Assembly: GCA_003140595.1 (NCBI GenBank)
Contig: PLKG01000095.1
Location: 5,694 to 69,693, forward strand
Source: Acidimicrobiaceae bacterium
GTDB taxonomy: Bacteria > Actinomycetota > Acidimicrobiia > Acidimicrobiales > Bog-793
Direction: 5' to 3'
DNA length: 64,000 bases
Numbering within the stretch: the first letter of the stretch is position 1; every line of letters starts with the position of its first letter. Positions 1 to 64,000 of the stretch are shown here, piece by piece. Position numbers and translations under genes: made by a program. The notes under the pieces were generated by a model. That model did no database searches. It was not told the DNA's origin and was given only the letters and a program-made list of their open reading frames with translations.

Positions 1-2279
1 TCGCCGAGGCTGTCTCGTGCCGCTTGATCGTCGAGGAGCCTCTCGCAAAGCTCCGCGAGATCGTTCGACGTGACGTCCGCCGGGACCTTCAGAGCGACCT
101 TGTCAGGCAGCTCGCCCATCCATCCGATGTCGGTCACGATCGTCGGCACTCCGCACGAGAGGCAGTCGCCGACCGCGGCGGACGCCTCACCTGAGAAGCT
201 TGCTCGCAGTTGCACAGCGAGGTCCGCGCGTGTCAACCAGTCCAGGTATAGCGCGGCCTCGACCCGGCCGGTTATGTACAGCCGCCCGTCCAGGCCGAGC
301 TCGTCACCGCGCCTGGCGAGGCTGTCAGCCAAGTCGGTACTGATGGGGCCCACAAAAGCCATAACCAGGTCCGGGTGCTTGGCCGATAAGGCCGCGAAGC
401 AACCTAGGACCTTGTCGGGTTGCTTGATCGGGTCGACGATCCCGAAGCTTGCGAGCACCCGGGCGCCCGGCTCGACGACGGCACTCCCGCAAGGCGGACT
501 GCCCTGGCCGGCGAGGCCCTCGGTGGCAAAGCCCACGACTTTGACGCGTTGAGCGAAGTTGGGTCCCGCCTCGACGCGCGCGAGGCGCGCGGATGCCTCG
601 GAGGTCACCAGGAAGCGGTCGGCGAGAGCGATGATCTCGCGCGCCATGAGCAGGCCGTGATGCTCCCCGCCGGTCTGGGTGAGGTCGCCGGGCGAAGCCG
701 GTCGGTCAGGAAGGAGCGGCCCATAGATCCTGCGCAACGAGCCGGCAAGCCCGTCCGGCACGGCCGTCCCCGAGTTGTCGGCGAAGCGGTACAGGCCACT
801 CAACCTCACGTCGTGGGCCAGGACGGTCCCGCTTCGGCGGCGGAGCGACGCCAGTGCGGCCGAGTGGAACTCGCTGTTGCCGAGCACGTAGACGATGTCG
901 TCGTAGCCGCCTGTTGCCGCCTCGACACCGAGAAGGCGCCGGGCGTCGTAGACGGCAAGCCCCGGCGGCACCCTTGGCGACCCGGGCGAGAACTCGAGGC
1001 CGTCGGCGAAGCAGTCGATGTCGAGGTCCGCCAGAGACGCCAGCTCCTCGACGAGACGGAAGCTGTAGTTGGCGATCCCAGAGGGCACGGGCGGGAACGG
1101 CGAGACGATCGCGATGCGACGACGACGGTGCCAGGGACGGCCGGGTCGGGCCAGCAGGTCTTCGTAGACAGCCGCGGTCCGATCCGCGACGTCTCCCCAC
1201 GTTGTTCGCGTGGCCGCGCCGTGCCGACGCGAAGCCTCGCGAAACGCCTCGTCGCACAGTCCTCGTTCGATCGAGGCACTGACAGCTGCCGAGCTTGAGG
1301 CGTCGAAAACGGCTTCAGGCGGGACCAGGTCCCTCAAGAGGTCCACATCGGCGACGATCGCGACGGCGCCGCATGCCATCGCCTCCGCAACGTGAAGTCC
1401 GTAGTCGCCGGAAAGGGACGGGCAGCACAGCAGTTCGGTCGCCTGGTAGAGGCTACGCATCGCTTCCTTCGACACCGCTCCGGCCCAGAGGACTCGACCG
1501 CCGATGCCCGCGGCTGTAGCCAGGTGGCTGAAGCGGTTGGCAGCCGGTTCGGGACGATAGCCGGTGATGACGAGCTGACGCGAGTCGCGCAAGGCTTCGG
1601 GCAGGCGTGCGAAGGCGCCGATGAGCGCCTCGAGGTTGTCCAGATCGTCGTGGGAGGCGGGGTAGAGGACGAACGACGCCTCGAGGCCGGGAACCCGTGC
1701 GCGTGCCGCAGCGCCGGCGCCGTCGCGTGATGCCGGGGGCAAGAGCTCCTCGTCGGTGCCCGCTCCGACGACGCGTACCGTGCCCGGGTCGACGCCGAGA
1801 GCGCCGACGAGCGACCGACTCTGTGCCGGAGACATCGTGAGAAGTGCGTCGGCTGCGCGCAAGACCTCCATAGGGCCCGAATTCACCGTTAGGTGCCTGA
1901 GGTCCTCGAGCGATGAGCCGTGATGCGCGGGAGGCAGCGGCTCCAACACGGTCGCGCAGAACCGCACGCCCTGCTCATGGGCCCATCGAGGCCATGTGCG
2001 GCCTATCGGCACGCAGGGGGCGAATGGCCAGAACACGTGAAGCACGCGGGCTTCCGGCAGTTGCGACACCCCCCCGTAACCGACTTTTCCCGAGCGCAGA
2101 AGGGGCCCGAGGTCCCCCGGCGGGAGCAGGTCGCGATTCAGCAGGTAGTGGCCCACCAGGTGAGGATGGTCGCGCTCGAGTGCAACCGCGAGCTCGTAGG
2201 AGTACCGGGCCACGCCCCGGTCCCGCAGGCCCGGGTTCTGGAGCGCTTGAAGGTCGAGTACGACCGGACCGAGGGCCAT
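1..2279 (-). CDS. Tandem two-module GT4/GT1-family glycosyltransferase (WbdA-like); C-terminus runs off the left edge
   Basis: Absent from the ORF track because no stop lies in the window. My own reverse translation from the ATG (cat at 2277-2279) stays open to position 1. It begins MALGPVVLDLQALQNPGLRDRGVARYSYELA. Module 1 ends around LLCCPSLSGDYGLHVAEAMACGAVAIVADV. Module 2 begins RRRIAIVSPFPPVPSGIANYS and ends with ASFSGEASAAVGDCLSCGVPTIVTDIGWMGELPD, both GT-B C-terminal nucleotide-sugar regions. The plus-strand ORFs here are shadow frames. Confidence 0.8.
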   Translation of the reverse strand, partial: MALGPVVLDLQALQNPGLRDRGVARYSYELAVALERDHPHLVGHYLLNRDLLPPGDLGPLLRSGKVGYGGVSQLPEARVLHVFWPFAPCVPIGRTWPRWAHEQGVRFCATVLEPLPPAHHGSSLEDLRHLTVNSGPMEVLRAADALLTMSPAQSRSLVGALGVDPGTVRVVGAGTDEELLPPASRDGAGAAARARVPGLEASFVLYPASHDDLDNLEALIGAFARLPEALRDSRQLVITGYRPEPAANRFSHLATAAGIGGRVLWAGAVSKEAMRSLYQATELLCCPSLSGDYGLHVAEAMACGAVAIVADVDLLRDLVPPEAVFDASSSAAVSASIERGLCDEAFREASRRHGAATRTTWGDVADRTAAVYEDLLARPGRPWHRRRRIAIVSPFPPVPSGIANYSFRLVEELASLADLDIDCFADGLEFSPGSPRVPPGLAVYDARRLLGVEAATGGYDDIVYVLGNSEFHSAALASLRRRSGTVLAHDVRLSGLYRFADNSGTAVPDGLAGSLRRIYGPLLPDRPASPGDLTQTGGEHHGLLMAREIIALADRFLVTSEASARLARVEAGPNFAQRVKVVGFATEGLAGQGSPPCGSAVVEPGARVLASFGIVDPIKQPDKVLGCFAALSAKHPDLVMAFVGPISTDLADSLARRGDELGLDGRLYITGRVEAALYLDWLTRADLAVQLRASFSGEASAAVGDCLSCGVPTIVTDIGWMGELPDKVALKVPADVTSNDLAELCERLLDDQAARDSLG

Positions 2280-2296
2280 TGCGAAAGGGTCGAGTC

Positions 2297-2647
2297 TCAG
2301 TGCTGCGGGGGGTCCTCGGCGGCGGAAGACACTGCTGGGTCGCCGCGGGGCTGTTTCTCCGCGGTCTTCCTGGACCCGAGCGGCGTCACCTCGGTCACCT
2401 GACGGAGAGAGTCCTCGACCTCCTCGAGGCGCCCTGAAGCGGTCGCGAGAAGACGCCCGAGGAGCTCGGTCGTCTGGTTGCACATCTCGACCTGCACCTT
2501 GACGATGTCGGTCAGCTCGGCAACCTGGTCCTGGAGCTCGGTAACGTGCTCGAGCACGTCCGCGAGCGGCAGCGTGACTCGTCTGTCGAACTTTGCCGTC
2601 AAGCTGGTGCTCGCCTGGCGCCAACCTCGTCGGCCGATGGACGCCAC
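2297..2647 (-). CDS. Small hypothetical protein, predicted coiled coil, no TM segment
   Basis: 116-aa ORF with high GC3, ending 17 nt upstream of the two-module glycosyltransferase. The central part has a heptad-like Leu/Val/Glu pattern (LADVLEHVTELQDQVAELTDIVKVQVEMCNQTTELLGRLLATASGRLEEVEDSLRQV). I recognise no family. Confidence 0.6.
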   Translation of the reverse strand: MASIGRRGWRQASTSLTAKFDRRVTLPLADVLEHVTELQDQVAELTDIVKVQVEMCNQTTELLGRLLATASGRLEEVEDSLRQVTEVTPLGSRKTAEKQPRGDPAVSSAAEDPPQH

Positions 2648-2781
2648 GGTCAGTCGTCTCCTTCGGTGCGCTCGTTCTGCGGCGGAGCTTACCGGCTACT
2701 GCCCAGGTCAGGTGGTGACACCGGTTGCGCCGGGGCCTGCTGGCCTGCCGAGAAGAGCCGTTCTTGGCTAGGGTGCGGGGG

Positions 2782-3708
2782 ATGGAAGTTACACAGGTGA
2801 ACCCGCTTCTTGCCGCGGATGGTGGCAAAGAGCGACAACTCCCATCGCGAGTCGTCTCCGCGAAGGTGAGCCTTCGCAAGCGGTTCATCGAGATCTGGCA
2901 GGCGCGCGAGCTCGTCGTCTTTCTCATTCGCAAAGAGCTGAAGGTCCGCTACAAGAACAGCGTCCTCGGCTTCTTGTGGTCTTTCCTGAATCCGGCGTTG
3001 ATCCTGTGCGTCTACTACGTGGTGTTCAAGTACTTCCTGAACAACCACATCTCGTACTTTGCGATCTACCTCTTCGCAGGACTGCTGCCGTGGAACCTGT
3101 TCAACAACTCGCTGCTCAGCTCGGCGGGCGTGCTCGTCGCCCAGGCCGGGATCGTGAAGAAAGTGTCGTTCCCCCGTGAGATCCTCGCCCTCGCCCAGGT
3201 GGGCACCGCGATGTGCTACTTCTTCTTTCAGGCCTGCATCATGCTGGCCTTCCTCGTCGGGTTCGGGGTCATGCCCGATTGGAAGTACGCGCCGGTCATG
3301 ATCTTCGCTCTCGTGTGTGACATCGTTCTGTCGGCGGCGCTCGCGGTCTTCCTCTCGGCGGTCACCGTCTACCTACGCGACGTCCAGCACCTGATCGAAG
3401 TTGCGCTCGTGGCGGGGTTCTTCAGCGCACCGATCGTCTACCCGTTCTCCACTGTCGGCCACAAGTTGGCGCAGCACGGCATCTTGTGGGTCTACTTTTG
3501 CAACCCCCTCGTCTCAATAGTGCTCTCCTTCCAGCGCTTCATTTATGGAACGGTGGCGCCGCGCGACATCCCATACCCGCTCGCTACCTATAGCGAGCAG
3601 TGGTACCTGCTCGTGCTCGGCATCGTGTTCGTCGTCTCCGTGCTGCTCTTCATGCTCGCGATGCTCGTGTTCGGCAGGGTCGAAGGCAACTTCGCCGAGG
3701 AGCTCTGA
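2782..3708 (+). CDS. wzm: ABC-2 type polysaccharide export permease (Wzm-like)
   Basis: Carries the family-typical N-terminal box RELVVFLIRKELKVRYKNSVLGFLWSFLNP followed by multiple hydrophobic helices. I prefer the ATG at 2782 (MEVTQVNPLL) over the ORF-track start at 2725. Confidence 0.85.
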   Translation: MEVTQVNPLLAADGGKERQLPSRVVSAKVSLRKRFIEIWQARELVVFLIRKELKVRYKNSVLGFLWSFLNPALILCVYYVVFKYFLNNHISYFAIYLFAGLLPWNLFNNSLLSSAGVLVAQAGIVKKVSFPREILALAQVGTAMCYFFFQACIMLAFLVGFGVMPDWKYAPVMIFALVCDIVLSAALAVFLSAVTVYLRDVQHLIEVALVAGFFSAPIVYPFSTVGHKLAQHGILWVYFCNPLVSIVLSFQRFIYGTVAPRDIPYPLATYSEQWYLLVLGIVFVVSVLLFMLAMLVFGRVEGNFAEEL

Positions 3709-3714
3709 GTACCC

Positions 3715-4974
3715 CTGCAAACAGCGATCGACGTCCAGCAGGTCTCGAAACGCTTCCGCCTCTACAAGGAGAAGTACACCTCTTTGAAGGAGCGGATACT
3801 GCACGCCGGGCACGTGCCCTTCAACGACTTCTGGGCACTGCGCGACGTCGAATTCGAAGTCCACACCGGCGAGACATTTGGGATCATCGGACGGAACGGC
3901 TCCGGCAAGTCGACCATGCTCAAGTGCATCGCGGGCATCCTGCAGCCCACCTCGGGCCAGATTGTCGTCCGTGGGCAGGTTGCCGCGATGCTCGAGCTCG
4001 GGGCGGGCTTCCAACCCGAACTGTCGGGCAGGGACAACATCTTCCTGAACGCCTCGTTGCTGGGCCTCTCGCGCCGCGAGATAGAGCGCCGTTTCGACGC
4101 GATCGTCGCCTTCGCGGAGCTCGAGGACTTCATCGACAACCAGGTGCGCTTCTACTCCTCGGGCATGTACGTCCGCCTCGGGTTTGCGGTTGCAGTGAAC
4201 GTCGAGCCCGATGTGCTGCTCATCGACGAAGTGCTCGCGGTCGGCGATGAACGGTTCCAGCAAAAGTGCATGGAACGAGTGCACCAATTCCAAAGCGAGG
4301 GCCGGACGATCATCCTCGTGTCGCACTCGGCCGATGTCGTGCGACAGGTCTGCGATCGTGTCGTCGTGCTCGAGACGGGAAAGGTCGTGACAGTTGCTCC
4401 GCCCGGAGAGGCGATCAGGGCGTTTCGTGACTGCCTGCTTGCAGGCGAGGTTCCCGTCGCGTTGCCCGCAGATGAGCCTGATCCGACCGGGGCCGTCGAA
4501 GTCGTCGTCCAGGCCGAGAGACGCGTCGTGATCACCAACACCTTGGCCCGGCATTCCGGCCCCTCGGGCCGCGCCTACCTCGTTCCAGGGGACTCTTTCC
4601 GTCTCGAGCTTCAGTTCCAGGTGAACGAGCCGCTCACCAACGTGGCGTTCGGCTGCGAGGTGATCAACTCCAGCGGCGCCCCGGTGTTCAACTGCGACAG
4701 CGCGATGCCGGAGATCCGCCAGGTTCATGATCTCCCGCCCGGGCGCTACCAAGTGGAATACGACTTCGACCGCCTTCCGCTTCTCGACGGTTCCTTTACG
4801 ATCAACGCCCGGATCCAAGATGCCGGTGGCGGTGTCGTTCATGCCCGTCTCGAGCCCGCGGCCGCCTTCGAGGTCGTGAACCCCGGGGGCGCTACGGGAT
4901 TTGTGGCGTTGCCGCTTCGGATAGCACTTGTTTCTTCACCTGTATCCGGTTCGGCGAGGGCGGCTGCCGGGTGA
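3715..4974 (+). CDS. wzt: Polysaccharide ABC exporter ATP-binding protein (Wzt-like) with an extra C-terminal ~150-aa domain
   Basis: Walker A GIIGRNGSGKST, signature YSSGMYVRLGFA and Walker B DVLLIDEVLAVGD. The C-terminal extension (ITNTLARHSG...FEVVNPGG) resembles a Wzt_C glycan-binding module. The conserved first strand IDVQQVSKRFRLYKEKYTSLKE is encoded upstream of the first canonical start (TTG 3784), so I place the start at CTG 3715. See finding. Confidence 0.85.
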   Translation: MQTAIDVQQVSKRFRLYKEKYTSLKERILHAGHVPFNDFWALRDVEFEVHTGETFGIIGRNGSGKSTMLKCIAGILQPTSGQIVVRGQVAAMLELGAGFQPELSGRDNIFLNASLLGLSRREIERRFDAIVAFAELEDFIDNQVRFYSSGMYVRLGFAVAVNVEPDVLLIDEVLAVGDERFQQKCMERVHQFQSEGRTIILVSHSADVVRQVCDRVVVLETGKVVTVAPPGEAIRAFRDCLLAGEVPVALPADEPDPTGAVEVVVQAERRVVITNTLARHSGPSGRAYLVPGDSFRLELQFQVNEPLTNVAFGCEVINSSGAPVFNCDSAMPEIRQVHDLPPGRYQVEYDFDRLPLLDGSFTINARIQDAGGGVVHARLEPAAAFEVVNPGGATGFVALPLRIALVSSPVSGSARAAAG

Positions 4975-5999
4975 CCTCTGAGGTCGTGGCGGAAATTGTG
5001 GAGCAGGTGAATCGGTTGCGTGCGACGGGGCAAGTCCCGCCAGGGTTCGAGGACGATCTCGACACGTGTTTCGAAAAGGTCGCTGAGGAGAGCTTGGCGG
5101 CCGATGAATCGATGGTGGCACAAGGCTCCGGGCTCGGTAGCGGCAAGACGATCGGCGGTGCCGCGAGCCGGATGCGTCTTGCACAACTCCGTCAGCAGGC
5201 AACGGCGGTCGCTCGCCGGCGCTGCGGGCCGTCGCTTCGCCGCCTGGAACGCCAGGCAGCGCTCGCAACAGCCAGGGCGGGCGAAGCCGTGTCGATTTGG
5301 ACCCACGTCACGGTGGACCATCTGGAACGGATCGCCGCACTTTCGCCTCGGGCGTCACGAGTCCTTGCGAGAGCCCGTCCCGGTGATTCGAGCGTGTCGG
5401 CCGTCGCGACGATGTACCCGACGATCGAGGGCCCACTTCTGTCCTGGGTTCTCGAGCGACTGGGTGCCGCGGCACCCGAGGGCGGTCGAGGGGAGCCAGC
5501 TCGGGTGCTGCATGCAGAGTGTGGTGACGGGCGGGTCGTTGAGGCGCTCGTGGCCCGAGGTTTCGACGCGCGAGGCGCTGACCCCCGTGCGCCCGTGCGA
5601 TCCGACGGTGACACGCGGATCGTGGCGGCGGGAGCCTTGGAGTACCTCGGCGCGACTTTGCCCGGGACCGTCGACGGCCTGCTGCTGACCGGCGTCGTGG
5701 ATCGCCTCCGCCCCGGTGGGGGTCGTGCGTTGGCACAGCTGGCGGCGCGCTGTCTTTCCCCCGGGGGCGTTGTTGTGCTTGTGAGCACGCGACCCGAAGC
5801 CGTCATCGCCATGGACCCGGTTGCCGCCGACCTCGCACACGGCCGCCCGCTTCACCCGGTCACCTGGTACCACCTGCTGGCGCGTTACGGACTCTCAGTT
5901 CTGGCGACATTCGAGCCAGACCTGAGTGAGCCGGACGTCTTCGCCGTCTCCGCACAGCGTCTCGCGCCGCCCCAACTTGCCGGCAGGGACAGTCCTTGA
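4971..5999 (+). CDS. Class I SAM-dependent methyltransferase with a ~150-aa helical N-terminal region
   Basis: Motif I-like VLHAECGDGRVVEALVARGFDARGAD and a post-I region LLLTGVVDRLRPGG...GGVVVLVS. The start overlaps the wzt stop by 4 nt (GTGA). Confidence 0.7.
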   Translation: MTSEVVAEIVEQVNRLRATGQVPPGFEDDLDTCFEKVAEESLAADESMVAQGSGLGSGKTIGGAASRMRLAQLRQQATAVARRRCGPSLRRLERQAALATARAGEAVSIWTHVTVDHLERIAALSPRASRVLARARPGDSSVSAVATMYPTIEGPLLSWVLERLGAAAPEGGRGEPARVLHAECGDGRVVEALVARGFDARGADPRAPVRSDGDTRIVAAGALEYLGATLPGTVDGLLLTGVVDRLRPGGGRALAQLAARCLSPGGVVVLVSTRPEAVIAMDPVAADLAHGRPLHPVTWYHLLARYGLSVLATFEPDLSEPDVFAVSAQRLAPPQLAGRDSP

Positions 6000-7093
6000 G
6001 GACCAGACCGACCCGGATCGACCAGGTCATTCCCTCTATCGTCGAGCGTGACGCTGTCAGCCACCACACCTTGGAAGCCCAGCGAGTTCTGCATTCGATG
6101 GGTTTTGTCTCGGAGATCTACGCCTGCAGCATGGGTCCCGGGCTGGCCGGTCGGGTACACCCCCTTTCGGACCTTCCCCGCGATACGAGCGAGCGTCAAT
6201 GGGTCTGCTACCAGGCGTCGATCGGCTCTCCTGCCGCGGACACGGTCGGGTCGCACCCGGGCCTGAAGCTCATCGACTATCACAACATCAGCCCTTCAGA
6301 GCTCATCGAACGATGGATGCCCCACCTAGGTGAAGAGGTCCGACTCGGGCGTAGGCAGCTGGCTGAACTGGCGCCTGTCGCCGAGCTCGGCTTCGCCGAC
6401 TCGGAGTTCAATCGTGCCGAGCTCGAGCAAGCCGGCTGTCGCCACACGATGGTCGCTCCACTAATGGTCGACACTGCGAACTTCTACTCTCCCCCCGACC
6501 AGCGTGTCGTGGATCGCTTCGAAGCGGCGCGCCTGCGCGGCGGGCACGATTGGCTCTTTGTCGGCCAGATGCTGCCGCACAAGGCGCATCACGACGTCAT
6601 CAAGGCGCTTGCCTGTGCCCGCAAGATGTTCGATCCGGAGGCCCGCCTGCACCTGGTCGGCAGGGAGAGCTGTCGTGCCTATGCGGACGCGTTGCGCAGA
6701 TTCGTGTCAGCCCTCGGTCTGACCGGGGCCGTGGAATTCGTGGGCTCGATCAGCCCGAGTGAGCTCTCGGCGTACTACGCGAGCGCAGACGTGTTCGTTT
6801 GCTGCTCGGACCACGAGGGGTTCTGTGTACCGCTGCTGGAAGCGATGCACCACCGACTGCCGATCGTCGCTTATGGCGTCACGGCAGTCCCCGAGACGCT
6901 TCTCGACGCCGGGATCGTCTTGCCCTCCAAGTCGCCGGCGTTGGTCGCCGCAGCGGTTCAGCGCGTGCTGACCGATCACGGCCTGTGCGACAGCCTTGTG
7001 GCCGCGGGCCTGAGGCGAAGCCGGTCGTTCACTCTCGAGGGCGCGAGGCGTGCTTTCGCACGGGCGATAGAGCAGGCGCTCCAAGGCGCCTGA
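5996..7093 (+). CDS. GT4-family glycosyltransferase
   Basis: GT-B C-terminal region ASADVFVCCSDHEGFCVPLLEAMHHRLPIVAYGVTAVPETL. The TTG start overlaps the preceding stop (TTGA). Confidence 0.85.
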   Translation: MRTRPTRIDQVIPSIVERDAVSHHTLEAQRVLHSMGFVSEIYACSMGPGLAGRVHPLSDLPRDTSERQWVCYQASIGSPAADTVGSHPGLKLIDYHNISPSELIERWMPHLGEEVRLGRRQLAELAPVAELGFADSEFNRAELEQAGCRHTMVAPLMVDTANFYSPPDQRVVDRFEAARLRGGHDWLFVGQMLPHKAHHDVIKALACARKMFDPEARLHLVGRESCRAYADALRRFVSALGLTGAVEFVGSISPSELSAYYASADVFVCCSDHEGFCVPLLEAMHHRLPIVAYGVTAVPETLLDAGIVLPSKSPALVAAAVQRVLTDHGLCDSLVAAGLRRSRSFTLEGARRAFARAIEQALQGA

Positions 7094-7218
7094 AGTCGCG
7101 TCGCCCGACGGGGATCGGCGAGGAGCGTCGGGTGGACATGCTCGTCCCGCGAGATCCCAAGGTGACGAGGCGTGCCGAAGGTTGCGAAGCAACAAGAATT
7201 TAGGATCCCACTACTAAC

Positions 7219-8613
7219 ATGGCACACATCCGCAACATCAGGCGTTGTGCCGCCGCACTTGCATGTGTGTCGCTCGGCATCCTCGCCGGGCCGCTCATGG
7301 TCGTCCCCGGCGCGGCAGCGACGGATCACTTTTCGATCGCGCCGTTTCCCGCGTCAAACCTCCACCTTGTCGGGCTCGGTGACGGCTCCGGAGCGGGCAT
7401 GAGCCAATGGGGCGCCTTCGGATACGCCGCGCTCGACCACGAGAGCTTCCAGTGGATTCTCGCTCACTACTACCCTGGGACGACCTTGTCCTACAGCGAC
7501 AGCTTGGTGTCGACAGACCCGATGGTCTCGGTCGATCTCAACGAGAACGACGGAGATCCTGTAGTCGTCACGTCTCAATCCGCGTTCTCGTTCGGTGGGG
7601 TCCTCTTTCCCGGCGGTCAAGCCGTGCGAGCCGTTGCGTCGCAGGGCACGTGGACCCTCTCGGACGCGGCCGGGTGCTCATCGAAACAGTGGCTGCCGGT
7701 CGCGTCGGACGTCGTGAATCCCATCGCAGTGCCCTCCTCGGTGCAGCCCTCTGCAACCTTGAGCCAGGTGCTGACGATATGCGAGCGCGACGGTGTCGAA
7801 CTTCCTGTTCGCGGGACCGTCGAGGCGTACGACGCGCCGGGCGGGCCCGTCACCCTCAGCATCCTTTCGCTTGAGGAATACGTCCGCAGCGTCATCTCCG
7901 CCGAGGTGTCGTGGTCGTGGGGGCTCTTCGGAGGCACGACGGACGCCCCCCAGGATCACGAGTGGGGGTTCCAGGCGCTCGAGGCGCAGGCCGTCGCCAC
8001 GCGGTCGTACGTAGCGGCCGAGATCGTCTCGGGTGGCTGGGCACCGTATGCGACGGCGTGCGACTCCTACTGCCAGTCGTACCCGGGCATGGTCGATGAG
8101 AACCCCATGTCGAACGCCGCCGAGTCTGACACGGCGGGCGAGATCCTCGAGCAGCCCGCCGCGACCAGCGTGCCGGGCGCTTCAGGCGGGATACCGGGCA
8201 CCTTTGCGGTGCCCGCGACACCAGGTACGGCTTGGTCGCCCGTGTCTGCCGAGTACTCCGCGTCGTCCGGTGGCTACACCGCGAGCGGCGAGTTCCCAGG
8301 CGTTGTCGACCGAGGTGACGCGGTCTGTATCAAGAGCAGGTTCTACTCGTGCAATCCGTGCCACAAGTGGTGGGCGTCGATACCTGTGAGCGCTATCGAG
8401 AAGGCGTTCCCTTCTGTCGGCGAGCTCGCCGAAGTGGAAGTGAAACAGCGCAACGGCGTGGGGTCGTTCGGCGGCCGGGTAGTGACCGTCGAGATCGTCG
8501 GTACGACAGGCACCGAGGTCCCGGCATCGTCCTTCGCACTGGGGGCCTTGATCGGCGCGAACAACCAGGCGCACTGCGCTTCAAACTGGTACGCGGTCAC
8601 CAACGGGCCCTGA
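7219..8613 (+). CDS. Secreted SpoIID/LytB-domain protein (peptidoglycan lytic/amidase-enhancer family)
   Basis: Signal peptide MAHIRNIRRCAAALACVSLGILAGPLMVVPGAAA. Family motifs GAGMSQWGAFGYA, LSLEEYVRSVISAEV and ALEAQAVATRSY. Confidence 0.75.
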   Translation: MAHIRNIRRCAAALACVSLGILAGPLMVVPGAAATDHFSIAPFPASNLHLVGLGDGSGAGMSQWGAFGYAALDHESFQWILAHYYPGTTLSYSDSLVSTDPMVSVDLNENDGDPVVVTSQSAFSFGGVLFPGGQAVRAVASQGTWTLSDAAGCSSKQWLPVASDVVNPIAVPSSVQPSATLSQVLTICERDGVELPVRGTVEAYDAPGGPVTLSILSLEEYVRSVISAEVSWSWGLFGGTTDAPQDHEWGFQALEAQAVATRSYVAAEIVSGGWAPYATACDSYCQSYPGMVDENPMSNAAESDTAGEILEQPAATSVPGASGGIPGTFAVPATPGTAWSPVSAEYSASSGGYTASGEFPGVVDRGDAVCIKSRFYSCNPCHKWWASIPVSAIEKAFPSVGELAEVEVKQRNGVGSFGGRVVTVEIVGTTGTEVPASSFALGALIGANNQAHCASNWYAVTNGP

Positions 8614-8655
8614 TATCGCGCAGGTAGGCTCGAAGCAGTCCCATCGGGAGGCGAC

Positions 8656-10074
8656 TTGGAGATCCGGGACAGGCTGTACATCGGTGGCGCTTGGGTCGTT
8701 CCCGTGCGCACCGACCTCATCGAGGTTCTCGACTCGACGACCGAGGAGATAATCGGCAGTGTTCCGCGTGGCACCGCCGAAGACGCGTCACGTGCGGTCG
8801 AGGCGGCACGCGGCGCGTTCGACGACTGGGCGCGGACCGCGCCGTCCGAACGGGCGCAGTACGCGTCGCGCATAGCCGAGGCCCTCGGTAGTCGCATGAC
8901 CGAGGTCAGCCAGCTGATCGCCCGGGAGGTGGGCACGCCGGTCAATGTCTCGATGGTCATCCAAGTTGGCCTGCCCATAATGACCTTCGGCTCCATGGCC
9001 GATCTCGTCGGCCAGATCACCTGGGAGCAGTCCGTCGGCAATTCACTGGTCGTTCGTGAGCCGGTTGGTGTCGTTGGCGCCATCACGCCGTGGAATTACC
9101 CCCTACATCAGATAGCTGCCAAGGTCGCGCCGGCTCTGGCTGCCGGCTGCACCGTGGTGCTCAAGCCGAGCGGGGTTGCCCCACTGAACGCGTTCGTTCT
9201 GGCCGAGGTCGTACACGAGATCGGGCTTCCACCCGGAGTGTTCAACCTGGTCTCGGGGAGCGGCTCGGATGTCGGCGAGGCAGTCGCCAGCCATCGGGAA
9301 GTCGACATGGTGTCGTTCACCGGTTCCACGCGAACCGGGCGACGGGTCGCAGAGCTGGCCGCGGCGACGGCGAAGAGGGTGACCCTTGAACTCGGCGGCA
9401 AGTCGGCCACCGTGATCCTTCCGGACGCCGACTTCGACCGAGCGGTGACCGCTGGGGTCGCGATGTGCCTCTTGAACTCGGGCCAGACCTGTAGCGCCTT
9501 GACCCGGATGCTCGTGCCCCGCGACCGGTTGTCAGAGGTCGAGGCGATCGCCGCGCGGACTGCCGAGTCCTACACGCCCGGCAACCCTTTCCTCGACACG
9601 ACACGTATCGGCCCGCTTGTCTCGGCAGCCCAACGGGACCGTGTGCGCGCGTACATCCTCAAAGGGATCGAAGAAGGCGCGAAGCTCGTCACGGGAGGGG
9701 TCGACGCCCCGGAAGGCCTGGAGAAGGGCTTTTTCGTCCGCCCGACGGTTTTCTCGGAGGTCCGGCGCGACATGACGATCGCCCAGGAGGAGATCTTCGG
9801 GCCGGTCCTGTCGATCCTCCCCTACGACACCGAGGACGAGGCGATTGAGATCGCGAACGACTCGATCTACGGATTGGCCGGCGCAGTGTGGGCGGCCGAT
9901 GAGAGGAGCGCAGTCGAAGTTGCTCGTCGTATTCGCACGGGTCAGGTCGACATCAACGGTGGCGGCTTCAACCCGTTGGCGCCCTTCGGCGGCTTCAAGC
10001 AGTCAGGCCATGGTCGAGAGCTGGGCAAGTTCGGTCTCGAGGAGTACCTCGAGACCAAGTCGCTGCAGCTGTAG
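8656..10074 (+). CDS. NAD(P)-dependent aldehyde dehydrogenase
   Basis: Full-length ALDH: [16 protein letters not shown], the catalytic region ELGGKSA and NSGQTCSA, and the C-terminal [13 protein letters not shown]. Confidence 0.9.
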
Positions 10075-10194
10075 CACCTTGGGACTCTGCCGTCCTCCAC
10101 GCCAGTTGACCTCACGGGTCGCCCAGGACCGCTCACGATTCGGTCTCCAACCTCCAGATCCTCCGTTGGCCTCGGCGCCCGGGCCGGAGCCGTC

Positions 10195-11298
10195 GTGACC
10201 GAGATGCTGCCAGCTGGAGAGTGGCCCAGAGAGGCCTGGCTCAGGCGGGCTTGGCCGCGTATTCGGTTCCTCGCAGGGATCGCGCTCGGCGGCGTCGCTC
10301 TCTGGGCGGTTTCCGGTCAAGGTGTTGAGCTGGCCGGGGCGTCGACCGAGCTCTCCCATCTCGACGCTGGATGGTTGCTGGTCGCGGTGGGAGTCGAGGC
10401 GCTGTCGCTTGTTGCTTTTGCTCGCATGGATCAGCTCTTGCTCCGATGCGGCGGAGTTCACTCCGGAATCGGGCGGTTCACAGTGATCTCGTTCGCTGCT
10501 GGTGCGATCGCGAGCTCACTACCGGCGGGACCGCTTGTCGCGAGTGCCTTCGGCTTCCGGCAATTTCGCCGCCTCGGCGCGTCGGAGGCGCTCTCAGCCT
10601 GGGCGTTGTTGGCGACGCTCGTGTTCTCCTCACTCGGGCTCGCTCTGCTTGCCACCGCCGGCCTCGTTGTCGCAGAGCGCCAAGGTTCGGCTTTCGACCT
10701 TGTAGGAGTCACCGTTGCAGTCTTCGCGATCACGATCGCCGGGGCCGCCGTCTTGTACCAGCGACGGGCACTCGCCAGGTTCCTCGTATTGACGCTCAAA
10801 GCCTCACGCCGCCTCACCGGCTTGCCGCGTCGGCCGGCTGACGCGCTCGTCTCCCAAATCGGGGCCAGCTTGAGTCAGGTCGTTCTCGGCAAGCGAGACC
10901 TCCTGGTCGTCCTCGCTTGGTCGCTCGCCAACTGGGCCCTCGACTGTTCATGCCTGGTGTTCGCCTATCTCGCAGTCGGAGCAGGTGTGCCCTGGCGTGG
11001 GTTGCTTCTCGCCTACGGGGCGGGTCAGTTGGCCGCGAACCTCCCGATCACCCCAGGCGGCCTCGGCGTCGTCGAGGGGAGCCTCGTCATCGCGCTCGTC
11101 GCGTTCGGAGGTGGCCAGATCAGCACCGTCGCGGCCGTCCTGTTGTACCGGATCGTGAGCTTCTGGGGATTCCTCCCCGTCGGATGGGCCTTCTGGGGCG
11201 GCCTCACCTGGCACAATCGCCGCGTTGATCGTGCTGTCGCCCTGGCGCGTGCCGCATCGGACTCAGGCGAGCACTGGGCCTCGGAGCTTCCGGAATGA
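10195..11298 (+). CDS. LPG-synthase-TM / UPF0104 family integral membrane protein (flippase-like)
   Basis: Has ~8 hydrophobic helices and the family-typical LLAYGAGQLAANLPITPGGLGVVEGSL followed by LLYRIVSFW. Confidence 0.7.
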   Translation: MTEMLPAGEWPREAWLRRAWPRIRFLAGIALGGVALWAVSGQGVELAGASTELSHLDAGWLLVAVGVEALSLVAFARMDQLLLRCGGVHSGIGRFTVISFAAGAIASSLPAGPLVASAFGFRQFRRLGASEALSAWALLATLVFSSLGLALLATAGLVVAERQGSAFDLVGVTVAVFAITIAGAAVLYQRRALARFLVLTLKASRRLTGLPRRPADALVSQIGASLSQVVLGKRDLLVVLAWSLANWALDCSCLVFAYLAVGAGVPWRGLLLAYGAGQLAANLPITPGGLGVVEGSLVIALVAFGGGQISTVAAVLLYRIVSFWGFLPVGWAFWGGLTWHNRRVDRAVALARAASDSGEHWASELPE

Positions 11299-11392
11299 CT
11301 CGCAGCGCGCACGGGTCCGTGGAGCGTCGGGAGCGCCTCGTCGTTCGTGCGAGCGCAGCGGTGTTGTGCTGTAGTCGTGAGGAGGACCGCTC

Positions 11393-11833
11393 ATGAAAGC
11401 CAAGCTCGTCGGGTTCGTCGCCATCGTGACGGTGACCGGGTTGCTCGGTGGCTGCACTGCTGCCCGCAACGGGCTCGGCACACGTGACAGCGCTTGTTTC
11501 AGGGTCTACCCGGAGGCGGTGGCTGCGGTTCACGGCCACGGCCGGTTCGCCGGCGAGCGATATCTGCCGCCGCGCTCGCTGATCATCGACCTGCATGACG
11601 TTGTGGTGCCCGACACCTTGCAGGACGCGGCCCGCGTTGCCACGTGTCTTGTTGCCTTTGAGGGCCACTTCACCACCTCGAACGTCAAGCTGGGCTGGAG
11701 CCCGAGTGGCCTTACGGGCAGGACCGCCGTGGTCGTCATCCGTCAGCGCGATCTGGTGTTGCTGGCGACTGTGGTCCTCGGTCGCATCCCGCGCTCGCTC
11801 GTGTTCGCCCGCGTGTTCCCGAGGCTGCGATAG
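11393..11833 (+). CDS. Hypothetical lipoprotein
   Basis: Lipobox signal MKAKLVGFVAIVTVTGLLGGC. No recognisable family. Confidence 0.5.
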   Translation: MKAKLVGFVAIVTVTGLLGGCTAARNGLGTRDSACFRVYPEAVAAVHGHGRFAGERYLPPRSLIIDLHDVVVPDTLQDAARVATCLVAFEGHFTTSNVKLGWSPSGLTGRTAVVVIRQRDLVLLATVVLGRIPRSLVFARVFPRLR

Positions 11834-11857
11834 GTCCCAGGAGAGTCGGGCTCCTCG

Positions 11858-14482
11858 TCAGCTCCCTGGCTCTGGCCCAGGGCTGTTCTCGGTCGCCAGT
11901 TCGACCTCGACCGAAACAGCGGCTGCGCCCGGGTCACCGACGAGTTCGAGTTGCACGATGGCGCCGGCGTCCGAAAGATCGCCGGAGGCGAGCTCGACAA
12001 GCCCCACGAGCGAAGGAGGCCCAGTCACGCGACACCGGGCGACCTGAGTGCGCATCGAGCCCTTAGCCTCGGATTTCGCCCGCCGCAGAGCCACGAGAAC
12101 CACCGCTACTGCCTCGACGAGATCGGGACGCGCGTCGGGGCCGGCCTCGGCCGCCAACTGAGCGCCGGAGGGCCAGCTGGAACCATGAATCGAGCCGGAC
12201 TGCCACCACGACCATGCCTCCTCGGTGCAGTAGGGGAGGAATGGCGCGAACAGCCTCAGCAGCACCGACAGGCTCAGTGCCAGCGCGTGCCGGGCGGACG
12301 CGGGACCAGCCTCGGACGGCTCGCCGTAGGAGCGGGCCTTGACGAGTTCGAGGTAGTCGTCGCAGTACGACCAGAAGAAGGACTCGGTCACTTCGAGGGC
12401 CCGTGCATGGTCGTAGGAGTCGAATTCGGCCGTCGCTTGGTCGACGACGGCCGCGAGGCGTGCCAGCATGGCCGCGTCGACCGCCGTGAGAGCTGCTGGC
12501 GAGACAGGTGCAGGGGAATCGGAGCCGTCCAATCGTGACAGCACGAAACGGCTCGCGTTCAGGATCTTGATGGCGAGCCGCCGGCCGACCTTCATCTGCT
12601 CCTCGCTGAACACGGTGTCGGCGCCCAGGCGAGCTGATCCCGCCCAGTAACGCACGGCGTCGGTGCTGTACTTCTCGAGGTACTCGAGAGGAGTGATGGC
12701 GTTGCCTAGGGACTTGCCGATCTTCTTGCGATCGGGGTCGAGGATCCATCCCGAGATGGCGACGTGGCGCCACGGGAGTGCGGAGTGTTCGAGCTCGGAG
12801 CGCACGATCGTCGAGAACAGCCAAGTCCTGATGATCTCGTGCGCTTGCGGTCGCAGGTCCATGGGGAAGACCTTGGCGAAGAAGTCCGGGTCCTCCTCCC
12901 ATTTGCCCGCGATCTGCGGTGTCAAAGACGAGGTGGCCCAGGTGTCCATTACATCGGGGTCGCCGACGAACCCACCAGGTTTGCCGCGTTGTCCTTCGGT
13001 GTAGCCCTCTGGGACGTCAGTCGACGGGTCGACAGGCAGGCGCTGCTCGGAGGCGAGCAGCAGACCGTCGACCGCGACGTCGCCCTCGTCGTCGAGCCGG
13101 TACCAGACCGGGAAGGGAACGCCGAAGAATCGCTGACGCGAGATGTTCCAGTCTCCTGTCAGTCCTTCCACCCAGGCTTCGTAGCGGGCCCGCATGTGAG
13201 CGGGGTGCCACTGCAACTCGCGGCCCCGCTCGAGGAGCTTCTCGCGGCGGTCGAGGGTTCGCACGTACCACTGCGAGGACGTGACGATCTCGAGAGGCCG
13301 CCGACCCCGTTCGTAGTACTTGACGGCATGGGTGATGGCACGCGGCTCGCCGAGCAGGTCGCCGGACTCACGAAGTAGCTCCACGATGCGCGCCTGGGCA
13401 CGCTTGATCGGCAGGCCTTCGATCTCCGCGTACCTCGCGTTCGCCCGCCCGGGGTCGACCGACTCCCAGCCCGGTGCTCCGAAGGGTGCCGGACCCAGGC
13501 GACCATCCCTCCCGACCACCGAGCGCGTTGGCAAAGCGAGGTCCCGCCACCACGTCACGTCCGTCAAGTCTCCGAAGGTGCAGATCATCGCTATGCCCGA
13601 TCCCTTGTCCGGCTCTGCGAGCTCGTGGGAAAGGACTGGGACGGGCACACCGAACAACGGAGTCAGGACCTCGGAGCCGAACAAGGCCTGGTAACGCTCA
13701 TCGCCCGGATGGGCGACGAGCGCCACACAAGCCGGGACCAGCTCGGGTCGCGTCGTCTCAATCTCGACGGGATGACCTTGCTGAGAGGCTCTTGCAAAGC
13801 GGAGCCGATGGTAGAAGCCAGGGTCCTCCTTGTCGACGAGCTCGGCCTGGGCGACCGCGGTCTGGAAGTCGACGTCCCACAGCGTCGGTGCTTCTTGTCG
13901 GTAGGCCTGACTGCGGGCCAAAAGGCGCAGGAAACCGCGCTGCGAGGCTCTTCTCGAAACTTCACCGATCGTCGTGTAGTGCTGGGTCCAGTCGTACGAG
14001 GCGCCCAGCTTGCGGTACAGGCGCTCGAAAGCCTGCTCGTCCTCGGCTATGAGGACGTTGCACAACTCGATGAAGTTCGGCCGCGATATCGGGACCGCAC
14101 GGGCGTTCTTGTCCCGCTTGTGCTCAAGCGAGGGTGGCACGAAGTCCGCGTCGTAAGGAAGCGACGGGTCGCAACTGACCCCGAAGTAGTCCTGAACGCG
14201 GCGCTCGGTGGGCAGGCCGTTGTCGTCCCAGCCGATCGGGTAGAAGACCGCCTTGCCGGTCATTCGTTGGTACCGGGCGACGATATCGGTCTGGGTGTAG
14301 GAGAACACGTGACCGACGTGGAGCGAACCGGACACCGTCGGCGGCGGTGTGTCGATCGAGAACACGCCCGCGCGGCCCCCGGCCGGGTCGAAGCGGTATG
14401 TGCCGTCCTGCTCCCAGCGCGTCGCCCAACGATCCTCGAGGCCCTCCAGCGAGGGTCGGTCGGGCACGCGGGGAGTAGCCAT
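11858..14482 (-). CDS. valS: Valine--tRNA ligase
   Basis: HIGH region PPPTVSGSLHVGHVFSYT, KMSKS-type KIGKSLGN, and ValRS-like editing and anticodon regions. The true start is the ATG at 14482 (MATPRVPDRPSLEGLEDRWATRWEQDG). The 51-codon extension in the ORF track is Arg/Cys-rich junk. Confidence 0.95.
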   Translation of the reverse strand: MATPRVPDRPSLEGLEDRWATRWEQDGTYRFDPAGGRAGVFSIDTPPPTVSGSLHVGHVFSYTQTDIVARYQRMTGKAVFYPIGWDDNGLPTERRVQDYFGVSCDPSLPYDADFVPPSLEHKRDKNARAVPISRPNFIELCNVLIAEDEQAFERLYRKLGASYDWTQHYTTIGEVSRRASQRGFLRLLARSQAYRQEAPTLWDVDFQTAVAQAELVDKEDPGFYHRLRFARASQQGHPVEIETTRPELVPACVALVAHPGDERYQALFGSEVLTPLFGVPVPVLSHELAEPDKGSGIAMICTFGDLTDVTWWRDLALPTRSVVGRDGRLGPAPFGAPGWESVDPGRANARYAEIEGLPIKRAQARIVELLRESGDLLGEPRAITHAVKYYERGRRPLEIVTSSQWYVRTLDRREKLLERGRELQWHPAHMRARYEAWVEGLTGDWNISRQRFFGVPFPVWYRLDDEGDVAVDGLLLASEQRLPVDPSTDVPEGYTEGQRGKPGGFVGDPDVMDTWATSSLTPQIAGKWEEDPDFFAKVFPMDLRPQAHEIIRTWLFSTIVRSELEHSALPWRHVAISGWILDPDRKKIGKSLGNAITPLEYLEKYSTDAVRYWAGSARLGADTVFSEEQMKVGRRLAIKILNASRFVLSRLDGSDSPAPVSPAALTAVDAAMLARLAAVVDQATAEFDSYDHARALEVTESFFWSYCDDYLELVKARSYGEPSEAGPASARHALALSLSVLLRLFAPFLPYCTEEAWSWWQSGSIHGSSWPSGAQLAAEAGPDARPDLVEAVAVVLVALRRAKSEAKGSMRTQVARCRVTGPPSLVGLVELASGDLSDAGAIVQLELVGDPGAAAVSVEVELATENSPGPEPGS

Positions 14483-14502
14483 TGGCCTAGTACGGTACTC
14501 CT

Positions 14503-15861
14503 GTGTTGCGCCTTCATGACACGGCCCTAGGCCACAGCCGGGAGCTCGAGACCCGCGAGCCTGGCAGGATGGGCTTGTACATCTGCGGTTCGACCGTTTA
14601 CGGACCGCCTCACATCGGTCACGGCCGCTTTTCACTCGTGTATGACGTCCTCAGGCGCTATCTCGAGTACTCGGGGATCGTCGTCGACCACGTCTCCAAC
14701 GTGACCGACATCGATGACAAGATCATCGCTCGGGCGAACGAGGAGCACCGACGGCCGGAGGAGATCGCGGATCAGTACGAGGCCGAATGGTGGGACGCGA
14801 TGGGCACCTTGGGATGCCTCCTGCCAACGCAGGTCCCGCACGCGACTGCCTTCATCGAGGAGATGGTGGAGCTCGTCGCCGGGCTCGTGGCGCGCGACTG
14901 TGCCTATGAGACGGTCGACGGCGTCTACTTCGCCGTCGCGACGGTCGACGACTACGGGCTGCTCGCGCACCAGAGCCTTGCCTCGCTGCGGTCAGGCGCT
15001 CGCGTAGAGGTGAATGAGAATAAGCGCTCGCCGTTGGACTTCGCCCTATGGAAGAAGGCAAAACCTGCTGAGCCCTGGTGGGCCTCTCCCTGGGGCCCCG
15101 GACGGCCCGGCTGGCACACAGAGTGCGTTGTCATGTCGCTAGCCCTGCTCGGCGATGGATTCGACCTCCACGGCGGCGGCCAAGACCTGATTTTCCCGCA
15201 TCACGAGAACGAGCGGACGCAAGCCGAAGCGATCGGCAGGCCGTTTGCGCGCTGTTGGATGCACAACGGCATGGTCGAAGCGCGCGGGGGAGAGAAGATG
15301 TCGAAGTCGTTGGGCAACGTTCTCACGCTGTCAGATCTCTTCGAGCAGAGTGATCCGCGCGCGTACCGCTTGTTGGTGCTGCAGTCTCACTATCGTGCGC
15401 CGATCGAAGTGACAGCCACGACGTTGAGTGACGCCGTGTCGGCGCTCGGCCGGCTGGATGCCCTGAGCGGCCGGGTGGCCGAGCTGGGCCGGCTCGACAT
15501 CCAGCGGAGCGATCCTGAGGTGAAGGGCGCTTTCGTCGAGAGGATGCAGGACGACCTCGATACGCCGGGCGCGACTGCTGTGCTCTTCGACGCGATAAGG
15601 CGCGCGAACGTTGCTTTCGACGCCCGGGATGCGCAAAGAGCCACCGAGCTGACCCGGGCCGTGCTCGAATGCTTCGGAGCCGTCGGACTCGAGGCGAAGG
15701 GATCCGGCGAGATTCCTGAGGCTGTGCTCGAGCTCGGCCAGCGTCGAGACCAGGCCCGTGCCGCGCGTGACTTCGCCAACGCTGACGTGCTGCGTTCGGA
15801 GATTGTCGCACTTGGCTACGTGGTCGAGGACACCTCTTCGGGCACGAGAATTCGCCGCTGA
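14503..15861 (+). CDS. cysS: Cysteine--tRNA ligase
   Basis: CGSTVYGPPHIGHGR (HIGH), GWHTECV, KMSKSLGN, and a C-terminal DALR-like domain. GTG start at 14503. Confidence 0.95.
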   Translation: MLRLHDTALGHSRELETREPGRMGLYICGSTVYGPPHIGHGRFSLVYDVLRRYLEYSGIVVDHVSNVTDIDDKIIARANEEHRRPEEIADQYEAEWWDAMGTLGCLLPTQVPHATAFIEEMVELVAGLVARDCAYETVDGVYFAVATVDDYGLLAHQSLASLRSGARVEVNENKRSPLDFALWKKAKPAEPWWASPWGPGRPGWHTECVVMSLALLGDGFDLHGGGQDLIFPHHENERTQAEAIGRPFARCWMHNGMVEARGGEKMSKSLGNVLTLSDLFEQSDPRAYRLLVLQSHYRAPIEVTATTLSDAVSALGRLDALSGRVAELGRLDIQRSDPEVKGAFVERMQDDLDTPGATAVLFDAIRRANVAFDARDAQRATELTRAVLECFGAVGLEAKGSGEIPEAVLELGQRRDQARAARDFANADVLRSEIVALGYVVEDTSSGTRIRR

Positions 15862-15886
15862 GCTTGGGTTTTCGACGGCCTTGGCG

Positions 15887-15914
15887 CTGCAGCGGCGCTG
15901 CAGCGCCGCTGCAG
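15887..15914 (+). terminator. 28-nt perfect GC-rich palindrome 26 nt after the cysS stop (possible terminator hairpin, no U tract)
   Basis: CTGCAGCGGCGCTGCAGCGCCGCTGCAG read directly from the sequence. It is self-complementary end to end and contains three CTGCAG units. Confidence 0.45.
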
Positions 15915-16090
15915 GTCGACCCGAGTGGATCTGGGCTAACAGGCGCTGGGAAAGCTCTGCTACGTTGTCGGTCCAGAGCAACCGGATCGTGATGTAGCGA
16001 GGGGTTGCCGAGTTGTCGGGCGATAACCCGGTTTGCGGGCATCATCCCGGATCTCGGCCACGCCAAGTCAGGCAGCCCGACCCTGGTGCT

Positions 16091-16117
16091 CTTGTACTTG
16101 CAACTTGCAACCTGCAA
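16091..16117 (+). repeat. Tandem heptamer repeat (CTTGCAA-like, ~4 copies) in the csp leader, just 5' of the Shine-Dalgarno
   Basis: CTTGTA CTTGCAA CTTGCAA CCTGCAA, followed by the AAAGGGGA SD and GTG 16142. Confidence 0.6.
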
Positions 16118-16141
16118 TCTGAGACAAAGGGGAACGCCACC

Positions 16142-16342
16142 GTGGCGACCGGCGTAGTGAAGTGGTTCAACAGCGAGAAGGGCTACGGCTTCATCTCACA
16201 GTCCGACGGCGTGGACGTTTTCGTTCACCACTCGTCTATCCAAATGTCCGGTTACCGGACCCTCACCGAGGGCCAGGAAGTCGAATTCGACGTTCAGGAG
16301 GGCCAGAAGGGGCTGCAGGCAGCCAACGTCCGGGCGCGCTGA
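16142..16342 (+). CDS. cspA: Cold-shock protein (CspA family)
   Basis: [33 protein letters not shown] carries the RNP1/RNP2 motifs. At 66 aa it has canonical Csp length, starting from GTG 16142. The upstream part of the track ORF (from 16013) is leader. Confidence 0.9.
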
Positions 16343-16363
16343 GTCCGCGCACTCCCGGTGGAT

Positions 16364-16380
16364 CCGCTGCTGAGCAGCGG
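16364..16380 (+). terminator. Hairpin after the csp stop
   Basis: CCGCTGC-TGA-GCAGCGG, 22 nt after the stop. The stem can extend with a bulge. No clear U tract. Confidence 0.4.
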
Positions 16381-16607
16381 TCCTCGCAATCGTCGGGTCC
16401 TGTCCAACCGGGCTCGGCCTCAAAGCTCGGTTCCATATGTCGAGCCGCCTGTTCTTCGCGCCTCGGACGACGGGGCCGGCCACGCGCGCTGTCACAGGTA
16501 GCCGAGGCTGCGCCGTTTCCGGCGGGGGTCGTGCGGTCTCCAGCGACTGGTCGATGACGTCGGAGGAGCCGAGTAAGTGGCACGCGGTCCCGGACCCGAG
16601 GTAGGCG

Positions 16608-17828
16608 ATGAGTGACTTCTCGATGGAGCTGAACGAAGATCAGCTCCAGGTTCTCAGGTGGGTTCACGATTTCGCCGAGAACGTGGTGCGTCCCGCGGCC
16701 CACGAGTGGGACGAGCGCGAGGAGACACCCTGGCCGATCATCGAGGAGGCCGCCAGGATCGGGCTCTACTCGTTCGACTTCGTGGCGAATTGCTTTGCTG
16801 ATCCGACCGGGCTGCTGTTCCCACTGGTCAACGAGGAGCTGGCCTGGGGTGACGCGGGCATCGCTCTCGCGCTCCTCGGTTCGACTCTCGGTGTCGCCGG
16901 GATCGTTGCAGCCGGCACTCCCGAGCAGGTGGCCGAATGGGCTCCGCGGTGCTTCGGTCACGTCGGTGGCATTCAGCTCACGGCCCTGTGCGTGTCCGAG
17001 GTCGATGCGGGACCGGACTTGGGTGGCATGAGAACCCGGGCCGAGTACGACGCAGCGAGCGATACGTGGACCCTGAACGGGACGAAGACCTGGGTCACAA
17101 ACGGCGGCATCGCCGACATCCACCTGGTCGCGGCGTCAGCGGAGTCGGACCTGGACCTGGGCGTGGGTGGCCAGGCGTTCTTCATCGTGCCGCCGAAGAC
17201 TCCTGGACTCGCGATGGGCCGCAAGTTCCAGAAGATGGGTATGCGCGCGTCCCACACCGCTGAGGTCGTTCTGCACGACGTGACGGTGCCCGGCCGGTGC
17301 CTGCTCGGTGGCAAGGACCGCCTCGACGAGCGGATCGCGCGCGCACGCGAGGTGACGGACGGGAATTCGTCTGCCACAACGGCGGCCTTCGAGGCGACCC
17401 GGCCTGCCGTCGCTGCCCAGGCGGTCGGCATCGCGCGTGCCGCGTACGAGTACGCCCTCGACTATGCCAAGCAGCGCAAGACCTTCGGGCGTCCGATCAT
17501 CGAGCGTCAGGCCGTTGCGTTCAAGCTTGCCGACATGAGGACGCGTATCGACGCCTCGCGCCTGTTGTACATGCGGGCCGCGTCGATGGTCATGTCGGGG
17601 ACGGCTTTGACAGCAGCAGAAGGCTCCATGGCCAAGCTGTTCGCCGGCGAGACGGCCGTATGGGTCAGCGAGCAGGCGATCCAGATCCTCGGGGCCTGTG
17701 GCTACTCGCGCGAGTATCCCGTCGAGCGTTGGCACCGCGACTCCAAGGCCTACACGATCTTTGAGGGGACCAGTGAGACCCAGCGCCTTGTGATAGCCAG
17801 AGCCATATCCGGAGTGGACGTCCAGTAG
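16608..17828 (+). CDS. Acyl-CoA dehydrogenase
   Basis: Full-length ACAD fold: LNGTKTWVTNGGIAD, the C-terminal QILGACGYSREYPVERWHRDSKAYTIFEGTSE. Confidence 0.9.
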   Translation: MSDFSMELNEDQLQVLRWVHDFAENVVRPAAHEWDEREETPWPIIEEAARIGLYSFDFVANCFADPTGLLFPLVNEELAWGDAGIALALLGSTLGVAGIVAAGTPEQVAEWAPRCFGHVGGIQLTALCVSEVDAGPDLGGMRTRAEYDAASDTWTLNGTKTWVTNGGIADIHLVAASAESDLDLGVGGQAFFIVPPKTPGLAMGRKFQKMGMRASHTAEVVLHDVTVPGRCLLGGKDRLDERIARAREVTDGNSSATTAAFEATRPAVAAQAVGIARAAYEYALDYAKQRKTFGRPIIERQAVAFKLADMRTRIDASRLLYMRAASMVMSGTALTAAEGSMAKLFAGETAVWVSEQAIQILGACGYSREYPVERWHRDSKAYTIFEGTSETQRLVIARAISGVDVQ

Positions 17829-18200
17829 TCGAGAGGCTGGCGGCACGATGGCCTTTGAACCAATAGCGATCGACCGGATCATGCGCGGCATCGTGCACAA
17901 GTGGGACGGGGATCCCGGTCACGACCGTGGTGGCCACGATCGCGCAAGCGATGACGACGGCCTAAATCCTGGGCGGAGCCGCTCCCGTAGCCGGACACGA
18001 CGTTCGCGAGGCATCGGGGTTCGCCACCGCCGCCGTTGACGAGCACGACCTAGCCCCTACAGAGATGGCGGAGCGTGGTCTGATGACTCTCTACGGTCGA
18101 GCTGAGAAGTCAGGGCGCGCTCAGCACGCGAAAGGTGCCGAGGACGCACCCCTCGACACGGTCAATCGACACCGTGACGAGCCCGCGGCAGAATCTTCCC

Positions 18201-18671
18201 ATGGCCGAGTCGCAATCTCCTCGAAGGTATGCCGAACCGGGCTGGTTCACGCGCAATGTCGCTAATCGTCTTGTAGCGACGCTGACACGGGCGGGTGTGA
18301 GCGTTTGGGGATCGCGCGAGCTCCGGGTCCGCGGGCGCACGAGCGGGGAGTGGCGGTCTACGCCGGTAAACCTGCTCAGCTTCGCCGGCGAGCACTACTT
18401 GGTGGCTCCTCGCGGTGAGACGCAGTGGGTGCGCAACCTTCGCGTCGCTGGTGACGGCGAGTTACGCGTCGGACGCCGGACTCAGGTGTTTCAGGGGCGA
18501 GAGCTGGCCGACGCAGAAAAGCCCGACATTCTCCGCGCCTACCTCAAGAGGTGGAAGGCGGAAGTGGGTGTCTTCTTTGCAGGTGTCGGCGCTGATGCGT
18601 CGGACGCCGACTTGCTTCGCATCGCACCGGGGCACCCGGTCTTCCGAATCGCGTTCACCGAAGACCCGTGA
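18201..18671 (+). CDS. Deazaflavin (F420)-dependent nitroreductase family protein (DDN-like)
   Basis: NVANRLVATLTRAGVSVWGSRELRVRGRTSGEWRSTPVNLLSFAGEHYLVAPRGETQWVRNL is typical of the family. Start taken at ATG 18201. Confidence 0.75.
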   Translation: MAESQSPRRYAEPGWFTRNVANRLVATLTRAGVSVWGSRELRVRGRTSGEWRSTPVNLLSFAGEHYLVAPRGETQWVRNLRVAGDGELRVGRRTQVFQGRELADAEKPDILRAYLKRWKAEVGVFFAGVGADASDADLLRIAPGHPVFRIAFTEDP

Positions 18672-18685
18672 ACAGGCGCCTTTTT
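18653..18685 (+). terminator. Intrinsic-terminator-like hairpin plus T5 run at the end of the DDN-like gene
   Basis: GTTCAC-N9-GTGAAC with the stop codon inside the 3' arm, then AGGCGCC and TTTTT. T runs are rare in this sequence. Confidence 0.45.
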
Positions 18686-18930
18686 CCTCGAACAGGGATC
18701 CTTCGGCGGCATTTACCGGTAACCGCATGTCGGCCACGGATCAACCCAGCCACCGGCCAGCCTGCGCTGTCAGTCACGGCGAGCTACGCGTCGCGGAGTG
18801 GCGCAGCTCATGAGCGCTCGGGGGCGAGCACCGCAAGGACGGCGGGAAGAGAGTCGTGAGACCACCACGAGCCCACGTCACACGAGCGAAGGCGGGCTCG
18901 AAGGTGGCGCTGAGCACCACCGCTCGTTTC

Positions 18931-20916
18931 ATGCTCGCGCCGTCGCGAGGAATTGGCCCCCTGTGGCATAGCCTCGTCGCCTTTGGGGCGCTGTCGTTGT
19001 CGGGCCTGGTTCTCGTCACGCTTGTGGCGGCACCTCCCGTGGGCGCGGCGGGCCACAGCTCCGCAAGAGCTTCCGCGTCGGCGAAGGCACCTTCAGGCGT
19101 AGAGGTCGTCGGATGGGGATTCGACGAGCCCTGGGCCATCACCGCCGACGGCACACACGCCTGGGTTGTGAACCGTGGCAAGTCGGTCACCGAGATCTCT
19201 GCCTCCGACGGCACCCAGACAAGGATGATCAGCGGCCCGGAATACGGGTTCAACGGCTCGATGGGCATCACCTCGGACGGCTCCCACATCTGGGTGGCAA
19301 ACGCGAACGGCCAGTCGGTCACAGAGCTGTCGGCCTCGACCGGCGCCCTGGTAAGGGTCATCAAAGGGCCGGCGTACGGCTTTGACGACCCGTGGGCAGT
19401 TACCAATGACGGCACGGAGCTCTGGGTGACGAACGAGAGCTCGGTCACAGAGTTGTCGGTGTCGACCGGCGCCCTCGTAAGGGACATCAAAGGACCGGCG
19501 TACAGCTTCCACGACCCGTGGGCCATCACCGCCGACGGACCCCACATCTGGGTGAGGAACGAGGGTTCTGTCACTGAGCTGTCCGCCTCGACCGGCGCCC
19601 TGGTCAAGGTCATCGGTGGTCCGAGCTTCGGGTTTGACGGCTCGCTCGGTGCAGAAGGGATCACATCGAGCGGCGCCTTCATCTGGGTGACAAACGATTT
19701 GGCCAACTCGGTAACCGAGCTGTCCGCCTCGACCGGCGCCCTCGTCAAGGTGATCCGTGGTCCGAGGTACGGTCTCGATGACCCCTCGAGCATCATCTCG
19801 GACGGGAATCACCTCTGGGTGGCCAACACGGCCGGAAATTCGGTCACCGAGCTCTCTTCGTCGACGGGAGCCCTGATCAAGGTCGTCAATGGCCGGAGGT
19901 ACGGCTTCGAGGGTTCCCTCGGCATGGCCGTCGGTGGTACCGAGATATGGGTGGCTAACTCCGGCGGCAACTCGGTTACCGAGCTGTCAGCCTCGACGGG
20001 GGCCCTCACGAGGCTCACGAGCGGCTCGAGGTACAAGTTCAAGGACCCCGACGCCCTCACTTTCGGCGGCGGCGACGTCTGGGTGGCGAACTCCGCCGGC
20101 AACTCGGTCACCGAGCTCTCGGCCGTGACCGGTGCCCTTGTCAGGGTCGTCCGCGGCGCAGGCTACGGGTTCGAGGGTCCTGCTGCTATCACCTCTGACG
20201 GCGCACACATCTGGGTGGCCAACACGGCCGGATATTCGGTCACCGAACTCTCTGCCACAACCGGCTCGATCGTCAGGGTCGTCAGTGGCCTCACCTTAGG
20301 GTTCAATTATCCTGATGCGGTCATCACGATCGGCACCCATGTCTGGGTGGCGAACGAGGACAACGTGATCACTGAGTTCTCCTCGTCGAACGGCGGCCTC
20401 GTACGGACCATCAACGGCTCGGCTTACGGGTTCGACGGCCCAGACGCCATCACCTCTGACGGCTCTCATATCTGGGTGGCGAACTCATCTGACAACTCGG
20501 TCACCGAGTTCTCGGCCCTGAGTGGCGCCCTTGTCCGCGTCATCGGCGGCTCGAGGAATGGGTTCGACGACCCCTCGGGCATCACTGTGGCCGGCACCGG
20601 TATCTGGGTGTCGAACGAGGGAGACAACTCGGTCACCGAGCTCTCGGCTTCGACCGGAAACCTGGTCAGGATCATCAGGGGCTCCAACTACGGGTTCGGC
20701 GCCCCAGACACGATCACTTCGCACGGCGCCCACATCTGGGTTGTGAACCAAGGCGGTTCGGTCACGGAGCTATCGGCCTCGACCGGCAGCCTGGTCAAGA
20801 TCTTCAGTGGCGCGGCTTATGGGTTCGACGAGCCCTCTGGCTTCGCCACGGCCGGCGGCCGCGTCTGGGTGGCGAACACGAACGGCCAGTCGGTGACAGA
20901 GTTCCCGGTTTCCTGA
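18931..20916 (+). CDS. Secreted beta-propeller repeat protein (NHL / Vgb-lyase-like repeats, ~14 blades)
   Basis: Signal/TM LWHSLVAFGALSLSGLVLVTLVAAPPVGAAG, then 13 full ~41-45-aa repeats with consensus SVTELSASTGALVRVIxGxxYGFDxPxAITSDGxHIWVANxxGN. Half repeats sit at both ends. The start could be GTG 18856 or ATG 18931. Confidence 0.8.
   Translation: MLAPSRGIGPLWHSLVAFGALSLSGLVLVTLVAAPPVGAAGHSSARASASAKAPSGVEVVGWGFDEPWAITADGTHAWVVNRGKSVTEISASDGTQTRMISGPEYGFNGSMGITSDGSHIWVANANGQSVTELSASTGALVRVIKGPAYGFDDPWAVTNDGTELWVTNESSVTELSVSTGALVRDIKGPAYSFHDPWAITADGPHIWVRNEGSVTELSASTGALVKVIGGPSFGFDGSLGAEGITSSGAFIWVTNDLANSVTELSASTGALVKVIRGPRYGLDDPSSIISDGNHLWVANTAGNSVTELSSSTGALIKVVNGRRYGFEGSLGMAVGGTEIWVANSGGNSVTELSASTGALTRLTSGSRYKFKDPDALTFGGGDVWVANSAGNSVTELSAVTGALVRVVRGAGYGFEGPAAITSDGAHIWVANTAGYSVTELSATTGSIVRVVSGLTLGFNYPDAVITIGTHVWVANEDNVITEFSSSNGGLVRTINGSAYGFDGPDAITSDGSHIWVANSSDNSVTEFSALSGALVRVIGGSRNGFDDPSGITVAGTGIWVSNEGDNSVTELSASTGNLVRIIRGSNYGFGAPDTITSHGAHIWVVNQGGSVTELSASTGSLVKIFSGAAYGFDEPSGFATAGGRVWVANTNGQSVTEFPVS
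19180..20916 (+). repeat. Tandem ~123-135-bp coding repeats (propeller blades)
   Basis: The DNA unit tcggtcaccgagctstcngcctcgaccggngccctsgt recurs at blade spacing throughout the gene. Confidence 0.8.
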
Positions 20917-20962
20917 ATCGGCCCGCGCGCCTCTTCGTCTTCAACCTCTCGAGGAGGCCTGG

Positions 20963-22144
20963 TCATTTCGGGATGGGCGCCTGACCGAGCGACTTTTCAA
21001 ACCAGTGATGGGCGTAATGGTTGTCGTTGTAAGGAGCGATCTCGCTATAGCCGGACGAGTGATAGAGGCCGAGTGCCTCGGGAAGGTGGCTGCTGGTGTC
21101 CAATCGCACGAGCCGGTAGCCGAGACGGGTTGCCGCGGACTCCAGTCCGGCGAGCAGCCTGCGGCCGACGCCGCGACCGCGCACGGATGGGTCGATCCAC
21201 ATTCGTTTGATCTCCGCAGTGGTCGCGTCGATCTTGCGAACCGCCCCGCACCCAACTGCGCTCCCGCCGAGCCGGGCGATCAACAGGCAGCCGGACGGGG
21301 GGCACAGCTCTGTGCTCGGAGAGGCAACGGTGCGGTCGAGGTCGAATCCACCAGGGAACCGGTCGGTGAGCTCCTCGTAGTATCGGGCGAGCAGGTGGCC
21401 AGCCGTCTCGCTCTCCGGAGACTCTTCGACGAGCTCCAGATCATCACGGCCTTGGTTCGCCAGAGCCTTCTTGACTGCAGCGGCCGCGTGCAGGCGGGTC
21501 GTCGGGAAGACCGGCACCGAAGCGTCGTCCGCCCGGACGAGCAACTCGAGCTCGGTGCAGCCCAGGACCACTCCTTGAGCGCCGGCGGCCACCAGTCGGT
21601 CGATGATCGCCCGGTGCCTCTCGCGGGACTCCTCGCGGACGACACCCAAACAGAGCTCTTCGTAGATGGTGCTGTGGACCACCGCCCGGTCCTCAGAGGA
21701 AGGGATGATCACCTCGAGGCCGTGCGCTGCCAGCCGGTCCTTGTAGAAGGACTGCTCCATCGTAAATGCCGTGCCGAGAAGCCCGACCCGGTTGATACCT
21801 TCCGCGCGGATCGCCTCGACGACGACGTCAGTGACACGCAGCAGAGGGATGGACACTGCCAGCTCGATCGCGTCGGCCACCTTGTGCATGGTGTTGGCGC
21901 ACAACACAAGAAAGTCGGCCCCTGCCGCCTCCAGGGACCGTCCGACGGTCGCGAGGAGCTCTCCGGCTGTCTCCCAGGAGCCCGTGGCCTGGAGCCGTTC
22001 GATCTCGGCGAAGTCGACTGAGTAGAGAATGCACTGGGCCGAGTGCAGGCCACCCATCTCCTCGCGCACGAGCTCGTTGAGAACTCGGTAGTACTCCGCC
22101 GAGGACTCCCAGCTCATGCCACCGATCAGGCCAATGGTCTTCAT
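20963..22144 (-). CDS. Fusion protein: Asp/Glu-racemase family domain (N) plus GNAT N-acetyltransferase domain (C)
   Basis: N-terminal part: MKTIGLIGGMSWESSAEYYR, FLVLCANTMH (first catalytic Cys) and GVVLGCTELELL (second Cys). C-terminal part: IKRMWIDPSVRGRGVGRRLLAGLESAA...LYHSSGYSEI (GNAT acetyl-CoA motif A). Start at ATG 22144. Confidence 0.8.
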   Translation of the reverse strand: MKTIGLIGGMSWESSAEYYRVLNELVREEMGGLHSAQCILYSVDFAEIERLQATGSWETAGELLATVGRSLEAAGADFLVLCANTMHKVADAIELAVSIPLLRVTDVVVEAIRAEGINRVGLLGTAFTMEQSFYKDRLAAHGLEVIIPSSEDRAVVHSTIYEELCLGVVREESRERHRAIIDRLVAAGAQGVVLGCTELELLVRADDASVPVFPTTRLHAAAAVKKALANQGRDDLELVEESPESETAGHLLARYYEELTDRFPGGFDLDRTVASPSTELCPPSGCLLIARLGGSAVGCGAVRKIDATTAEIKRMWIDPSVRGRGVGRRLLAGLESAATRLGYRLVRLDTSSHLPEALGLYHSSGYSEIAPYNDNHYAHHWFEKSLGQAPIPK

Positions 22145-22249
22145 CGGGCGATCTTCGCATGGGAGGAGTCGCAATGTCGCCCAACCGATCGCCCGCGGCC
22201 GGTGCGGTCAGTTGTCGACCGGGGTTCGCCGTCTCCTGGAAAGTCCAGG

Positions 22250-22420
22250 AATGCGTTCTTGTGACAGAGCCGCTCCCGCAAGGACGACGAGGCCACCGAG
22301 AGGCTCGTACCAGGAATGACTGGCTCGCCCACGAACGCGGCGCCGACGACAGCGAAGAGGGGAGTGATGCATATGACGGTGCTCGCTTTGGCGCCGCCAG
22401 CGTGTGAGACGACGTGATCG
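22250..22420 (-). pseudogene. Possible remnant of an EamA/DMT-family transporter (last helices only)
   Basis: The minus-strand frame reads GGAKASTVICITPLFAVVGAAFVGEPVIPGTSL, which resembles the C-terminal EamA repeat. There is no room for a full gene between the flanking CDSs. Confidence 0.3.
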
Positions 22421-22438
22421 GGTCGACTCCGGTTCGGA

Positions 22439-23044
22439 TCAGTACCAGGCCGTCGTGAGACTTTCGGTTTCCAAGGTCTTGGACTGATAGCTCCTCGCGT
22501 ACCGCACGGTCCACGGCTCGGCCGTCCGGTCGGGAATGCTCGCCCAGCCCGTTCCCGGTATGCAGTAGTAGTTCAGAGCGACCTTGTCGACCACGGTGCC
22601 AGTGCCTGTCGCGGTGATACAGCGAACGCCGTTGGCGAGCTGGACCGCCCAGACCCACGGTTTGCCATTGGGGTGCTTGGCAGCGTCCGGTATCGACGCA
22701 GTGAGATCGAGGCGCGTTACCTTGCCCCACGGCGAGGCCATGCACGCCAGCTGCTTGAACGACTTGGTCTCAGGGGCGAAGCACGGGTCGTAGATGAGTG
22801 ACGCGCTCGTCATGCACCGATAGGCGTCGCCGGCAGAGACGGCGACGGAGCTAGTCCAGCAGGTGCCCTTGACGGTGCCGGCGACCTTCAGCCCCGAGTC
22901 CAGCTTCCCGGCCGAGGTCCACGGATACTCCGTGTCGATCCGTGTCCTGCTTGCAGTGGCGGCTGTTGCAGGTGCCGCGCCGCCGAGCGCTACCAGCACC
23001 GCCGCGACGGCAGCGCCACGCCACTTTCGCCTATCTCTCTGCAT
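22439..23044 (-). CDS. Hypothetical secreted protein with six cysteines
   Basis: Signal peptide MQRDRRKWRGAAVAAVLVALGGAAPATAATA, good GC3, no recognisable family. Confidence 0.6.
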   Translation of the reverse strand: MQRDRRKWRGAAVAAVLVALGGAAPATAATASRTRIDTEYPWTSAGKLDSGLKVAGTVKGTCWTSSVAVSAGDAYRCMTSASLIYDPCFAPETKSFKQLACMASPWGKVTRLDLTASIPDAAKHPNGKPWVWAVQLANGVRCITATGTGTVVDKVALNYYCIPGTGWASIPDRTAEPWTVRYARSYQSKTLETESLTTAWY

Positions 23045-23412
23045 CGGGCCCTCCCGTTCTCGGCGGCGAGCGTAGCTGGATACTCAGACGATCAGTCCTC
23101 GCCCATCTCCGCTTGCAGCGGAGCGCGGACCGGCATTTGAGTCCCGGCGGCCTGTTGAGCGGCAGTGGCGCTGGTCCTCGACGCACAGCACCACACGAAC
23201 CCTCACTCGGATGCGTTCTCCTGTCGCCGCGGGTCCGGTCCCGCGAGCGGGCGAAATGGGGCAGTGGGAGCCGGGATGGGAGGAGCCTCGGGGCTCCCTT
23301 CTTCTCGCCCGCCTGAACAGGACCTCAAGATCCTCTGTGTCCGCGTCGCGCCCTCGGAGAACTGCGAAGACAAACCCGCCGGAGCGTCGTGGCACTCCGG
23401 GACGCCGATGAC

Positions 23413-24054
23413 TCAATCGAAGGCCGATGCAATGATCAGCACACCGAGTCCGACCATGACAAGCCCGCCGATCGTGCGGAGCGCCACCAGTCGTGTGGAG
23501 GAGCCCGCGAGCCACTCGCGCGCCGTTCCTGCGATCAGGCCCCACGTGCCGTCAGAGAGAACGGCGAGGAGGCTGAAAATGACTCCGAGCGCCAGCAGCT
23601 GCCCGGTCACGTTTCCCGACGAGCGATCGATGAAATGGGGGAACACGGCCACGAAGAAGATGAGCGCCTTGGGATTGAGTCCGCCGACGACAAAACCCTG
23701 TTGGATGACTCGTGATGCGCGAGGTTTGGCTGATTCGACATTCGTCATGGACGCCGCATGAGCGTGCCGGCGCCGCAACGCGTCGCTCCCCAGCCACAGC
23801 AGAAAGAGGCCGCCGGCAACTTCGACGACGGTTGTGAAGAGTTTGGAGTGGGCCAAGAGGGGGCCGAGGCCGACCGCTACCAATGCGGAAAGAACCAGTA
23901 TTCCAAGGCCGTTGCCCACCACGGTGAGGACCGCGACGGTTCTGCCCCAGGCGATGCCCCTTGCAATAGTGAAGAGCACGCTCGGCCCCGGGACGATGAT
24001 GATCGCGAGGGAAGCCAGGGTGAAGCCGATTAGGTGCGATGTAGGAATGCTCAA
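23413..24054 (-). CDS. LysE/RhtB-family amino-acid exporter
   Basis: LIGFTLASLAIIIVPGPSVLFTIARGIAWGR, and later FFVAVFPHF. A TTG start at 24054 gives the usual ~213 aa. The track ORF start at 24180 adds a non-membrane extension. Confidence 0.8.
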   Translation of the reverse strand: MSIPTSHLIGFTLASLAIIIVPGPSVLFTIARGIAWGRTVAVLTVVGNGLGILVLSALVAVGLGPLLAHSKLFTTVVEVAGGLFLLWLGSDALRRRHAHAASMTNVESAKPRASRVIQQGFVVGGLNPKALIFFVAVFPHFIDRSSGNVTGQLLALGVIFSLLAVLSDGTWGLIAGTAREWLAGSSTRLVALRTIGGLVMVGLGVLIIASAFD

Positions 24055-24300
24055 CGATCTTGCCCATCTTGATGCACGAACCAGAGGTCTTGTCGGAAAG
24101 GTGCGCCAACGATATCCCCGAAGCGCTGTTCCGCCGGGAACCCCAGAAACGGGCCAAGCGCGTTCGTCCTGGATCCCCACGCGCGAGCAGAACAGGAATG
24201 CGGGCCGCGGTCAGATCGGTGCTCGACGGGCGCGTGGCGAGCGATCGCGTAACCCTGCTCAGCCCGGTCGACGACTGCACCGGCGGCACCCGGTGGCAGG

Positions 24301-24852
24301 ATGGCGCGCATGGGAACCTTCAGGCTCGGCAGGCTCTCCAGTGTCCCGGCATTCTTACGCACCGATTTGTTGGCCGATCCGACCCGGAGGGCGCTCGTCG
24401 AGACCGGACTCCTCGGCGACGTCGGAGTGGTCGAGATCGACCCGGCCCTCTCAGACACGGCCACGACCCAGCACCACTTCGGGCTCGAGCCCGAATCGCT
24501 CGCCAATTGTGTTGTCGTCGGCGGCAAGCGCGAGGGGACCGAGCGACTGGCTGCCTGCGTCGTGCTCGCTGCGGCCCGCGCCGACATCAACGGGGTCGTC
24601 AAGCGGTTCTTGGACGTTCGAAAAGCCTCGTTTCTCCCGATGGCCCGCGCCGTGGAGCTCACCGACATGGAATACGGCGGGATCACGCCCATCGGCCTTC
24701 CGTCCGGCTGGCCCGTGCTCGTCGACCGCGGTGTCATCGAGGCCGACGTGGTTCTCATCGGGTCCGGTGTGCGCCGCTCCAAGATCTTGCTCCCCGGGTC
24801 ACTTCTGGCCCGGCTCCCGGGCGTCGTGGTGATCGACGGGCTGGCGCTGTAA
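24301..24852 (+). CDS. YbaK/ProX-family aminoacyl-tRNA deacylase domain protein
   Basis: LANCVVVGGKREG...LAACVVLAAARADINGVVKR...MEYGGITPIGLP...VVLIGSGVRRSKILL matches the YbaK-fold pattern. Confidence 0.7.
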   Translation: MARMGTFRLGRLSSVPAFLRTDLLADPTRRALVETGLLGDVGVVEIDPALSDTATTQHHFGLEPESLANCVVVGGKREGTERLAACVVLAAARADINGVVKRFLDVRKASFLPMARAVELTDMEYGGITPIGLPSGWPVLVDRGVIEADVVLIGSGVRRSKILLPGSLLARLPGVVVIDGLAL

Positions 24853-25142
24853 CCGCGCACTCGGTTCGTTCCGTCCGACCAAACGGGCCGGACCCCTACA
24901 CGCGGAGTCGACGGCGATCTCGAGGGGATTCGGCACTTTGTCGTCGGCACCGGAGTCCGGGACGCGTCGCTCTTTGCGACTCAGCGGAAGGGCCGGGTCC
25001 TCCCGGTGTCAAGAGGAGTGCTCGCCACGCTCTCTTTCACCTCGCCTCCTGTCGCGAAAGGACAAGAAGACCCACCCAAGATTCCTATTTGCCGGGCGCC
25101 GGGCTCTGTTGCTTGGGTGATATCCCAGAGCCGAGCGGGTCT

Positions 25143-25961
25143 TCACTGAGCCGAAGAGAGAGATCCCGGGATCCGTGCCCAGAAGAGGATGCGCTTAAAG
25201 GTGTAGAAGTACGGGGCTTGCTCGCCGAGGACCTCGCTGAGGCGTCTCTCATAGCGGTCCACGAACAGGTCGAACAGGTCCGGTGGAAGCAAGTTCTTTG
25301 CGCGCAAGAGAGTGGTGCCCTTCGTCCACTCGACGACTGCCGCGCTCGAGGCGAGGCGGTGGCCGTACACCTGCAAGCGGACGAGCTGATCCGAGAATCC
25401 CATCCCGTCGAGAAGCTCGGCATACCGCTGGGGCGCGCACACGACGTGCGCGCCAGCGACCGGATCGTCGCCCATGTGCTCGAGGAACGGAGCTTGCTGT
25501 GCCAGCTCGAATGCAACCGCGTGGGAAGGGTGGTCGGCATTTGCGGGGACCTGAACGGCCAGTTGGCCTCCGGGGCGCAAGCCGGCCGCCAGTTGCCGCA
25601 GCAGTCGCGGGTGATCGGGCACCCACTGCAGGCTGGCGTTGGCGAAAACGACGTCGAAGCAGGCTCGGGAGTCGAAGCGGCTGATGTCGCCCAATTCGAA
25701 CCGCAAACCGTTGCCGGCCAGGGGTAGGGCCCGGGCCAGCATCGACTCTGCCGCGTCGATCCCGATGGTCGCCCCAGCCCGGGTATGTGCGTGCAGCTTG
25801 GTCGTCAGCTCTCCAGTGCCGCACCCCAGATCGATCACGTCACCGCCAGGAACCGGCTCGACCATCGCGAGGAGATCGAAGAACGGCTTGGCACGTTCGG
25901 CGGCGAACTTCAAGTACTGGTCGGGATCCCATCTGTGGGTCACCATCGTCTCGTCCCGCAT
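25143..25961 (-). CDS. tam: Trans-aconitate 2-methyltransferase-like SAM methyltransferase
   Basis: WDPDQYLKFAAERAKPFFDLL, VIDLGCGTGELT and FANASLQWVPDH. ATG 25961 is preceded by GGAGG at 7-nt spacing. ATG 25946 is an alternative start. Confidence 0.85.
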   Translation of the reverse strand: MRDETMVTHRWDPDQYLKFAAERAKPFFDLLAMVEPVPGGDVIDLGCGTGELTTKLHAHTRAGATIGIDAAESMLARALPLAGNGLRFELGDISRFDSRACFDVVFANASLQWVPDHPRLLRQLAAGLRPGGQLAVQVPANADHPSHAVAFELAQQAPFLEHMGDDPVAGAHVVCAPQRYAELLDGMGFSDQLVRLQVYGHRLASSAAVVEWTKGTTLLRAKNLLPPDLFDLFVDRYERRLSEVLGEQAPYFYTFKRILFWARIPGSLSSAQ

Positions 25962-26043
25962 CGCAGTACCTCCCGGCATCGTGGGCGGTGGTTCGCCCAA
26001 GCCAGACTATTGACAGCACTCCACCACGACACAACGCGGTGAA

Positions 26044-26703
26044 GTGGCCGTCCCTATTGTGAAGGCGATGAAACGATCGCCCGCTGCTCCGCCAGGAGAG
26101 GTCCTCCTCGACGGCTTCGTGTTGCGCCGCTACAGCCTCGGCGATGCTCCGGCACTGGCGGCGGCCGTGGGCGAGAGCCTGGAGCACCTCCGCCCCTTCA
26201 TGCCATGGGTGGCGTTGGAGCCGACGACCTTGGCCGAGCGCGAGGAGCTCCTCAGACGCTGGGACGACGACTGGGCCAACGGCAGGCAGTATTCCTACGG
26301 GATGTTCCGGAGAGACCGCGTCGTCGGGGGAGCGGGCCTCATGCGACGGATCGCCGCGAACGGCCTTGAGATCGGTTACTGGGTGCATCCGGCCTTCACC
26401 GGGAGAGGGTTTGCGACTCGTGCGGCGCGAGCGCTGACGATCATCGGGTTGAGCCTTCCCGGCGTCTCCCATATCGAGATCCATCACGACAAGGCGAACG
26501 TGGCAAGCGGTCGTGTCCCCCTCAAGCTGGGTTTCGAGATGGTGGGCGACAAGCGCGTCAAGCCGGCTGCACCAGGTGAGAGCGGACTGAGCTGTGTCTG
26601 GCGGGTGGGTCGCTCGAGTTGGGCAGCAAGCGACACCGAGTCAGCTCCCGGGCTGCCAGCGGCGACCGAAACCGAGTCCACTCGTTTCAGTCGACACGAC
26701 TAG
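26044..26703 (+). CDS. GNAT-family N-acetyltransferase (RimJ/RimL-like)
   Basis: [25 protein letters not shown] and [26 protein letters not shown]. The start is GTG 26044 or ATG 26068. Confidence 0.8.
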
Positions 26704-27755
26704 TCCGTTCGCGCCAACCATTCTTCTAACCGGCCCGGGAGGTCGGTGAGGGAGAAGTGTGCCCGCGCCACCGCCTGGTTGCGGTCGAGAAGTAGAGGCT
26801 CGGGGTTCGCGAGCCATGAGGCCAAAGGTTTCGGATCCTCGATCTCGAACCATCGAAATCCGAGATTCCTGATCTCTGTGCCGACCGGGTAAGGACCGAC
26901 CGCCAAGGGTCGCCGGTGAAAGGCCGATTCGACGCTCGGATTGCCGAACCCCTCCCAGGTGGAGGGCAAGGTCACAACGTCGCATGTCGCGTAGGCGTCT
27001 GCCATCGTCGCGTCCGCGACCGCCGGTCCGCGAAGCACGCGTGTCCTGCCCTGGGCGGCTTCGATCAGCCGTTCGAGCTCCCGGTCGTAGCCGTCCTCGG
27101 CAGGTCCGAGCAGCCAGTAGACCGCACCCAGGCCGATCGCGAGGCGCAGCCCGCCGGCGACGTTCTTTCGCGCAATGGCTCGCGTCGGCTGGAGAACGAG
27201 GAACTCCTCGTCCGCGACGCCCAGAGCGGTCCGGCCCGAAGTGCGGTCACCGAGCGGCGGATTCGGATCGAAACAGTTGTAGAAGACGTCGGCGTCGATT
27301 CGTCTGGCCGCCAGTTCCCGCTTGGACCGGGCGTTGATACAGACATGGCGCCAGGCAGTGTCGGTAGGGGGCGCCCCGAGGCGCGCAAGATGCGGGCGCT
27401 GCCAGGCGAGGTCGTGATGACGCAGGATCGCAGGCCGGTGGATCAAGGTCGCGGCGACGACTTCGCCGGCTACAGGATTCAACGGGAGAGAGCAGATGTT
27501 CTCGACGAGCACCAGGTCCGCGCCCGAAAGCGCGTCAGCGACCTCGGATCGCAATGCGGGGACGTCGTCGACCACGGCGTCGATTGCCAGGCCCGGCACC
27601 AGCCGGTCCGCAATGCCGCTACCGGCGACGGTCGTCACCTTGAACCCGAGCTGGCCGAAGGCCCAGGCCCACTTGCCGGCCTCCACCGAAACGCCGTCCT
27701 GGCGGCCGAGGCGGTAGGAAACGACCGCCAAGGTGCCAGAGTCCGGGAAGCCCAC
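26700..27755 (-). CDS. GT4-family glycosyltransferase
   Basis: N-terminal [22 protein letters not shown]-terminal [29 protein letters not shown]. Confidence 0.8.
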
Positions 27756-27849
27756 GAACGCACCGTAGCTGTCGGCGGTGTCCGCCAGGACGTTACCGCC
27801 GGCCCACCGTGGTCTCTGCTTCCTTGCGACGGCGGGCGCCAGGCTCTAG

Positions 27850-28830
<981 letters not shown>

Positions 28831-28967
28831 GCTCTGGAGCGGCTCGTAGATTCGTGGTCGAGCGAGGTGGCCGCGGCCGCTGCGAGCGGTCGTGAGGCGG
28901 TGGCCGCTTCGCAGTCGGCCTCCCGCGTGACCTGCATGCCGCCTGACCCGTAACATGGGCGATCTTC

Positions 28968-29654
28968 ATGCCGCCTGCTGTTCGTCTCCACGAGGCCGTA
29001 GCGCTCGCCGGCCGATTCCCCCTCCTCGCAGGAGCCTGTCTGGAAGTTGGCGAAGGCGAGGTTGTGCATCTGCGCGGCCCGAACGGCGCGGGCAAGACGA
29101 GCCTGCTCAAGGTCCTCGCCGGGTTGTTGCCGGTGCACTCGGGCGAGGCGACCGTGCTCGGCTGGGACCTGGTGGCCGATCGGCGTGCGGTGCGGGGACA
29201 GGTGGGCATGCTCGGCCACGAGTCGTTCCTATACGAGGAGCTGACGGTGGAGGAGAACCTGGAGTTCGCTGTCCGAGCCTCGAGGGGCCCGGTCGTGGGA
29301 ATCCGCCCGGCGCTCGAGCAGTTCGGTTTCACGGGTCGCCTCGCGTCGATTCCGCTGGCACGGTGCTCCGCCGGCCAGCGGCGACGGGCCTCTCTTGCCC
29401 TGCTCGTCGCGCGGGGTGCCCGGTTGTGGTTGCTCGACGAGCCGCACGCGGGCCTTGACCAGGACGGCCGTGATCTTCTTGACGAGCTCCTCGCTGGGTC
29501 ACGGGCCGCTTCTCGCACCGTCGTGTTCGCCTCGCACGAGCTCGAGCGTGCAACGGCCATCGCGGACCGGACTGTTCACTTGGCGGGTGGCCGCGTAGTC
29601 GAGCCGCCGAAGACCCCCGAGTCGGTCGAACAAGCGGCGGCCCATGTTGCGTGA
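28968..29654 (+). CDS. ccmA: Heme exporter ATP-binding protein CcmA-like
   Basis: Walker A GPNGAGKTS, signature CSAGQRRR and Walker B LWLLDEPHAGLD. It is the first gene of the ccm operon. Confidence 0.8.
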   Translation: MPPAVRLHEAVALAGRFPLLAGACLEVGEGEVVHLRGPNGAGKTSLLKVLAGLLPVHSGEATVLGWDLVADRRAVRGQVGMLGHESFLYEELTVEENLEFAVRASRGPVVGIRPALEQFGFTGRLASIPLARCSAGQRRRASLALLVARGARLWLLDEPHAGLDQDGRDLLDELLAGSRAASRTVVFASHELERATAIADRTVHLAGGRVVEPPKTPESVEQAAAHVA

Positions 29655-30312
29655 CGCCGTGCTCGTCGCGGGGAAGGATCTCCGCATCGAGATCCGCTCC
29701 AGGGTCGGGCTGAACCAGATCGGTCCATTTGCGCTCGCTGTCCTGCTCCTGTTCGGCCTGGCGCTCGGCCCTGACCGAAGGGTCCTCGCTCCAGCTTCGG
29801 CGGGCCTGTTCTGGGTAGCGGTCCTGCTGTCGACGATTCTCGGTGTTCAGCGCAGCTACGCCATCGAGTCCGTGGACGGGGCCCGAGACGGCCTGCGCCT
29901 GTCCGGCCTTGACCCGGCCGGGATCTTCCTCGGCAAGGCCGGTGCAGTGGTGGTCCAGCTTCTAGTTCTGGAGACTGCGCTCGCCGTCGGAGTTGCCTTG
30001 CTCTACGGGGCGCGCTTGTCGGGCGCTCTGGTCCTGATTGGCACGTGCGTCCTCGGTACCTTCGGGCTTGCGGCGGTCGGCACGCTTTATGGGGTCGTCG
30101 CCTCCGGACTGCGGATCCGCGAGACGCTTCTCCCACTGCTGTTCCTCCCAGTGGTCTCCCCGGTCCTGCTCGCCGCGACCAAGGCATGGGACGAGGCGCT
30201 CGCGGGAACGCCCGGCCGTGCGGGCGGCTGGCTGGACGTGCTCGCGGTCTTCGCCGTGCTCTATGTCGCCACCGGCATCGTCGCGTTCGGGCCGCTCTTG
30301 GAGGACGGATGA
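29644..30312 (+). CDS. ccmB: Heme exporter permease CcmB-like
   Basis: Six-helix membrane protein of CcmB size. It overlaps ccmA by 11 nt and ccmC by ATGA. Confidence 0.75.
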   Translation: MLRDAVLVAGKDLRIEIRSRVGLNQIGPFALAVLLLFGLALGPDRRVLAPASAGLFWVAVLLSTILGVQRSYAIESVDGARDGLRLSGLDPAGIFLGKAGAVVVQLLVLETALAVGVALLYGARLSGALVLIGTCVLGTFGLAAVGTLYGVVASGLRIRETLLPLLFLPVVSPVLLAATKAWDEALAGTPGRAGGWLDVLAVFAVLYVATGIVAFGPLLEDG

Positions 30313-31064
30313 GAGCCTCGACGCGCACCGTGCCGTCAGAACGTGTCGCTGTGGCGCTTCGCGTACTGGGTGTCGCATCGCTTGTGGGGGTGGTCGCGAC
30401 CGTGTGGTTGGGTCTGTTCGTCACGCCGCCCGACGAGTTCATGGGCAATCTCGTGCGCCTTCTCTACGTCCATCCTCCGATGGCGTGGGTCGCCTTCTTG
30501 GCCTATGGCGTCGCCAGCCTCGCGAGCCTGCTCTATTTGTGGCCACGAACGAGAAGCGAGCGCTTCGACCGCCTTGCCGGAGCCTCGGGCGAGGTCGGTG
30601 TCGTGTTCACAGGCCTCACGTTGGTGTCCGGGTCGATCTGGGGGCGGCCGACCTGGGGCGTGTGGTGGGTGTGGGATCCGCTGCTCACGACCACGGCGTT
30701 GCTTTTCGTGCTCTATCTCGGCTATCTCGCTCTGCGCCGCGTGCCCGGAGAGTTCCATGTTCGAGCCCGCCGGTCGGCGATCGGGGCCCTGATCGCGTTC
30801 ATCGACGTTCCGATTGTCTACCTCTCAGTTGAGTGGTGGCGAAGTCTGCACCAGGCACCGACGGTGCTCAACCCGACCACGCACAAGACCTATGTCCACG
30901 GCTCGATGGCCTGGACTCTTCTGCTCGGTTTCGTGTCGTTCACCCTCGTGTACACCTGGCTCGTAGCACACCGGTACCGGCTTGCCGAGTTGCAGGACGC
31001 GCAGGACACCGAGGGGCTCGAGATCGCCCTCGCGGAGCGTCGAGCAGAAGCGGTGGGAAGGTGA
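30309..31064 (+). CDS. ccmC: Heme exporter protein CcmC
   Basis: LYVHPPMAWVAF and the WWD motif WGRPTWGVWWVWDPLLTTT. The true start is ATG 30309. The 5' part of the track ORF from 30045 overlaps ccmB out of frame. Confidence 0.9.
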   Translation: MRASTRTVPSERVAVALRVLGVASLVGVVATVWLGLFVTPPDEFMGNLVRLLYVHPPMAWVAFLAYGVASLASLLYLWPRTRSERFDRLAGASGEVGVVFTGLTLVSGSIWGRPTWGVWWVWDPLLTTTALLFVLYLGYLALRRVPGEFHVRARRSAIGALIAFIDVPIVYLSVEWWRSLHQAPTVLNPTTHKTYVHGSMAWTLLLGFVSFTLVYTWLVAHRYRLAELQDAQDTEGLEIALAERRAEAVGR

Positions 31065-31300
31065 ACGGCTACGTCGAGGCCGGCTACATAATGGTCCTCG
31101 GCACGCTTTCGTCCTACGGGGTGGCCCTCGTTGCCCGTGAGCATGCCGCCAGGCGACGAGTCGGTACGGCAGCCGTCGAGGAGTCCATTGCCACCTCGGC
31201 CGATGCCCCCGTCACGGATCTCACCTCGCCAGCTCCCCGAGATACTCCGGTGGTGATGCCTGGTGAGCTCGAGCAGGACGCACCGGGGAGAGCCCCATGA
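31061..31300 (+). CDS. ccmD: CcmD-like small membrane protein (tentative)
   Basis: GTG 31061 overlaps the ccmC stop (GTGA). There is a single helix GYVEAGYIMVLGTLSSYGVALVA followed by REHAARRR, in the CcmD position. The ~45-aa tail is atypical. Confidence 0.4.
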   Translation: MNGYVEAGYIMVLGTLSSYGVALVAREHAARRRVGTAAVEESIATSADAPVTDLTSPAPRDTPVVMPGELEQDAPGRAP

Positions 31301-31896
31301 GCGACATCGGTCCGACCGGTGTCACCACGGCCGACTCGGCCACGGGCCCCGGCCGCCCGGGGTCATCGCGGGACGGCTTCGAGGACGAGTCGGCCTCCGG
31401 TGAGGCAGGGACAGCCCTGTCCGCGCCTCGGCGCATACCTAGGATCTTGAGCCCCGAACAACGGCGTCAACGTCGGCGGCTGGAAGTGGCAGGCGTTGTG
31501 ATCGTCGCCGCGATCGGCTTCCTCGTCTTCAAAGGGCTCACGTCCGCGATCGTGTTCTTCAAGACCGCCAACGAAGCCGTTGCACAGCGCGCGACCCTCG
31601 GCAACAGCACCTTCCAGCTCGAGGGCATGGTCTTACCGGGGACCGTTCACCTGATTCGGGAGAGCTCGGGGACGACAGTGGGCTTTGTCGTCGAATCGAG
31701 TGGCGTCAAGGTCGCCGTGACCAATACCGGATCGCCTCCGCAGCTGTTCCAGCCGGGGATCCCGGTCATCGTCGTCGGCCACTTCGTCGGTGCCTCGGAC
31801 CGGTTTGCTTCGGACCAGATCCTCGTCAAGCACTCCAACAGCTACATTGCGGCGCACCCGAACCGGGTGAGGGCGCTGAACGGGACGAAGAGATGA
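31297..31896 (+). CDS. ccmE: Cytochrome c heme chaperone CcmE
   Basis: TM anchor VAGVVIVAAIGFLVF, an OB-fold region FQLEGMVLPGTV...GIPVIVVGHF, and the heme-binding H-x3-Y in ILVKHSNSY. An alternative start at TTG 31447 would remove the low-complexity N-terminus. Confidence 0.8.
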   Translation: MSDIGPTGVTTADSATGPGRPGSSRDGFEDESASGEAGTALSAPRRIPRILSPEQRRQRRRLEVAGVVIVAAIGFLVFKGLTSAIVFFKTANEAVAQRATLGNSTFQLEGMVLPGTVHLIRESSGTTVGFVVESSGVKVAVTNTGSPPQLFQPGIPVIVVGHFVGASDRFASDQILVKHSNSYIAAHPNRVRALNGTKR

Positions 31897-33953
31897 ACGC
31901 GGCTCTGGGGCTGATCGGTGTCGCGCTCGGCCTGCTTGCGGCGGTGGCGGGAGTTGTCACGATCGGGGCGGGTTTGGCGACAGGTCGCCAGTCGCTGTTC
32001 CTGCATGCCCGCACATTTGCCTTCTGGGTGCTCGCCGGGGCGGTCCTTGCGACCGTAGGCATGGAGCGGGCGCTTTTGACCCACGACTTCTCGATCGCTT
32101 TCGTGGCGGCGAACAACAGTCGTGAGACGCCGACGCTGTACTCCATCACCGGCATGTGGTCGGCTCTCCAGGGTTCGATCCTGCTTTGGGCCCTGATCCT
32201 CGCCGGGTACCTGGCGGCGATGACCCACGCGTTCCGCAAGCGGGCATCCGATCCTCTCGTGGCATGGTCGAGCCTGGTGGGGCTCTGCGTGGCCGTCTTC
32301 TTCTTCGCCCTCATGGCGGGTCCCGCGAACCCGTTCGCGCATGTCATCGGCAGGATCCCTGGCGATGGTTCCGGCCCGAACCCGCTCCTGCAGGACAACC
32401 CGCTGATCGCTTTCCATCCGGTCCTGTTGTACTTGGGCTTTGTCGGCTTCACCGTGCCGTTCTGCTTCGCCATAGCCACGCTCGTGACCGGGCGCCTCAA
32501 TGAGGGATGGCTCGGGGAGACCCGCCGATGGACGCTGTTCGCATGGGTCTTTCTCACGATCGGCATCGTGCTCGGGGCCTGGTGGTCCTACCAGGTCCTC
32601 GGGTGGGGGGGCTTTTGGGGTTGGGACCCGGTGGAGAACGCGGCGCTCCTGCCGTGGCTTTGTGGCACGGCGTATGTGCACTCGGTGATGGTCCAAGAAA
32701 GGCGCGGCCTCCTGCGGGTCTGGAACCTGTCACTTCTGATAGCGGCGTTCTCGCTCACCATCCTCGGGACGTTCCTGACCCGTTCCGGGGTGCTGGTATC
32801 GGTGCACTCCTTCTCGAACTCGACGGTCGGCCCGGTGCTGCTGAGTTTCTTCGGCCTGGTTGTCGCCGTCAGCATCGGGCTGATCGCCTGGCGCGGTGAC
32901 CGCCTGCGTTCGCCCGGGACCATCGACGCCGCCGTATCGCGGGAGGGTGCATTCCTCCTCAACAACCTCCTCTTCGCAGGTTTCGCGCTCGTCGTGCTCC
33001 TCGGAACCGTCTTCCCGCTCTTTGTCGAGGCGGTGACCGGCCAACAGATCACTGTGGGGCGGCCCTACTTCGACACGATGACCCTTCCGATCGGTTTTGC
33101 ACTCCTGTTCTTCATGGCGGTCGCGCCGGCGCTCCCGTGGCGAAAGGCGGCGCCGGGCGTGCTTCGCCGCCGCCTCGCGATACCGGCATGGATCGGGGTC
33201 GGTGTCATCGTGGTCTGCGTCCTCGCGGGCGTGCGCGGTTTGACCCCTCTCGTTGCCTTTGGTCTGGGCGGATTTGCCGGGGCGAGCGCGGTGCGCCAGG
33301 TGGTGCTCGCGGCTGTCGGTTCACACAACGCGGGCGGGGGACCATGGCGGGCACTGTTCGGCCGTGCAAACGGCGGGATGATCGTGCATCTCGGCGTCGT
33401 CGTGGTTGCGGTGGCCCTCGCTGCGGCCAGCTCTTATGGCCAGCGGACACAACTGGTCTTGAAGCCCGGTCAGTCGATTCGCTACGACGGTCACATCTTC
33501 ACCTACGTGGGCTCGAAGCGATTCAGTCTGCCGAACAAGAGTGGCGAGATAGCGACGGTCTTAGTGGACGGGGCGCCCTTCCAACCGGCCATCAGCGTCT
33601 TCCCCGGAAGCGAGGGGATCGGTACCCCGGCCGTGGACTCGTCGGTCCGCGAGGACACCTATCTCACCGTCGCCGACATCGACGTCTCGCCGCATGGCCC
33701 GGCGACCATCGACGTCGTCATCCAGCCCATGGTGCTGTGGCTCTGGGTCGGCGGGGCCATCACGGCTTTCGGGGCAGTGCTCGCCGCGATCCCCAGTCGG
33801 CGCCGGCGAGGTTCCAAGGACAGGCGCGCAGTGCCCGGGACATCAGAGCTGACCGGTTCGCAGGAGATCCGACTTGCTGAGACGGTCCAGGATCACGGAC
33901 CGGGCCCCGACGACGTGACCCAAGCGCCCGTCGGTGCGGGAGCAAATTCGTGA
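31893..33953 (+). CDS. ccmF: Cytochrome c heme lyase subunit CcmF
   Basis: WWD motif GWGGFWGWDPVENAALLPWL, ~15 helices, 686 aa. ATGA overlap with ccmE. Confidence 0.9.
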   Translation: MNAALGLIGVALGLLAAVAGVVTIGAGLATGRQSLFLHARTFAFWVLAGAVLATVGMERALLTHDFSIAFVAANNSRETPTLYSITGMWSALQGSILLWALILAGYLAAMTHAFRKRASDPLVAWSSLVGLCVAVFFFALMAGPANPFAHVIGRIPGDGSGPNPLLQDNPLIAFHPVLLYLGFVGFTVPFCFAIATLVTGRLNEGWLGETRRWTLFAWVFLTIGIVLGAWWSYQVLGWGGFWGWDPVENAALLPWLCGTAYVHSVMVQERRGLLRVWNLSLLIAAFSLTILGTFLTRSGVLVSVHSFSNSTVGPVLLSFFGLVVAVSIGLIAWRGDRLRSPGTIDAAVSREGAFLLNNLLFAGFALVVLLGTVFPLFVEAVTGQQITVGRPYFDTMTLPIGFALLFFMAVAPALPWRKAAPGVLRRRLAIPAWIGVGVIVVCVLAGVRGLTPLVAFGLGGFAGASAVRQVVLAAVGSHNAGGGPWRALFGRANGGMIVHLGVVVVAVALAAASSYGQRTQLVLKPGQSIRYDGHIFTYVGSKRFSLPNKSGEIATVLVDGAPFQPAISVFPGSEGIGTPAVDSSVREDTYLTVADIDVSPHGPATIDVVIQPMVLWLWVGGAITAFGAVLAAIPSRRRRGSKDRRAVPGTSELTGSQEIRLAETVQDHGPGPDDVTQAPVGAGANS

Positions 33954-34504
33954 TCGCCCTGCGTCGCCACGTGCGGCTCGCGCGATGGGCCGCGTGCGTT
34001 GTCGGTCTCGGCGTGCTCGGGCTCGTCGCGGTGCTGGCGAGCCGGCCCGCCGCGACTCAGACGGCCTCGAGCTTCCTGATCGGCAAGCCCGCTCCGCCCG
34101 TTGAGGGCCGCAATCTTGCAGGCGGCGTCTCGTCATTGGCAAGTCTTCGCGGTCGCTGGGTGGTCCTCAACTTCTTTGCGAGCTGGTGTCCCCCATGCCG
34201 GAGCGAGTCACCTGATCTCGTCAGGTTTGCGTACAGCCATCCAGCCGGGCAGCGAGTCGCGGTGATGGGTGTCGTGTTCGGCGACACGGCGGCCAACGCC
34301 GCGGCCTTCGAGCGACAGGCCGGAGCCACCTGGCCGTCGGTCGTCGATCCGGACGAGGCGATCGCGATCAGCTATGGCGTCGACGATCCTCCGCAGTCAT
34401 TCCTGATCGCCCCCGATGGCAAGGTCGTGGACAGGATCCTCGGGGGAGCGACTGCGGACGGCCTGGACCGACTTGTCGCGCACGGCGTCGCGGCGCACGA
34501 GTGA
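33950..34504 (+). CDS. ccmG: Thiol:disulfide oxidoreductase CcmG/DsbE (TlpA family)
   Basis: TM anchor plus the thioredoxin motif FFASWCPPCRSE. GTGA overlap with ccmF. Confidence 0.85.
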   Translation: MIALRRHVRLARWAACVVGLGVLGLVAVLASRPAATQTASSFLIGKPAPPVEGRNLAGGVSSLASLRGRWVVLNFFASWCPPCRSESPDLVRFAYSHPAGQRVAVMGVVFGDTAANAAAFERQAGATWPSVVDPDEAIAISYGVDDPPQSFLIAPDGKVVDRILGGATADGLDRLVAHGVAAHE

Positions 34505-34971
34505 CAACGCAGGTCGAACCGACGACGCGGCACAACGGCTGGCGCTCCGGCCAGCATGTCGCCTCTGTTCTCGCGTCCCGACCGGCTTGGGTGATCGTGG
34601 CCGTTATTGCCGTGCTCGCGCTGGGCTTTGGAAGCGTGCACCCGGCACAGCCCAGCTCATCGGCGAGGATCGCCCACCTTGACAGCGTGATCAAATGCCC
34701 GAGCTGCATCGACCTGTCGATTGCTCAGTCGGACGCGCCCATCGCAGTCGGGTTGCGGGCCGAGGTTGCCGCGTGGGTCCATGAGGGGCTGAGCGACGCG
34801 CGGATCAAGGAACTGGTCGTCGCGCGCTTCGGCGAACAGGCGCTGCTGGTTCCCTCCGGGTCGGGAGCAGACATTCTCCTGTGGGCCGTGCCGGTCGTCG
34901 CCATCGGCGGTGCAGGGGTTCTACTCGCCGTGTACCTGTGGAGGCGCCGGCGCCTCGAGGCGTCCCGGTGA
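34501..34971 (+). CDS. ccmH: Cytochrome c maturation protein CcmH/NrfF
   Basis: IKCPSCIDLSIAQSDAPIA (CxxC motif), RIKELVVARFGEQALL, and a C-terminal TM segment. GTGA overlap with ccmG. Confidence 0.8.
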   Translation: MTTQVEPTTRHNGWRSGQHVASVLASRPAWVIVAVIAVLALGFGSVHPAQPSSSARIAHLDSVIKCPSCIDLSIAQSDAPIAVGLRAEVAAWVHEGLSDARIKELVVARFGEQALLVPSGSGADILLWAVPVVAIGGAGVLLAVYLWRRRRLEASR

Positions 34972-35918
34972 ACCTCAAGAGCGCGAGCGGCCGGCGGGGT
35001 GCCGGGAGCGGGTCGCGTCGATCGAGCCCCGACGCGTTGGCGAACGAGCGGCAGTTCCTCCTCCAGTCGATGGAGGATCTCGAGGACCAGCGCGCGGCGG
35101 GCGAGGTCGATGAGGAGGACTTCGCAGTCCTCGATTCGCGCTACGGAAGGCGCCTCGCCGAGGTCGAAGCTGCGATCGCGGACCTTCCGGCACCTGCTCT
35201 TGAGACCCCCGGCCCCGCAGCGCCCGAGCGCGCCCGAAACCCCGGCGGCACTGACCTGCTTGCGAACCGGCTCGACGGCGCTGCTCGCGCATCGGCGGCT
35301 GGCCGGATGCGCCGGTGTCTTGCGGGCCGGCGGACGCGCCTGTTGGTCGGGATCGGCGCGGCCGTGTGTTTCGCCGTGGCGGCGATCCTGCTGGCGGCGT
35401 CGCTCGCCGGTGTCCGCCTCCCGGGTGAGTCAGCGACGGGATCGGTGTCGGTGTCGTCGGCCCAGCTGGAGCAGGAGACGCTCGACCGGGCCGCGATCCT
35501 CGGCAGCGAAGGTCGGGTGGCAGAGGCGGTTCAGCTCTACAACCAAGTGCTGCAGAAGGACCCGAACCAACCCGACGCCCTTGTGTACGGCGGCTGGCTG
35601 GTTCGCCTCGCAGGGCTCGCGTCCAAGAATCAGCTCGTGGTCGCCCGGGGTGACGCGTCAGTCGCGAGGGCAGTCAAGATCGCGCCCGCCTACCCCGACG
35701 GTCACGCACTTTTCGGCGTGATCCTCTACGAGGATTTCGGTAGACCGGGTGCCGCCTCGGTCCAGTTCCGGGACGCGCTCGACACGCGAGCCTCCAAGAA
35801 CCTGCTGATGTCGGTCGCCGCGATAGCGGCGAAAGCCTTCGCGGCTTCGAGGGAGCCGTTGCCGTCCCGCTACGGCGCTGCCGCCAGGAGCGCCGCGATG
35901 CAGGCCCCGCCCGGCTGA
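34968..35918 (+). CDS. CcmI-like TM plus TPR protein (tentative)
   Basis: GTG 34968 overlaps the ccmH stop. There is one TM segment, LLVGIGAAVCFAVAAILLAASLAG, and a C-terminal TPR-like region AEAVQLYNQVLQKDPNQPDALVYGGW. Confidence 0.55.
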   Translation: MNLKSASGRRGAGSGSRRSSPDALANERQFLLQSMEDLEDQRAAGEVDEEDFAVLDSRYGRRLAEVEAAIADLPAPALETPGPAAPERARNPGGTDLLANRLDGAARASAAGRMRRCLAGRRTRLLVGIGAAVCFAVAAILLAASLAGVRLPGESATGSVSVSSAQLEQETLDRAAILGSEGRVAEAVQLYNQVLQKDPNQPDALVYGGWLVRLAGLASKNQLVVARGDASVARAVKIAPAYPDGHALFGVILYEDFGRPGAASVQFRDALDTRASKNLLMSVAAIAAKAFAASREPLPSRYGAAARSAAMQAPPG

Positions 35919-35962
35919 GGTTGACACAGCCGGTGGTCGTGGTGCCTCAGGCCGGGAGCGCT

Positions 35963-37111
35963 CTACCAAGACGTCCCGAGAGAGCGCAGCCGCTCCACCA
36001 CCGGCCTGAAAGCTGCGGCAAACGCCTCGACATCCGCGTCGGTCGTCGACCAGCCGACCGAGAGCCGGAGAGAACGGTCCGGGTCGACCTTCATCGCAGC
36101 GAGGACCGGAGAGGGCTCGATTGATTCGGACGAGCACGCGGAGCCGGAGTGTGCGGCGACGCCTGACCGATCGAGGCCGAGCAGGACAGCCTCTGCCAAG
36201 ACGCCGCCGACCGCCAGGTTCACGATGTGCGGCACGCGCCTTGTGGTGTCGCCGAGCACCACGACATCGACGAGCGACATCGCCACCTCGACGAGCGCGT
36301 TAGTCATGCGGCGAGCGGCGGCAGCTTCCTTCGCCAGCTCACCGGGCTTGCACAATGCGGCTGCCGCTGCGCCAAATCCGACGATCCCGACCAAGTTCTC
36401 GAGGCCGCCGCGGCGCGCCCGCTCTTGTGCACCTCCCACGATGAACGGCTCGAGGCGCATGCCACGACGGACCACCAGCGCCCCGATGCCAGCCGGCCCG
36501 CCCAGCTTGTGAGCGCTTACCGAGAGCAGGTCGGCGCCGAGCGCATCGAACTCGATGGGGACGTGACCGAGCGCCGCGGCAGCGTCGATGTGCACGGGCA
36601 CGCCCGCAGACCGCCCGCTCGCCACGACTTCGGCCACCGGCTGCAGTGTCCCGACCTCGTGGTTGCACCACTGGCAGTTCACAAGTGCCGGCCGATCGGC
36701 TGCACTGTCGGAGAGCAGCGTTTGGAGATGGTCGAGATCGATGCGGCCCGTCGAGTCCACATCGACGGGGAGGACGGCTCGGTGGCGCAGGCAGGCCTCG
36801 CGCACGCAGGAGTGCTCGACGTCGGCGCAGATCATTGGTGCACCGACGCGAGCCTGCCCGGCTGCGAAGACGGCGGCGTTGGCGGCCTCTGTGCCGCCAC
36901 TTGTGAACACGACGCGGTTCGCCGTTGTTCCGAGCAGTTGTGCGACTGCCTCCCGTGCCCTCTCGATGGCGTCGCGCACCGCGTGGCCTTCGGCGTGAAC
37001 GCGACCCGGATCGCCCGCCCAGCGGGCAAAGAGCCACTCGGACATCGCTTCGGCCGCCTCGGGCCTAAGGACGGAGGTCGAGGCGTGGTCGAGATAGTGG
37101 CGGTTGCTCAA
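35963..37111 (-). CDS. Cysteine desulfurase (class V aminotransferase, NifS/IscS-like)
   Basis: YLDHASTSVL, FTSGGTEANN-like FTSGGTEAANAA, the PLP lysine in SVSAHKLGGPAGIGALVV, and the active-site loop HSGSACSS. A TTG 37111 start (MSNRHYLDHAST) avoids overlap with the upstream regulator. The track ORF starts at 37210. Confidence 0.85.
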   Translation of the reverse strand: MSNRHYLDHASTSVLRPEAAEAMSEWLFARWAGDPGRVHAEGHAVRDAIERAREAVAQLLGTTANRVVFTSGGTEAANAAVFAAGQARVGAPMICADVEHSCVREACLRHRAVLPVDVDSTGRIDLDHLQTLLSDSAADRPALVNCQWCNHEVGTLQPVAEVVASGRSAGVPVHIDAAAALGHVPIEFDALGADLLSVSAHKLGGPAGIGALVVRRGMRLEPFIVGGAQERARRGGLENLVGIVGFGAAAAALCKPGELAKEAAAARRMTNALVEVAMSLVDVVVLGDTTRRVPHIVNLAVGGVLAEAVLLGLDRSGVAAHSGSACSSESIEPSPVLAAMKVDPDRSLRLSVGWSTTDADVEAFAAAFRPVVERLRSLGTSW

Positions 37112-37145
37112 CTGCGCTTCAGTGCGGCCCGCCGGTGGCGTGGAG

Positions 37146-37862
37146 TCAGCCCGCGACAGTGGCACAGACCTCGTCACCGCGCGCCCGGGACGAGAGCTGA
37201 ACCGGCACACCGTCCCGGCACAGACCGTTCAGCAGACCCTCTACAAGACCCCTGTCGGCAGCGCACAGCACGGGATGATCGATGGCGGCCTCACCGAAGG
37301 GGCAATGGTCCCGGACGATGGAGTTGGGCGATCCGGCGACTCCGCCGTGTGCTGCGAATCCTTGTGCAGTCAAAGCCTCCGCCACCGACTGCATCGCAGA
37401 GCGCAGCGACTTTGGGGCGTCGCCCGGGGCCATCTGTAGGGCGAGCGAACGGCCGTACTCGGCACCGACTTCGTGAGCGATCTGCTCGGCCTGCACGGGG
37501 TCCACTATCGCCAGAAGCCGGCCGAGCAGTGCGAGGAGGAGATCATCCCGCAGCGCCGGTACCGAGGCCGTGGTGTTTCCGACGCCCGCGAGATAGCGCT
37601 TTGACGGACGACCAACCCCGGCGTTGTCGCGGTCGACATAGACATCGAGGTAACCGCCCGCGGCCAGCTTGTCGAGATGATGGCGAGCCACGTTCGGATG
37701 AAGGGTGAAGTGATCGGCCACCTCGGTGGCGGTCACGCCTTGGCGTTCTCGAGCGAACAGGTAGATCTGGCGCCGGGTGTTGTCTCCGAACGCAGAGGTG
37801 ATCGCGGCCACCGTCGCCGAGAAGCCCTCGTCGGTGCCTGCCGGTGCTTGTGACTGGCGCAT
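37146..37862 (-). CDS. HTH transcriptional regulator with a C-terminal four-Cys cluster (SufR-like)
   Basis: Winged-helix part TRRQIYLFARERQGVTATEVADHFTLHPNVARHHLDKLAAGGYL. The C-terminal part reads CPFGEAAIDHPVLC-x14-C-x17-C. Start at ATG 37862. Confidence 0.65.
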   Translation of the reverse strand: MRQSQAPAGTDEGFSATVAAITSAFGDNTRRQIYLFARERQGVTATEVADHFTLHPNVARHHLDKLAAGGYLDVYVDRDNAGVGRPSKRYLAGVGNTTASVPALRDDLLLALLGRLLAIVDPVQAEQIAHEVGAEYGRSLALQMAPGDAPKSLRSAMQSVAEALTAQGFAAHGGVAGSPNSIVRDHCPFGEAAIDHPVLCAADRGLVEGLLNGLCRDGVPVQLSSRARGDEVCATVAG

Positions 37863-37961
37863 GAGTTCGCCCACACCGTTATGGTACCGGGGGCTGCTCT
37901 GCTGCAGAGCACGACGCCGGTACCGACCGAGGACGTGAATGACCGGACTTCCGACAGGCTC

Positions 37962-39116
37962 ATGACGAGTCCCGGCAAGCAGCTTGAAGAGGCCGTCCGG
38001 GGCGTCGTCGACCCGGCTCTGTTCCATACCATCGGCGACCTCGGGCTGCTCCGGTCGGTCGCCGTCCGCGAGGGCCGTACCGAAGTGGTGGTCGCAGCTC
38101 CCGCTGCCGGTCACCCTGCACCTGATGAGCTCGTCAAGCAAGTAGCAGCAGCGGTTGCCGCAGCCGGGGGCGACCCCTTGGCCCTCGAATTCGTCGACTT
38201 GACCGCGCCCGAGGAGGAAGAGCTCCAGGACAGGCTTCGCGACCTCGGTTCAGTCCCGCACCAGGTCGCCGGGTCCGACGGTTCCGGTGGGGACGGGCAC
38301 GGTGCTTCGGCCCGCCCGAACCCTTTTGCCGACAAGGCGTCCCATACCCGCGTAATCGCTGTCTCGTCGGGCAAAGGTGGCGTGGGCAAGTCGACCGTAA
38401 CGGTCAATCTCGCCGTCGCCCTGGCCCGCCAGGGGGCTTCGGTGGCGATCCTCGACGCAGATGTCTACGGCTTCTCGGTTCCCTCCATGCTGGGCATCGA
38501 CCGCCCACCGGCCCTGATCGGCGACCTGCTCATCCCGCCGGTCGCCCACGGCGTCCGGTGCATCTCGATGGGCTTTTTTGTGAACGAGGACCAGGCCGTC
38601 ATGTGGCGGGGCCCGATGTTGCACAAGGCTCTCGAGCAATTCCTCGTGGACGTGCACTGGGGCCGGCCGGATTTCCTCGTGCTCGATCTCCCGCCGGGCA
38701 CAGGTGACGTCGCGATGTCCATCGCGCAGTTCGTGCCCCGCGCTGAAGTGCTGGTAGTGACCACGCCGCAGGTCGCGGCCGAGCGAGTGGCACAGCGCGC
38801 TGCCGTGTTAGCCCGCCAACTGCGCCTACCGGTCAGGGGAGTGGTCGAGAACCAGTCGTGGTTTACCGGTGACGACGGAAAACGCTACGAATTGTTCGGC
38901 AAAGGTGGAGGCGAGATGCTTGCCAAGTCTCTTGGCGTGCCGTTGCTGGGCCAGATCCCCTTTCTGCCCGCGTTGCGCCGGGCCGGCGACCTTGGAGTTC
39001 CGGTGGCGGCCTTCGACCCCGACGGTGAGGCGGGCCAGGCTTTCGCATCGCTCGCGGAGCGGGTCGTGGCACTGGGACCAGGCAGGGTGTACCGGTCGGA
39101 GCTCTCGATCGGCTGA
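37962..39116 (+). CDS. Mrp/ApbC-family Fe-S cluster carrier ATPase with an N-terminal DUF59-like domain
   Basis: VIAVSSGKGGVGKSTVTVNLAVALA, DADVYGFSVP, LVLDLPPGTGD, and an N-terminal VVDPALFHTIGDLGLLRSV. Confidence 0.9.
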   Translation: MTSPGKQLEEAVRGVVDPALFHTIGDLGLLRSVAVREGRTEVVVAAPAAGHPAPDELVKQVAAAVAAAGGDPLALEFVDLTAPEEEELQDRLRDLGSVPHQVAGSDGSGGDGHGASARPNPFADKASHTRVIAVSSGKGGVGKSTVTVNLAVALARQGASVAILDADVYGFSVPSMLGIDRPPALIGDLLIPPVAHGVRCISMGFFVNEDQAVMWRGPMLHKALEQFLVDVHWGRPDFLVLDLPPGTGDVAMSIAQFVPRAEVLVVTTPQVAAERVAQRAAVLARQLRLPVRGVVENQSWFTGDDGKRYELFGKGGGEMLAKSLGVPLLGQIPFLPALRRAGDLGVPVAAFDPDGEAGQAFASLAERVVALGPGRVYRSELSIG

Positions 39117-39173
39117 GGCGGACACGATCCGGGCGATAGGGGAGCGCGACACCCTGCCCGTAGTCTTCGAGTC

Positions 39174-40310
39174 GTGGAAGCGGCATCCTTGTTGGTGATG
39201 AGCGAACAAGCGCGGCGGTGGGCGTCGACCATGAGCGGTCACCTTATAGACGACCCCCGCCTTCGGACGGCACACCACCCGGCGGTACCTCTAGGGGGAT
39301 CGTTGGGGGTCCTCGACCGCGAGGCACGCGAGGCAGAGGAGGAGTGGTTGTTGGCGCCGGGAGCGACGCGCTCGGTCGGGGCCGGCAACCGTGCACGCGA
39401 GGAGCAAGGCGATCCGTGGCGGACCTGTTTCGAGCGCGATCGGGACCGGATCCTGCACTCGACGGCGTTTCGGCGTTTGGCCGGCAAGACCCAGGTCTTC
39501 ATCTTCCCGGCCGATCATCAGCGGACCCGGCTGACTCATGCCCTCGAAGTCGTGCAGATAGCGAATGCGATCGCGCGTGCGTGCCGTTTGAACGTCGCGC
39601 TCACAGAGGCCATAGCACTAGGTCACGACTGCGGCCACGGTCCTGGGGGACACGCCAGTGAGGAGGCGTTGTCACCGTTCCTGCCGGAGGGATTCGATCA
39701 TGCGGTTTGGGGCGCGGATGTCACCGCGGCGCCGCTCAACTTGTGTGCCGAGACCTTGGACGGGATCCGGAACCATTCCTGGTCGCGGCCGTCGCCCGCC
39801 ACGCCCGAAGGGGAGGTCGTCGCGCTCGCCGACCGGATCGCCTACTGCGCCCATGACCTCGAGGACGCTGTCCACGCTCAGATCGTGACCAGCGATGAGC
39901 TTCCACCGCTCGTCGCCGAGCACTGCGGCACATCGAGGGGGAGCCAACTCGACGCCTTCGTGACCGACGCTGTCGCAACGACGCTGTCCTCGGGCATGGT
40001 CGGGATCAGCGAAACGATGGGCGAGGCGCTCGAGTCCTTGCGACGGTTCAATTACGAGCGTATCTACCTCCGTGAGGCCTCGGTCGACCAGTCGTCGGCG
40101 GTCGTCGACTTGCTGCGGGCCCTCGTCGATCACTACGTCAAGCACCCGTCGGCGCTTCCGATGCGAGCCGAGCTCGCGCCAGGCGATGAAGAGACGGTTC
40201 GCGCCGCGGTCGGATACGTGAGCGGGATGACAGATCGGTTTGCCTGCACAAAAGCTAACGAGCTTCTCGGATGGTTGCTCCCGCCCTGGTGGGAGCCACG
40301 AATCCCTTAG
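39174..40310 (+). CDS. dGTP triphosphohydrolase-like HD-domain protein
   Basis: FERDRDRILHSTAFRRLAGKTQVF, RLTHALEVVQIA and GHDCGHGPGGH. The start is uncertain; there are several in-frame GTG/ATG codons between 39174 and 39230. Confidence 0.85.
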   Translation: MEAASLLVMSEQARRWASTMSGHLIDDPRLRTAHHPAVPLGGSLGVLDREAREAEEEWLLAPGATRSVGAGNRAREEQGDPWRTCFERDRDRILHSTAFRRLAGKTQVFIFPADHQRTRLTHALEVVQIANAIARACRLNVALTEAIALGHDCGHGPGGHASEEALSPFLPEGFDHAVWGADVTAAPLNLCAETLDGIRNHSWSRPSPATPEGEVVALADRIAYCAHDLEDAVHAQIVTSDELPPLVAEHCGTSRGSQLDAFVTDAVATTLSSGMVGISETMGEALESLRRFNYERIYLREASVDQSSAVVDLLRALVDHYVKHPSALPMRAELAPGDEETVRAAVGYVSGMTDRFACTKANELLGWLLPPWWEPRIP

Positions 40311-40464
40311 AAGTGCAGGGAGGAAACTCGGCACCGTCCAGAATGTGTCGAGGCGATCCAGGATTTGCAACCAGTTGATGCCGACGAAAGAACCGCTCGG
40401 AGCAACGCCGACTTTGCATCCTGCCCGGAGCATGAAGGTAAGTGTCAAGCCGCCATCGGGCTGG

Positions 40465-40947
40465 CTAGGTCCCGGAGCCGGCCTTCCGAGCTTCATAGGC
40501 TCGCTGGCGACAGGAGCGGGTGCACTTGAACCCACAGACGCCGGTGCGCTTGTTCTGCCACTGCGTCATGGGCTTGCCGCAACGGGGGCAGTTCGGGTTG
40601 TGGTCTCTCGTCACAGTGACAAGTTGCCCTAGTTGAGCTAAGAGGCGCCGCACACGGGTCATGACCGGTTCGAGTCCCTCGATGTCGAACTCGACGTTCT
40701 CGGCAGCGAACACGGTATCCCAGTCGATCGCTAGTCGAGGGTCGGTCAAGGAACAATCGATGACGCGCAGCGCGCGAGCGATGTCGTTCACCTTGTCGAC
40801 CTGGAGCAGTGCCACGAGACGGTCGTGGTCTTCGGGCGTGGCGTCACCTGCGTCGATCTTCTGCGACAGCGCCATTATTTCGTCGTCGCTTGTCACAGTG
40901 ACAACCTTAGAGTCTGGGCTCGTACCAGGCGAACAGGCCAACTTCAC
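40465..40947 (-). CDS. Hypothetical protein with a C-terminal zinc-ribbon
   Basis: CPRCGKPMTQWQNKRTGVCGFKCTRSCRQRAYEARK at the C-terminus. The N-terminal ~110 aa are acidic/helical with no family I recognise. The start may be the internal ATG (MALSQKID). Confidence 0.5.
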   Translation of the reverse strand: MKLACSPGTSPDSKVVTVTSDDEIMALSQKIDAGDATPEDHDRLVALLQVDKVNDIARALRVIDCSLTDPRLAIDWDTVFAAENVEFDIEGLEPVMTRVRRLLAQLGQLVTVTRDHNPNCPRCGKPMTQWQNKRTGVCGFKCTRSCRQRAYEARKAGSGT

Positions 40948-41196
40948 CGGGCGCCGTCTCCACCTCGACCTTGTAAGGACGCTGCTTCATGTACTGCGCC
41001 CAGCCCGCGAGTGTCCTTGAGAGTGCAGCCGGTCCTTCGGCGCTGTGTCTGGGCTCCTGGCGCAGGCAGGCTCATGTTCGCCGGCACGGCACATCCGCGT
41101 CGCGCGAGACGGCGGATGCGTCGGGTGCCCGGACCCGGTCCGCGCGGAGCCAGCACCGGGGCGTTGTGAACCGCGACGGCTGGCTCGTCCCCTACG

Positions 41197-41460
41197 ATGA
41201 CTCGGGAAGCGGAAGGAGCACTCGTGGACGTGCGCATCGGGATCATCCATTCATTGAAGGAGCTGGACATCGAGCTCCCCGAGGGCACTACGCACGCCGA
41301 TGTCGTCGCGGACGTCGACAAGATCCTTGCCCAGCCCGACGGCGTGCTCTGGTTCACCGACAAGCGAGGCCGTCGCGTGGGAGTGCCGTCCGCAAAGGTC
41401 GCCTACATCGAGATCGGCGGCGGGGGCGAGGACCGGCGCGTCGGCTTCGGAACCAACTGA
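41197..41460 (+). CDS. DUF3107-family small protein
   Basis: VDVRIGIIHSLKELDIELPEG...LWFTDKRGRRVGVPSAKVAYIEIG matches the DUF3107 pattern as I remember it. The likely true start is GTG 41224. Confidence 0.6.
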   Translation: MTREAEGALVDVRIGIIHSLKELDIELPEGTTHADVVADVDKILAQPDGVLWFTDKRGRRVGVPSAKVAYIEIGGGGEDRRVGFGTN

Positions 41461-41472
41461 CGCCCGAGCTCG

Positions 41473-42429
41473 GTGCCCGAGCTCCTCGCCTACCAGCTGC
41501 TCTTTGTCACCGGTAAAGGCGGCGTAGGCAAGACCACTGTTGCGGCCGCGATCGCCCTGTTGGCGAGCGAGCAGGGTCGCCGCACTCTCGTCTGCGAGGC
41601 CGAGCCGAAAGGTGACCTGGCCCGCGCCTACGAGTGTGGCCCGACCCCCTTCAGCGGGCGGCGCATCAGCGACGACCTGGTGGCGATGTCCATGGACACC
41701 GAGGCGTCGCTGCGTGAGTACCTGCGGGTAGTCGCGAAGGTACCCAAGATGGGACATATCGGCCCGGTTGCCCGGGCCTTCGACTTCGTGGCGACCGCCG
41801 CGCCGGGGATCAGGGAGATCCTGACGGTCGGAAAGCTTTGTTTCGAGATCCGGGCCGGCCGGTACGACCTCGTCGTTGTCGACGCCTCCTCGACAGGCAA
41901 CGTCGTCGGACAGCTGGCGGCGCCGAGCGGTATCAACGAGCTGATCCGGGTGGGGGTCGTTCGTTCCCAGACCGACTGGATACTGGAGATACTCGGCGAC
42001 CCGGCCCGCACCGGGGCCGTGCTTGTCACCACGCCCGAGGAGATGCCCGTAACAGAGGCCGTGGACCTCGCCGCCCGCCTCGCCGCCGAAACGCCGGTTC
42101 ATCTTGCCTGTGTAGTGGCGAACCGCGTCCTGCCCGAGCTCTTCGGCCGCTCCGAGGAGCTTGTCTTCAACGAGCTCACCCGCGCCGCGACGCTCGACTT
42201 TGTGGCCCGCAATCTCCAGACGTCGCGCGAGCTGGTCGAAGACGTGCTCGCAGCAGCCAGGCTCGCAGTCACGGTCCGGCGCGACGGTGTCGCCCATCTG
42301 GAGCGACTGCGCGCCGGGATCGCGTCGGACGTGCCGCTGTTGTACCTGCCATACCTGTTCGCGCGCGCACACGGGCTTCGTGCAATTCGCCAGGTTGCCC
42401 ATGCGTTGTCGGAAGAGCTCGTGACGTGA
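41473..42429 (+). CDS. ArsA/Get3-like P-loop ATPase, paralog 1
   Basis: FVTGKGGVGKTTVAAAIALLASEQGRRTLVCE, a deviant Walker A. Confidence 0.8.
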   Translation: MPELLAYQLLFVTGKGGVGKTTVAAAIALLASEQGRRTLVCEAEPKGDLARAYECGPTPFSGRRISDDLVAMSMDTEASLREYLRVVAKVPKMGHIGPVARAFDFVATAAPGIREILTVGKLCFEIRAGRYDLVVVDASSTGNVVGQLAAPSGINELIRVGVVRSQTDWILEILGDPARTGAVLVTTPEEMPVTEAVDLAARLAAETPVHLACVVANRVLPELFGRSEELVFNELTRAATLDFVARNLQTSRELVEDVLAAARLAVTVRRDGVAHLERLRAGIASDVPLLYLPYLFARAHGLRAIRQVAHALSEELVT

Positions 42430-43859
42430 GCCGGTCCGAGCGCGATATCGGCTCAGATGCCCGGAGTCGTCCGATTCCCGGGCGGGCTGGGCCATCGCCT
42501 GAACTGGAGCAGACGCGTCATCTGGAACAACTCCTGTCGGCCAAGGAGGTCGTCGTCGTATGCGGGCCAGGCGGCGTCGGAAAGACGACTATCGCGGCTT
42601 CGCTCGCCGCCACGGCTGCGGCCCGGCTCGGTGGCCGGGTGCTTGTTCTCACTGTCGATCCGGCGCGTCGCCTTGCGGACGCGCTCGGGGTCGGGGGGTT
42701 GGGAAACGTGGCCCGCCGGGTACCCGACGATGCCTTCGCCGCCGCAGGCGTGCGCCCGAGAGGCGAGCTGTACGCGGCCATGCTCGACATGAGCGAGTCG
42801 TGGGACGCGCTTGTCCGCCGGCATGCGCCAGATGCCGCGACTGCCCAGGAGATCCTTGCAAACCCGCTTTACCGCAACATCACGAGGCGCTTTGCGCAGG
42901 GCCACGACTACATCGCCATGGAGCGTTTGTTCGAGCTTCACGAAGATGGTGAGTACGACCTCCTCGTCGTCGACACGCCGCCTTCGCTCAACGCGCTCGA
43001 CCTCCTCGACGCACCAGGGCGCATGGCCGAGTTCTTCTCGTCGAGACTGCTTCGGTGGCTCATCGTGCCCTACCGCTCCCGGCTCGTGAACTTCGCCTCC
43101 CGGCCCTTCTACCAGGTTGCGGATCGCATCCTGGGCAGTCAATTCCTGGAGGACCTCGCTGGTTTCTTCATTCTCTTCCAAACCATGCGGGACGGCTTCG
43201 TTGCCCGCGCCGAGGCCGTGAACCGACTAATCCGGGATGTGCGCACGACCTTCGTGGTCGTGACGACGCTCGAGGCCACCCCGGCGGTGGATGCCGAACA
43301 GCTCATCGAGAGCCTTCGGGAACGCCACTTGCATCTCGGCCTGCTCGTCTGCAACAAGGTCCTGCCGGCGTCCTTCTCGGACCCGCCCGTCGGGCGAACC
43401 GCCGAGCTCTTGGGCGAGCGCGCATTCGAGCTGGCGAGCGTTCTCGTGGACCGCTTGCCGTCGGACCCGGAGACCGCGGGTCGTCCTTCGGGCGAGATGG
43501 TCGGCCGTGTGCTCGCGGAAGTGGCTCGTAGCTTCGCCAACTTCCGGCTCGTGGCGACACGCGAGGCGGAGTTGTTGCACGAGTTCTCCGCCTCCCACGA
43601 GGTGACCGCCACGGTTCCCTACCACCCGGGACACGTCACTGACTTGCACGGTCTCTTGGACGTGGGAGCCAAGGTCTGGGGCGACGAGGTTGCTGTGGCC
43701 AGCGGTGGAGCAGCATCGCGCGCCGTTAGTCGCAGCCGCAGCAGCCATGGTTCGGGTCGCGGCTCGAAGTCGGGTACCTCGATGGTGCGCGACACCGCAG
43801 CGTCGGTAGAGGTCGGCAAGACTCCTTTGAAGGAGCCTGGATCCGATGCCGGTTCTTGA
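42426..43859 (+). CDS. ArsA/Get3-like P-loop ATPase, paralog 2
   Basis: VVVCGPGGVGKTTIAASLAATAA...VLVLTVDPARRLADALG. GTG 42426 overlaps the previous stop (GTGA). The rest of the track ORF (from 41838) is an out-of-frame overlap. The C-terminal ~60 aa are Ser/Arg/Gly-rich. Confidence 0.8.
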   Translation: MSRSERDIGSDARSRPIPGRAGPSPELEQTRHLEQLLSAKEVVVVCGPGGVGKTTIAASLAATAAARLGGRVLVLTVDPARRLADALGVGGLGNVARRVPDDAFAAAGVRPRGELYAAMLDMSESWDALVRRHAPDAATAQEILANPLYRNITRRFAQGHDYIAMERLFELHEDGEYDLLVVDTPPSLNALDLLDAPGRMAEFFSSRLLRWLIVPYRSRLVNFASRPFYQVADRILGSQFLEDLAGFFILFQTMRDGFVARAEAVNRLIRDVRTTFVVVTTLEATPAVDAEQLIESLRERHLHLGLLVCNKVLPASFSDPPVGRTAELLGERAFELASVLVDRLPSDPETAGRPSGEMVGRVLAEVARSFANFRLVATREAELLHEFSASHEVTATVPYHPGHVTDLHGLLDVGAKVWGDEVAVASGGAASRAVSRSRSSHGSGRGSKSGTSMVRDTAASVEVGKTPLKEPGSDAGS

Positions 43860-44043
43860 CGGTCTTCACCGGTCGCGACGGGCGCGCCATGATCTTTCTT
43901 TGGAACCGGCCGGCACGCCGGGACATCACTGGCTCAAAAAGAGGACGGAGTACATCGATGCCTGAGATCGCCCCGCACAGGCCGGGCCAGGTGGGACCGG
44001 GTCGGTGCCCATGGATCTCTGCGAGCCGGGCTGACCGAGTCCG

Positions 44044-45684
44044 ATGAACCCTTCTCTCGTTCCACTTCCGGTCAAGATCGTGCCGGCGCCCGACCTTATC
44101 CGCCGCTACACGGCCCTGGAAGGCCCCGAGCGTCGCCATCTGGAGAGCCTGATGGCCTTCTGGAGCCTTCTCGCCGATTTCTCGTTCTCCGACCTGTTGC
44201 TGTTCGCGCCGGTCACCGGTGATAGGGGCGAAGGAGACCAGGCGCAGGGCGAGCCGGGTTCGTCTGAGGCCTTCGGGCCCGAGCGCCCGGGCGAGTTCGT
44301 CGTCCTCGGACAGATACGGCCAACGACGAGCCAGACCCTCTATGAAGTCGACCTCGTCGGGCAGGTCCAGTCGGCCGAGAGCTTGCCCAACCTGGTGGAG
44401 GCCTATCGGTCCGGCGTGATCGTCCGCGGAGAGCAGCCGGGCGAGTCCTCCGACGCGCTGGTGCGCGTGACGAACATCCCCGTGGGCTACTGCGACAAGG
44501 TCCTCGCAGTGCTCTGTCGCATCTGGTCGCCACGGACCACCCGGCGCCGGGGAACCCTGGAACGGGTCTACCTGGATCTGTTCGAGCGGCTGTCAGTCAT
44601 GGTCAGAGACGGCCTGTTTCCTTTCGTGGCAGACGACGCCGCGGTCGAGGAGGCGCCCCGGGTGGGCGACGGGGTGATCGTCGTCGACGCCTTTGAGCGC
44701 ATCACCTACGCTTCACCGAACGCGGTCAACGCACTGCACCGTGCCTCGATAACCTCGTCGATAGTCGGCTCGAGCCTGGTTTTGCTCGGCCTCGAGACCT
44801 CGGTGCTCAACGATGCCTTCTCGAGCAAGCTTCCCGCGATCGAAGAAGTCGAGCGGCCTCCCGACGTCATCTTGATGATCCGGTGCATTCCGCTCATCGC
44901 CAGGGGCGAGTTGACAGGCGCAGCGCTCCTGCTCCGTGACGTGACGGACTTGCGTCGCAGGGACCGTCTGCTCCTGACCAAGGACGCGACCATTCGTGAG
45001 GTCCACCATCGCGTGAAGAACAACCTCCAGACGATCTCGTCACTGCTCCGGCTCCAAGCGCGACGCTTGGACGAGGCTGAGGTGGTGGGCCGAATCGCCT
45101 TGCTCGAAGCCGAGCGCCGGATCCGGGCTATCGCGCTGGTTCACGACATCTTGGCCCGCGACGTGACCGAGCAGGTGCCCTTCGAAGAGATCGTCTCGGC
45201 GCTCGTCAACATGATCCGCGAGACGAGCACGATCTCGTTCCCGGTGACGATCGAGGTCGACGGGGGGCTCGGAGACGTTGCCGCCGAGGTGGCGACCCCG
45301 CTCGCGGTCGCGATCGCGGAGCTGCTTCAGAATGCGGTGGAGCATGCATTCCCCGAGCCTTTGTATGCGGGCGGCTCACAAACCTGGGCTCCCGGGCCGG
45401 GACCCCTAACGCCGAGCCAGGTGGCGGGGGACTTGCAAACGGCCTCGGTACTCGACGCACGTGTCGACCTCGTGCTTGACGAGCGGCCCGATGCCTTGGG
45501 GGTTGTGGTCAGGGACAACGGATGTGGGTTGCCCGCGGGATTCGACATAGACCGCACACGCAGTCTCGGGTTGTCGATTGTCCGTGACCTCGTCAGAAGT
45601 CAGCTGGGCGGCACGATAAGTATGGAAACCGACGGCGGAACCGTCGTCAGCCTAGAGATACCGGTGAGTCGTCGAGCGAGCTAG
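44044..45684 (+). CDS. Soluble sensor histidine kinase, PdtaS-like (GAF/PAS plus HisKA_2 plus HATPase)
   Basis: H-box TIREVHHRVKNNLQTISSLLRLQARR and ATPase region AELLQNAVEHAF...VVRDNGCGLP...GLSIVRDLV. No TM segment. Confidence 0.8.
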   Translation: MNPSLVPLPVKIVPAPDLIRRYTALEGPERRHLESLMAFWSLLADFSFSDLLLFAPVTGDRGEGDQAQGEPGSSEAFGPERPGEFVVLGQIRPTTSQTLYEVDLVGQVQSAESLPNLVEAYRSGVIVRGEQPGESSDALVRVTNIPVGYCDKVLAVLCRIWSPRTTRRRGTLERVYLDLFERLSVMVRDGLFPFVADDAAVEEAPRVGDGVIVVDAFERITYASPNAVNALHRASITSSIVGSSLVLLGLETSVLNDAFSSKLPAIEEVERPPDVILMIRCIPLIARGELTGAALLLRDVTDLRRRDRLLLTKDATIREVHHRVKNNLQTISSLLRLQARRLDEAEVVGRIALLEAERRIRAIALVHDILARDVTEQVPFEEIVSALVNMIRETSTISFPVTIEVDGGLGDVAAEVATPLAVAIAELLQNAVEHAFPEPLYAGGSQTWAPGPGPLTPSQVAGDLQTASVLDARVDLVLDERPDALGVVVRDNGCGLPAGFDIDRTRSLGLSIVRDLVRSQLGGTISMETDGGTVVSLEIPVSRRAS

Positions 45685-45695
45685 GAGACAGCGGC

Positions 45696-46028
45696 TCAAC
45701 AAGCGCGGCGGCGCTGGGCGGCCAGCCACGCCTTGCGGAGCTTGCGGCGCTCGTCCTCGGAGGTGGCGCCCCAGACACCCGATTCCTGATTTGTGGCGAG
45801 AGCGAACTCGAGACAGGCCTCCCGGGCCTCACACGAGAAACAGACGGCTTTGGCCGCGTCGATCTGCTCAATCGCTTGACCTGTCGTCCCGATTGGAAAG
45901 AACAGGTCGGGGTCAGTGTCTCGACATTCGGCGACCTTGCGCCAATCGTCGCTGTCCCACTCGCTCGAGCGGGTCCAGGTCAGAGCCACGCTGCCTCCTC
46001 TGGGCTTGGAAGCGCGGACAATGTTCAT
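45696..46028 (-). CDS. whiB: WhiB-family Fe-S transcription factor (WhiB1-like)
   Basis: AECRDTDPDLFFP...AKAVCFSCEAREACLEFAL...GVWGATSEDERRKLRK contains four Cys and the GVWGG-type turn. Start at ATG 46028 (110 aa). Confidence 0.9.
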   Translation of the reverse strand: MNIVRASKPRGGSVALTWTRSSEWDSDDWRKVAECRDTDPDLFFPIGTTGQAIEQIDAAKAVCFSCEAREACLEFALATNQESGVWGATSEDERRKLRKAWLAAQRRRAC

Positions 46029-46175
46029 GGCCGTCCAAGCGCGTCCGTGAACAGGTTCACAAAACTTTGCATCCAGCAACCAAACCGATACTGCGGGCTG
46101 GACGCCGGCGAAGAGGCGGTCGATTACCGGGCTGCGATACCTAATCTTACGGGAGCGTTCACCATCATGCAAGCA

Positions 46176-46191
46176 TGTGATCACGATCACA
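46176..46191. promoter_or_regulatory. Perfect CRP/FNR-type site TGTGA-N6-TCACA in the whiB / glpQ-like divergent intergenic region
   Basis: TGTGATCACGATCACA read directly. It lies 148 bp from the whiB start and 74 bp from the phosphodiesterase start. Confidence 0.6.
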
Positions 46192-46264
46192 ATCTGGGAA
46201 TAATCGATTACCGTCGCTGCGACCGCTCCTGCCAGGGCGGCCACACTCGGGGAGGAAGCGTGCT

Positions 46265-46987
46265 GTGACCGAGATCTACGCCCACCGTGGATCGGCTCAA
46301 CTGGCCAGGGAGAACACCGTCGCGGCCTTCCTCGCCGCCAGGGAGCTTGGCGCGGACGGGATCGAGCTTGACGTTCACCTCACCGCCGACGGCAAGGTCG
46401 TGGTCCACCATGACGGCGAGGTGCCGGGGCTGGGCCCGTTCGGCCGCCTCGTGTCGGCCGAGCTGCCCGAGTGGCTTCCATCCCTCGCCCAGGCACTCGA
46501 TGCCTGCTCGCCACTCAAGGTCAACGTCGAGGTCAAAAAGGACGACATCGACGGTGGATCTGAGCGCGACGCGTCGCTCGCGTTCGAGGTGGCAAGACTT
46601 CTGGCGGCCCGTAGGGAGCTCTCTCGGATCGTGGTCTCATCCTTCTCCCTCGAAGCGATAGACGCCGTGCGCGGCTTCGAGCCGAGTCTCGAGACTGCAC
46701 TTCTCATCGATGTCGACCAGGATCCGATGGCGGGGCTGGCGACGGCGCGCGAGCACGGACACGGCGGCCTGCACCCGTTCTTCGTCTCGGTGGACGCGGC
46801 ATTGATGAAAGCTGCCGTTGACAGCGCCATGGCGATCAGGACCTGGACCGTGGACGACCCGGCCTCCATCGTCTCGCTCGCCGAGCTGGGCGTCCACGCT
46901 GTTATCACCAACGACGTGGCGGCGGCCCGTCGATCGCTCGGGCGGTCCGATCTGTCGGGCGGAGCGCCGCCCGCAAGCCCCGGCTGA
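46265..46987 (+). CDS. Glycerophosphodiester phosphodiesterase
   Basis: IYAHRGSAQLARENTVAAFLAARELGADGIELDVHLTADGKVVVHHD is the GDPD signature. Confidence 0.85.
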   Translation: MTEIYAHRGSAQLARENTVAAFLAARELGADGIELDVHLTADGKVVVHHDGEVPGLGPFGRLVSAELPEWLPSLAQALDACSPLKVNVEVKKDDIDGGSERDASLAFEVARLLAARRELSRIVVSSFSLEAIDAVRGFEPSLETALLIDVDQDPMAGLATAREHGHGGLHPFFVSVDAALMKAAVDSAMAIRTWTVDDPASIVSLAELGVHAVITNDVAAARRSLGRSDLSGGAPPASPG

Positions 46988-47040
46988 CCATTCCCGCCTC
47001 CAGGCTGGCCGCGGGGCCGCGAGTCGTGGAGAATCGCTGT

Positions 47041-47817
47041 GTGAACGTTGCTGTCTGTGTGAAGCAGATTCCCGACTCAGAGCCTCCCGCGCTCGACCCG
47101 CAGCATCACACCCTCGTACGTGACGGCAAGCTCGTAATGGACGAGTCGGACAGCTTCGGGGTGGAGATGGGCCTCCAGCTCGTCGAAGCAGCCGGTGGCG
47201 GTGAAGTCGTGCTGGTCTCGATGGCTCCGTGCGGCGAGACGCGCGGGCTTCGCACGGCGCTTGCGACCGGAGCCGCGAAGGCCATCTTGGTGTCCGATCC
47301 CGTGCTCGCCGGATCGGACGCCCTCGGGACCGCGAAGGTCCTGGCGGCGGTGATCCGCCGGCTGGGCCCGGACCTGGTGCTCGCAGGAACCGAGTCCACC
47401 GACGGCTACACGGGCACGACTCCTGTACAGGTCGCGGAGTTGCTGGGCTGGCCCTCGGTCAGCTTCGCGAGGCACGTCGAGATCTCCCATCGCGCGCTGC
47501 GGGTCAAGCGCCAGACCGAAACAGGATACGAGGAGGTCACCTGCCCTCTTCCGGCCGTCGTGACGGTCACCGCCGGTGTCGTCGAGCCGCGCTATCCCTC
47601 CTTTAAGGGGCTCGCGGCGGCAAAGTCGAAACCGGTCGAGGAGCTGACGGTGGTGGAGCTGGGGCTGGACCCGTCGCAAGTCGGTTTTTCCGGTGCCCGC
47701 CAGCAGGTGATCTCGGTAAGGGCTGTCAAAGCGCGCGAGGCGGGCGAGATCGTCGTCGATGCAGGTGAAGCTCATGAGCGCGTGATCAGCTTCCTCGAGC
47801 AGCTCAAGATCTTGTAG
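47041..47817 (+). CDS. etfB: Electron transfer flavoprotein beta subunit
   Basis: MNVAVCVKQIPDSE from GTG 47041, and later TESTDGYTGTTPVQVAELLGWP. Confidence 0.9.
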   Translation: MNVAVCVKQIPDSEPPALDPQHHTLVRDGKLVMDESDSFGVEMGLQLVEAAGGGEVVLVSMAPCGETRGLRTALATGAAKAILVSDPVLAGSDALGTAKVLAAVIRRLGPDLVLAGTESTDGYTGTTPVQVAELLGWPSVSFARHVEISHRALRVKRQTETGYEEVTCPLPAVVTVTAGVVEPRYPSFKGLAAAKSKPVEELTVVELGLDPSQVGFSGARQQVISVRAVKAREAGEIVVDAGEAHERVISFLEQLKIL

Positions 47818-47829
47818 GGCGGGCCACCG

Positions 47830-48804
47830 GTGGACAAGACCTGGGTTCTCGCCGAGCAGCGCGATGGGACGCCGGCAGGCATCGTGCTCGAGCTGGTGAC
47901 CGCCGCCCGCGGCTTCGGCAGTGTAGTCGAGGCCGTCACTTGGGGCCCGGGCGGTGCGGGCGCGGCCGCTGTCCTCGGCCGCTACGGAGTGACCAAGCTG
48001 TACAACCTGGGTGACATCGGCGAGTCGCTGCCCGGTCCGAAGGTCGCAGCCGCCATCGCGGCCCAACTCGCCGCAGAAAGCCGTCCCGACGCCATTCTCA
48101 TCGGCGCCACCCACGACGGTCGTGACATCGCAGCGCGGCTGTCGGCGCGGCTCGACCTGCCGGTGCTCGCCAACGTCGTGGGCATGGACGCCTCGGGAGG
48201 GCGGTTGACCTCCGAGCACTCGATCTTCGGCGGCTCGACGGTGGTGCGGGCCGAGTTCACCGGCGCCGTCCCGGGCCTATTCATAGTCCAGGCGAAGTCG
48301 TTCGCCGCCGAGGCCGCCGAGGCGGCAGAGCAGCGGTCCCTTGAGATCGTCGAGGTCGAGGTTCCCGACACGGGACCGAGCGACGCCGCGAGAGTGGTCA
48401 CCCGTCACGAGGAGGAGCACAGCGGCCCCAAGCTCGACGAGGCCACAGTCGTCGTCTCCGGCGGCCGGGGTCTCGGCTCGCCCGGCAATTACGCGCTCAT
48501 CACCGAGCTTGCGCAGTTGTTGAACGGCGCCCCGGGCGCATCGCGCGCCGTCGTCGACGCCGGTTGGGCACCGTACGCGTTCCAGGTCGGCCAGACCGGC
48601 AAGACAGTGAAACCGGTGGTCTACATCGCCTGCGGGATCTCCGGAGCGACACTGCACGTGGTGGGCATGAGGGCCGCGCAGTACATCATCGCGGTCAACA
48701 AGGACCGGGAAGCTCCCATCTTCGCGATCGCGGACCTCGGTGTCGTTGGTGACGTGACCAAGGTGATCCCCAGGCTCATAGAGGCGATCAGGGCTCGCCG
48801 GTGA
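47830..48804 (+). CDS. etfA: Electron transfer flavoprotein alpha subunit
   Basis: C-terminal FAD-binding region VVSGGRGLG...GASRAVVDAGW...QVGQTGKTVKPVVYIACGISGA. Confidence 0.9.
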   Translation: MDKTWVLAEQRDGTPAGIVLELVTAARGFGSVVEAVTWGPGGAGAAAVLGRYGVTKLYNLGDIGESLPGPKVAAAIAAQLAAESRPDAILIGATHDGRDIAARLSARLDLPVLANVVGMDASGGRLTSEHSIFGGSTVVRAEFTGAVPGLFIVQAKSFAAEAAEAAEQRSLEIVEVEVPDTGPSDAARVVTRHEEEHSGPKLDEATVVVSGGRGLGSPGNYALITELAQLLNGAPGASRAVVDAGWAPYAFQVGQTGKTVKPVVYIACGISGATLHVVGMRAAQYIIAVNKDREAPIFAIADLGVVGDVTKVIPRLIEAIRARR

Positions 48805-49018
48805 GCCTGGTCGGCGTTGTTCTGCGTAGCGCTGACTTGGGTGCCGACAGGTCCACCTCAGCCCGGACTCAGGACGGGAGCGAGATCGAAGACTTGGCCT
48901 TCTCCGCGGAGCGTCACGATCCGGTCGGGCAATTCCTCGGTCTTTGAGGGGCTAGGGGCCCGGTGCGTTGATGAGTCTCTTCGCACGGCGCCGAGGCGCG
49001 GCGGTCGCTCGCGTCCAC

Positions 49019-50695
49019 TCAGCCGGTCGCGATGTACTTGTCCTGGGTCGTCAGGCTCAATGATGCGCCGGACGACCCGATCACCTCTTTGGCGGCTGCC
49101 GAGTTGAATAAGAGCGTGAACGAGTTCGAGTCGGACAAGCCCCCGCACGCAAGAATCTGTCCCGTCATAGCCGAGGAGTTCGAATAGCTCACTTCTCCCG
49201 GCGAGTACACCAGGGTGGCGATGTTCGACTCGAAGTCGACATAGCCGCTGAAGCTTGCGTCAAGAGACGAGGTGCTGCACGTCGAAGGCTGGCCCGCAAG
49301 GATCGTGAGATTGGGGCCGGGGGTCCCCGCAGACGAGCACGCGTAGGAGTTGGCACTCGACTCCTGGCAGAAGGTGTTGGAGCTCTGGAACGACACCGCC
49401 CCGATCTCGAGGATGGCGTCGCCCTGAGGAGAGGGGTTGAGTGCGAACACCTGCGAGTTCTGGTAGGTGACGGGACTTGCCGGCGTCCCGCACGTCGGCG
49501 CCTCGTAGACAGTCCGCGTGTTCTGATTCTCGAGCGCGGACTGGAACGGGTCAGGGAAGACAACCCTGCTCCCGCTGTCCTCGTTGTCGATGTTGGCGAA
49601 GTACGTGGCGCACGTGTAGCTGGAGTTCGGGATCGACACGATGTTCCAGCCCGTGCTCGGCAGGGTGATCGCAGGGAAGGCGATCACTGCGGGCATCGTC
49701 TGTGACGACAGCGCTGAGTCATTCGGGTTCTTGGTTCCCCCCAGGGTCCCGCCATTGGTGATGGAGATGGTGCCTGTCGCGTACGCGTTGCCGGCGATTC
49801 TCCCATTCGGCACTTCGATGCTCCCGTTGGTCTCGGTCGCGTTCCCGACGATGAGTGGATTTCCGCTAAGGCAGATCGAGTAGTACGGGGAGCCTCCGCT
49901 GCACGAGGTGCCGGCGGTGTTGCCCCCGTAGGAGATCACGTTGCCCGTGACCAGAGCGCTGCCCTGCATGTTCACCGGTCCTGCCGAAGTCAGGTTCCCT
50001 CCGAACGAGCACGTGCCAGACAGGACGATCCCTTGCGCATATTGGGTGACCAGGTTGCCTGTGCTCGCGGTCCCGTTTGCGCAGGTGACCTGTCCGCCGG
50101 CGTAGATGTCAGGAGTTGCCGTTCCGGTCTGCAGTGTGGCCGCGTCCACGAGATTGACGCTGTTCTCGGTGAAGATCGCATAGCCGAGTGCCGCGCTGGT
50201 CGAAGAGTTCACCACGATCCCGAGGTCCTCTCTCATGACGGCCGTGATGCCGTGGGGAGCCTTGCCAGAAGCGGTCAGAGTGGCGTTCGTAGGGGCGGTG
50301 ATGCCTCCTAGGGTGGTACCGACGGTAGGAGGACACGCCAGCTGCGTGCCGGCGGCCGAATAGGTCACGACCACTGCGTAGCTCGAGGTAGCTCCGGTCA
50401 CGCCGAGTGCGCCGGTGAGATCGCAGGGCAGGGCGCCGTAGGTCGAGGCGTTGCGCATCGCTGTGATCTCGGTGGCCAGTCCCGTCTGTGCCGCCATCTC
50501 CCCCTGGGCCTCTGCTGTGTAGCCATTCGACTGGGCGAGGCCGGCACGAGCTGACGCCAAGGCAGCGACCAGGGTCGTGATGAGCAGCAGCGCGACGATG
50601 AGCACGATCACGAGTGCTTGGCCGCTCTCGGTCCGTCGATCGTATATGCGAGCAAACGGGGGCACCTTCAACTCCTCAACTCGTCGGTGCGGCAC
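49019..50695 (-). CDS. Large PilX-N-like pseudopilin/adhesin candidate with a Gly/Asn/Thr/Ser-rich beta-helix-like core
   Basis: N-terminal SGQALVIVLIVALLLITTLVAALASA (PilX_N-like hydrophobic helix without the G/FTLIE site). The core carries many short repeats of the type GNLTSAGPVNMQGSALVTGNVISYGGN, with many paired Cys. An alternative start at GTG 50665 avoids overlap with the upstream gene. Confidence 0.6.
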   Translation of the reverse strand: MPHRRVEELKVPPFARIYDRRTESGQALVIVLIVALLLITTLVAALASARAGLAQSNGYTAEAQGEMAAQTGLATEITAMRNASTYGALPCDLTGALGVTGATSSYAVVVTYSAAGTQLACPPTVGTTLGGITAPTNATLTASGKAPHGITAVMREDLGIVVNSSTSAALGYAIFTENSVNLVDAATLQTGTATPDIYAGGQVTCANGTASTGNLVTQYAQGIVLSGTCSFGGNLTSAGPVNMQGSALVTGNVISYGGNTAGTSCSGGSPYYSICLSGNPLIVGNATETNGSIEVPNGRIAGNAYATGTISITNGGTLGGTKNPNDSALSSQTMPAVIAFPAITLPSTGWNIVSIPNSSYTCATYFANIDNEDSGSRVVFPDPFQSALENQNTRTVYEAPTCGTPASPVTYQNSQVFALNPSPQGDAILEIGAVSFQSSNTFCQESSANSYACSSAGTPGPNLTILAGQPSTCSTSSLDASFSGYVDFESNIATLVYSPGEVSYSNSSAMTGQILACGGLSDSNSFTLLFNSAAAKEVIGSSGASLSLTTQDKYIATG

Positions 50696-51365
50696 TTGTG
50701 GTCGTACAAGCCGGCGTGGTGGGCAACGACGAACTGGCCATGCTGAATGCCGAGACAGCCGAGCGGATCTCGAGCGTCTGCGACAAGCGGCCGGGATGCT
50801 CCTTCACCTGCAGGTCGATCGACAACTCCTGAGGCAAGCCCGGATTCGGAGTGCTGGTGAACGGTGTGACGGTCGAGTTGGAGATGCCCGTGGCGACCGT
50901 CACCCATCCTCCCCCCGCCGTCCCGGGGGTGTACCTGTCCTCCTGCAGCAGGCCCGAGGTCGTGTTGACCTGCCACTGTTCCCACCGCCAGGTTGACGTT
51001 GATGCGGAGGTGACCTGTTCGATCCTCAGCGCGAACCCGGACGCAGCGGTCAGCGGTGTCCCACTCTTCGGCGCCGTCAGCTGGGTCGGCAGGCACATCT
51101 GGCTTGCCGAGGCCACCTGCGTGCCGAGGTTCTGCATGGCCAGCTCCGCCTGAGCCGCTCCGGTCACTACGGCCCGTGCGCTCGAGGTCGCGGTCGTCGT
51201 CGTGGCGAGGATCGACGGGAGGAGGGACACGACGATCAAGAGAAGTGTCATGGAGACCACGACCTCGATCAGCGTGAACCCGCTCGAGTCGCCGCCTGCA
51301 TTGTGGTGCGAGGCACGGTGATGCTCGTTGGCGACCCTGCGGCGAACAGCTGGCTGTGAGGTCAC
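50676..51365 (-). CDS. Prepilin-type N-terminal cleavage/methylation domain protein (PilW-like minor pilin)
   Basis: GDSSG/FTLIEVVVSMTLLLIVVSLL is the class III signal. I place the start at GTG 51365, which overlaps the upstream stop (GTGA). The track ORF starts at 51425. Confidence 0.65.
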   Translation of the reverse strand: MTSQPAVRRRVANEHHRASHHNAGGDSSGFTLIEVVVSMTLLLIVVSLLPSILATTTTATSSARAVVTGAAQAELAMQNLGTQVASASQMCLPTQLTAPKSGTPLTAASGFALRIEQVTSASTSTWRWEQWQVNTTSGLLQEDRYTPGTAGGGWVTVATGISNSTVTPFTSTPNPGLPQELSIDLQVKEHPGRLSQTLEIRSAVSAFSMASSSLPTTPACTTTSAAPTS

Positions 51366-51931
51366 GGCGCTGCGATCCCGTCTTCGCCGACGACCTGGTC
51401 CTTGCCACCGGTCGGTGACTTCCATGTCACGATGACGACAACGGTCACGAGGCCGGGAGTAGAGGTGCTCGTCGTCGGGTAGGTGTCAACCGTGTAATTG
51501 ATTCCCTCGAGGACAGCAGTGACGTGGGGGACAAGGGGTGGCTCGGAGCTGTTCGTGTTGGACACCGGGATCGTCGATGCCGCCGTCGGGGCGATATTGC
51601 CGTGCAACTCCAGCATGTAGCTTGAGCCGGACTTGACGATGTTGGGGTCGTTCGCCAAGGAGTCAGCGGTCGGGTTGAGCCCACTCACAAGGTAGGGGAA
51701 CGGGAGCGCGACCGCTTGTGCCATGGCGGCACTCATGATGCCGGTGGCGTCCGACCGCTCCTTACCGATCGAGGCCGCAGACAGACTCCCGATCGCTCCC
51801 CTGGTCGCGGCCAGCAAGATGATGGCGAGAAGCGTGATGCCAAGCAGCGTCTCGATCAGGGTGGATCCCCGATCGTCGCAGCCTGAAGGGCGAAATCGGG
51901 CAAAACGAGGGTGCTTGTGGGCGAACTGCAT
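51362..51931 (-). CDS. Prepilin-type N-terminal domain protein (PilV/GspH-like minor pilin)
   Basis: DDRG/STLIETLLGITLLAIILLAA. The start is ATG 51931 or ATG 51991. Confidence 0.6.
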   Translation of the reverse strand: MQFAHKHPRFARFRPSGCDDRGSTLIETLLGITLLAIILLAATRGAIGSLSAASIGKERSDATGIMSAAMAQAVALPFPYLVSGLNPTADSLANDPNIVKSGSSYMLELHGNIAPTAASTIPVSNTNSSEPPLVPHVTAVLEGINYTVDTYPTTSTSTPGLVTVVVIVTWKSPTGGKDQVVGEDGIAAP

Positions 51932-52308
51932 ACGGCCCTTCCCTATGGGCCGAAAGCGCCTCGAACAACTTTTCATCGCTCCCTCTTCCAACTAGTTGTA
52001 TCGGCGCCCTGAGCTGCGGACTGAACCTCGACATTTGACGACTCGGCCAACGTGGGCAATATCGGTAGGTGAGTCCGCCATGTCCTACGCCTGATGTTTG
52101 AATGTGCAGCCCTGAATTATGGTCCGACCCTGGCCCCAAGCGTGCGTCCGTGGTGCCCGCGCGAAGGCTGAACAGCTGGTCCAAGCCTCGGATGCACCCC
52201 AAAGGATCAGCCGATTGGTGGGCCCGACTCCTTCCCGCAGTGCAAAAATGTCTCCCGGTTCGCCGGACGATTTTCCGATTCACTGGGTTGCAATTCGATC
52301 AATGTTTT

Positions 52309-52343
52309 GACCGGGTCGTCAGAGAGTCTGGTCGCTTATTTTT
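52309..52343 (+). terminator. Orphan intrinsic-terminator-like element inside the long non-coding gap
   Basis: GACCGGG-N11-TCTGGTC (7 bp including two G-U pairs) followed by GCTTATTTTT. It has the longest T run I noticed in the window, and no annotated gene ends here. Confidence 0.3.
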
Positions 52344-52802
52344 GGGCTCCGCCTGGTCGAACCTGGGGACTTACGCCCGCTAAATCCAGGTCAACCAAGA
52401 GTCCGACAAATTCGGAATGTGAACTCGAAGTTCGGTGCGATCTGGCAAGGAGTTCCTCGACACAGCCGAGCTCGGTCGGACGGTCATCGATGCTCGAGGC
52501 ATTCTTGTAGGAAGCGTGCAGCTCGCCGGGGCCCGCCGTTTTCGACCCTCCTCAGGTGCGACCCCAAGCGTGTCGGCACTGGCCCGACAGCCCAACCGCG
52601 ACAGGTCGCGTCCCAACAACGCTCGCTCGTCCGGCCCCGGCCGGCGCGGGCCTGAACGACATGGAGCGGGAACGCCCCTTGTCATCTGGGCCGAAAAGGG
52701 GCTGAAAGCCTCCACCCGTTGAGGCCAAAGGATATGTATCGTCGGTCGGCCGAAGGTATACGCGACCCGCGTTGCCAGAGCGCGCACGAAGGACTTCACC
52801 GG

Positions 52803-54236
52803 TTGCTGTTCCCGACAACTGATTTCGCAATCTTCTTCGGGATCGTCTTCGTCGGCAACTGGCTGCTCGCGCCTTTCCCCAAGCGCTGGCGCGTGTTCAT
52901 TCTCATCGCCAGCTACGTGTTCTACGGATGGTGGGACTGGCGGTTCGTGTTCCTCCTCGCGATATCCACGCTGTGCACGGTTGTTGGAGGTCGCCTGGTC
53001 CACCGGTCCGGGGTGGCGTCGGCCCGGCGGGCCTGGTTGATAGCGACCGTCGCCGCCGAGCTGTGCCTGCTGGGCTGGTTCAAGTACGCAGGGTGGTTGA
53101 GCCTCAATCTCGACAACGTGGTCCACCACCTCGGGATGGGCGACCCGATCCCGTTGATCCAAGTCACGCTTCCCGTCGGTATCTCGTTCTTCACCTTCAT
53201 GGGTCTGTCCTACGTGATCGACATCTACCGGGGGAGCCTGGAGCCCTCACCGTGGTTGGACGTGGCGGTCTTCGTTGCGTTTTTCCCGCACCTGGTTGCC
53301 GGGCCGATCGTGCGCGGGTCCGACCTCTTGCCCCAGATCCGCAGAGCTCACCGACGCGACCCGCGCAGGATTGCGCTCCCAAAGGCCGCGTACCTCATCT
53401 TCGGCGGCCTGTTCAAGAAAGTCGTGCTCTCCAGCTACGTCTCATCCCAGATCGTTGACCCGGTGTTCGCAAACCCTCACACGCACTCGTCGTTCGAGGT
53501 TCTGCTGGCTATTTATGGCTATGCGGTGCAGATCTACTGCGACTTCAGTGGCTACACCGACATAGCCATCGGCTGTGCCCTCCTGCTCGGCTTTCGTTTC
53601 CCCGAGAACTTCAATGCCCCTTACACCGCCCGGTCCTTGCAGGACTTCTGGCGACGGTGGCACATCACCTTGTCCCTGTGGCTTCGCGACTACCTGTACA
53701 TCCCTCTCGGGGGCAACCAGGGATCGCGGGCCACGATGTATCGCAACATCATGGTCACGATGGTGCTCGGGGGACTGTGGCACGGCGCGGCCTGGACCTT
53801 TGTCGCGTGGGGCACTCTTCACGGGCTGGGACAGTGCACAGGCCACTACCGTCGCGCCAAACGTGTCGAGAGGGGGCTCTCGCCTCAACGAGAGGGCCGC
53901 GGCTGGATCGCATGGGAACGGTTCGCGACCTTCCAGCTCGTCTGCGTGGGATGGGTCTTCTTCCGGGCCACCTCGTTCGCCAACGCGTTCGCAATGTTCG
54001 GCCGATTGTTCACCGGTTGGAGCCAGCCCTCGCCCCTGGTGAATTTCGCGGTGCTGCTCGTGATCGCCGTCGGTATTGGGTCCCAGTACGTACCCCCGGC
54101 CTTGCCGCTCCGCGCGCAAGAGGTGTTCTCGCGCCTTAGCGTGTACGCCCAGGGCGCGGTGCTTGCCGCTGTCCTGCTGGTCATCACGACCCTTGGTCCT
54201 CCGGGTGTCGCGCCGTTCATCTACTTCCGCTTTTGA
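52803..54236 (+). CDS. MBOAT-family membrane O-acyltransferase (AlgI/DltB/PatA-like)
   Basis: FFPHLVAGPIVR, YCDFSGYTDIAIGCALLLGFRFPENFNAPY, the catalytic-His region FWRRWHITLSLWLRDYLYIPLGGN, and GLWHG. A TTG 52803 start gives the family-typical N-terminus MLFPTTDFAIFF. The track ORF starts at 52719. Confidence 0.85.
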   Translation: MLFPTTDFAIFFGIVFVGNWLLAPFPKRWRVFILIASYVFYGWWDWRFVFLLAISTLCTVVGGRLVHRSGVASARRAWLIATVAAELCLLGWFKYAGWLSLNLDNVVHHLGMGDPIPLIQVTLPVGISFFTFMGLSYVIDIYRGSLEPSPWLDVAVFVAFFPHLVAGPIVRGSDLLPQIRRAHRRDPRRIALPKAAYLIFGGLFKKVVLSSYVSSQIVDPVFANPHTHSSFEVLLAIYGYAVQIYCDFSGYTDIAIGCALLLGFRFPENFNAPYTARSLQDFWRRWHITLSLWLRDYLYIPLGGNQGSRATMYRNIMVTMVLGGLWHGAAWTFVAWGTLHGLGQCTGHYRRAKRVERGLSPQREGRGWIAWERFATFQLVCVGWVFFRATSFANAFAMFGRLFTGWSQPSPLVNFAVLLVIAVGIGSQYVPPALPLRAQEVFSRLSVYAQGAVLAAVLLVITTLGPPGVAPFIYFRF

Positions 54237-54272
54237 GACTGGGATGATCTTGTCGAAGGTGGCACGAGCTAG

Positions 54273-55577
54273 TTGACGAACTCGCGAAACACACCCGGAT
54301 CGGCCGGCCGCGAGCCGAGCCGAAAAGGCCAGCAGCGCCCGGTGAGGCGCGCAAGTCAGGCCAGGTCCGGACCGGTCCCGACGCGACGGTCGGGCACATC
54401 GGCGCGGGCCCGCTCGGCCCGGCTCGGTGTCACCACGAAGGCCGCCCGCTCCACGGACCCGAGAGGGCGGTTGAGTGCACATGGTGAGGGCGCGCCGACT
54501 GACAAGAGAAGACGGGCGTCGGCGGGCCGCATAATCGCGGTAGGTCTCGTCTGCTTTGGGGTCTGGCTCTTCTTCGACGCGAACCAGCTGTACCACTCTG
54601 CCGAGGCCGGCCAGATCGGGGTCCGCAGAACTGTGGCGATGTCCCTCCTCCGCCCGATCGCCGCGTTCGCCGGCGCGATCGGGTTCTCCGGACCTGTGAA
54701 CGCCGCCGACTCAGCCTTGGGGAGATGCGGCATCGGCGGGGCACCTGCGTGCGACACTGGTCCGCTGACCACCGTCGTCCCCGTGGTCGCCCCCTTGCCG
54801 CGACCGGTGGGTTATCTCGGCCTCGGTGCTGCGCCGCATCTCGGGCCCGGGGTCCACTACATCCCCCCACCGCCCCCGCCGGTGGTGCCAGCCGGGCCGC
54901 CGCCGCTCGTTTCCCCTACGCCGTCTCGCCCGATGACCCTGCTCTCGATCGGGGACTCTGTGGGGGAGGACCTCGGTTTCGGCCTCGGAGACGTCTTCTC
55001 CCAGGACCTGGCGGTACGCGTCGTCCAAAAGGGTCTCGAGGACACGGGCTTGGCGCGGATCGACTACTACAACTGGCCGGTGACCCTCGAAACCGAGTTG
55101 AGGCGCTACCACCCGGAGATCGTGGTCGTGATGCTCGGTGCCAACGACATGCAGTCGTTCTCGGTCGGCAACGGACGTTACCTGTTGTTCTCGATGGCCT
55201 CGGCGACTTGGTGGCGGGCGTACGCGGCCAGGGTCGCGCTCGTCATGGAAGAGGCAACCTCGGCCGGTGCCCACGTGATGTGGGTCGGATTACCGCCGAT
55301 GGGGGCCGCCTCGACCGTGCCGGCAGGCTTCCCACAGAAATTGGACCGGGTCTTCCTCATCGAGGCACGTCGGCACCCGGGCGTGACCTACTACCCCTCT
55401 GACAAGGTTCTCGCCACGCGGCGGGGAGGCTTCATCATGTGGCTCTCGGTCAACGGATCGTACGAGCAGATCCGTTCGAGCGACGGCGTGCACCTTCTTC
55501 CGGCCGGCTACGACCTGCTCGCCAAGGCGCTCGTGCAGCCCATGGAGCGTGCCTGGAACGTGAACTTGCACCTCTGA
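54273..55577 (+). CDS. SGNH/GDSL-hydrolase-fold protein (DUF459-like) with an Arg-rich N-terminus, one TM segment and a Pro-rich linker
   Basis: TM segment IIAVGLVCFGVWLFF, linker IPPPPPPVVPAGPPPLVSP, block I LLSIGDSVGEDLG, block III VVVMLGANDMQ, and block V SDGVHLL. Confidence 0.7.
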   Translation: MTNSRNTPGSAGREPSRKGQQRPVRRASQARSGPVPTRRSGTSARARSARLGVTTKAARSTDPRGRLSAHGEGAPTDKRRRASAGRIIAVGLVCFGVWLFFDANQLYHSAEAGQIGVRRTVAMSLLRPIAAFAGAIGFSGPVNAADSALGRCGIGGAPACDTGPLTTVVPVVAPLPRPVGYLGLGAAPHLGPGVHYIPPPPPPVVPAGPPPLVSPTPSRPMTLLSIGDSVGEDLGFGLGDVFSQDLAVRVVQKGLEDTGLARIDYYNWPVTLETELRRYHPEIVVVMLGANDMQSFSVGNGRYLLFSMASATWWRAYAARVALVMEEATSAGAHVMWVGLPPMGAASTVPAGFPQKLDRVFLIEARRHPGVTYYPSDKVLATRRGGFIMWLSVNGSYEQIRSSDGVHLLPAGYDLLAKALVQPMERAWNVNLHL

Positions 55578-55624
55578 TCGGAGGTTCGCGGACACCGGCT
55601 CGTGACCCAGGTGCACCTTGAGCG

Positions 55625-56131
55625 CTACGTGTGCTCCTCGGCGCGTGCCCGGGACCGCTCGATCTCCAGTTCGGCCGCCTCGCGTCCGGCCCAGGTGGCT
55701 CCTTCGACCGACTTGCCGGGCTCGAGGTCCTTGTAGACCTCGAAGAAGTGCTGGATCTCGAGCCGGTCGAATTCCGGGAGATGGCGCAGATCCTGGAGGT
55801 GCTCGAGGCGGGGATCGTGTGCCGGGACCGCGATTATCTTGTCGTCCGGGCCCTTCTCGTCGGTCATCCGGAACATGCCGATTGCCCGGGACCGTACGAC
55901 GCAGCCCGGAAACGTGGGCTCCTCGACTAGCACCAGAGCATCGAGAGGGTCGCCGTCCTGGCCCAGCGTGCCGTCGATGAAGCCGTAATCGGCCGGGTAA
56001 CGAGTCGAGGTGAACAGCATCCGGTCGAGGTAGATCCGACCGGTGACGTGGTCCATCTCGTACTTGTTGCGCTGGCCCTTGGGAATTTCAACGACGACCT
56101 CGAACTCCATCGGCGACCTCGTCCTTGGCAC
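55625..56131 (-). CDS. ppa: Inorganic pyrophosphatase (family I)
   Basis: [24 protein letters not shown] and [10 protein letters not shown]. Confidence 0.95.
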
Positions 56132-56239
56132 GGGCAGGTGGACAGTGGACGCGGACGCTATCAGCCTTCCGCCGATGCGGGCGCGGCCCGACCCGTTGAC
56201 GCCGAGCTGTGAAGCCTGCCGGCGGCCGGGAGCGATCCC

Positions 56240-57070
56240 TCAGTGCGCGACGCTTCGCTTGAGCAGCTCGACGAGCGGACCTCCGAGGCCCGGAGCAGCG
56301 ACGACGACGGTCGAGGACCCGTCGGCCAGCCCTTCGACCAGGTTGACTGTGGCCCCGGCCTCGCGGGCGACAACCTCGCCCGCTGTGAGATCCCACGGTC
56401 GCAGCCAGGCCTCGTAGAAGGCGTCGAAGCGCCCGCACGCCACTGCGCATATGTCGAGCGCCGCCGAACCGCGGCGGCGGATGTCCCGCACCGCGGGCAG
56501 GATGACCGGGATCATGCGCGCCTGATCGGCCCGGTCTTTGGACACATAGGTGAAACCGGTGCCGACGAGCGCTTCGGCGAGGGTCCGGCCCGAGGGCTCG
56601 AGCCGGAGGGTGCGGCCGTTCAGCGTCGCTCCCTCTCCTTCGCAGGCGGCGAACATCTCACCGTTCACCGGATTGTGGACGGCTCCCACGATGCTTCGCC
56701 CGTCCACACGAGCACCTATCGAGACCGAGAACTCCTCTATCCCATAGAGGTAGTTGATCGTTCCGTCGAGCGGATCGATGACCCAGGTGACGCCGGTGGA
56801 ACCAGCACGGGAGCTGCCCTCTTCGCCGAGCACGCCGTCGTCCGGCCGAGCGCGCAGCAAAGCGCTGACGATCAGCTCCTCACTGTTGCGGTCGACCTCG
56901 GTCACAAGATCGGTCGGGCTCGACTTCGAGGAGGCACCGGTGGCGAGCAGGATCCCCCCGGCAACCCTCTCCAGCCCTGCGCGAAGGACTCTACCGGCAG
57001 CTTCGGCAACCTCTTGTGCGAGCTCGAGGAGCTCAGATTTCTCATAGCGGCCCGGGCTCGGCGCGGTCAT
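56240..57070 (-). CDS. Inositol monophosphatase family protein
   Basis: LGEEGS, WVIDPLDGTINYLYG, and the C-terminal WDLTAGEVVAREAG. Confidence 0.85.
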   Translation of the reverse strand: MTAPSPGRYEKSELLELAQEVAEAAGRVLRAGLERVAGGILLATGASSKSSPTDLVTEVDRNSEELIVSALLRARPDDGVLGEEGSSRAGSTGVTWVIDPLDGTINYLYGIEEFSVSIGARVDGRSIVGAVHNPVNGEMFAACEGEGATLNGRTLRLEPSGRTLAEALVGTGFTYVSKDRADQARMIPVILPAVRDIRRRGSAALDICAVACGRFDAFYEAWLRPWDLTAGEVVAREAGATVNLVEGLADGSSTVVVAAPGLGGPLVELLKRSVAH

Positions 57071-58155
57071 GGCGTACGAGCCGGGCGGCGTGCGACGGCG
57101 GGCGAGTGCATGCGGGTGTGCGAGAGCTGGGCCAGGCGCGCGACGAGTACCTCGATCACGAGTTCGTCCGGCCAGGCCAGCACTCCGCGAAGATCGTGGT
57201 CGGCATCGGCGACCAGGCTAACCGCGCGGGCGATGCGGGCTATGCCGAGCCTTGACCCCTGGGTGAAGACCTTGCGCGCCGGGTACGGAGGCATTCCGAG
57301 CACCGAAGCCGCCTCGGCCGGATCGGTTATGCCGCTCCCGTCGAGGCGCAGCATCGACGCATAGTGCTTGTGCAAGGTGGCGAGCAGCTGGAAGGGATGG
57401 CGACCTCCGGGTCCGAGCAGGCGGCGTGCGGCCTTCACCGCCTTGGCCACCTCGCCGTTGTCGAGCGCCTCGGTGAGCTCCCAAGGCGGCGCTCCGCCCT
57501 CATCGCCGAGAAACGGTTCGAGTTCGATCGGGGTGAGCCTCGCGCCCTCGCCGTACGCGGCGGTGAGAATTTCAAATAGCGCGTGCAGGCGCGAGACGTC
57601 CTCGCCGAGGTGGCCCTCGAGAAGGTGGCGGGCGGCCGGGTCCAGGTGAACCGGCGCGGTCTGCAACTGCTCGCTCAGCCACTGGGTGCGCGCCTTGCCT
57701 GAGGAACCGGGCGAGGTGTCGATCTCGCGTGATCGTGACTTGACAGCCTTGGCGAGGCCGGCGGGCAACGCCTTTGCGGCAATGGCGAGCACGAGGACGT
57801 TCGGCGCGAACGGTTCAGAGATCCTTGAAGCGAGCTCGGCGGCCTGGGAGGCGTCGAGGTTCTCCGCATCGCGGAGCACCACGATACGGCGATCGGCCAG
57901 GAACGCAGGTGTGTACAGCGCGTCAGTGACCGGACCGATCACGTCCTCGTCGCTGTTGGACGCCCGATGATCTTCGATCGCGACAGCGAGGTTCCCTCTC
58001 GCGCCGGTCGGGTCCTGCGCCTCGGCGCCCGTGGCCTCCGGTGAGGTCAGTTCGGCGAGCAGCAGTTCGACGCCACGATCCACGAGGGCAGGCTCACTGC
58101 CCTTGACGACAAAGACCGCAGGGGAGTCACCGGCCCGGGCGGTCGTGGCGGTCAT
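57067..58155 (-). CDS. holA: DNA polymerase III delta subunit-like
   Basis: Overall HolA pattern: VFVVKGSEPALVDRGVELLL, ALYTPAFLADRRIVVLRDAE, and the C-terminal helical domain FQLLATLHKHY...HDLRG. ATGA overlaps at both ends. Confidence 0.65.
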   Translation of the reverse strand: MTATTARAGDSPAVFVVKGSEPALVDRGVELLLAELTSPEATGAEAQDPTGARGNLAVAIEDHRASNSDEDVIGPVTDALYTPAFLADRRIVVLRDAENLDASQAAELASRISEPFAPNVLVLAIAAKALPAGLAKAVKSRSREIDTSPGSSGKARTQWLSEQLQTAPVHLDPAARHLLEGHLGEDVSRLHALFEILTAAYGEGARLTPIELEPFLGDEGGAPPWELTEALDNGEVAKAVKAARRLLGPGGRHPFQLLATLHKHYASMLRLDGSGITDPAEAASVLGMPPYPARKVFTQGSRLGIARIARAVSLVADADHDLRGVLAWPDELVIEVLVARLAQLSHTRMHSPAVARRPARTP

Positions 58156-59099
58156 CGCAGCCCTCCAGTGCCGAGCACCGTCCTCGCCGCTCTAAGGGGG
58201 CCGGCCTCGTCGAGCCCTGCGAGGTCTCGCGGTGCTGACTCGCCAATCGCGGCCAGGAGGTCACGCACCCTACAGGTGCCGGCGACGTCGTGGACCCTTA
58301 CGAGCCGGCATCCTCCGGCTATTCCGAGCGCCGCCGAGGCCAGCGAAGCTTCGCGGCGCTCGCCGATCTCGAGTCCCAGGAGAACCCCAAGGAAGGTCTT
58401 GTTCGAGGAGGACAGGAGCAGCGGATAGCCGAGCGAGGCAAGCCGTGCCGAGCTCTGCAACAGCAATAGGGACTGCGCGGCCGTCTTGCCGAGGTCGAGG
58501 CCGGCGTCGAGGATCACGTGTTCAGCAGGAACCCCGCTTTTTTGAGCGCGCTCCGCGCACGCGAGAAGGAAGCGTTCGACTTCGGCGACGACGTCGTCAT
58601 AGTGCGGCGCGGGGTCCGGCACCCGTGGTGAGAGCCGAATGTGGGTGGCCACCACGCTGGCCCCGGCTGCCGACGCGGCCGAGAGGTAACCGGGGTCGGC
58701 GAACCCGCTGATGTCGTTTCCGACCACGGCTCCGGCTTCGAAGCAAGCGGCGGCGACCGACGCCCGCCAGGTGTCGACAGAAATCGGCACGTCGAAGCGT
58801 TCGACAAGCGTCGCGATCACCGGCACGACGCGGTCGAGCTCCTCCTGCTCTGTGACCTCGGGCCCGGGGCCGGCCTTGACACCGCCCACGTCGAGCGCGT
58901 CGGCGCCTTCTCGGACCAGTTGCTCGGCGCGCTCATAGAAGCGGTCCAGCTCGAAGTACGAACCGCGGTCGTAGAACGAGTCCGTGGTCCGATTGAGGAT
59001 TCCGATGACCAGTGCCCTGGTCGTCAGGTCGTAGCGACGCCGACCGAGCTCGAGGAAGACGGGATGGCTTGGCCACCAGACTGAGCTGTGAGTCGGCAC
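58152..59099 (-). CDS. folP: Dihydropteroate synthase
   Basis: LVIGILNRTTDSFYDRG, GADALDVGGVKAGPG, ISVDTW, and the C-terminal RVHDV. I prefer GTG 59099 because the track start (59228) overlaps the upstream thioredoxin gene by ~100 nt. Confidence 0.8.
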   Translation of the reverse strand: MPTHSSVWWPSHPVFLELGRRRYDLTTRALVIGILNRTTDSFYDRGSYFELDRFYERAEQLVREGADALDVGGVKAGPGPEVTEQEELDRVVPVIATLVERFDVPISVDTWRASVAAACFEAGAVVGNDISGFADPGYLSAASAAGASVVATHIRLSPRVPDPAPHYDDVVAEVERFLLACAERAQKSGVPAEHVILDAGLDLGKTAAQSLLLLQSSARLASLGYPLLLSSSNKTFLGVLLGLEIGERREASLASAALGIAGGCRLVRVHDVAGTCRVRDLLAAIGESAPRDLAGLDEAGPLRAARTVLGTGGLR

Positions 59100-59124
59100 G
59101 CCTGGGCTCGCGGGCTCGGCAGGG

Positions 59125-59859
59125 TCAGAACAACCGAGAGGCAAGAGCCCGTCGGTACTGTTCCCGCCTCGGATCCGAGGAGTCCATCGTCTCGAGGAGG
59201 TCGACAAGCTCCTGGCGGGCCTCGTCATCGGTCTTCACCCGGTCCAACAGCGCGCCCATGTGCTCGTCGAGTGCAACCCCGCCACTTCCGCTCGTACCCA
59301 CGGGCAGCACCGGTGAGCCCGCGATCGCCAACCTGGCAAGAGCGGCGACGCGACGCGCCTCGCCGGCGTCTGGGATCTTGGCGAGCAGGTTCAGCGCGTC
59401 CTCGGGCTCACCTTTCGCGACGAGTATCTCAGCCAGGCCGACGATGGCCTCGGGACGGTCGGGCTCGAGCTCGAGCGCACGGCGCAGCGAGGGCTCGTCT
59501 CCCAGGGCGATCAGCTCGTCGGCTTGGCTCGCGGCAGGGACGAGCCGGCCCACGAAGTCGCGGATGGCAGCCTCGCCGAGCGCGCCGATGAACTGGTCGA
59601 CGACCTGGCGGTCCTTGATCGCGAACACCGCCGGGATCGACTGGACCTGGAAGCTCTGAGCGACCCTCGGGTTCTCGTCGACGTTGACCTTAACGAGCTC
59701 GACGGCGCCCGCTGTCGCCTCCACGACGCGTTCGATGACCGGGCTGAGCGTCTTGCACGGGCCGCACCACGGTGCCCACAGGTCGACGATGACCGGGACG
59801 GTTTCAGAGCGGACGAGTACGTCGTTCTCGAAGGAGACGTCGGTGGAATCCAGTGTCAT
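59125..59859 (-). CDS. Thioredoxin-domain plus TPR protein (YbbN/CnoX-like)
   Basis: VIVDLWAPWCGPCKTLSP, then TPR-like helices (ALELEPDRPEAIVGLAEILVAKGEPEDA). Confidence 0.8.
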   Translation of the reverse strand: MTLDSTDVSFENDVLVRSETVPVIVDLWAPWCGPCKTLSPVIERVVEATAGAVELVKVNVDENPRVAQSFQVQSIPAVFAIKDRQVVDQFIGALGEAAIRDFVGRLVPAASQADELIALGDEPSLRRALELEPDRPEAIVGLAEILVAKGEPEDALNLLAKIPDAGEARRVAALARLAIAGSPVLPVGTSGSGGVALDEHMGALLDRVKTDDEARQELVDLLETMDSSDPRREQYRRALASRLF

Positions 59860-59950
59860 CGATCAAAACCCTAACGGGTCGCCGACGCCCACACGCGCTG
59901 TCGTGCACGTGTTGGACGACGCCACAAGCGCACGGACGCGCCGGTCGTGG

Positions 59951-60754
59951 TTACGGAATGGTCGTCGGGGTGGCCGGAAGGGTGAACTCGCTGGCCGGCA
60001 CGCTCGTCGAGTAGCTCGTGATCTCGAAGCTGCCGTTGTCCGCCGCCGTGGCGCCCGTCCACGCGACATAGCCCAGGACGCCCTGATCTGTCACACAGAA
60101 CGTCCCGGTCCCAGTCTTTCCGGTCGGATCGGTCACCGAGACGCAGGAAAGCGAGATGCCGTTGACCGATTTCGACGAGTAGCTGACCTGTCCGCCCGAG
60201 GCTTTGGCGGCGGCCTGGAAGTAGGGAAGGTAGTAGCCGGGCTCGTACATCTTGAACAGGTCCGCCTCCGAAGCTGCTGCTCCCTCACTCAGGCACATCC
60301 CGCCGGTGCCCGATGACGTCTGTCCGCTGCAGATGTAGCTCTTCTTGCCGAGATTTACCAGCTCGAACTTGCCCGAGGAGCTGGTCCCCCCGAAGAGCGA
60401 GTCCGATCCCTGCTGAGCGATCGTGAGGCTCGTCAAGGACGTGGAGGTACCCGAGGTGACCTTGTATGTCGCGATGAAGGTCGCCTGCTGGCCGGCCTGG
60501 AACTTCGAGAGCAGACCCGAGCCCGAGGTTCCGGCCGAAGTCGTCGTCGTCGAGCTCGCAGCCGCGGTCGTTGTCGTCGTAGTCGAGCTTGTGGCAGTCG
60601 AAGTAGTCGACGTGGTCGAGCTCGCGGACGCCGTGGTGGTGGTCGTGGGTGTGCTCGAGCTGCTGCAGCCTGCCGCCACGATCGCCGCGACTGTCACCAG
60701 AGCCAAGCCTGCAGCGACGCGACTCGGCTTGATATTCCTCGCAAGTCTGATCAT
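59951..60754 (-). CDS. Lipoprotein with a ~50-aa Ser/Thr-rich linker
   Basis: Lipobox LALVTVAAIVAAGC, then SSSSTPTTTTTASASSTTSTTSTATSSTTTTTTAAASSTTTTSAGTSGSG, then a globular domain with 4 Cys. Start at ATG 60754. Confidence 0.6.
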   Translation of the reverse strand: MIRLARNIKPSRVAAGLALVTVAAIVAAGCSSSSTPTTTTTASASSTTSTTSTATSSTTTTTTAAASSTTTTSAGTSGSGLLSKFQAGQQATFIATYKVTSGTSTSLTSLTIAQQGSDSLFGGTSSSGKFELVNLGKKSYICSGQTSSGTGGMCLSEGAAASEADLFKMYEPGYYLPYFQAAAKASGGQVSYSSKSVNGISLSCVSVTDPTGKTGTGTFCVTDQGVLGYVAWTGATAADNGSFEITSYSTSVPASEFTLPATPTTIP

Positions 60755-60897
60755 CTGTGCCTCCCACATATCGGGCCCCCTGTTGCAGACGACGGCTGAG
60801 TTCCATGGCGACGGCTGCCGGGACCGCTTCAAATGTGTTGTGAGGCTAGCTCACCGCCGGATCCCGTGGTGATCTTTGTGCCGATAGTGTCAGCGAG

Positions 60898-63800
60898 TCA
60901 GACGACGAAGTACTTGGCCATCGGGTGGTGGCAGATGATTGCGAGCGTCGTCTGTTCGGGATGGAGCTGGAAGCCCTCGCTCACTGTGACTCCGATACGG
61001 CCGGCTTCGAGGAGGTCTACGACTTTCGCATTGTCCTCCAGATCCGGGCATGCCGGGTAGCCGAACGAATACCGGCCACCACGGTGCTGCTGGCGGAACA
61101 GACCGGTCAGCGTCGGAGCGTCCTCGTCGGCGAATCCCCACTCCTCTCGGACGCGCCGGTGCCATAGCTCGGCGACCGCCTCAGTCATTTCGACCGACAA
61201 CCCGTGCATCGCCACATACTCCCTGTAGCTGTCCGCGGCGAACAGCTCGGCCGTGCGGACCGAAGCCAGAGATCCCATCGTCACAATCTGGAATGCGGCA
61301 TAGTCGTGGTCAGAAGAGTCCACCGGCCTGAAGAAATCGGCGATGCATAGGTAAGGCTCTTTTGCTTGGCGTGGGAACGAGAAACGTTCACGCTCAGTCG
61401 TGCGGTCGTCGTCGGCGTACACGACGAGATCGTTCCCGTCGGCGTTCACCGGGAAGTAGCCCCAGACAACCTGAGGCACGAGCAAGCCTTCGGCCTTGGC
61501 CTGGTCGAGGTGCGCCCGGAGCTCGGCTCGGACACGCTCTTTGAAGTCCACGTCGGTCTCGCCCGCTTCGGGGCGATAGCCCCACTGGTTGCGGAAGAGC
61601 GCGGTCTCGTTCAAGTAGGAAGCGATGTCGTCAAGCGGTATGCCCTTGGCGACCCGGGTTCCGAGGAACGGAGGCTCGAACAGCTCGTTGTCGGTCCCGA
61701 CCTCCGGCGAGCGCGCCGGAAGCGTTGCCGGGTCGATCTCGGCCACCTGCGCGCTGCGCCGCGGGGGGAGTTTGCGGCCCGAGAGCTCGGTCCCGAAGCT
61801 CGGGTCGACCACACCGCTCCGCTTGATCTGCATCAGCCGGTCCAACAGGTGCAGGCCCTCGAAGGCGTCCTTGCCATAGAAGACACGACCTCTGTACACA
61901 GAGCGGAGGTCCTTTTCGACATAGGTGCGCGTGAGCGCCGCTCCACCCAGGATGATCGGGTACCCGGACTTGTCGAGCCGGTTAAGCTCCTCCAGGTTGT
62001 CGCGCATGATGAGCGTCGACTTCACGAGCAGGCCGCTCATGCCGATCGCGTCGGCCCCGACTTCGTCGGCTTTCGCGATCATCTCCGACACCGGCACCTT
62101 GATCCCGAGGTTGTGGACCTCGTAGCCGTTGTTGGTGAGGATGATGTCGACCAGGTTCTTGCCGATATCGTGCACGTCGCCCTTGACGGTTCCGAGAACG
62201 ATCCTGCCCCGCCCACCTGACTCGGAGCGCTCCATGTGCGGTTCCAGGTGGGCCACTGCGGCCTTCATCGTCTCGGCCGAGGCGAGCACGAAGGGCAGCT
62301 GCATCTGGCCAGAGCCGAACAGCTCTCCGACGGTGCGCATACCGGCAAGCAGCATGTCGTTGACGATGTCGAGGGCCGCGTGCCCGGCGCCGAGTGCCTC
62401 GTCGAGCTCGGCCTCGAGACCATTGCGGTCACCGTCCACGATTCGCCTTTCCAGGCGTCGCGCGACGGTCCAGCCGGAGCGATCCTCGATCGCGGAGTGT
62501 GCCGTTGCGCTTTCGCCCTCGAACGCGGCGATGAGAGCCGAGAGCGGGTCATAGCCCTCGCGGCGCCGGTCGTATATGAGATCAAGGCAGATGTCGCGGT
62601 CGGACTCGGCTATCTTGTGCAGGGGCTGGATCTTTCCGGCATGAACGATCGCGGCATCGAGCCCGGCTTGAACGCACTCGTGCAGGAAGACCGAGTTGAG
62701 CACCTGGCGGGCAGCGGGGGAGAGCCCGAAGGAGACATTCGAGAGGCCGAGCACCGTGTGCACGCCGGGCATCTCGGTCTTGATCCGCCGGATCGCCTCG
62801 ATGGTCTCGATCCCGTCCCGCCGGCTCTCCTCCATTCCAGTCGACAGTGGGAGAGCCAGTGCATCAAAGAGGAGGTCTGCCGGCTCGAGGCCGTATCGCC
62901 CGACGGCAAGGTCGTGGATGGCCTTGGCCGCACGCAGCTTCCAGTCCGCGGTGCGCGCTTGGCCGTCGGTGTCGATGCAGGTGCAGATCACCGCTGCCCC
63001 GTAGTCGCGCGCGAGCGTCAGGAAGCGATCGAGCCGGGTACCGGGGGCATCCCCATCCTCCAGGTTCACCGAGTTGAGGACGGGCCTCCCGCCTATCCAC
63101 TGGAGGGCAGCTTCGGCGACCGGAGCCTCGGTGGTGTCGATGACGAGGGGGATCGACGACTGGGTGGCAAAGCGCTGCGCCACTTCTGTCATGTCCCGTA
63201 CTCCGTCGGCGCCTGTGTAGTCGACGCACACGTCGAGCAGATGGGCGCCCTCACGAATCTGGTCGCGTGCCATCGTGACCGTGGTCTCGAAGTCGCCCGC
63301 GAGCATCGCGTCGCGGAAGCGCTTGGATCCGTTGGCGTTTGTGCGCTCGCCTATGACCAGAAACGACGCCTCCTGCTCGAACGGTGTCGCAACGTACAGC
63401 GAAGCTGCAGACGGCTCATAAACCGGCGAGCGAGGTGCGGGCACGAGATCCGCGCAGGCGGCCACGACCTTGGCGAGGTGCTCGGGGGTCGTGCCGCAAC
63501 AACCGCCGACGACCGAGACCCCCAGTTCGCGGATGAACAGGGACAGGTGTTCGGCGAGGGCGTCCGGCGTCAGGTCGTAGTGCATCTTCCCGTCGAGCAC
63601 CGACGGCAGTCCGGCATTCGGCAGCGCCGAGATCGCAGTGCGCGCCTGGCCAGACAGGAAGCGGAGGGCTTCGTACATCTCGACGGGACCGGTGGCGCAG
63701 TTCATGCCGATCACGTCGGGTCTCATCGCGTCCAGCGTGCACAGTGCCGCGCCGATCTCGGTGCCGAGCAGCATCCGGCCGGTGAGCTCGATGGTCACCT

Positions 63801-64000
63801 GCACCTGGATCGGTACCTCGCGTCCCGCGTACTGCATGGCGCGCCGGCAAGCTTGGATCGCCGCCTTGGACTGGAGCACGTCGTAGACCGTCTCGATCAG
63901 GAAGAGATCGACTCCGCCGTCGAGCAGCCCACGCGCGACTACCTCGTAGGCGTCCCGCAGGTCCTTGAAGCTCACCTGGCCGAGCGTCGGCAGCTTCGTG
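60898..64000 (-). CDS. metH: Cobalamin-dependent methionine synthase; N-terminus runs off the right edge
   Basis: Hcy-binding GGCCGTTPEH, a pterin-binding domain, the B12 motif GDVHDIGKN, and a C-terminal activation domain. The frame stays open upstream of the track start (63975) through to 64000. Confidence 0.95.
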   Translation of the reverse strand, partial: TKLPTLGQVSFKDLRDAYEVVARGLLDGGVDLFLIETVYDVLQSKAAIQACRRAMQYAGREVPIQVQVTIELTGRMLLGTEIGAALCTLDAMRPDVIGMNCATGPVEMYEALRFLSGQARTAISALPNAGLPSVLDGKMHYDLTPDALAEHLSLFIRELGVSVVGGCCGTTPEHLAKVVAACADLVPAPRSPVYEPSAASLYVATPFEQEASFLVIGERTNANGSKRFRDAMLAGDFETTVTMARDQIREGAHLLDVCVDYTGADGVRDMTEVAQRFATQSSIPLVIDTTEAPVAEAALQWIGGRPVLNSVNLEDGDAPGTRLDRFLTLARDYGAAVICTCIDTDGQARTADWKLRAAKAIHDLAVGRYGLEPADLLFDALALPLSTGMEESRRDGIETIEAIRRIKTEMPGVHTVLGLSNVSFGLSPAARQVLNSVFLHECVQAGLDAAIVHAGKIQPLHKIAESDRDICLDLIYDRRREGYDPLSALIAAFEGESATAHSAIEDRSGWTVARRLERRIVDGDRNGLEAELDEALGAGHAALDIVNDMLLAGMRTVGELFGSGQMQLPFVLASAETMKAAVAHLEPHMERSESGGRGRIVLGTVKGDVHDIGKNLVDIILTNNGYEVHNLGIKVPVSEMIAKADEVGADAIGMSGLLVKSTLIMRDNLEELNRLDKSGYPIILGGAALTRTYVEKDLRSVYRGRVFYGKDAFEGLHLLDRLMQIKRSGVVDPSFGTELSGRKLPPRRSAQVAEIDPATLPARSPEVGTDNELFEPPFLGTRVAKGIPLDDIASYLNETALFRNQWGYRPEAGETDVDFKERVRAELRAHLDQAKAEGLLVPQVVWGYFPVNADGNDLVVYADDDRTTERERFSFPRQAKEPYLCIADFFRPVDSSDHDYAAFQIVTMGSLASVRTAELFAADSYREYVAMHGLSVEMTEAVAELWHRRVREEWGFADEDAPTLTGLFRQQHRGGRYSFGYPACPDLEDNAKVVDLLEAGRIGVTVSEGFQLHPEQTTLAIICHHPMAKYFVV

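Follow-up and report, generated by a model that had tools for sequence, protein, structure and literature searches.

Organization of the three-gene cassette

Within the window, which is the whole 64-kb stretch of DNA analysed from an actinobacterial genome of the Acidimicrobiales type, three adjacent co-oriented genes are located on the minus strand between positions 51976 and 49019 (window coordinates throughout). The maximal open reading frames, ORF3 (51362-51991), ORF2 (50676-51425) and ORF1 (49019-50695), are present where the sequence-only reading of this DNA had placed three consecutive minus-strand genes. Translation of ORF3 probably starts at ATG 51976 (51362-51976, 204 aa) or at ATG 51931 (189 aa), as called in close relatives. 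The probable start of ORF2 is GTG 51365, overlapping the ORF3 stop, and the resulting product of 229 aa (50676-51365) has exactly the length of the public gene call P0029, to which it is 99% identical. For ORF1, GTG 50665 is the probable start, as in P0001, giving a protein of 548 aa (49019-50665) in place of the 558 aa given before the present analysis.

The cassette is accompanied by an upstream leader or promoter region (51977-52540, minus strand) with no convincing ORF and no match to any Rfam family. Compared with the related locus L018, this region is roughly 82-93% identical up to 52540, and compared with L017 the identity is about 75% in the bins lying farthest upstream (52226-52040) and 83-85% near ORF3; the flanks beyond are unrelated in both cases. 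The conservation of the upstream region does not clearly exceed what neutrality would predict (dS 0.13-0.2).

Windowed GC determination confirmed that the cassette is less GC-rich than its surroundings, with 0.62-0.65 over the genes and 0.58 in the spacer upstream of them, whereas the flanking DNA has about 0.66-0.70. The horizontal origin once suggested by this low GC is not sustained, because the drop is carried by codon position 1 (0.53-0.57 versus 0.687 +/- 0.040) while GC3 is at the norm (0.77-0.81 versus 0.806 +/- 0.021), indicating that the deficit is due to the Thr/Ser/Asn-rich amino-acid composition and not to foreign origin.

Prepilin signals of ORF3 and ORF2

The class III prepilin signals noticed in two of the proteins are real. 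The leader of ORF3, the first minor pilin (PilV/GspI position), ends at G/STLIE (Gly codon 51868; the slash marks the end of the leader), and that of ORF2, the second minor pilin (PilW/GspJ position), ends at G/FTLIE (Gly codon 51281). ORF2 passes the cutoffs of both Pfam N_methyl (26.8 bits, cutoff 21.2, E 3.5e-6) and TIGR02532 (20.4 bits, cutoff 16.3), and ORF3 stays just under both (N_methyl, 19.5 bits, E=7e-4; TIGR02532, 13.1 bits). In the ORF3 family, the motif G/(S,F,Y)-x-(L,I,V)-(L,I,V)-E and the hydrophobic helix that goes with it are conserved, E5 being nearly invariant, and the globular part is also conserved in the family alignment (A2). The class III motif is likewise conserved in the ORF2 family (A3), and ORF2 itself carries two conserved Cys residues, C91 and C220.

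No Pfam family beyond N_methyl was detected on any A2 or A3 member scanned, and no pilin globular domain was found when the A2 and A3 profiles were compared with PDB. Matches of the ORF2/ORF3 side to known minor pilins are weak and N-terminal (PilV, 1.6e-4; GspI and GspJ, at least 0.03). The AlphaFold (AF2) model of ORF2 failed (pLDDT 36), drawing a 56-residue helix followed by strands. The assignment of ORF3 as a putative I-type and ORF2 as a putative J-type subunit is based on gene order and these weak N-terminal matches.

Architecture of ORF1

The third protein carries G15/QALVI followed by a hydrophobic helix; Glu5 is absent, and G15 is nearly invariant in a 74-member superfamily alignment. 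A PilX_N-like helix had been proposed here. The hydrophobic N-terminal helix without Glu5 is present, but ORF1 itself gave no PilX_N (PF14341) match at E<=1, and its link to this family is transitive only, through superfamily members. An exhaustive profile search collected 1108 clusters of this superfamily. Among the members scanned, PilX_N was detected in 11 of 74 (best 7.3e-7) and Ice_binding in 4 of 74, and two members matched the GspK N-terminus (1.6e-3 and 6e-3, far below the cutoff). By sequence, the superfamily profile matched FfIBP (3.7e-5) and ComZ (4.8e-3).

In agreement with the Gly/Asn/Thr/Ser-rich, Cys-rich body described from the sequence, all four residues exceed the window background (T 11.7 versus 4.9%, S 12.0 versus 6.2%, N 6.4 versus 1.9%, G 10.9 versus 8.9%) and ORF1 carries 12 Cys, of which eight are invariant across 25 homologues. 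The AF2 model (pLDDT 82.6) starts with a long alpha-1 helix (residues 14-72, 50450-50626), its N-terminal half being hydrophobic, and a five-stranded sheet (strands 82-86, 95-104, 107-109, 127-135 and 142-154; 50204-50422), together forming a pilin-like N-terminal part. These are followed by a beta-solenoid of regular short strands resembling ice-binding proteins (residues 164-302, 49760-50176), as the beta-helix guess had anticipated, and by a beta-rich, Cys-rich C-terminal region (residues 341-547, 49025-49645), which ends in a long terminal strand (534-547) and a conserved DKY(I/V)xxG tail. The short repeats ascribed to this protein hold as quasi-repeats of the solenoid but not as tandem repeats, since none was found within ORF1 by TRF; the sole array detected is weak (15 nt, 2.1 copies, 51820-51850) and located in the 5' end of ORF3.

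In the Foldseek comparison, the top PDB match of the ORF1 model was ComZ (6qvi_B, E=6.2e-4, probability 0.98), with a low TM-score of 0.23-0.25. Tapirins followed at ranks 2-8 (E 0.04-0.2, not significant), together with ice-binding proteins. To our knowledge, tapirins are not pilins and do not carry a pilin N-terminal helix, unlike ORF1. The solenoid also gave a sub-threshold Pfam Bactofilin match as well as IBP and DUF3494 matches; the public bactofilin/CcmA annotations of ORF1-type proteins are beta-helix artefacts. ORF1 thus has the architecture of a ComZ-like tip pilin, a GspK-like pilin domain carrying an ice-binding-protein-like beta-solenoid.

Occurrence of the triad in complete type IVa pilus loci

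Distant members of the ORF1 superfamily are located in complete monoderm type IVa pilus loci, consisting of pilB, pilT, pilC, pilins, the triad, pilD and pilM/N/O. For instance, P0116 and P0211 are placed between T2SSE/T2SSE/T2SSF/pilins and Peptidase_A24/PilM/PilN/PilO. The second T2SSE ATPase of the complete loci is consistent with PilT, and the major pilins carry a GFTLIEL-type signal. Three consecutive genes in such loci match the window-family profiles in the same order, A2 with 41-69 bits, A3 with 33-65 bits and A1 with 64-122 bits. The A2 profile covers the N-terminal ~155 residues of the first triad gene product of 572-603 aa (E 1e-13 to 1e-19), and A3 covers nearly the full length of the middle one (204-212 aa). 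Weak NCBIfam matches in keeping with the subunit assignment were also detected, TIGR02523 PilV for the first gene (E=1.6e-4) and GspK for the third (1.6e-3). The A2-A3-A1 order is kept in about 30 loci. The T4P-locus homologues are distant from the window proteins (22-30% identity), and it is through them that the window subfamily appears to be tied to a T4P machine.

Genomic context of the cassette

The absence of pilus machinery within 10 kb, pointed out in the sequence-only reading, holds for the whole window: no PilB/T/C/D/M/N/O homologue, secretion-ATPase Walker A motif or major pilin was found within the 64 kb. Machinery was likewise missing from 41 other loci fetched for the subfamily to which the window's cassette belongs, a subfamily that is always orphan; in some loci (L001 and L025), a major-pilin-like gene is located just upstream of the cassette. 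Neither a fourth minor pilin (GspH/FimU-type) nor a PilY1/PilC adhesin gene goes with the cassette. Its neighbourhoods differ among close relatives. In the window, the cassette lies next to a divergently transcribed pair of MBOAT and DUF459/GDSL genes, possibly a polysaccharide O-acylation pair, a neighbourhood absent from every other locus compared. A holA-like gene, assigned by eye, is also present in the window, without an adjoining comEC.

Proposed role as a minor-pilin tip complex

We propose, with a probability of about 0.7, that the products of the three genes assemble into a minor-pilin complex that forms the tip of, or primes, a type IVa-like pilus in a monoderm actinobacterium, the motor being encoded elsewhere. 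The likeness to a pilV-pilW-pilX tip or priming complex, first suggested by gene order, is supported by ComZ as the best match of ORF1, by the PilX_N-positive superfamily members and by the homologous triads in complete T4P loci. A distinct surface or secretion device, the other option raised before, is not needed; the cassette is most likely a lineage-specific variant of the known PilV-W-X/GspI-J-K-type device and not a new one. The remark that type IV (non-Tad) pilins are uncommon in Actinomycetota needs correction in that type IVa pili are not unknown in this group: there are reports of T4aP genes for Actinobacteria (PMC6668835) as well as for Acidimicrobiia (PMC12008989).

Modelled on PilIJK/GspIJK (PMC13533445, PMC10191384), the leaders would be cleaved by a prepilin peptidase encoded elsewhere, and the PilV/GspI-like and PilW/GspJ-like subunits would pair first and, by way of the alpha-1 helices, take up the Glu5-less PilX/GspK-like subunit above them. 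The trimer would license polymerisation of the major pilin by a PilB/PilC platform, also encoded elsewhere, and would therefore end at the pilus tip, where the disulfide-rich solenoid head may cap the fibre and act as an adhesin or receptor. Several triads with different heads may let a single machine build pili of different tip specificity.

Comparison of close relatives bears on this last point. The stretch encoding ORF1 residues 14-72 is 90-97% identical at the nucleotide level to L016 and L018, and most of the ORF1 gene downstream of its 5' end is represented by a much more divergent allele in close relatives. Tentatively, and with greater doubt than for the tip complex itself, Acidimicrobiales may possess a number of tip cassettes that are dispersed and interchangeable, in which the pilV-like gene, the pilW-like gene and the first 60-130 pilX-like codons are near-identical (88-97% nt) and a solenoid head of high divergence (60-70% nt, with dS close to saturation) has been recombined on, so that one machine could be re-tipped with different adhesins. 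If true, type IV pili would have a modular system of tip variation here, in a monoderm lineage whose pili of this type have had no experimental study. Through the divergent head, it becomes testable how Acidimicrobiales of soil and peat might change the targets of pilus adhesion.

Actinomycetota have type IVa pili that have hardly been studied, and a three-gene minor-pilin module is now defined for them, found both within full T4aP loci of actinobacteria and as orphan copies scattered elsewhere.

Alternative functions

One alternative is that the cassette provides the tip of a pilus dedicated to competence (DNA uptake), with ORF1 as a ComZ-like DNA receptor pairing with the adjacent pilin in the way that ComZ does with PilA2 in Thermus. 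ComZ, the top structural match and also a profile match, binds DNA and its neighbouring pilin (PMC6561018), and weak ComGG and ComGF matches were obtained from ORF1 and ORF2. The DNA binding of ComZ, however, maps to lysines, whereas ORF1 is poor in Lys (0.7%) and Arg (1.6%), a composition from which DNA binding looks unlikely. Moreover, ORF1 is just 13% identical to ComZ, neither comEA nor comEC is located nearby, and the sharp difference of the head between close relatives is more in line with adhesion targets that vary than with DNA binding of a generic kind. We consider a competence pilus unlikely.

About equally improbable is a pseudopilus tip of a type II-like or Hps-like secretion apparatus, serving the export of protein or exopolysaccharide and not the extension of an adhesive pilus. 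The weak N-terminal matches to GspI/J/K, XpsI and the hormogonium polysaccharide pseudopilins HpsB and HpsC point in this direction, as do HpsA of cyanobacteria, which is PilX-like and bears a large solenoid (bioRxiv 10.64898/2026.02.12.705559), and the possible O-acylation pair adjoining the cassette. Nevertheless, the Gsp and Hps matches are all far below the cutoffs, the MBOAT/GDSL neighbourhood is conserved at no other locus, and the PilT-consistent second T2SSE together with PilM/N/O in the complete triad loci is the mark of a retractile T4aP and not of a T2SS.

Given the lack of machinery in the window and the 41 other subfamily loci and the variable neighbourhood, the cassette might also be a stranded remnant, minor pilins in a genome without an assembly machine that are non-functional or used apart from a filament. 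This is quite improbable, as all three ORFs are intact and the dN/dS values (ORF3, 0.30; ORF2, 0.38-0.47), together with the eight invariant Cys, indicate purifying selection. The Cys residues and signal motifs stay invariant in a family reaching down to 31-40% identity; the conserved gene order in about 30 loci and the major-pilin-like gene upstream in L001 and L025 argue in the same direction, and it is normal for T4aP organisms to have orphan clusters of minor pilins.

Least probable of all are TadE/TadF/TadG-type pseudopilins of a pilus of the Tad type (type IVc), which is the one commonly found in Actinomycetota: Actinobacteria widely possess Tad loci (PMC6668835), TadG/CpaL has a PilK-like role (PMC13533445) and G/STLIE of ORF3 resembles some TadE signals, but none of the three proteins gave a Tad-family Pfam match at E<=1, ORF2 carries the canonical GFTLIE and passes N_methyl, and the homologous triads sit with T2SSE, T2SSF, Peptidase_A24 (with its N-terminal domain), PilM, PilN, PilO and major pilins of the GFTLIEL type instead of Tad components.

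Comparison with known systems

Among the systems most akin to the tip complex proposed here is ComZ with PilA2 of Thermus thermophilus (PDB 6QVI; PMC6561018). ComZ, the tip pilin of the competence pilus, is a protein of ~540 aa in which a GspK-like pilin domain carries an ice-binding-protein-like triangular beta-solenoid; its chain comes back to the pilin sheet in the last strand, as that of ORF1 may also do. Like ComZ, ORF1 is without a canonical pilin motif, is encoded beside smaller minor pilins and is a proposed fibre cap. It differs from ComZ, beyond the low identity and TM-score, in its 12 Cys, near absence of Lys and extra C-terminal beta-rich region, and in its monoderm host, where no secretin constraint applies. 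For PilX-like tip pilins of Thermus and of cyanobacteria, a solenoid of the ComZ type is already established (PMC6561018, bioRxiv 10.64898/2026.02.12.705559), and this tip design, with a solenoid head instead of a separate PilY1 adhesin, is extended here to a third, single-membrane phylum.

Cyanobacterial PilX is likewise a PilX-family cap, whose bulky solenoid has been proposed to take the place of the PilY1 'plug', and in cyanobacterial genomes several minor-pilin sets prime different filaments from one machine (bioRxiv 10.64898/2026.02.12.705559). The present cassette differs from PilX and the HpsA-D pseudopilin set in phylum and envelope, and the likeness, which includes the weak HpsB and HpsC matches, came with no demonstrated sequence-level family membership. 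It also differs from the cyanobacterial sets in being a three-gene orphan cassette with a head region replaced by divergent alleles.

With FimU-PilV-PilW-PilX of P. aeruginosa, PilH-I-J-K of Neisseria and GspH-I-J-K of T2SS, the cassette shares the order I-J-K, the first two subunits with Glu5 and the last and largest without it, and these core minor pilins can also map away from pilBCD. Unlike these systems, it includes neither an H-type pilin nor a PilY1/PilC adhesin gene, and its globular domains are without detectable sequence similarity, the PilV, GspI, GspJ and GspK model matches being far below the cutoffs and spanning the N-terminal helix only. ORF1 also resembles the tapirins of Caldicellulosiruptor (cellulose adhesins; PDB 6N2B/6N2C) in being a surface protein with a beta-helix and a genetic link to the T4P locus of a Gram-positive host.

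Minor-pilin genes of the cassette

The cassette is most probably a lineage-specific, orphan, three-gene tip module of the PilV/W/X type with a ComZ-like cap. Three consecutive and co-oriented ORFs, in the order ORF3, ORF2 and ORF1, were found on the minus strand at 49019-51991, confirming the three minor-pilin-like genes described in the sequence-only reading. The leader and signal of ORF3 read ...DDRG/STLIETLLGITLLAIILL, and its likely start is ATG 51976 or ATG 51931, according to the gene calls of close relatives. For ORF2 the leader and signal are ...DSSG/FTLIEVVVSMTLLLIVV; the likely start is GTG 51365, which would overlap the stop codon of ORF3 and gives a protein of 229 aa, the same length as P0029, a public gene call of 99% identity. 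The prepilin signals claimed for these two genes hold: ORF2 is above the cutoffs of both Pfam N_methyl and TIGR02532, and ORF3, though slightly below both, has a motif that is conserved throughout its family. The Pfam search of the ORF2 and ORF3 families gave nothing other than N_methyl, no pilin globular domain was found in PDB by the two family profiles, and the AF2 model of ORF2 from an 11-sequence alignment was of low confidence (pLDDT 36). From gene order, signals and weak N-terminal matches, ORF3 is probably of the I type and ORF2 of the J type.

The best start of ORF1 is GTG 50665, giving 548 aa as in its public relative P0001. The N-terminus, ...RRTESG/QALVIVLIVALLLITTLVAALA, shows Gly followed by a hydrophobic helix without Glu at +5. 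The protein is rich in Thr, Ser, Asn and Gly and contains 12 Cys, 8 of which are invariant among 25 homologues. It had been described as a region of short repeats with many Cys; the Cys content stands, and TRF detected no tandem repeat inside ORF1, the sole array being a weak 15-nt one at the 5' end of ORF3. The 'repeats' are therefore structural quasi-repeats.

Homologous triads within T4aP loci

Two distant ORF1 members, P0116 and P0211, belong to T4aP loci of the textbook monoderm type (L021 and L019, respectively). The gene order in L021 is T2SSE, T2SSE and T2SSF (the Pfam families marking pilB/pilT and pilC), one to three GFTLIEL-type major-pilin-like genes, the triad, Peptidase_A24 (marking pilD), and PilM, PilN and PilO. 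L019 has the same order but a single T2SSE gene in the stretch examined, and carries two tandem triads. In both loci the triad proteins are of ~572-583, ~205 and ~475 aa, and Peptidase_A24 includes its N-terminal domain; no secretin was detected within the 21 kb of L019. A third distant member, P0225, belongs to an orphan triad (L020).

Each of the three window-family profiles matched the corresponding triad gene in the T4aP loci, with E values of 1e-8 to 1e-35 among all ORFs of all loci. In the first gene, ~155 N-terminal residues were matched by the ORF3 profile (41-69 bits); the ORF2 profile matched the middle gene over almost its full length (33-65 bits), and the ORF1 profile the third gene (64-122 bits). 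These matches indicate that the window cassette is a diverged copy of a module integral to actinobacterial T4aP loci. The first-gene homologues match the PilV model weakly (1.6e-4) and the third-gene homologues the GspK N-terminus (1.6e-3). The order and the Glu5 pattern of the cassette correspond to PilV-PilW-PilX, equivalent to GspI-J-K. The main interpretation of the sequence-only reading, a PilV/W/X-type set, was thus right, homologous triads in the same order being present in T4aP loci. A Tad reading of the cassette was rejected.

The hosts of L019 and L021 are Actinomycetota-like as judged from the labels of related proteins (Actinomycetota or Acidimicrobiales). Earlier reports describe T4aP genes in Actinobacteria (PMC6668835) and, within Acidimicrobiia, in the order UBA5794 (PMC12008989). 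The surroundings of both T4aP loci represent a conserved housekeeping neighbourhood: the locus adjoins pepP-efp-nusB in L019 and L021, aroC-aroK-aroB-aroQ precedes it in L019, and alaS-ruvX-yceG lies on its other side in L021.

ORF1 as a proposed ComZ-like cap

The AlphaFold model of ORF1, built from 25 sequences, was confident (pLDDT 82.6), and consists of an N-terminal helix of 59 residues (14-72), a five-stranded region (82-154), a regular beta-solenoid (164-302) and a C-terminal beta-rich, Cys-rich region with a long terminal strand (534-547). In a Foldseek search of PDB the top match was ComZ of Thermus thermophilus (6qvi_B, E 6.2e-4, probability 0.98), followed by tapirin beta-helices and ice-binding proteins. 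The TM score against ComZ was just 0.23-0.25, a value that a multidomain match might well give. ComZ combines a GspK-like pilin domain with an ice-binding-protein-like solenoid inserted into it; its binding partner is the adjacent pilin PilA2, and its position is argued to be the pilus tip (PMC6561018). The same architecture was recently reported in all cyanobacterial PilX homologues (bioRxiv 10.64898/2026.02.12.705559). In the ORF1 model the solenoid follows a pilin-like helix and sheet.

A word-indexed search detected only 28 ORF1 relatives, all from Acidimicrobiales-type MAGs or metagenomes. Among the 12 GTDB species representatives carrying the family, 11 carry the label Acidimicrobiales, Acidimicrobiaceae or Actinomycetes; the title of the remaining record names a delta proteobacterium. 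The latter (L013, CAWCMR010000011.1, 'uncultured delta proteobacterium') carries a typical Acidimicrobiales-type cassette, with the same triad and ~40% identity to ORF1, pointing to mislabelling or chimerism of the bin. When the 25-sequence profile was used in an exhaustive HMM search, 1108 clusters passed E<=1e-3, of which 439 reached <=1e-10 and 72 reached <=1e-30; the members are mostly 460-560 aa in length. In an alignment of 74 members the N-terminal consensus, R-x-E-x-G-x-A-L...QA..AAEAG, resembles the PilX N-terminal motif. Individual Pfam scans of these 74 gave PilX_N in 11 (best 7.3e-7), Ice_binding in 4, DUF7305 in 3 and Bactofilin in 17, the last being a beta-helix artefact. The superfamily profile also matched the sequences of FfIBP (3.7e-5) and ComZ (4.8e-3).

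Public members are named 'PilX N-terminal domain-containing protein', 'Tfp pilus assembly protein PilX' or 'cytoskeletal protein CcmA'. Many members carry the IMG annotation 'cytoskeletal protein CcmA (bactofilin family)', which stems from beta-helix similarity below threshold and, the proteins being secreted, rich in Cys and pilin-like, is almost certainly an error.

Orphan status of the cassette

The claim that machinery genes are not near the cassette was borne out across the 64-kb window: tblastn with actinobacterial versions of PilB, PilT, PilC, PilD and PilM/N/O (all seven) gave no match, no secretion-ATPase Walker A motif was detected, and inspection of all large ORFs revealed no pilus machinery. 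The survey was extended to 43 fetched loci, including the window and the orphan triad L020 and excluding the full T4P loci L019 and L021. No machinery gene was found in these loci within the DNA examined (<=10 kb per side, many contigs being short). The three-gene order is retained in the ~30 loci having upstream DNA, and the neighbourhoods vary between loci. A major-pilin-like gene lies directly upstream in only 3 of 43, L001/L006 (same contig) and L025. Orphan status is thus the rule for this subfamily, and the pilus machine for the window cassette would be present elsewhere in the genome. It is normal for well-studied T4aP organisms to have minor-pilin clusters apart from pilBCD and more than one set in a genome.

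Additional pilin-like genes, or a second and divergent triad, were found in L007, L010, L012/L033 and L014. In L007 a second cluster (12909-19845) lies immediately past the cassette and xthA and codes for five large pilin-like proteins of 556, 243, ~480 (PilX-like N-terminus EGQMVAVLVLV), 539 and 434 aa, several with apparent Ig/IPT-type repeat regions. The ORF2 homologue of L014 (6393-9986) is a 1197-aa protein composed of a pilin and an extension of ~1000 aa. In L012 (8310-12603) and L033 (8012-12305) the second, divergent triad runs opposite to the first, at a distance of a few kb. In L001/L006 (1-7608, Acidimicrobiaceae MAG) a giant repeat-rich protein of >2600 aa and a GFTLIELLVVLLIIGILLAIAIP-type major-pilin-like gene, best matching the Myxococcus PilA model (8.7e-13), precede the cassette; the pilin at the same position in L025 (2949-3527) is 73% identical to it.

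Mosaic structure of ORF1

Three metagenomic loci (L016, L017 and L018) were compared as close relatives. ORF3 and ORF2 share 85-90% protein identity with these, with dS of 0.13-0.21 and dN/dS of 0.30-0.47, indicating that both are under purifying selection and not decaying. In the comparison of 50170-52540, nucleotide identity is 88-97% from the leader through ORF3 and ORF2 and into ORF1 for its first 60-130 codons. Within ORF1, identity is 90-97% as far as ~50490 (codon ~60) against L018 and ~50265 (codon ~133) against L016; past these relative-specific breakpoints it falls suddenly to 60-70%, with dS of 0.6-1.7. Upstream, homology ends at 52540 (L018) and 52226 (L017), beyond which the flanks are unrelated, and no DNA downstream of ORF1 is shared. 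Among near relatives the conserved unit is therefore the leader, the pilV-like and pilW-like genes and the 5' end of the pilX-like gene, set in different contexts. The head-encoding rest of ORF1 is a much older, divergent allele, and the mosaic is the pattern that recombination between strains or between paralogous cassettes would leave.

Base composition and flanking regions

The cassette is flanked by ordinary housekeeping genes: a PdtaS-type histidine kinase, WhiB, GDPD phosphodiesterase and ETF beta and alpha on one side, and, after a 727-bp spacer, a divergent MBOAT acyltransferase, a DUF459/GDSL protein, a pyrophosphatase and an inositol monophosphatase on the other. GC is 0.62-0.65 over the cassette genes and 0.58 in the spacer, against ~0.66-0.70 in the surroundings. 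The lower GC noted by eye is thus real, but the horizontal origin proposed from it was rejected, since GC3 (0.77-0.81) is normal against 25 other window genes (0.806 +/- 0.021) and the deficit lies in GC1 (0.53-0.57 versus 0.687 +/- 0.040). The dip follows from the Thr/Ser/Asn-rich proteins and the non-coding spacer.

A non-coding, low-GC (0.58) leader of 250-560 nt (51977-52540, minus strand) accompanies the cassette in close relatives, and by nhmmer its conservation is limited to very close ones. Rfam gave no match over the whole window at gathering thresholds, and within the 727-bp spacer only a chance lncRNA match, with no c-di-GMP riboswitch or similar element; the promoter and terminator scan showed nothing exceeding shuffles. 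As the identity of the leader is close to neutral divergence, no regulatory RNA is claimed.

The MBOAT acyltransferase and DUF459/GDSL-like protein (52719-55577, plus strand), divergent from the cassette, are possibly a polysaccharide or cell-wall O-acylation pair. A tie between this pair and the cassette was rejected, the same neighbourhood being found in no other locus.

Proposed mode of action

In the PilIJK/GspIJK model, the PilI-PilJ pair recognises folded PilK, a cap subunit without Glu5, and the trimer then templates fibre growth (PMC13533445, PMC10191384). Following this model, a prepilin peptidase encoded elsewhere would process ORF3 and ORF2, which would then pair and dock ORF1 on top via the alpha-1 helices. 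The trimer would prime polymerisation of the major pilin on a PilB/PilC platform, presumably also encoded elsewhere. The disulfide-rich solenoid head of ORF1 at the tip may then act as both cap and adhesin, in place of a stand-alone PilY1-type protein, in line with the proposal made for cyanobacteria. The near absence of Lys and Arg, together with the strain-level variability of ORF1, makes DNA a less likely target than a variable surface or glycan. The finding would gain in interest if the mosaic heads turned out to form an interchangeable tip-adhesin system.

Other features of the window

A 686-aa predicted secreted protein (18856-20916, plus strand) contains ~14 tandem repeats of ~42 residues (SVTELSASTGALVRVI.G..YGF..P). 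It gave weak NHL-repeat matches and is probably a beta-propeller; like the pilin genes, its gene combines low GC1 with normal GC3. By eye, a complete System I cytochrome c maturation operon was recognised at 28968-35918 (plus strand), encoding a CcmA-like ABC ATPase, CcmB, CcmC (WGxxWxWD), CcmE, CcmF, thioredoxin-like CcmG (WCPPC), CcmH (CPSC) and a TPR protein. Cytochrome c maturation in most Actinomycetota is thought to follow System II.
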